From Curvularia clavata (taxonomy: Eukaryota), in contig CP089277.1 in NCBI GenBank assembly GCA_023920165.1, positions 4,388,497 through 4,408,496 on the forward strand: a stretch of DNA of 20,000 bases, in the 5' to 3' direction. This document shows positions 1 through 20,000 of this stretch, one piece after another. Position 1 is the stretch's first letter; every line of letters starts with the position of its first letter. The notes beneath the pieces were generated by a model. That model saw nothing but the letters and a program-made list of their open reading frames with translations, had not been told where the DNA came from and did no database searches. The translations under genes and the position numbers were made by a program.

Positions 1-1360
1 TGTGGAATTCGCATTTCCCTGGCTGCAGATATAGCTTGTATTCCTTGAGCTTTCTGAGCACTTTCTTGACATGTTCGATGTGTTCTTCGAGCGTTCCCTT
101 GGAGTACACTAGTACATCGTCCAAGTAAGCTGTTGCGAAGACACCAAGGTATTCGTGGAGAGCGTTGTTGATGACTGATTGAAAGGTCGCCGGCGCATTC
201 GTTAGGCCGAACGGCATGACCGTATACTCGAACAGTCCATACTTCGTCTTGAACGCTGTTTTCCATTCGTCTCCTTCCTTGATCCTGATCCGATAAAATC
301 CTTCTCGGACATCGAACTTCGTGAACCACTTGGCTCCCTGGAGTCGATCCATGAGCTCTGTTATGAGTGGTAGTGGGTACCGATTCTTTCGGGTTACCGC
401 GTTCAACCTTCGGTAATCGACACATAGTCGCCATTTTCCGTTAGGTTTCTTTACGAACAATATGGGTGAGGCCATCGGGCCTGACCCCGGTCTGATGAAT
501 CCTTTCTTAAGATTCTTCCGGAGGTATTCCTTGAGCTCGGCGTCGTGCTCGGGCGATATAGGATACATGCCTCCTGGCGTCAACTTTGCTCCATCCTCGA
601 GGATGATCTCGTGATCCCAATCCTGATGTTCTGCTAAGTCTGTTGCCTCGTTTTCTTCGAATAGTTCCTTGAACTCATTCGTTCTGTATTCTTTAGGAAT
701 GTCCAACAATACGTCTTTGGGCTTTTCCTGGGGTAAGGGTCTGTCCTTCTTGGGCACGACTCGTCTTAACCAAATGACTCCTACTTGCTGAGGGTCCTTC
801 GCATAGATTCTCGCGATCTTATGCGGTGAGATCTTGCCGAATCTCCCATCCCGGGTTGTGCACTGATTCGTCGGGCGTATCTCATGTCGTACTCCAGCAA
901 CCCTTTTCGCAGGTTCTCGGCTGAGTATCGTTCTGTTTCGCCAGTCGATGGCGGGGTTATGGGCATCCAGCCAGTCATAACCGATCAATAGATCCGTTTC
1001 TCCTAGATCCATAATGCTAATGCTCATTTGACTCTTGGTATCGGACACCTCCAGTGTCACCAGTTCTGTCTCGAGCCTTATCGTGCCTTTGCCGTATGCT
1101 ACGGGCGTTTCTTCGGCCGATATTACCTGTAGCGGACGCTTCTTGCTCCGGTATGGTATTTCGTACTTCTCTACCACTCGGGGTGAGATCATTGTTCGTG
1201 CGGCACCGCTGTCTACGATTGCCTGTAATTTGTGTCCCTGTACATACACGGTCGTTACCAATTCCTTTGGGCGATCATCGGTGTAATGTACTCGTCTTAG
1301 GGTCGTTTTAGGACTGCCTTTACCAGCGTGACCCTGTCCCTGGTGGCATCCTAGTTTTTT
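1..1360 (-). CDS. pol: Pol polyprotein of element A (aspartic protease + reverse transcriptase), partial, expressed by -1 frameshift
   Basis: Manual translation: protease motif AIVDSGAARTMISP (~1190-1230); RT motifs RLCVDYRRLN, YTVMPFGLTNAPATFQ and YLDD (116-127). Absent from the ORF track because it runs off the window. Confidence 0.93.
1309..1360 (-). promoter_or_regulatory. -1 ribosomal frameshift signal of element A
   Basis: A_AAA_AAC heptamer (1360-1354) immediately before the gag TAG; the -1 frame opens into the protease; followed by an imperfect stem-loop TAGGATGCC-ACCAG...CTGGT-AAA-GGCAGTCCTA (1353-1309). Confidence 0.8.
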
Positions 1361-3441
1361 GACGGTCCCCTGGACCCAAGCTTCTTTCCCTTTCTTTTCC
1401 GCGGAAAGTAGCCATGGTTCTGTTTTGCGTCCAGGTGGATTCTGCAGTTGTCGTCTGTGCAGAAGGTCCAGTGTTCGTTTGGGTGGGGGATCATTTCTTC
1501 CAGCGTCTCTGGCAGGTTGATCTCCTTTGTCCCGTGCATCCTGCACTTGATCGTCCGGCATTCCTTAGCCGCGATCGTGCCGTGCAGATGGTGATCTGCA
1601 TGTCTTGCCGCGATTCTCTGTTCTCGGTGGAATCGGCATTTCTCTATGCAGTTGATCCAGCAGAGCTGCTCGTGAGCTCGTTGATGTTCTTCCTTGTGGA
1701 TGTGGCAATCCAGCATGGGGCAGTCGTTTGCCCATAGATGCTTGTGATTAGGATCATGCTCGTCCAACTTGCATTGTTCTTTAGCATCTGAGTGGAACAT
1801 ACAAAACCTCCTTTTGCATTCGTTCCAGGCGATCATTTCGTGATCGTCGTGTTGCTTCCATGGTGCGTGGATGGTGCAATCCAATACCTTGCATGCTTCA
1901 CTTCTTAAGTGTGCGTGGCAACATTCTTCTGCGTCGTACTGGGACAGTCTCGATTCTTCGGCATGGAACTCGCAGTAGTCTATACTGTCGCATTCGATCC
2001 AGTGCAGCTTTCTATGTTCGTCTTCGCGGTCGTTTTCTGGTTCCGGTAGCTCGTCCTTAAAGTACGGTTGTTCCTGGGCTGCCTGGGCAAGTACTTCCCT
2101 GGCCATCGGCCCTGTGACTGCAATTCTTCTTCCTCGAAGTGGGCAGCCATTGCCGTGGTGTGCTGGGTCTCCGCACATCCAGCATAAGTTTTGTGCGATC
2201 CGACGCTGGGCATCTGTGTCCTTCACGATCCAGTCGGATGGCTGTGGTGGTTCCCATTTCATGTGTTTGTCCGCTCTGACGAGCTCCGGGACAATCACAT
2301 AATCCGTGTTCTCAGCTAGACGTGCTTCGTCGTAGAGGTCTAGATCGCTGAGGTCGTCGTCGGAGGGTAGTGTAGATGGCTGTGACTTCAGCATCCTGAT
2401 CTTTACTACTGCCTGCTTGACTTCGTTCTTCGGGCAGTCTCTGCGGAAGTGTCCTACTTCGCCGCATCGGAGACATGCTTTGTTGTCATAACGCTTCTGG
2501 CGTTCTTCCTTGGAAAGGCCGTCCTGGCCCTTTCCTCGGGGTTTCTTGTCTCTGGTCTTTTCTTGTACTTTTCCCGTCATGATTGTATCGCCGTCCTTGT
2601 CTCGGTTGTTGCGTTGTTTCTTGGTGTTAGCCATGTTGGGTCGAAATTGCCGTTTCTTTTGTTCGTTTCGTTCCCAGATCCTATTGTCGATTCGCGTGGC
2701 CAGCTCAATCAGAGCTTGTAACGTTTCTGGCTTATCATGGTGTACTAGACCGTCTTTGACAATTTCCTTCAGACCGTCTTCGAATACCGTTCGAAGAGCT
2801 GCGTCGTCCCAATCAATTCGCGCTTGTAGCTGCTTAAACTCAGCTGTGTAAGCCGAAACGGACGTGGTCTGCTTCAGGCGTGTGATCGCTTTCTCTGCTT
2901 GGTTCTTGGCGTCGACCTCTCCGAAGACACGTCCCATTTCATCCTTGAAGTTGTTCCAACTTGCGAATAGGGCCTTGGTTTCTTCCTTGGTCCCTTTGGT
3001 CTTTATTGACGATAGGTAGTCCTCCACATATGGTTGGACCCAGTTAGCCGCTTTTCCTTTCATATGCGTACTGGCCATGAGGATCTTTTCCTGATCACTA
3101 GGTACCTCGTTGAATTCGCAGTATAGGTCGATGGTGGTGAGGAACGTTCGTAGGTCGTTACGGTTTCCGTCATACTTTTCGGGAGTTGCCATCTTAGGTT
3201 TCTTGACAACCTTTTCGTTTGGCGTAGCCATCAGCTGACTCATAAGCTGATTAACCATATTCTGCATTTCGATCATCTGCTGTGCCTGAGCCTGGTGCTC
3301 GCGTCTGAGATTGGCAAGTTCCCACTCAGGAGTCCCTGGGGCATGCTCGTTGCCCACTCCCTGGGTGCTTCCGGCCATGTTGATGTCCTGTGCGGGAGCC
3401 GGTCCCTGGACGTTGACATACTCGTTGGAGTTGCGTGACAT
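1351..3441 (-). CDS. gag: Gag protein of element A, 696 aa, with two CCHC knuckles and a C-terminal His/Cys repeat array
   Basis: Retrotransposon capsid-like region (PEKYDGNRNDLRTFL, LKQTTSVSAYTAEF); knuckles CLRCGEVGHFRRDC (2434-2475) and CWMCGDPAHHGNGC (2143-2184); lies between the LTR and pol. Confidence 0.93.
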   Translation of the reverse strand: MSRNSNEYVNVQGPAPAQDINMAGSTQGVGNEHAPGTPEWELANLRREHQAQAQQMIEMQNMVNQLMSQLMATPNEKVVKKPKMATPEKYDGNRNDLRTFLTTIDLYCEFNEVPSDQEKILMASTHMKGKAANWVQPYVEDYLSSIKTKGTKEETKALFASWNNFKDEMGRVFGEVDAKNQAEKAITRLKQTTSVSAYTAEFKQLQARIDWDDAALRTVFEDGLKEIVKDGLVHHDKPETLQALIELATRIDNRIWERNEQKKRQFRPNMANTKKQRNNRDKDGDTIMTGKVQEKTRDKKPRGKGQDGLSKEERQKRYDNKACLRCGEVGHFRRDCPKNEVKQAVVKIRMLKSQPSTLPSDDDLSDLDLYDEARLAENTDYVIVPELVRADKHMKWEPPQPSDWIVKDTDAQRRIAQNLCWMCGDPAHHGNGCPLRGRRIAVTGPMAREVLAQAAQEQPYFKDELPEPENDREDEHRKLHWIECDSIDYCEFHAEESRLSQYDAEECCHAHLRSEACKVLDCTIHAPWKQHDDHEMIAWNECKRRFCMFHSDAKEQCKLDEHDPNHKHLWANDCPMLDCHIHKEEHQRAHEQLCWINCIEKCRFHREQRIAARHADHHLHGTIAAKECRTIKCRMHGTKEINLPETLEEMIPHPNEHWTFCTDDNCRIHLDAKQNHGYFPRKRKGKKLGSRGPSKN

Positions 3442-3492
3442 GGTGATATCTCAATCGGACGCTTGGTGTTAAACCGCTTACCGAATCCGTGG

Positions 3493-3500
3493 GTGGTCAA
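3493..3500 (-). promoter_or_regulatory. Putative self-priming primer-binding site of element A
   Basis: TTGACCAC (minus strand) lies 2 nt inside the LTR end and is complementary to GTGGTCAA (minus, 3729-3722) in the LTR, about 30 nt downstream of TATAAG (3765-3760). Confidence 0.65.
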
Positions 3501-3502
3501 AG

Positions 3503-4009
3503 TGTTACACGGGGTCCTACTGGTTAGTTGGGAATATACTTACCTAGCCTAGATTCCGGGTTAGGGCGAGGCCAGTTTCTATGAAGTATACCGTGAGGTA
3601 GTTGTCTGGCGATTCGGTGGTAGGGATTAACGGAAGATAGACAAAACCAATCCTATTGGAAGATAGAATAACTAGTATCAATCTGAGTATGAAAGGTAAC
3701 TATGAAAGATACTTTGCTGAGTTGACCACAACGAGTGTAATAATGAAATCCAACACATTCTTATACCCATTGCTTCCGGTCCTGTCCTCACTGTCCTCAC
3801 GGAATAACCCCTGTGTTCTCTGAAGTCCCTGAAGTCACTTTGGTCACGTGTGAGCGTGTCCTCACATACTAGCGTGGTTTCCCGGTCTTGGCCTGAGGCC
3901 AGTCATGTGATCGCCCTTCCGCGGGGATCATTACCTTCTGACGTGTCGCCCAATGGTCTCCTACCTGCGGCCATCGTCAAGGAGAGATCCTTCTTTGTTA
4001 CTTGTAACA
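3503..4009 (-). repeat. 5' LTR of element A (507 bp)
   Basis: Bounded by the 7-bp inverted repeat TGTTACA...TGTAACA, 61 bp upstream of the gag ATG, with an abrupt switch to AT-rich DNA at 4010. The second LTR is not in the window. Confidence 0.8.
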
Positions 4010-4531
4010 TATAAGTCTAGCTAGAGATACGCTAGTTATAGGCGTTATTATATGTTCTGCGCCGAACTTTTAGGATAATTACTATATAACAATGCGACAA
4101 GAATATAGGACTGTTTAAAGGATGAAGTTTTAATAGAATATATCCTATTCGTCTAGCTAGTTAGTATAGTTACTTTTATTAGATAATGGATTCATTGGCT
4201 AACTAAGATAGACAGGGAAGAGTACATATATGTTAGCTATCCGGGTGGCTGGGCCCAGCCACCTGAGTTTTTCCCTTATACATCTTTTAATAACTTTGAT
4301 AATCCCACGTCGTGGCTGAGGGCGACTGTGGCTGTGGCGATACAATAAGCCAAGTGAAAACGCTTTTTAAGCCCCTTCTAGAGCTGCAAGGCTAAATAAG
4401 TTGTCTATCCTACTTTATAGCTTATATAGTTTTAATATGAGTAGCTCTTTCAATACAAATAACGTTAGTTTTACTTTATAGTCACTCTTTATTAAAATAT
4501 GGCTTTGTAATAGCTCTTCCAAATCTGCTTA

Positions 4532-5151
4532 CTAGGCATGCCTGTTTAACAACCACTTCACAAGCTTAGCTATCGGCCCGCCGTTTAGCCTCTATTCGCA
4601 AGACCTACTACCCGCGTGCTGGAAGAGTCCTGAAAGCTTCGAAAACGTAGTGTCGCATTCTGGACACCTAAATAGATAAACCGCGCTATCGTACTCTTCC
4701 TCCAAATTATAATAGCGAAGGAGGTCGTCACGGTACTCCTCGTCGAGGAACTTCTGCCACTAATAGCACATTGCAGCTGACTCGTTCAAGTCAAGAACAT
4801 CAATACCAGACGTACACGTCCCAGACTCTAGATGAATTATCATCCCAAAATAAGTAGTAAAGGATCGAGTATAACTATAGCATTCGACAGAACGCTCTAG
4901 GTGCACCAGCTTGTGCTACTAACTATTCGTTAGAGCAAGGAATGAATCAGGGTACGTACAGAACGTTCAAAAACAGTAATACCTACATGTCGCAGATTGC
5001 TGAGGCTATCAAAGTGACGCTCGCATATCGTACACACATTATCATCCCTTAAATGGTCCTTGTACGCTTGGCTATCCGGTATCCACCACCCACTATCGTT
5101 ACAACCGTCGCACATAACCCTATCATATATCCCCAGCGGAACTAGGGTCAA
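4532..5151 (-). pseudogene. RIP-damaged fungal C2H2 zinc-finger protein gene (5' end uncertain)
   Basis: CTICERHFDSLSNLRH|HKLVH is joined across a phase-0 intron 4986-4916 (GTAGGT, CTAAC, TAG); continues with IIHLESGTCTSG and FRCPECDTTFSKLSGLFQH; in-frame TAG at 4760-4762 and 4592-4594; final stop 4532-4534. Confidence 0.8.
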
Positions 5152-5387
5152 AATCGACCCAAGTTCCCAATTTCTTGGCGAGTTTACTGATGCTAGTTCT
5201 GCAGAATCAAGAGTGAGTGCAGAACTAGCATCGGAACAGTATTCAAAATATATGCAACTTCTATCACAGATGCAAAAAACCCGTGCCAGTTCAACAAACT
5301 ACTTTTCATGATTATAAGATAACTGTAGCGCGAGATATTTGATGAAATGTGATGAAGAGTTGGTGTTCGCTGATGTGGCCCGTGCCC

Positions 5388-5444
5388 TAGGGTAGGGTAG
5401 GGTTAGGGCTTAACCCCAAGTTAACCCCAACCCCAGAATTAGGG
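5388..5444 (+). repeat. Degenerate interstitial telomere-like tract
   Basis: (TAGGG)3 TTAGGG at 5388-5408, then TAACCCC/AACCCC units, then TTAGGG at 5439-5444. Confidence 0.75.
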
Positions 5445-5448
5445 TTTT

Positions 5449-5719
5449 TGTAACGGCGCGAGCAAGACTAGTCGAATCGGTTCCGGTGGGAAGTGTCACT
5501 CAAATGCATATGGAAGTGCGTGGGACAGCAGAAACACCTTGGATTCGGTAGACACTCATAGGCCTGGTACGAAAGGATATCAAAAATCTACCGAACATCT
5601 ATGGAAGGTACCTGGTACTTATACCTGGGTGCGGGTCTTCATCGGGTCTGACCCGGCTCTCAATCGGATCTTGATAAGCTGCCCTGGCTGGGGTATGTTT
5701 TGGTCTATGCATGGTTACA
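5449..5719 (-). repeat. 3' LTR of element B
   Basis: TGTAAC...GTTACA termini; direct repeat of 12374-12644. Confidence 0.97.
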
Positions 5720-5733
5720 TTACCCCCCCTCCC
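5720..5733 (-). promoter_or_regulatory. Polypurine tract of element B
   Basis: GGGAGGGGGGGTAA on the minus strand abutting the 3' LTR. Confidence 0.9.
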
Positions 5734-6204
5734 GGTAGACAGCTGGTCCCACAGCTGTCTGTTCCGGTTGTCATTCTTCTTCCCTGCACCATGGGGTCCC
5801 TCGTTCCTGATTTCCCCCAGATTTTCCCCACACTGCGCCACTTCGGGCAATAGGATGCTCCGGTTCCGGTGTGGCTCCCGTGGCCGTGCATGTCCTTCAC
5901 TTGAGCCTCTGTGCCTGAGCCTCAGTGACCATTCCGGTACTCACGTGGCGCTGCTGCCTTGCTGCCTGGCCGCTAGGCCGTTTGCCTTCACCTGCCAGAC
6001 AGGCCTGGACGCTTCGATCGGAGCTCCGAGTCGCCGGCGATTCGTTTGTAGTCAGGGTCCAACGGCTATCCAGGTCACGTGTGCCAAGACTGTTTGCTCC
6101 CCCAGTGTGTATATCAACAACAACACAGTGTCGCCGCCGAGTTTTCTCCTCCACGCTTCTCAATCAAAACAAGTCAATTACAACTCAACGCACTCGTTTT
6201 CGCT

Positions 6205-6872
6205 ATGCCTCTTCGTTGTCCGCCCGGTGCGCTGCCGGATGCGTATCGCTTCATCTGTCTGCGAGCTGTCCGCGCCTTGGCGCGCCGTCAGTTCGACATT
6301 GCTTACGCCTACCCGTCCGATTCCTCCAAGAAGTGTCTTTATTGCACCCAGCAGAAGGAGAAGTGCGATCCTGTAAGTTTGCTTCTCTTTTCCTTCACTG
6401 TTTGCAGCTTGGCTAACCCGGATAGGTTCCCGAGTACGTCTTCGAGGAGTTTCACGATTTGATCGATGCCATCGAGTTGTGTGCCATCGCTCGGTATGGC
6501 CCTGCAGTTGATGCCGATACGGAGGTATTGCTTGATCGAATCGCTGCCGCCGCTTTGGACATCGCCCGCAAGGTCCAAGTTGTCAGGTCCCAGGAGAAGG
6601 AGCTTTCAGTCAATCAGCTCCTCGTCGCCCAGAACCAGGTCCTGAGGGACATCCGAGACAGCATCTCGGAGTTGGTCGATACAGTCAATGGCATGGAAAG
6701 GCGCCTTTCGCGTCTTGAGGCCAGGTCGGCTCGGGGTGGCGCCCGGGTCGGCCCTCGGGTCGAGGAGTCGGAGGAATGGTCTGGTTTGTCCTCCTCCTCA
6801 GAGGAGGACAAGGGTGCGGTTGACCAGGAGATGGCCGACGCTGAGCAGGAGCGCTCTGATGTTGAACTTTGA
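6205..6872 (+). CDS. Antisense two-exon accessory gene inside element B (exons 6205-6372 and 6426-6872; 204 aa; Cys motif, coiled coil, acidic tail)
   Basis: 53-nt intron with GTAAGT donor (6373), GCTAAC branch site (6412-6417) and TAG acceptor (6423-6425); splicing joins track ORFs 6079..6462 and 6459..6872 in frame (KCLYCTQQKEKCDP|VPEYVFEEF); CT/CA-rich leader before the ATG. Confidence 0.82.
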
Positions 6873-6970
6873 GTGAGGTGACATTTTGGGGGTTTGTTGG
6901 TGGTTGTGGGGTTCGGGTCCGAGTTTCCTTTGTTACTGATACCCAATGAAGTTTCTGTTTTTCCTTTTCT

Positions 6971-9900
6971 TTAAATTTTGTCATCCTGCAGTGAAGTCAT
7001 ATCCTCTGTGCCTTGTTCCCATGCCGTGATCCACTTGCCAAGGGAACGTGGGGGTCCCGGTTTGGTGGGATGTTGTTCATGGAAGAGTTTGAGCTTGTGT
7101 GGGGCTCCCATGAAGTTTGAGGCTGGGTACCAGGTAGGATCCGGGTCATGTCCGACCCACCGTACTTGGTATTTTAGGTTTGAGCGGTACAACTTGCTTG
7201 CTAGGATTTCTTCTACCTCCCATTCTTCCACGCCTTGGATGGGAGTTGCTGGGGGCTTTGGAGGTTCTTGTCCTGGGAGGGGGTCTTGAGGATCTTTGCA
7301 TAATAGATCCGGGGCGAAGACATCATGGATCCGGGACCTTTTCGGAAGGTCCAAGCGGTATGAATGTCCTACCTTCTCAAGTACCCTGAAGGGTCCCTCC
7401 CATTTGGAGGATAGCTTCCTACTCGGACGGTCTGACGCGAGGTTCCGGGTACTTAGGAAGACCATGTCTCCCACATCCCAGTCAACAGAACGACGATGGC
7501 GGTTGACTGTGGTTCGCATCCTGTCCTGGGCTTTCTCCATTTGTTCCTTAGCTACCTTCCATGCGTCGTGCATGCGGGTAGCCATTTCCAATGCATCCTT
7601 ATGGTTGAGTTTGTCAGTGGGGGTGAGAAGGCTGGTGGAATGTTTCCAGTCCCAACTCTGCCGGGGTTCGGAACCATATAGGATGTGGTACGGGGACATG
7701 CCAATGGAAGAATGTGGTAGGGAAATTTGAGCACGATCGATCAAAGGTAGAAGTCCACTCCAGTTGTCTTGGTAGTAGGATACGAATGGGCGCAACCTCT
7801 GATCGATGTACTTATTCATAATCTCTGTCTGACCATCCGTTTCTTTGTGGTAGGCGGTTGACAGCTTGACCTTAACGCCTAGGATTCGGCAGAATTCCGA
7901 CCAGAAGCTTGAAATGAACTGTGGTCCTCGGTCAGAGACTATGGTTTCAGGTGTGTGGCCAAATCGGTACACCCATTGAACGAATAGGTCGGCCATTCCC
8001 CTTGCATCAATAGTCTTGTGGCAGGGGATGGAGATGGCCTGCTTAGATAACCGGTCGATCACGACCATGATCATGTCGTAACCGGATCGGTCTCGGGGAA
8101 ATTCCTTAAAGTCGATGCACAGGTGCTGCATCGGCCGGTCAGGAATTGGCAAAGGATGAATCATCCCTGGAATTCGGGTCTGTCTAGGATGGGCCTTCCT
8201 ACAGGCTATGCAATTCCGCACATACCTTTTACAGGTGGATTCCATACCCTTCCAGTGGTACTTCTGGGACAGTAGTTGGTAGGTCTTCTTTGCACTGGGG
8301 TGCGCTGAGGATACCTGGTCGTGTACTTCCCGAATGAGGCGAGTCACAAGGGTAGAGGTGGAAGGAATGCATAGGCGGTTGGAATAGAGCAGGAGTCCGT
8401 TTTCGATCCGGTATCTGTCCGGAAGGGACCTTCGCTCTGCCCCAAACGAGGCTCGGTTCTCTTGTAGGATAGACTCGATCAGCTCCAGCGAATCGAGGGA
8501 CATCGGCTCCGATATGGGCTCAACTACAAGTAAGGAGAAAGATTCCGCTTGGAGTTGGGCTACATAGGTCTTAGCAAGTTCGGAGTTGATTCGGTTGTCA
8601 AGTCGGTGCGGTCCCAGGAGGACCCGCGAACGGTTGTCAATTTGGGCTGTCTTCAGATTCCCCACATCTTGCTCCCGTCGGGAGAGGATGTCAGCACGAG
8701 CATTATCCTTTCCGGGGGTGTATCGGATGTGGAAATTGAAGGATGCCAACTCTTCCGCCCATCGCACCTGGCGGGCATTCAGAACTTTGGTAGTCATGAA
8801 GTATTCAAGGGAACGGTGGTCTGAGTACACGTCGACACGAGAGCGTACCGACAGCAGTTCAGGTCGCCACTTGCTAAACGCCGTTACGATGGCGAATAGT
8901 TCTTTGTCGTGTATTTCCCAGTTCAGCTCAGACCCGGATAGGACCTTGCTGAAGAATGCTACAGGACACCAATTTCCATTTGGCTGCTTTTGGGAAAGAA
9001 CGCCTGCCACAACGCCATCGGACGCGTCGGTCTCCACCTTGGTATCATACTCTGGATGGTAGTGGTACAAGGTGGGAATTGCCAGCAGTGCAGATTTTAA
9101 CCTTTCAAAGGCTTGGTCGCACTCCGAATCCCATACGAATGGTCTTGAGGGGCTCTGGAGGGCGAGGAGAGGTTTCGCAATTCGCGAGTATTCAGGAACG
9201 AACTGCCTGTAGAACCCAGTGAACCCTAGGAACGACTTCACACCAGTAACGGTGGTAGGTCGGACCCAATCTTGAAGGGCTTCCACCTTGTCAGGGTCCA
9301 CCTCTAGACCTTGGTTGGTCAAAATGTACCCTAGGTATTTGGTCCGAGTGACATGGAATTCGCTTTTCTTGATGTCAACTTGGAGACCGGCTTGCCTAAG
9401 CCTTTCCAAGACCTGTTGTACGTGGCGGGGGTGGTCCGGTTCCGATTCGGAGTAGATCAAAATGTCGTCTAGGTAGACTATGCAGAAGCTGTCTAGATAA
9501 TCAATCAACACATCATTCATGTAGCGTTGATATGTTGCAGGGCCGTTGCATAATCCAAAAGGCAACACTTTGGACTTGTAGGTTCCGTATCTAGTGCGGA
9601 ACGTGGTGTACTCCTCCGAGTCGGGGTGCATTCGGATCTTGTTGAATGCCGCACGTATGTCGAGCTTGGTGAAGATTTTCGCCTTGTGGGTGCGGGCTAG
9701 AAGCTCGTCAATGCGTGGTATCGGATACGCATCCTTTCTGGTGATTGCGTTGAGTCGGCGGTAATCTACACAGATGCGAATGTCTCCGTTTGGCTTCCGA
9801 ACACAAAGGACTGGGGAGGCGAAGGGGCAGTGGCTTGGGTCAATGTGTCCTTTCCTAAGGTTTTCCATTACGAACGTCTTGGTGGCTTCGAGTTCTTCAG

Positions 9901-10906
9901 TGCTCTGCTTGTACAGAGGACTGAATTGATTCGGAAGAGGTTCGGTCAGCACAATCTTATGATCGTATGGGCGATGTTCGGGCAGTAGCTCTGCCGCTGT
10001 CTTGCTGAAGACATCGCGGTACGAATGGTAAGCGGATGGAAGTCGGTCCCGAACAAGTTTGGCGTTTTCGGGATCGTCTGGCTTCATGCGCTCTTCTAAG
10101 ATGCGATCGATCTCATAGATACTTGTCGTGAAGAACTCGTTTTCCTTACGCTTCATAGAATAATGGAAAGCATTTGCCGAAATGATGGCGATACGGGGTG
10201 AAGATGTTGGTCGGATAGGGTCCGGAGTAGGGTCGGGAACAGGTAGTGGTAGACGAACCTTGGGAAGTTTGAGGCATCCTCTAATTCTTCGCATGAGAGC
10301 TTTGCGAGGACTGTTTTGCCTACGGTAGTTGTCCTTTTCCCATAGTGCGTCTCGCCTCTGTATGTCCCGTTCCACATCAGCATCGATGGAAGGTTGTTTC
10401 AACTGTACAAGGATAGGTGGCGCGGGATCATATGTTGGAGGGTACTTGGCCGGCCATACGATCCGGTTCCGGCTCGTATCAAGCCTAAGCTGGAAACGTC
10501 TTAACCACTTGATTCCAATTATGCAGTCCTGTGTCCCTAGATCCATGATCACGAAGGGACAGTTGTAAATCTTTCTTCCATCGATTCGGATATGTAACCG
10601 AATATATTTGTCTACCCTAGTTTGGACTTGGTCCTGAAATCCTTTGACTGTGATCTTGAAGGGAAGTCTTCGGATGGGGACCTGAAGGGAGCCGGAGAGG
10701 GTACGAGCAATAGCAGAATTTAAGAATAAAAAGCCTTGGGCTCCAGTGTCAACTAAGGAGTGCAAGCTGACACCAAACCCTTTCGAACAAAGAACGGTGG
10801 GTACTAGGAAGTGTTTTCCTCCGAACAAGTGGGATAAATCAATTTTAGCTAGATCGTACTTGTTCATGCCTAGGGCGGAGAGTTTTCCTAGGCCTGGTGG
10901 TTTCCC
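6971..10906 (-). CDS. pol: Pol polyprotein of element B (protease, RT, RNase H, integrase, chromodomain)
   Basis: LVDTGAQG; YLDDILIYS; VETDASDG; HDQVSSAH...CIAC zinc motif; IVSDRGPQF and TDGQTE integrase core; KWEGPFRV; EEWEVEEILASK...YQVRWVGH chromodomain. Within track ORF 6971..10993; real entry is probably the frameshift at 10906-10900. Confidence 0.97.
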   Translation of the reverse strand, partial: GKPPGLGKLSALGMNKYDLAKIDLSHLFGGKHFLVPTVLCSKGFGVSLHSLVDTGAQGFLFLNSAIARTLSGSLQVPIRRLPFKITVKGFQDQVQTRVDKYIRLHIRIDGRKIYNCPFVIMDLGTQDCIIGIKWLRRFQLRLDTSRNRIVWPAKYPPTYDPAPPILVQLKQPSIDADVERDIQRRDALWEKDNYRRQNSPRKALMRRIRGCLKLPKVRLPLPVPDPTPDPIRPTSSPRIAIISANAFHYSMKRKENEFFTTSIYEIDRILEERMKPDDPENAKLVRDRLPSAYHSYRDVFSKTAAELLPEHRPYDHKIVLTEPLPNQFSPLYKQSTEELEATKTFVMENLRKGHIDPSHCPFASPVLCVRKPNGDIRICVDYRRLNAITRKDAYPIPRIDELLARTHKAKIFTKLDIRAAFNKIRMHPDSEEYTTFRTRYGTYKSKVLPFGLCNGPATYQRYMNDVLIDYLDSFCIVYLDDILIYSESEPDHPRHVQQVLERLRQAGLQVDIKKSEFHVTRTKYLGYILTNQGLEVDPDKVEALQDWVRPTTVTGVKSFLGFTGFYRQFVPEYSRIAKPLLALQSPSRPFVWDSECDQAFERLKSALLAIPTLYHYHPEYDTKVETDASDGVVAGVLSQKQPNGNWCPVAFFSKVLSGSELNWEIHDKELFAIVTAFSKWRPELLSVRSRVDVYSDHRSLEYFMTTKVLNARQVRWAEELASFNFHIRYTPGKDNARADILSRREQDVGNLKTAQIDNRSRVLLGPHRLDNRINSELAKTYVAQLQAESFSLLVVEPISEPMSLDSLELIESILQENRASFGAERRSLPDRYRIENGLLLYSNRLCIPSTSTLVTRLIREVHDQVSSAHPSAKKTYQLLSQKYHWKGMESTCKRYVRNCIACRKAHPRQTRIPGMIHPLPIPDRPMQHLCIDFKEFPRDRSGYDMIMVVIDRLSKQAISIPCHKTIDARGMADLFVQWVYRFGHTPETIVSDRGPQFISSFWSEFCRILGVKVKLSTAYHKETDGQTEIMNKYIDQRLRPFVSYYQDNWSGLLPLIDRAQISLPHSSIGMSPYHILYGSEPRQSWDWKHSTSLLTPTDKLNHKDALEMATRMHDAWKVAKEQMEKAQDRMRTTVNRHRRSVDWDVGDMVFLSTRNLASDRPSRKLSSKWEGPFRVLEKVGHSYRLDLPKRSRIHDVFAPDLLCKDPQDPLPGQEPPKPPATPIQGVEEWEVEEILASKLYRSNLKYQVRWVGHDPDPTWYPASNFMGAPHKLKLFHEQHPTKPGPPRSLGKWITAWEQGTEDMTSLQDDKI
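10868..10906 (-). promoter_or_regulatory. -1 ribosomal frameshift signal of element B
   Basis: G_GGA_AAC heptamer (10906-10900) in the gag frame, 6-nt spacer, then a 7-bp stem GCCTAGG/CCTAGGC (10893-10868); the -1 frame is the pol ORF. Confidence 0.85.
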
Positions 10907-12078
10907 GCCCGGTCCTCCTCCGATAAGTATTCGTGTGCTTCTTCGAATTCTTCCTTCTCTGCTTCGATTTCTCGAACCCGAGGAATGGGGCACTCATTCG
11001 CATAATGTCCAGGTTTTCCGCAGTTATAGCAATTGCTAGTAGTCGGTTTGCTATCCAGTGCGGGGGTCTTTGAAGGGAACCTGGGGGTATTAGAATGAGC
11101 GCGAGATTGGGTCGGAGCTGGTTCGGATCGGACTCCATAAGTGTTTGGGCGGTAGTCCCGGTATTGACTGACGCGGGGCTTCGTTGGTGGAGTACGAGAA
11201 TTATTGGAAGTGGGTTCCGAACCGTGTCCGAAAGGAGTGTTCCTTCTTTCGGTATCGAAGGCAGTAAGGTGTTGTATCATCTTGTCAAAGGAGTTGTTCC
11301 ACTGGTGTTTAAATCCCAAGTTTGGAACACGCAAGGCGGGGGTAATTTTTTCCCATAAGTAGAAAAACCACTCCGACTTCGATACGGATCCTTTGACGGC
11401 AGCACTTATAAATTTTGCCTTAAATTCAGCGAAGGTTTCCTTTTTGTCCATGAGCAAGCGGTGGAAAGCAGCGCGGCTTTCCGCTTGCTCGTTGCCGGAT
11501 ACGAAGTATGATTTTAGAGTAGCTATCATATCTTCGGCGTTTTGGAACCGGTCCTCCACCGAATCGGCTAGGTACTGTGGTTCCAGGTATCCCTTGGCGA
11601 TACCTGTAGTATGTCCCCAGACTAGAGCCATGCGTGCGCGTTCACTCCGATAATGGTCCGCGTTGATTGTTAAGCGGTCCTCTATTGACGCTTGCCATTG
11701 GCGGAACGTAGGTTCTGTTCCATCACTAAGGTTATCAATGGAAGGGGTACGTTCTGTGAGTTTGACACGTAGCAGGTCCGGGGTTGCTGACTGGTACCTT
11801 CCGAATTGAGTTTCGGTTGGTTCAGCGATAGTCGGTGGTGATTCGGTGGAGGGGAGAGGTTGATCTGGGGCTGCGGTGTTTTGGCGGGACAGCCGTGCGA
11901 TTTGTTCGTTTAGCCTGTCGATCTCTGCCCGAAGGAGGCTAGTCTCATCCTCTTCCGAATCCTCTTCCTCTTCGACGGCTGGCGGTTTGCCAGGCGTCTT
12001 CTCTCTTGACTTCGAATCTTGGAAGCGCGGCGACTTCCTGGAAAGCTCTCCTGAGCCGGATGGGGTTCGGTCAGCCAT
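10888..12078 (-). CDS. gag: Gag protein of element B, 396 aa
   Basis: CCHC knuckle CYNCGKPGHYANEC near the C-terminus; lies between the 5' LTR and an overlapping pol. Confidence 0.93.
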   Translation of the reverse strand: MADRTPSGSGELSRKSPRFQDSKSREKTPGKPPAVEEEEDSEEDETSLLRAEIDRLNEQIARLSRQNTAAPDQPLPSTESPPTIAEPTETQFGRYQSATPDLLRVKLTERTPSIDNLSDGTEPTFRQWQASIEDRLTINADHYRSERARMALVWGHTTGIAKGYLEPQYLADSVEDRFQNAEDMIATLKSYFVSGNEQAESRAAFHRLLMDKKETFAEFKAKFISAAVKGSVSKSEWFFYLWEKITPALRVPNLGFKHQWNNSFDKMIQHLTAFDTERRNTPFGHGSEPTSNNSRTPPTKPRVSQYRDYRPNTYGVRSEPAPTQSRAHSNTPRFPSKTPALDSKPTTSNCYNCGKPGHYANECPIPRVREIEAEKEEFEEAHEYLSEEDRAGNHQA

Positions 12079-12358
12079 CGACGGTTGTCTTCGTGGCTGA
12101 TGGGTTTTTGGTAGTCTCCGAGTCTCTACCTTGGCGCAATCTACGCGACTTCTCCGAAGTTAACCTGACTGCAATCAGTACAGGAGGTCCAAACCCAAAG
12201 GCTTCGGTCGGCGGGAGATCGAAGGGATCCCGCCTGTGTGTGAATGTGGGACGTAACGGTGTGAAGTATCCGGAGCGGTTCCGGAGGGACTTGGGCTTGG
12301 GCGCGGTCTCAACAAACAAGCTGCGATATTGTTTTGAAGGCCGTCACCGGCTGGGACG

Positions 12359-12371
12359 AGATTTTTGATAT
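12359..12371 (-). promoter_or_regulatory. Self-priming primer-binding site of element B
   Basis: ATATCAAAAATCT (minus) lies 2 nt inside the 5' LTR and is perfectly complementary over 13 nt to AGATTTTTGATAT (minus, 12514-12502), about 30 nt downstream of TATAAG (12548-12543). Confidence 0.85.
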
Positions 12372-12373
12372 AA

Positions 12374-12644
12374 TGTAACGGCGCGAGCAAGACTAGTCGA
12401 ATCGGTTCCGGTGGGAAGTGTCACTCAAATGCATATGGAAGTGCGTGGGACAGCAGAAACACCTTGGATTCGGTAGACACTCATAGGCCTGGTACGAAAG
12501 GATATCAAAAATCTACCGAACATCTATGGAAGGTACCTGGTACTTATACCTGGGTGCGGGTCTTCATCGGGTCTGACCCGGCTCTCAATCGGATCTTGAT
12601 AAGCTGCCCTGGCTGGGGTATGTTTTGGTCTATGCATGGTTACA
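12374..12644 (-). repeat. 5' LTR of element B
   Basis: Direct repeat of 5449-5719, followed by TSD GTTTT. Confidence 0.97.
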
Positions 12645-12805
12645 GTTTTGTGCACTAGGGCAACGTCGTACGACTAGATTCGTGTCGGCAGAGCAACCAA
12701 AATAAGTAGAAATGTAAACAGCGATCTATTTACTGCTACGTAGCAGCAATATATAAGAGGCTTAGTGGATAGACGTAAATATATTAATGCTGGTCAGAAT
12801 AAGCT

Positions 12806-13113
12806 AAAGGCCCCTTTTTGGACTCAGTCAAAACCTATCAAACCTAGCCAAAGACACCTTTTTGGACTCAGTCAAACCAGTCAAACCAGTTAAATCAGTC
12901 AAAGTCAGTCAAAAGCCCCTTTTTGGACTCAGTCAAACCAGTCAAACCAGTTAAATCAGTCAAAGTCAGTCAAAAGCCCCTTTTTGGACTCAGTCAAACC
13001 AGTCAAACCAGCCAAACCAGCCAAACCAGTCAAACCAGTTAAACCAGTCAAACCAGTTAAACCAGTCAAACCAGTCAAACCAGTCAAAGGCCCCTTCTGA
13101 TGGACTTAGTGAA
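12806..13113 (+). repeat. Compound minisatellite upstream of the helicase (helicase-associated-repeat-like)
   Basis: 9-bp CAGTCAAAC units nested in larger units headed by CCCCTTTTTGGACTCAGTC or variants, starting at 12811, 12855, 12916, 12977 and (degenerate) 13091; 61-bp period in the middle. Confidence 0.9.
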
Positions 13114-13465
13114 AATAAGCGTTTAAGGTGAGAGAAAGTGAGAGACGTTTAGCTGCTCATATCACGTCAAAATGAGCGTTTGAAATGGGAAAAGCTGGCC
13201 TGTAATATATGTATTAAATCTCTAAGGATAATGTAATATTCTAAATCTGATAGTTCTATATATTTCAAAACATTCTCCAAATTCCCATCAATCAAGCCTG
13301 CCGACCTACTCTCAAAACTCGACTTGAGAGCTTCGCTTCAATCCACGACTGCGACAAAAAAAAAGCGACTGGCAAAAAAAGAAAGTCTGGCCAAGCGCTA
13401 TCTGTAATCCCTTACCCCCCTACTCTTAGACTGGCTACTAACTTCTACTTAGACACGATTCTACC

Positions 13466-14111
13466 ATGGCTACTTCTGATCGTGGCTATCTCCTTCTAAG
13501 CTGGTTCAATCATAAAGAGCGTCGGGACTACTATTACAAGGCGTACAGCTCAACTCCAGACGCTCTTGACATTGTCATTCACGCTGCTGTAGTAAGTTGC
13601 TCTCCTATACCAAAAAGAATAGTATACTAACAGTTCTCTAGTTCCAAGAGGCTATCCACCGACTTCCAGACATTCCCGCCATCAATCTAGTAGAGAATGG
13701 TGGTGATACTGAGATAGCTGGAGATGTCTACAAAATCCATCTGAAGAAGGCTATTTCCTTTCCAGCTGCTTTCCAGCTTAATGGCTATGTCGACTTTCTT
13801 GAATATCTATCTTCTTTACATTTCCTCTCTTAAAAAGTCAAAATTAATCTCAAGTTAGGTCGCCTAGGGACGTACAGAATGGCTGTACTAAGACTTCGCC
13901 AACTACCTATCTCAAGTACTGTCGGATCTAGATTGATGATGAGGGTTGCTGTCAGGAGGGAGATTGTCTTGCGCACTATCTTGATTCTCAGCTGTTCTTT
14001 CTTCTAAGTCCGCCATGGCTAGTACTTCCACATATGGTTCCTGAGGTGGCTCAAGAGTTTCTAGGCTAGAAACTCAATGACTAGCTAAGGCGGATGCAAG
14101 AGGGGGAATAA
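13466..14111 (+). pseudogene. Small spliced gene of unknown function, probably RIP-damaged
   Basis: ACCATGG start; exon 13466-13591 (MATSDRGYLLLSWFNHKERRD...); intron 13592-13641 (GTAAGT, TACTAAC, TAG); exon 2 in frame (FQEAIHRLPDIPAINLVENGG...). A downstream coding-like frame with TAG stops ends at TAA 14109-14111; the second junction is uncertain. Confidence 0.6.
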
Positions 14112-14770
14112 GGGGTTACTAATGTACAACAGTTTCTAAAAGGAGTTAAAGGACTTGCTTTTTACTTACTTTTTTACTTACTTATCTTAAGGTTTTTCTA
14201 ATCAAGAGTTGGTTTTTGGATTACTGTGATAAAAGACTGTGATAATTAATAGTAGGGAAAATCGTATTAATTGTTCTGTCTTCTAGCAGCACGTAGGCGC
14301 GCTGCCTTATAAGCGCTATCGCTATTACTTTTTATATTAGGTAGATGGCTGAGTATTAATCTCGCCTAGAAGTAGGTCTTGGCGCTTAGAATCCGGGTAT
14401 GATCGAGCACCTGGATTCTGTAGCGTACTCAACAGCGCGACCCCCTACTAGGGATGTTAGTGTTAGGGCAACTGTTGCTCTCTCCCGACTCTCCCCACCA
14501 CATTACTTTCTCCTCAATAGCAGTGCAATAGGATCTAACAACGACGCCAGATGGGGGTATTGTAGAAAGTTTTCTAGCTACCCCCCAGGTATCTTTCTTC
14601 TACTAGTCGTTGTGTGAGATTTAGATAAGAGCTTGACCCCAGCAACGCTGTTGCTAAGAGAACCGGGGTAACGTCGGACAACTAACCGAAACAAACAGAA
14701 ATGTAAATAGCCAACAATTCACTACTACGCAGCACCCACAACGTTGCTTATACTGTGATTACTGACTACT

Positions 14771-17700
14771 ATGGATCTATTTAGAGAGATTTTTGTATAT
14801 TTGCCTACACATTGCATAGCGATATGCAAGAGCCATAAGCAAGGCGTCGTAAAGTCGCAGCTGCGCACCCACTTAGACACTAAGCACCAGGAGCTGGCCC
14901 CCCATACACGGCGCAGCATGGTGCAAGCCACTAGCCAGGAGCCATGGCTGCGCAACTGGGCCGAGAGTGCAGACCAGGTCATGTTTCCACGTCCAGATGC
15001 TGCGCCGCTGCCCCATATGCCCGTGTACACAGACGGCTTGAAGTGCTGGGAGTGTGGATATATTTGCCGGCACGTGAAGAAGATGCAGGAGCATGGCCGG
15101 AACCACCACAACTGGACTGGCAGCAACACACGCAGAGTCGGCCGTCCAGCAGCTATACAGCAGAGGTGGACAGACAGCGTCATATGCCAGAAGTTTCAGA
15201 ACACCGGTACGCTGGGCCGGCTGTTTGAAGTCCAGAGCGCTGCACCCGCTGAGCCAGCAGATAGCGATGACGGGGAGACACAGCTAAGACGCGCATTTAC
15301 TACTGCCATTACACAGATCGACCAAGTGATAGAGAGCAAAAAGGCTAGTAATGTCGTTGAAGAAGACGGCAGCCGGTGGGGATTCGAGGACTGGCTGGAA
15401 CGAGCTGGCTGGGTACGGCACTTGAAGGGGCTGGACCGGCTGTGGCTGCTGGACATGGCACTAACACCCAGTTACCACGAACGGGCACTGCAGGACGTGT
15501 GCTGGGCAGCCGAGATGGTGATTTGGAGGGCGCAGCAGGTGTCTCACTCGAGCGTAGTAGGCATGCCCGCCATTATGCATATCAACCGGCGCGAGTATGG
15601 GACAAAGACGAATGAGAAGCCATTCAACGCGAGCCAGATGGAGACAACTATGAAAAAATACCGCAGCGTGTGGCTCCAGATTATAGTATATATCTGGCGC
15701 ATGTACGAGCTGCCTGTAGTCTAGCTAGATTCCAGCAATGAAGTGCAGGGCAGACGCCCACCATACCGCTTGACAAGCGAGCAGAAGGCATGTTTGGAGG
15801 AGCTGAAGGATTTGACTGGGTATAACCCAGAAGAGGAGGCAGCTAGCACAGCGCGGAGCATAGAGCCAGGGGGCAGCTATGGGGAGGACAGTGACAGCGA
15901 GGACGAGCAGCTGGATGCAAAATACGGCGAGGCGTTGCAGGACCAAGTGCTTGCGTTCATGCTTGCGCTGCTAGATTACAAGCTACCCAGTATTGAGTTT
16001 GAGAGTGGCTTTATAAGCGGCATGGCGGTGCTAGGAGTAAGCGCAGACAGAGGATGGCTAGATGCGCCCATGTATACGCCCAAGCAGTCTGCCGTTGTCG
16101 CTATATCGCGCATGCTTGTATTATACCAAGCACACAAGGAGCGGACAGCGAAGATTGATAAGCTAGTGGCTAGTGGGTACAGCAAGGAGGCAGCTAGTAG
16201 GATCGCACCGACGCATCTCGAGCTGGTGCAGGACATGGGCTACAGATTTATGGTGCTAGCCGAGTTCAACGGGCAGCCCACGCCCATGGATGCTGTTTTA
16301 CGGCTACGAGCATTTGGCTTTACGGCCTAGTTTAACACCAATGCTGAGGGCGTGATAGACTGGGTGGGCGACACGTTGTTGTATGGGCAGATCCAGTTCA
16401 GCATGGCGCAGCTACGGACGATGGTGCACGGCATGATTGCCAGCACGCGACAGGACATGCTGAAACAGCTGCTACTGCTAGAGCTGGACAGTGAGGGCGA
16501 GGTGGTGCCTGGGACGACGCCGTGTCCCGCTATTTACTGGGACAAGCTAGTAGACAATGCCGCGCAACGGCAGGCTGGATGGAGTTTTATGGAAGACGCG
16601 CGCAACCACCAGGCTACTAGTGCACAAGACCCCAAGCGCTGGCTAGTAGGGCGCGTTCAGCAAGAGAAGAGACTGCGACATGAGTTTGCTGATGCTGCGG
16701 CGTCGCGTGTGGCTATGGCGGGGGGTGGTGGGCTAGTGTGGGTGAAGGAGCGCATCCGGGCATACTACAAAGCCATGCAACAAGCCCGCCACGCACTTGC
16801 AGTACTTGTGCATATAATAGGAGGTGCGCCACCGCGTGGTAGTGAGTTACTAACTATCCGTTTTAAAAATGATGGGCAGGGGCACAGTCGCGGAATTTTT
16901 ATCGAAGATGGTGCAGTAGTTTTTGTTACCACTTACCACAAAAATATTGCCCAGAATAGACGCGGTAAAGTGATCCACCGCTATGTCCCGCGCGAGGTAG
17001 GGGAACTAGTCGTATTTTACTTGTGGTTTTGCCGTCCATTTTGGCAGCGGTTAGTGGTGGCAGCGTGGGGGGAGGCGGAAGAGGAGAGTGGGTATATGTG
17101 GGAGCCACAGCCCGAGCGGCGCTGGCAAGAACCCACCTGCGGGCGAAAGCGCAGTGCAGACCTACAGGGCACAAGAAGAGTAGGAAAAGCGAGCTGGGTG
17201 AGGACTGTGGTGCGGCGGGAGGCGTTAGACGAGGAGAGTGAAGGAGAGAGTAGAGAGGAGGGAGAGAAGCGACGGGAAGAGAAGGAAGAGAGAGAAGAGA
17301 GTCGGGTACTGGCTGACAAGCCGCCCACGGTAGAGCAATGGAACTCCAACCGACTTAAGCTGAGGATATAAAAGGCATCGCTACAATATATGGGGATTAA
17401 GCTAAATGTAATTGGGTGGCGGCATGCATCTAAGGCGATTTGGCGCCGATATATTCAGAACCCCAAGGCACGTAAGGCGTACTTGAATGCAGATGAGGAC
17501 GATGCGGAGGAGGAGGAAGACGAGGCGTTCGACTTACAGACCGGGCATGGTAGTAGAGTGGCTGGCGCAATTTACGGGCGGTCGCTGAATGAGGCGGCGT
17601 TTAGTGTGGAATCTAAGCGGTTTATGTTCCGAGTATCGAGCAGCGAGTGGCACAGGTTTTTGGAGCTCCCGTCTGTGCAGGAGAAGAAGCTACAGCTACT

Positions 17701-19645
17701 GCAACGGAGCCCGCTGGCTGTCAAGGCGCGCAGGGAGGCGTTGGAGGAGGAGTACCGGCGGTGGAAGATGATGCGGCTGGTGGACGTGGACAGTGAGCTG
17801 CAGCGGCTACTAGGATGCAACGCGCAGTTTCGCAGTGTACAGAGGCCGGCGATGCAGGCGATTATGCGGTATGAGAGTCCCGTTGTGGCCATTATGGGGA
17901 CGGGGGCTGGCAAGAGCGTGTTGTTTATGCTGCCAGCGTCTGTGTCAACGGGGGTTACGGTTGTAGTAGTACCGTTGGTGGCACTGCGGTTTGACATGAA
18001 GACACGGTGTGACGAGCTGGGGATTGTTAGTGGGGAGTGGGATAGCCGGCGTCCGTATAGGAGTGTGTAGATTATGTTTGTGACGCCAGAAGCGGCGGTG
18101 GGAGAGGCGTTTGGGCATTATATTAACCGAGAGCGGTCGATAGGGCGGCTAGATCGGATTGTGATTGACGAATGTCACTCGATACTGGACTCGCTTAAGG
18201 GATTCCGTAGCCGGCTGCTAGGACTGCGACAGCTGCTTTGGGTGGAGACGCAGATGGTGTATTTGACGGCGACGCTGAGGCCGAAGGAAGAGAAGCAGTT
18301 TTTGGATGTGATGGGGCTGCCGGAGAAGAGGAAGTGTTAGTGGTTCCGGGGGCGGATAACGCGTAAGAATATCCGGTATGCAGTACACGAGTATAATATA
18401 GAAGAAGAGGAGAAGACAGTAGTGGGATTAGTAGAGAAGCTAAAGAAGAGATACCCGCTACCAGGGCAGGTGATTGTGTACTATGGGACGATCGCACGGA
18501 CAAAACAGATAGGCAAGGTGCTAGAGGCGGCTTGTTACTACTGGGCGGTAGGGACAGTAGAGGAGAAGAAGAAGATTGTGCGGGAGTTGACGAGTGGGCA
18601 GCAGCAGGTATTTGCGGCAACCAATGCGTTGGGACTGGGGGTAGACGCACCAAGGATCCGGGCGGTGGTATATGTAGGAGGGGTGCAGCAGATGCGGCAG
18701 TACGCGCAGGAGAGTGGACGGGCTGGACGAGATAGGGAGAAGAGCGAGGCGATTATTATGCGGGGATATTAGATAAGGGGGAGAAAGAAAGCGTTTGTAA
18801 GAGCAGAAGGGGGAGAGGTAGAAGAGGATATACAGTTGTTTGTAGAAGGCAAGGGGTGTATGCGAGCAGTACTTGACTGGGCTATGGATGGAGTGGAGCG
18901 GGGGATGTGTGAGGAGGATGAGGTAGCATGTCAGCGGTGCGGGTGGGAGAGTAGTGATGAAGAGGAAGAGGGAGAAGAGGGAGAAAAGAGAGAGGACGAA
19001 GACGGAGATGAGGAAGAGAGAGAAGAGATGGGATTGCGGTTGGCGTTTGAGCAGCAGAGACGGCAGCGGCAGTGGGTAGGGATGGTAGAAGCGGAGCGGC
19101 AGTGTCGAGATGCGATGGAGGTAGAGGAGCTGGTCGGGGTAATAGAGAAGTGGCGGGAGGGCTGTCAGTGGTGTGTAGCGAGTGGAAGAGATGGGCGAGG
19201 GCACGTATGGGAGGAGTGTGAGGACGAAGGGGGTCAGGAGGGGCTAAAGGGACTCAAGATGCTGCAGGACAACTGGCAGATTGTGCCGTATTCGTGCTGC
19301 TACGGGTGCTGGCTGCCGCAGGCGGTGTGTGAGAGCTTTGGGTTTGACATGCAGAAGGGGGGATATCGAAAGCAGAGAGAGGTAGGGTGTTAGTATAATG
19401 GGGTACTAGACAAGGTATTTATTATTGGGTTGATAAAGGCAGGGTTGGCGGTACATAAGGTGATGGAGTAGGCGATTAAGGAGGATGGGGGGCTAGGGTT
19501 TCGGGTAGACGAAGAGGAGGTTGGGGGCGTGTTGAAGGGGTGGGCGCGGTGGGGGAGTGAGAAGAAGCGGTGGGGAGGGATTGAAGGGAACAAGTTAAGC
19601 TGGGTTATTCAGCGGGTAGACGAGTATATTTATATAGAAGAGTAG
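14771..19645 (+). pseudogene. Telomere-linked RecQ-like helicase (TLH-type): DUF3505-like zinc N-terminus, tyrosine-recombinase-like middle, RecQ helicase and Cys-rich C-terminus; 1624 codons with 8 in-frame stops
   Basis: Seven track ORFs share one frame with no indels; stops at 15722, 16328, 17369, 18068, 18338, 18770, 19391, 19469. Helicase motifs MGTGAGKS, VVVPLVAL, IVIDECH (DECH 18167-18178), LTATL, ATNALGLGVD, QESGRAGRD and an RQC-like CMR...C...CQRC; oriented toward the telomere array. Confidence 0.92.
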
Positions 19646-19720
19646 CAAGGGAATGATTTAAAATAGAAAGAAAAGACTATAACGCTACTAAGCGCAATTG
19701 ATAACTAAAGTTTAGTAATT

Positions 19721-19829
19721 TTATAGATAATTTGTATAAATAGTAGTAAATTATGGAAGATAGATAAGTATTGATTATAGATAATTTGTATAGAATAGCG
19801 GCAAATTACGGAAAATAGATAAGTATTAA
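19721..19829 (+). repeat. Two-copy ~54-bp tandem repeat abutting the telomere array
   Basis: TTATAGATAATTTGTATA...ATAGATAAGTATT at 19721-19774 and 19775-19829, differing mostly by transitions. Confidence 0.85.
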
Positions 19830-19949
19830 TAGGGTAGGGTTAGGGTTAGGGTTAGGGTTAGGGTTAGGGTTAGGGTTAGGGTTAGGGTTAGGGTTAGGGT
19901 TAGGGTTAGGGTTAGGGTTAGGGTTAGGGTTAGGGTTAGGGTTAGGGTT
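19830..19949 (+). repeat. Telomeric repeat array (TAGGG)2(TTAGGG)18
   Basis: Perfect TTAGGG repeats 19840-19947 preceded by two TAGGG units; followed by about 50 nt of non-telomeric sequence. Confidence 0.98.
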
Positions 19950-20000
19950 GCTGTCACACGAGTATGGAAGTCGTTCTTTAACCTTAGCAATACGTAACTG

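Follow-up and report, generated by a model that had tools for sequence, protein, structure and literature searches.

The last 20 kb of contig C4 in an assembly of Curvularia clavata (32.4 Mb in 8 contigs) hold a helicase gene with the same 16-bp telomeric word on either side of it, and the question raised by this locus is whether those words mark the borders of an element that targets telomeres, or whether the unit has another kind of end and another way of spreading. By the window we mean this whole stretch of 20,000 nucleotides, numbered from its first letter. To our knowledge, telomere-linked helicase (TLH) genes at fungal chromosome ends have been known for more than 20 years with neither a function nor a mode of spread assigned to them. 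The unit is a dead fungal TLH region, killed by RIP, and it sits at a real chromosome end: TTAGGG tracts were found at 15 of the 16 contig ends, and the window has a true telomere of about 20 units on the plus strand (19830-19949), the first unit being a TAGGG variant. The one exception is the right end of C8, the final 25 kb of which have no telomere tract, and where the assembly seems to stop short. The non-telomeric letters beyond the telomere in the window (19950-20000) are common to other contig ends and resemble what we take to be untrimmed long-read sequencing adapter and barcode. At the other side of the window lies a second LTR retrotransposon (1-4010, with a 508-bp LTR at 3503-4010), whose near-identical copies on C1R, C6L and C7 point to recent activity. 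The closest protein homologs of the locus come from Pyrenophora, Bipolaris and Parastagonospora, which indicates a probable pleosporalean host.

A sequence-only reading of the window had taken the telomeric words for the flanks of the unit and for possible recombination or target sites, and its description of the letters was accurate. The 16-mer is present in identical copies at 5393-5408 and 19830-19845. An LTR retrotransposon (5449-12644, minus strand) with identical 271-bp LTRs (5449-5719 and 12374-12644) and a 5-bp target-site duplication (TSD; 5444-5448 and 12645-12649) was inserted later, being absent from the C5 and C8 copies of the unit, and a copy of the retrotransposon on C7R is 99.97% identical to it. 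Its removal leaves a segment of 7,220 bp, inside which lie the tandem repeats, a small two-exon ORF and the helicase gene, as that reading had it. As borders, the words were rejected: the left one is internal, and the right one opens telomeres that have no unit. Homology had been expected to start and stop at the telomeric words, but the C5, internal C4 and C8 copies align with the window from 5116-5120, a sharp end about 270 bp to the left of 5388, so that the left word lies 270 bp inside the unit. The sequence-only reading had itself named homology reaching well to the left of 5388 as grounds for its refutation. It belongs to an internal telomere-like block (5388-5445, plus strand) that is retained in all four of the copies extending that far and is an analogue of Magnaporthe HAR-F in the HAR table of PMC1635262. 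The right word is the start of the telomere, and its first three letters are unit sequence held in common with the C5 copy. Genome-wide the 16-mer occurs eight times, three times in left segments of the unit and five times at telomere junctions, four of which (C2L, C3R, C5R and C6R) have no match to the unit. In the near-full-length C5 copy (83.6% identity to the window unit over 7,066 bp), unit sequence goes on for about 230 bp after the point where the window meets its telomere, and the 16-mer is missing where this copy meets its own, which suggests that the window copy was truncated and then healed.

It is therefore very improbable that a telomere-targeting element uses the words for recombination or as its targets, even though the two words are identical and a report on Fusarium TLH regions describes telomeric repeats on both sides (bioRxiv 10.1101/2024.02.27.582403). 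In L147, a relative, the end is joined straight to a TTAGGG-rich tail, as in the Fusarium arrays, and the picture drawn by the sequence-only reading thus does occur elsewhere in the family; here, the C5 copy lacks the word on its right side and a telomeric tract was found in none of the flanks of the 12 genomic copies described below. The same reading had offered, as its alternative, that a chromosome once ended at the left tract and that the subtelomere was added to it later. Internalised telomeres are described as common in Pyricularia (PMC8381367), but this explanation is barely credible, because copies at four loci with unrelated flanks all have the block in the same place, and because the block includes C-strand words, which are not expected of a telomere relic. 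The telomeric bracket is coincidental and ordinary, with separate causes on the left and on the right. What survives of the proposal is its wider idea, that of a discrete and mobile element which carries a recombinase and is associated with chromosome ends, without the telomeric words as its borders.

The interior of the unit, from the retrotransposon rightward, begins with tandem repeats of 9, 44 and 61 bp (12793-13096, plus strand), also found in the C5 copy. A 2-kb passenger segment, absent from the internal C4 copy, holds the small two-exon ORF (13466-13833, plus strand; about 105 aa), the exons of which were read by hand, and which had no Pfam match above the cut-off. Next, at 14448-14734 (plus strand), the inner portion of the left segment recurs in degenerate form (78% to 12695-12745 over 51 bp, E 4e-8); this second copy also weakly matches the telomere-like block. 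Beyond the helicase gene lies a truncated 3' tail (19646-19829, plus strand) with a 55-bp duplication and no defined right end; the C5 copy continues further. Over 17000-19829 the coding strand is strongly purine- and G-skewed (purine 0.64-0.66, GC skew about 0.5), a skew also seen in the tails of relatives.

The TLH pseudogene itself (14771-19645, plus strand) is one frame of about 1,620 codons with eight TAG or TAA stops, and, like the TLH gene of the C5 copy, it adjoins the telomere and is transcribed toward it. The two differ by 748 transitions and 252 transversions, and transitions about three times as frequent as transversions, as expected from RIP, indicate that the gene was killed by this process. 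On the plus strand, Pfam identified OrsD/DUF3505 with its N-terminal C2H2 motifs (PF12013, E 1e-22; 14789-15112) and, above the cut-off, DEAD (17834-18025) and Helicase_C (18461-18733). The latter two matches, and homologs named RecQ, make the helicase one of SF2/RecQ type, and it comes after the published "TLH domain" (16778-17671, plus strand).

It is this TLH domain that is predicted, from a structural model, to have the tyrosine-recombinase fold with a conserved, putatively catalytic R-K-R-H-Y set. The candidate residues, assigned by motif and order, are R693, K728, R888, H930 and Y939, which are kept in 56, 55, 55, 56 and 55 of the 56 aligned proteins, respectively. The model (pLDDT 76.7) matched the archaeal Xer 4a8e best (Z 11.0, rmsd 3.3 Å over 156 residues), the best unrelated structure in the comparison scoring Z 2.9, and all 25 chains at Z>=5 are recombinases, integrases, type IB topoisomerases and two phage DNA-binding proteins of the same fold. 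Against this assignment stand the first His of H-x-x-R, which is not conserved (position R-3 is variable and mostly hydrophobic in the 56 proteins), and a Foldseek search of the PDB without a match at E<=0.001, in which the same recombinase family ranked first without significance. Pfam returned nothing for the recombinase segments, and an atlas search placed unnamed eukaryotic clusters first, the Phage_integrase and NDC10_II clusters appearing only at 0.81, as a lead. No Pfam match to an HUH Rep or a Pif1 helicase was found in the six segments scanned (1,448 of 1,622 codons), the domains identified there being of other kinds.

The true left end of the unit is the junction at 5118-5123 (plus strand), with CTAT at 5120-5123. 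Copies in this genome were found by searches with the end sequence and with an inverted-repeat pattern; the pattern control returned 0, and the pattern also matched one further site on C6, outside the 12 copies. All 12 copies share CTAT and lie on 12 unrelated flanks, the sequence upstream of CTAT differing in each. Eighteen bp inside the CTAT end is a subterminal inverted repeat (5138-5167) with 12-bp arms and a 6-bp spacer (5150-5155). Depending on the copy, 7-12 of the 12 arm positions are paired, three positions have changed on both arms (one such change could be due to RIP), and two further arm copies lie at 5189-5200 and 5221-5232. Two of the copies are long and telomeric, one is internal and 2.1 kb in length, and the remainder are relics, 50-440 bp long, with variable stopping points; every copy found in this genome is broken, and most of the 16 chromosome ends are without a unit. 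The distance to a chromosome end is no more than 140 kb for 11 of the 12 left ends (binomial p 2e-12), the other being 0.9 Mb inside, and six ends point toward the nearest chromosome end and six away from it. Doubled ends occur in L155, L181 and C7. Three frames, from three of the eight relic loci, were scanned for gene continuity; one had unrelated genes on the two sides and two were uninformative.

Several other loci came to light in these comparisons. At L118 (C3:4682978) a relic of 78 bp has an Ldi-family gene on one side and an isolated polyketide KR domain on the other, and from this position it may be the joint of a rearrangement. A stretch of about 23 kb that is duplicated at about 91% identity (C4:4246119-4269788 and C6:13754-44588) includes a divergent TLH gene, 31-37% identical to P0002, with a C-strand telomere-like block upstream. 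Near this gene, at C4:4245731, is a candidate CTAAC end resembling Magnaporthe HAR-C, which was picked up by a relaxed scan for the end motif at a threshold that also gave several chance-level matches.

What the unit was joined to could be seen at a few places, three junctions being comparable with a target, and the X2, X3 and X7 junctions and the C4 paralog each represented by a single contig. Of 23 runs, 19 with small word shares were left out. To the left of the window's junction lies the remnant of a host C2H2 zinc-finger gene (4550-5118, minus strand), which is without its first ~55 codons and whose homologs are about 230 aa long; it matches the homolog P0069 and gives a weak Pfam zf-C2H2 hit below the cut-off. 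In run X3, from another organism, one contig follows the flank through 5123 and then departs into other sequence, the letters of which, read by hand, continue in frame and match residues 46-55 of P0069. This identifies an uninterrupted zinc-finger gene having 6 bp in common with the unit end, and the unit was joined into the host gene, destroying it. The empty site is therefore a host gene, and not, as the sequence-only reading had anticipated, a tract that runs into TTAGGG repeats. The missing 5' part of the gene had no distinct match elsewhere in the genome (a weak test), the window's left flank has no paralog in the genome, and one zinc-finger alignment crossed the junction by about 26 residues at low identity. 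Run X2, from a second sample, has the window's junction unchanged. For the internal C4 copy, an inverted paralog of the flank continues without the unit after a 4-bp overlap, which is approximate because the paralog is only 93% identical; among the loci compared, this was the one copy of the 12 with an empty left-flank paralog. In run X7 the end is preceded, with a 3-bp overlap, by 27 letters identical to window 13418-13444, and this junction is a join into the unit's own passenger segment. As a separate observation, one arm of an inverted duplication on C4 (4272901-4273463 and 4283339-4283644) ends in a TLH end, and the other continues upstream of what is, by eye, a 2-hydroxyacid dehydrogenase gene.

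The same kind of end was found in distant relatives. From 141 metagenome relatives 80 loci were kept, 40 of which had the gene start and at least 300 bp upstream, and in 18 of these 40 the motif CTA[TAC]C is followed by an inverted repeat; shuffled sequences gave 0.2, the reverse strand 0 and the inside of genes 1. This count is partly post hoc, since the motif was defined after these loci had been viewed; 22 of the 40 loci failed it, and some of the 18 that passed are close relatives of one another. In 15 of the 18 the inverted repeat is centred 27.5-28.5 bp from CTA, and the arm sequences vary between subfamilies with their self-complementarity retained. An independent check was provided by Magnaporthe, where HAR-C is followed by the HAR-D palindrome at a spacing, measured by hand from the published boundary, of 27.5 (PMC1635262). 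L133 and L134 have an identical 485-bp end on different flanks. Among viral contigs, 26 pattern matches yielded no confirmed relative.

A sharp left end shared across the family suggests that the units are spread by a recombinase working from one end only, and a joining event started at one end by the recombinase and finished by copying or by telomerase healing is the explanation to which we give roughly even odds (about 0.5). In such a process, the recombinase domain would bind the inverted repeat and cut at the CTAT end, and the cut end would be joined to a target with 3-6 bp in common; the helicase would then drive copying along the donor, and the far end would be completed on arrival at a telomere, through healing by telomerase, or, where copying stopped early, by end-joining, which would leave short relics. 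For the window, the join would have removed the 5' part of the zinc-finger gene, after which came the LTR insertion, the inactivation of the TLH gene by RIP, and the truncation and healing of the tail. A fixed donor end, a short overlap, the lack of a TSD or a right end, and loss of the distal part of the target all fit one-ended joining, as do the same left end on 12 flanks, its concentration near chromosome ends, the two empty sites with overlaps of 6 bp (X3) and 4 bp (C4), the X7 self-join with its 3-bp overlap, the end motif and spacing in relatives including Magnaporthe, the shared and doubled ends, and the recombinase fold with its conserved residues. Points on the other side are that the window copy is dead and its recombinase activity is a prediction, that the three junctions with a target include one approximate overlap, and that the qualifications on the fold and on the end motif given above apply here too. 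In addition, simple replacement of the distal chromosome arm predicts neither the six ends that point away nor the one 0.9 Mb inside, and the join at 5118-5123 lies outside the spacer of the inverted repeat, about 18 bp outside the repeat, unlike the spacer sites of standard tyrosine recombinases. Both the orientation split and the join outside the spacer go unexplained by the simplest one-ended form, which keeps two rival explanations alive.

One of these supposes an element with two ends, as in Cryptons, excised as a circle via short direct repeats and inserted in either orientation, with the right end truncated in every copy seen. It accommodates the 6:6 orientation split, the 3-6 bp overlaps and the recombinase-type inverted repeat, and in Cryptons the terminal direct repeats measure 4 or 6 bp and a circle has been proposed (PMC3212892). 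A right end, on the other hand, was not to be found: none is shared among the genomic copies, each of which is truncated; an all-against-all comparison of the metagenome downstream regions gave no shared right boundary, these regions passing via purine-rich repeats into telomere repeats; and no right-end junction was present among the loose contig ends listed. None of the 80 metagenome loci had terminal repeats of at least 20 bp, although short-read contigs can hide circles. Together with the zinc-finger 5' part lacking a distinct match in the genome and the relic that separates unrelated genes, this makes the two-ended explanation an unlikely one.

According to the other, the TLH region is a domain of the host's own subtelomeres, its protein helping to maintain telomeres, for instance by cutting at the inverted repeat when ends are fused or tangled, and the region spreads passively by break-induced or microhomology-led repair, the sharp end being the cut site. 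TLH regions have indeed been treated as subtelomeres and are induced in telomere crisis, according to PMC1635262 and bioRxiv 2024.02.27.582403, and relics with flanking duplications resemble MoTeR relics (PMC8381367). Such a role sits poorly with a genome in which all copies found are broken and most ends are without the unit, and with a join that destroyed a host gene, and passive repair alone gives no single fixed donor end; we consider it rather unlikely. Recombinase-started joining at one end is thus kept as the working explanation, and the spread mode of the TLH unit is testable and possibly new.

Adaptive genes are concentrated in fungal subtelomeres. If the one-ended explanation is true, it would provide a further mechanism of transposition and help to explain how genes are lost and rearranged in these regions. 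The end sequence, the candidate binding site, the named catalytic residues and the empty sites make TLH function and spread directly testable. We tentatively suggest, short of an even chance, that the TLH regions of fungi make up a new class of mobile element in eukaryotes, in which a tyrosine recombinase-RecQ fusion with a single end (CTA-x-C and an inverted repeat about 28 bp in) grafts the unit onto chromosomes, which are truncated or rearranged in the process, the other end being provided by telomerase. Already published are sharp boundaries, palindromes, telomere motifs within the unit and arrays flanked by telomeres (PMC1635262, bioRxiv 10.1101/2024.02.27.582403, PMC5576322); a recombinase domain in TLH proteins, the end geometry across families and the empty sites were not found in the literature searched, which covered few subscription papers (Rehmeyer 2009 and Gao 2002 not among them).

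With Xer and Cre the unit shares the predicted fold, the putative catalytic R, K, R, H and Y, and an inverted site of 12-bp arms and a 6-bp spacer, and it departs from them in lacking the first His of H-x-x-R and in having a long acidic insert, a helicase fusion and a join outside the spacer. Helitron and IS91/ISCR elements have one end that is defined, with a subterminal hairpin, and one that varies; they have a nuclease-helicase fusion and no TSD, and use an HUH nuclease and a Pif1-type helicase, whereas the unit's protein combines a predicted tyrosine-recombinase fold with a RecQ-type helicase. Helitron features appear in bioRxiv 2025.11.13.688278, and the same source (10.1101/2025.11.13.688278) describes a Helitron-like, tandem-amplified unit that holds a DUF3505/C2H2 fragment and has CTATAT as its junction word. 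Cryptons (Kojima and Jurka 2011, PMC3212892) likewise have a eukaryotic tyrosine recombinase, a short target overlap and no TSD; "helicase" has 0 occurrences in the available text, and Cryptons have direct repeats at both ends, unlike the unit, for which no right end was found.

Among TLH regions themselves, the DHX_G198 repeats of Colletotrichum higginsianum share a helicase with DUF3505, embedded TTAGGG motifs, a secondary LTR insertion and fragments elsewhere in the genome; they are at all 24 ends, with no terminus or recombinase described in the accessible part of the paper (PMC5576322). The TLHcr units of Fusarium oxysporum share a gene of about 4.7 kb with C2H2, a "TLH domain", to which the accessible text assigns no function, and RecQ motifs, and they are described as lying between telomeric repeats, as single units or arrays (bioRxiv 10.1101/2024.02.27.582403), unlike the unit, in which the left telomeric word is internal. 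A further such region is TLH region I of Magnaporthe oryzae (Rehmeyer et al. 2006, PMC1635262), which was treated as subtelomere and in the available text of which the word "recombinase" is absent. Shared with it are a sharp inner boundary (CCTAACC there) with an imperfect palindrome just within, telomere-like motifs upstream of the gene (those of HAR-F lie near the TLH gene there), tandem repeats and variable truncation on the telomere side; unlike region I, the Curvularia unit is present as a long copy at 2 of 16 ends and as ten relics, and its empty sites can be seen.

Follow-up and report, generated by a model that had tools for sequence, protein, structure and literature searches.

LTR retrotransposons are usually seen as gag-pol machines. 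HBZ of HTLV-1 is an antisense-encoded, spliced bZIP protein, encoded near the 3' LTR, and in this small protein a basic region is combined with a zipper-like helix and a region of activation type. Among fungal elements, the Boty-like elements of Botrytis and Sclerotinia carry an antisense gene, brtn (Zhao et al. 2011, as cited in PMC8365987, PMC7264820, PMC4227169, and PMC5987419), so an earlier note on the locus considered here, which called antisense ORFs not standard in fungal chromoviruses, needs qualifying on this point. In plants, antisense ORFs of the aORF-3R kind include gene23 of maize Grande, those of rice RIRE2 and Silene Retand, and the TRP28-domain ORFs of the Retand lineage; roles in regulation or DNA binding have been proposed for these ORFs (PMC7264820, PMC11963269). 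The Grande protein is described as nuclear and as having its own promoter, and the same paper mentions HTLV-1 HBZ (PMC11963269). The word 'intron' is absent from the main texts of PMC7264820 and PMC11963269 on these plant ORFs.

The present locus lies in a stretch of 20,000 nucleotides from Curvularia clavata (the window, numbered from its first letter). We consider it likely that it is an intact, mobile chromovirus carrying a genuine third gene that is antisense and split by an intron, here called the passenger gene. Like brtn of Boty, as that gene is described, the passenger gene is an extra antisense gene between pol and the 3' LTR of a fungal, chromodomain-bearing Ty3/gypsy element; the hosts of Boty are Leotiomycetes, whereas the host here is a Dothideomycete. 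With the plant aORF-3R genes, again as described, it shares position and orientation; those genes are retained in most copies of a family, and the passenger gene is multi-copy. However, the plant genes belong to non-chromovirus Tat/Retand lineages with pol-LTR regions of 3-6.5 kb, whereas here a compact region of 1.25 kb is found in a chromovirus. The likeness to HBZ is one of functional analogy only: each gene is antisense to gag-pol near the 3' LTR and encodes a small basic-plus-helix protein, the splicing of the passenger gene being predicted. Unlike HBZ, the passenger protein has a cysteine-rich basic module and no bZIP match, and it is without sequence or family relation to HBZ. The features of the locus are as follows:

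5444..5448, no strand: target-site duplication GTTTT, left copy (read from the sequence)
5449..5719, minus strand: 3' LTR, 271 nt, TG...CA, 100% identical to 12374-12644
5723..5733, minus strand: polypurine tract GGGAGGGGGGG, separated from the 3' LTR by 3 nt (read from the sequence)
5734..6204, plus strand: spacer upstream of the passenger gene, presumed from its sequence to hold the gene's own promoter and 5' UTR
6205..6372, plus strand: first exon of the passenger gene, encoding 56 aa that are basic overall (net +5) and include five conserved Cys (translation and relatives)
6373..6425, plus strand: 53-nt intron of spliceosomal type, GTAAGT donor, GCTAAC branch site, TAG acceptor (sequence)
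6426..6872, plus strand: passenger gene exon 2, 148 aa and stop (translation and relatives)
6873..6970, no strand: gap of 98 nt between the convergent stops of the passenger gene and pol (coordinates)
6971..10993, minus strand: pol ORF, 1,340 aa, with protease, RT, RNase H, integrase, SH3_Tf2-1, and chromodomain (Pfam)
10888..12078, minus strand: gag ORF, 396 aa, CCHC zinc knuckle (Pfam and ORF coordinates)
12359..12371, minus strand: ATATCAAAAATCT, resembling a primer-binding site, placed 2 nt past the 5' LTR and complementary to positions 131-143 of the LTR
12374..12644, minus strand: 5' LTR, 271 nt, 100% identical to 5449-5719
12502-12514, minus strand: 13-nt self-complement in the 5' LTR, presumed start of the element RNA (sequence)
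12543-12548, minus strand: TATAAG in the 5' LTR, 29-34 nt upstream of the 13-nt self-complement
12645..12649, no strand: target-site duplication GTTTT, right copy (read from the sequence)

The element, a Ty3/gypsy chromovirus of 7,196 bp, occupies 5449-12644 on the minus strand. Its LTR termini read TGTAAC...GGTTACA, and GTTTT flanks it on both sides. Gag and pol are both uninterrupted frames of the minus strand, and they overlap, with pol in the -1 frame as computed from the coordinates. The Pfam domains of pol follow the order PR-RT-RNase H-IN (protease, residues 74-166; RVT_1, 398-558; RNase H, 621-752; integrase, 881-1049). A chromodomain (PF00385) lies at residues 1258-1306 of 1340 and covers profile positions 1-52 of 53 at an E of 3.7e-5, with a score of 24.0 bits, 1.1 under the Pfam gathering score of 25.1.

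Tf1 of Schizosaccharomyces pombe belongs to the Tf1/sushi group of self-priming Ty3/gypsy elements. The element here resembles Tf1 in having SH3_Tf2-1 and a chromodomain, and its putative primer-binding site of 13 nt has its complement inside the LTR about 30 nt after TATAAG. The complementarity between 12359-12371 and LTR positions 131-143 is perfect over all 13 nt, and this element, too, may be self-priming. To our knowledge, Tf1 has no antisense gene.

The element is intact and has recently been mobile. A contig of sequencing run X1 represents the empty site: it joins 5443 to 12645 and skips 7,201 bases (7196 + 5), with 5 bases shared. Run X1 is DNA-like: its depth is even across the element, and it contains the empty site as well. 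Among the near-identical copies in this run, the sole difference within coding sequence is 6686 C>T, a synonymous change of GTC to GTT. The majority of fungal examples elsewhere are relics full of mutations; the present element, with its identical LTRs, open frames, and an empty site known from another sample, is a clean, intact case in which to study what accessory genes of this kind do.

The passenger gene (6205-6872, plus strand) sits between the pol stop at 6971 (minus strand) and the polypurine tract at 5723-5733. A TATA-like sequence, TATATC, is found at 6110-6115, 95 nt before its ATG. The translation of exon 1 ends in ...KKCLYCTQQKEKCDP, and exon 2 holds VPEYV..., LLVAQNQVLRDIRDSISELVDTVNGMERRLSRLEAR, and an acidic tail; spliced together, the two encode 204 aa. 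The intron between them reads GTAAGT...GGCTAACC...ATAG, and its branch site, GCTAAC, precedes the TAG acceptor by about 10 nt. The two exons lie in different frames: the frame of exon 1, read on through the intron, stops at 6460, and that of exon 2 is closed directly upstream by the acceptor's own TAG, at 6423-6425. Because the frames differ and the acceptor closes the second, exon 2 can be translated from the exon 1 ATG only after splicing. GT...AG ends, a branch site, the need to join the frames, and a conserved position (the last taken from sequence and ORF calls) thus all mark the intron as one of spliceosomal type.

These results confirm the anatomy given in the earlier note. The intact retrotransposon described there has identical LTRs, TG...CA ends, a GTTTT duplication, and open gag and pol; its region of about 1.25 kb measures 1,251 bp from the pol stop at 6971 back to 5720, the first base after the 3' LTR. 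The plus-strand gene convergent with pol, the canonical 53-nt intron, and a 204-aa product with a heptad-rich helix and an acidic tail are all as it had said. Its argument that an antisense intron survives retrotransposition is also sound and accords with established knowledge.

In the mechanism that we propose, the passenger gene would be transcribed from its own promoter, within the 470-bp spacer adjoining the 3' LTR, toward pol, and removal of the 53-nt intron would join the two exons to give the 204-aa protein. The intron is antisense in the genomic RNA of the element and would therefore be unspliceable there and be copied at every retrotransposition; the gene would therefore be carried along permanently with the element.

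The spliced product matches in every residue P0010, a 204-aa protein annotated under 4 accessions in C. clavata, and P0003, P0011, and P0004 represent additional copies. The 204-aa models in the annotation were predicted by computer. With exon 2 as query, an exhaustive phmmer search returned 6 proteins at E<=0.001, and a search with the family profile among proteins of 70-357 aa returned 13 matches at E<=0.01. The named source organisms of the matches are Curvularia or Bipolaris only, with Exserohilum turcicum among the cluster members. C. clavata has at least 7 accessions of this multi-copy gene, and E. turcicum has 4 that are identical to one another. Relatives in Bipolaris and Exserohilum, at 34-74% identity, retain both exons. 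Homologues in these two genera include XP_014550003.1 (B. victoriae), BM1_07360 and KAJ6201203.1 (B. maydis), and KAL6154656.1 (E. turcicum), the last with three identical copies. Exon 1 is 58-74% identical to its relatives, and in the full-length P0005, P0016, and P0013 identity is 67-74% in exon 1 and 34-43% in exon 2. Because the product equals an annotated protein and relatives at this distance keep both exons, the gene is more than a chance reading of the DNA.

The intron also has its counterparts. The junction C-x-P|VPEYV is kept in P0005, P0016, and P0013. Two unspliced ORF calls, P0020 (...CSPVSF) and P0021 (...CDPVSL), depart from the family sequence at the same codon, and the V-S at which they do so corresponds to the donor codons GTx AGx, just as in the window (CDPVSL). 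In P0017, an ORF call from an RNA or DNA source, exons 1 and 2 are contiguous without an intron. At the level of ORF calls, as distinct from aligned DNA, the position of the intron is conserved. The protein search that the earlier note had proposed, run with exon 2 and with the family profile, has in this way yielded relatives across Curvularia, Bipolaris, and Exserohilum with both exons. Conservation of the splice sites in diverged members, on which the note made its reading depend, finds support in the shared donor codon of P0020 and P0021 and in the junction of P0005, P0013, P0016, and P0017.

Transcript evidence comes from 4 runs (X1, X2, X3, and X12) out of the 17, among 24 listed, that contain part of the stretch. 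No contig of these four holds the spliced joint 6372/6426; the run contigs are strandless and drop rare forms, and the parts of the element not covered in X2, X3, and X12 are uninformative. X2, recorded as an RNA library, has a contig of depth 5 at 6192-6460 that keeps the intron, and this contig may derive from minus-strand RNA of the element itself, from carried-over DNA, or from message not yet spliced. The lack of spliced RNA in the four runs, together with the fact that all full-length models are predictions, would suit an annotation artefact, in which chance ORFs joined by a chance GT-AG are echoed by gene finders. We regard this as extremely improbable, given that both exons are conserved in three genera, that the donor position is conserved in unspliced ORF calls, that P0017 is contiguous without the intron, and that the conserved blocks of exon 2 have no open minus-strand frame opposite them (2-3 stops per frame).

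The diverged ORF call P0022 connects the family to its element. The gene part of P0022 is 49% identical to the passenger protein, and its tail, AVKSYPLCLVPMP..., matches window positions 6988-7062, the antisense of the 3' end of pol, with 76% identity over 25 aa. As read from this ORF call, the passenger gene is linked to pol in one diverged copy. On whether homologues lie inside LTR elements, which the earlier note had proposed to check, the observations are this one copy abutting the antisense pol tail and a family that is multi-copy. Searches further afield gave no additional members: among proteins of 360-2000 aa, no longer or fused relative was found at E<=0.01 (weak evidence), a profile scan of metagenomes gave 166 pattern matches and 0 relatives, and a scan of viral contigs gave 0 relatives. 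Three candidates were set aside. P0009 (304 aa, E 9.3e-5) matches only residues 43-92 and was kept out of the alignments as a probable repeat or coiled-coil chance match. The metagenome loci L001 and L002, obtained with P0022 as query, are short acidic chance matches (tblastn best E 1e-5 over 16-19 aa), and other family members did not rise above noise against them in tblastn.

The location of the gene also bears on whether it is simply a captured host gene, acquired by transduction and riding the element without serving it. Retroelements do take up host sequence, and the gene has an intron of ordinary fungal type and a spacer of its own upstream; passenger capture has been discussed for the plant aORFs as well (PMC11963269). 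Still, we judge capture decidedly unlikely. The phmmer, profile, and 360-2000 aa searches found no host paralogue beyond this small multi-copy family; its members, presumably in elements as well, reach across three genera at 34-74% protein identity, and in at least one diverged copy the gene again abuts the tail of pol. A capture in the distant past, after which the element domesticated the gene, may merge with the explanation that we prefer, a genuine third gene of the chromovirus.

The protein would consist of a basic five-Cys module, an acidic helix, a long heptad helix, and an acidic serine-rich tail. The conserved cysteines are C5, C18, C44, C47, and C54. C5, C18, and C54 are found in 8/8 of the sequences that bear the N-terminus, and C44 and C47 in 7/8, the sole exception being a gene model with an internal gap. 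Exon 2 contains, in order, an acidic helix, a conserved RxVQVTRSQEKELS block, the heptad helix, and the acidic, Ser-rich tail. An AF2 model (pLDDT 66) has helices at residues 59-80 and 88-160 and a disordered tail. The heptad a/d positions are L/I/V/M at 8/8 sites within residues 126-156 and at 11/16 within residues 108-160, a value matched by 2/2000 shuffles. The N-terminal module carries a net charge of +5 and the tail one of -10. The basic five-Cys module is probably metal-binding, and the long helix, with about four clean heptads, probably self-pairs. A homodimer prediction for residues 57-165 scored 0.02, which gives no answer either way. Structure prediction, also proposed earlier, has thus returned the long helix but no specific fold match: Foldseek with the full model found helical proteins only (best E 0.34), the VIA-wide fold search with the full model found generic long helices (best Z 7.3), and the low-confidence model of the N-terminal module (pLDDT 59.9) matched no chain at Z>=2.

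The earlier note read the protein as a degenerate Zn2Cys6-like regulator. The Zn2Cys6 pattern has six cysteines, C-x2-C-x6-C-x5-12-C-x2-C-x6-8-C. A degenerate Gal4-type factor, or a divergent protein from a broader zinc-cluster-like family of accessory genes in fungal chromoviruses, would bind DNA through such a binuclear cluster. The C-x2-C-x6-C triad with its flanking lysines (KKCxYCTQQKEKC) is indeed invariant in 7/8 sequences, and the order of basic Cys module, coiled coil, and acidic tail resembles that of small Gal4-type activators. However, only five Cys are conserved; the second C-x2-C-x6-8-C half is absent, and the acidic helix VPEYV... follows the triad instead. None of 10 family members matched Pfam Zn_clus (PF00172) at E<=10, and the 6 PDB sequences that the family profile matched at E<=10 include no zinc-cluster protein; HMMER filters discard most matches above an E of about 0.1. 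The Foldseek results given above, those of the low-confidence N-terminal model, and the want of a relative of 360-2000 aa (weak evidence) are in keeping with this. With five conserved Cys and one triad, the zinc-cluster reading is not upheld, and we consider it unlikely. TRP28 (PF04195) and bZIP likewise have no Pfam match in the passenger family.

The same conservation bears on whether the antisense transcript, rather than a protein, is what matters, with convergent transcription over the 3' end of pol producing dsRNA or transcriptional interference, by which the element would be tuned or silenced. The convergent stops are 98 nt apart, so transcript overlap is likely, and small RNAs do derive from retrotransposons in Botrytis (PMC8365987). 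Yet the invariant Cys, an invariant VQV..QE..LS block, in-frame indels, and a tail composition kept at 34-74% identity are marks of a protein. This protein-level conservation favors a translated product over an RNA-only role, which we therefore find very unlikely; RNA effects could occur alongside the protein.

As for what the protein of this third gene does, our guess, put forward tentatively and with better than even chances of being wrong, is a small, oligomeric nucleic-acid- or chromatin-binding regulator of the element's own expression or life cycle. This guess is modelled on proposals for HTLV-1 HBZ, maize Grande gene23, and the plant Retand antisense genes. A role in regulating the element, or its silencing, would make the protein a fungal counterpart of the retroviral antisense regulators and of the unexplained plant antisense ORFs.

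With brtn of Boty as a fungal precedent, the passenger family is a new protein family in a known layout. No description of the family was found among the literature matches listed, and a search for the locus tags matched no paper in the library. BRTN was compared by description only: the 13 matches of the profile search, which covered proteins of 70-357 aa, include no protein from Botrytis, Sclerotinia, or any other Leotiomycete, an indirect sign that any sequence relation to BRTN would lie below the sensitivity of the profile. A broader reading, which we hold to be rather improbable, is that the family represents a single lineage of a third gene that is ancient, common, and mostly overlooked in fungal chromoviruses, of shared origin with brtn, encoding an LTR-binding regulator that sets the timing of expression or shields the element from silencing. 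If so, its product would be the retrotransposon counterpart of HTLV-1 HBZ. The features shared under such a reading are a small antisense gene, protection of that gene by an intron, and a cysteine-cluster module combined with a coiled coil.

Copies of the passenger gene are now annotated as multi-copy 'hypothetical proteins' of plant-pathogenic Pleosporaceae, and they deserve recognition as transposon genes. In the ESM Atlas, the clusters found are from Ascomycota only (0.88-0.90).

The presence of a plus-strand, intron-containing gene inside the minus-strand Ty3/gypsy chromovirus at 5449-12644 (7,196 bp) is confirmed: the coordinates and sequence features proposed for this passenger gene in the earlier note are borne out by the translations of both exons and by a 53-nt GT-AG intron.

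Features of the passenger gene and its host element (window positions)
5723-5733, minus strand: polypurine tract, GGGAGGGGGGG, 3 nt off the 3' LTR
6205-6372, plus strand: exon 1; translation of 56 aa, MPLRCPPGALPDAYRFICLRAVRALARRQFDIAYAYPSDSSKKCLYCTQQKEKCDP
6373-6425, plus strand: intron, 53 nt between the exons, read from the sequence as GTAAGT...GGCTAACC...ATAG
6426-6872, plus strand: exon 2; translation of 148 aa plus stop, starting VPEYVFEEF, holding the heptad helix and ending in the acidic tail
6971-10993, minus strand: pol ORF, 1,340 aa; protease, RVT_1 (E 2.5e-39), RNase H, integrase, SH3_Tf2-1 and C-terminal chromodomain (Pfam; chromodomain E 3.7e-5, 24.0 bits, 1.1 bits below the cut-off)
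10888-12078, minus strand: gag ORF, 396 aa, CCHC knuckle

The two exons lie in different reading frames. Read through the intron, the exon 1 frame reaches a stop at 6460, and the exon 2 frame is shut immediately 5' by TAG 6423-6425, the splice acceptor itself. Translation that starts at the exon 1 ATG therefore reaches the conserved exon 2 only in a spliced message.

A search with the spliced protein, a check suggested in the earlier note, yields an exact match and relatives in Curvularia, Bipolaris, and Exserohilum. The product is identical letter for letter to P0010, a 204-aa 'uncharacterized protein' with four Curvularia clavata accessions. Other C. clavata copies are P0003 (one substitution), P0011 (longer 5' model), and P0004, which has 178 aa through another splice, the annotated one leaving out 26 aa. 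By our reading, at least six of the seven substitutions separating P0004 from the window protein can each be explained by one G>A or C>T transition in a window codon, and by its sequence P0004 looks like a decaying copy. Run exhaustively against 1.84 billion representatives with exon 2 as query, phmmer gave 6 proteins at E<=0.001; one of them, P0009, was dropped because its match is probably due to chance coiled-coil similarity. With a profile, 13 proteins were retrieved at E<=0.01; the species-labelled ones come from C. clavata, Bipolaris victoriae, B. maydis, and B. sorokiniana, and the rest are ENA, Logan or JGI ORF calls. Exserohilum turcicum was added via cluster members (four identical accessions).

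Conservation extends over both exons. In the full-length relatives (P0005, P0016, and P0013), identity is 67-74% over exon 1 and 34-43% over exon 2, and all three have the exon junction C-x-P|VPEYV. Residues 1-26 are nearly invariant among relatives; C5, C18, and C54 are kept in all eight sequences, and C44 and C47 in seven of the eight. Within exon 2, the block RxVQVTRSQEKELS and also QVL are kept, the acidic tail retains its composition and not its sequence, and insertions and deletions preserve the frame. Each minus-strand frame over exon 2 contains 2-3 stops; a sense-strand ORF therefore does not account for this conservation.

Conservation of the intron was judged from the ORF calls P0020, P0021, and P0017 rather than from aligned DNA of relatives. 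P0020 (...KEKCSPVSF...) and P0021 (...KEKCDPVSL...) are unspliced read-throughs that diverge from the family at the exact codon where the window intron starts, the next V-S being GTx AGx; the window read-through is likewise CDPVSL, from GTAAGTTTG. Thus, the donor position is conserved in copies only about 66% identical in exon 1. With the donor codon shared in this way and both exons conserved, an annotation artefact is hardly credible. P0017, an ORF call from an assembly, joins both exons (...CEPVPVYVAEEF...) without the intron and is either a copy lacking the intron or the assembly of a spliced RNA. In P0022, the gene part is 49% identical to the window and is followed, past a deletion, by AVKSYPLCLVPMPESTSIANGEVPV, a 76% match to window 6988-7062, which is antisense to the 3' end of pol. 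In this diverged copy the gene likewise appears to abut the pol tail convergently. Together, the ORF-call evidence and the multi-copy state per genome indicate that the gene is a stable part of the element family and not a one-off capture. A captured host gene without a role is accordingly improbable, since the gene is multi-copy per genome and convergent on the pol tail in P0022.

An antisense intron cannot be removed from genomic RNA and is passed on via reverse transcription. The intron of this element has that orientation and would be kept through retrotransposition. Only integrated copies can express the gene, through plus-strand transcription of its own, presumably from a promoter within the 5734-6204 spacer (TATA-like at 6110-6115), and the transcript would overlap the pol 3' end.

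RNA is the weak point of the case for the gene. Seventeen of 24 listed runs contain part of the stretch, and four were examined on the element. No joint at 6372/6426 is present in the contigs of these four runs, which are strandless and from which rare forms are dropped. One contig of run X2 (6192-6460, depth 5, no differences), the only intron-crossing contig whose library is registered as RNA, retains the intron. This contig could be DNA carry-over or element minus-strand RNA, which must retain the intron; thus, splicing is neither shown nor excluded. A function at the level of RNA rather than protein is very unlikely.

Four parts follow one another in the protein: a basic module with five cysteines, an acidic helix, a second helix that resembles a zipper, and an acidic tail rich in serine, with net charges of +5 (1-56), -7 (57-87), +1 (88-160), and -10 (161-204). 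Heptad a/d positions are L/I/V/M at 8 of 8 sites in 126-156 and at 11 of 16 in 108-160, the latter equalled in 2 of 2000 shuffles. The AlphaFold2 model made with a 10-sequence alignment (pLDDT 66) is helical over 59-80 and 88-160; its N-terminal module is of moderate confidence, and its tail is disordered. Structure prediction, also suggested earlier, thus supplies the helices, including the zipper-like one, but no match to a zinc-cluster fold, the N-terminal model being of low confidence: folded alone (pLDDT 60), the module has no match at Z>=2. With the whole model, the best Foldseek match is at E 0.34, and the best VIA-wide match (Z 7.3) is to generic helices.

The degenerate Zn2Cys6 regulator proposed in the earlier note does not stand up to its defining tests. 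A half motif is the sole resemblance; the six cysteines in canonical pattern are lacking, and none of 10 family members matches Zn_clus or DUF3716 at E<=10. The family profile has 6 matches at E<=10 among PDB sequences, all either coiled coils or unrelated, and none is a zinc-cluster factor. In Pfam, no family reaches threshold, the best being coiled-coil look-alikes (E ~0.007, 17 bits versus cut-offs of 33). A degenerate zinc-cluster factor is therefore unlikely. The architecture would suit a small regulator that binds nucleic acid as an oligomer, and the protein would bind metal and pair with itself; a regulatory role on the element is a possibility that we favor only tentatively.

The layout of the gene is that of the 'aORF-3R' class, antisense ORFs between pol and the 3' LTR. 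Passages in PMC7264820 place here Grande, RIRE2, Retand, and PvRetro13 of plants and Boty of fungi. The Boty antisense gene of Botrytis cinerea and Sclerotinia sclerotiorum, brtn, appears in parts of PMC7264820, PMC8365987, and PMC4227169, and a passage in PMC5987419 has Monilinia transcripts matching BRTN proteins in public databases. The earlier statement that such genes are not standard in fungal chromoviruses thus overlooked a precedent. The interpretation in the earlier note is supported in part: the gene and the reasoning on its intron stand, and the Zn2Cys6 reading does not. No Leotiomycete protein is among the 13 profile matches, so that a relation to BRTN is undetected at that sensitivity, as judged from match taxonomy. 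Retand antisense ORFs mostly carry TRP28, according to a section of PMC11963269; in contrast, the passenger protein lacks it. The literature searched held no paper describing this family of Pleosporaceae. The protein family is new, and the gene is a known kind of retrotransposon accessory gene. Were such genes one ancient regulator family of fungal chromoviruses, their interest would be high; otherwise it is moderate.

Among carriers of such genes, the element is an unusually intact, recently mobile example. Its direct repeats (5449-5719 and 12374-12644) are 271 nt each and 100% identical, with TG...CA termini and GTTTT on either side. Run X1 has a contig joining 5443 to 12645 (7,201 bases skipped, 5 shared), an empty site with one GTTTT, and also covers the element evenly over its full length; samples thus differ in whether they carry the insertion. 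Identical LTRs, open gag and pol, and the empty site together indicate recent mobility. The pol frame is -1 relative to gag, with an overlap of ~105 nt (10888-10993, minus strand, calculated by hand from ORF coordinates), which would fit programmed -1 frameshifting. No tRNA-type primer-binding site is found 2 nt past the 5' LTR. The 13 nt there, ATATCAAAAATCT (12359-12371), are a perfect complement of LTR positions 131-143 (12502-12514; also 5577-5589), which sit 29-34 nt downstream of TATAAG. A primer site complementary to the element's own LTR is the layout of Tf1-type self-priming elements, and this arrangement suggests that reverse transcription is self-primed as in Tf1.

Telomere-repeat-like motifs in both orientations (GGGTTAGGG..., ...TTAACCCC..., ...TTAGGG) border the 3' LTR on its outer side (5400-5448), and the DNA around the element may be subtelomere-like or a degenerate repeat. 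Another Ty3/gypsy element, different from the first, occupies 1-3441 (minus strand), with a 696-aa gag-like ORF (Retrotrans_gag, Ty3_capsid, CCHC); its pol ORF (protease, RT) runs off the window start, and the 3' region in which an accessory gene would be expected lies outside the window. Just past the 5' LTR flank (12831-13025) are three tandem copies of 73-nt units at 61-nt spacing (81-100% identity), rich in AAACCAGTC. At 14771-19393, plus-strand ORFs follow one another in a row; one has OrsD (PF12013, E 1.1e-22) and another the beginning of a DEAD/DEAH helicase domain (E 1.1e-6). The row resembles a large helicase gene that is broken or divided by introns, of a kind common in fungal repeat-rich regions.
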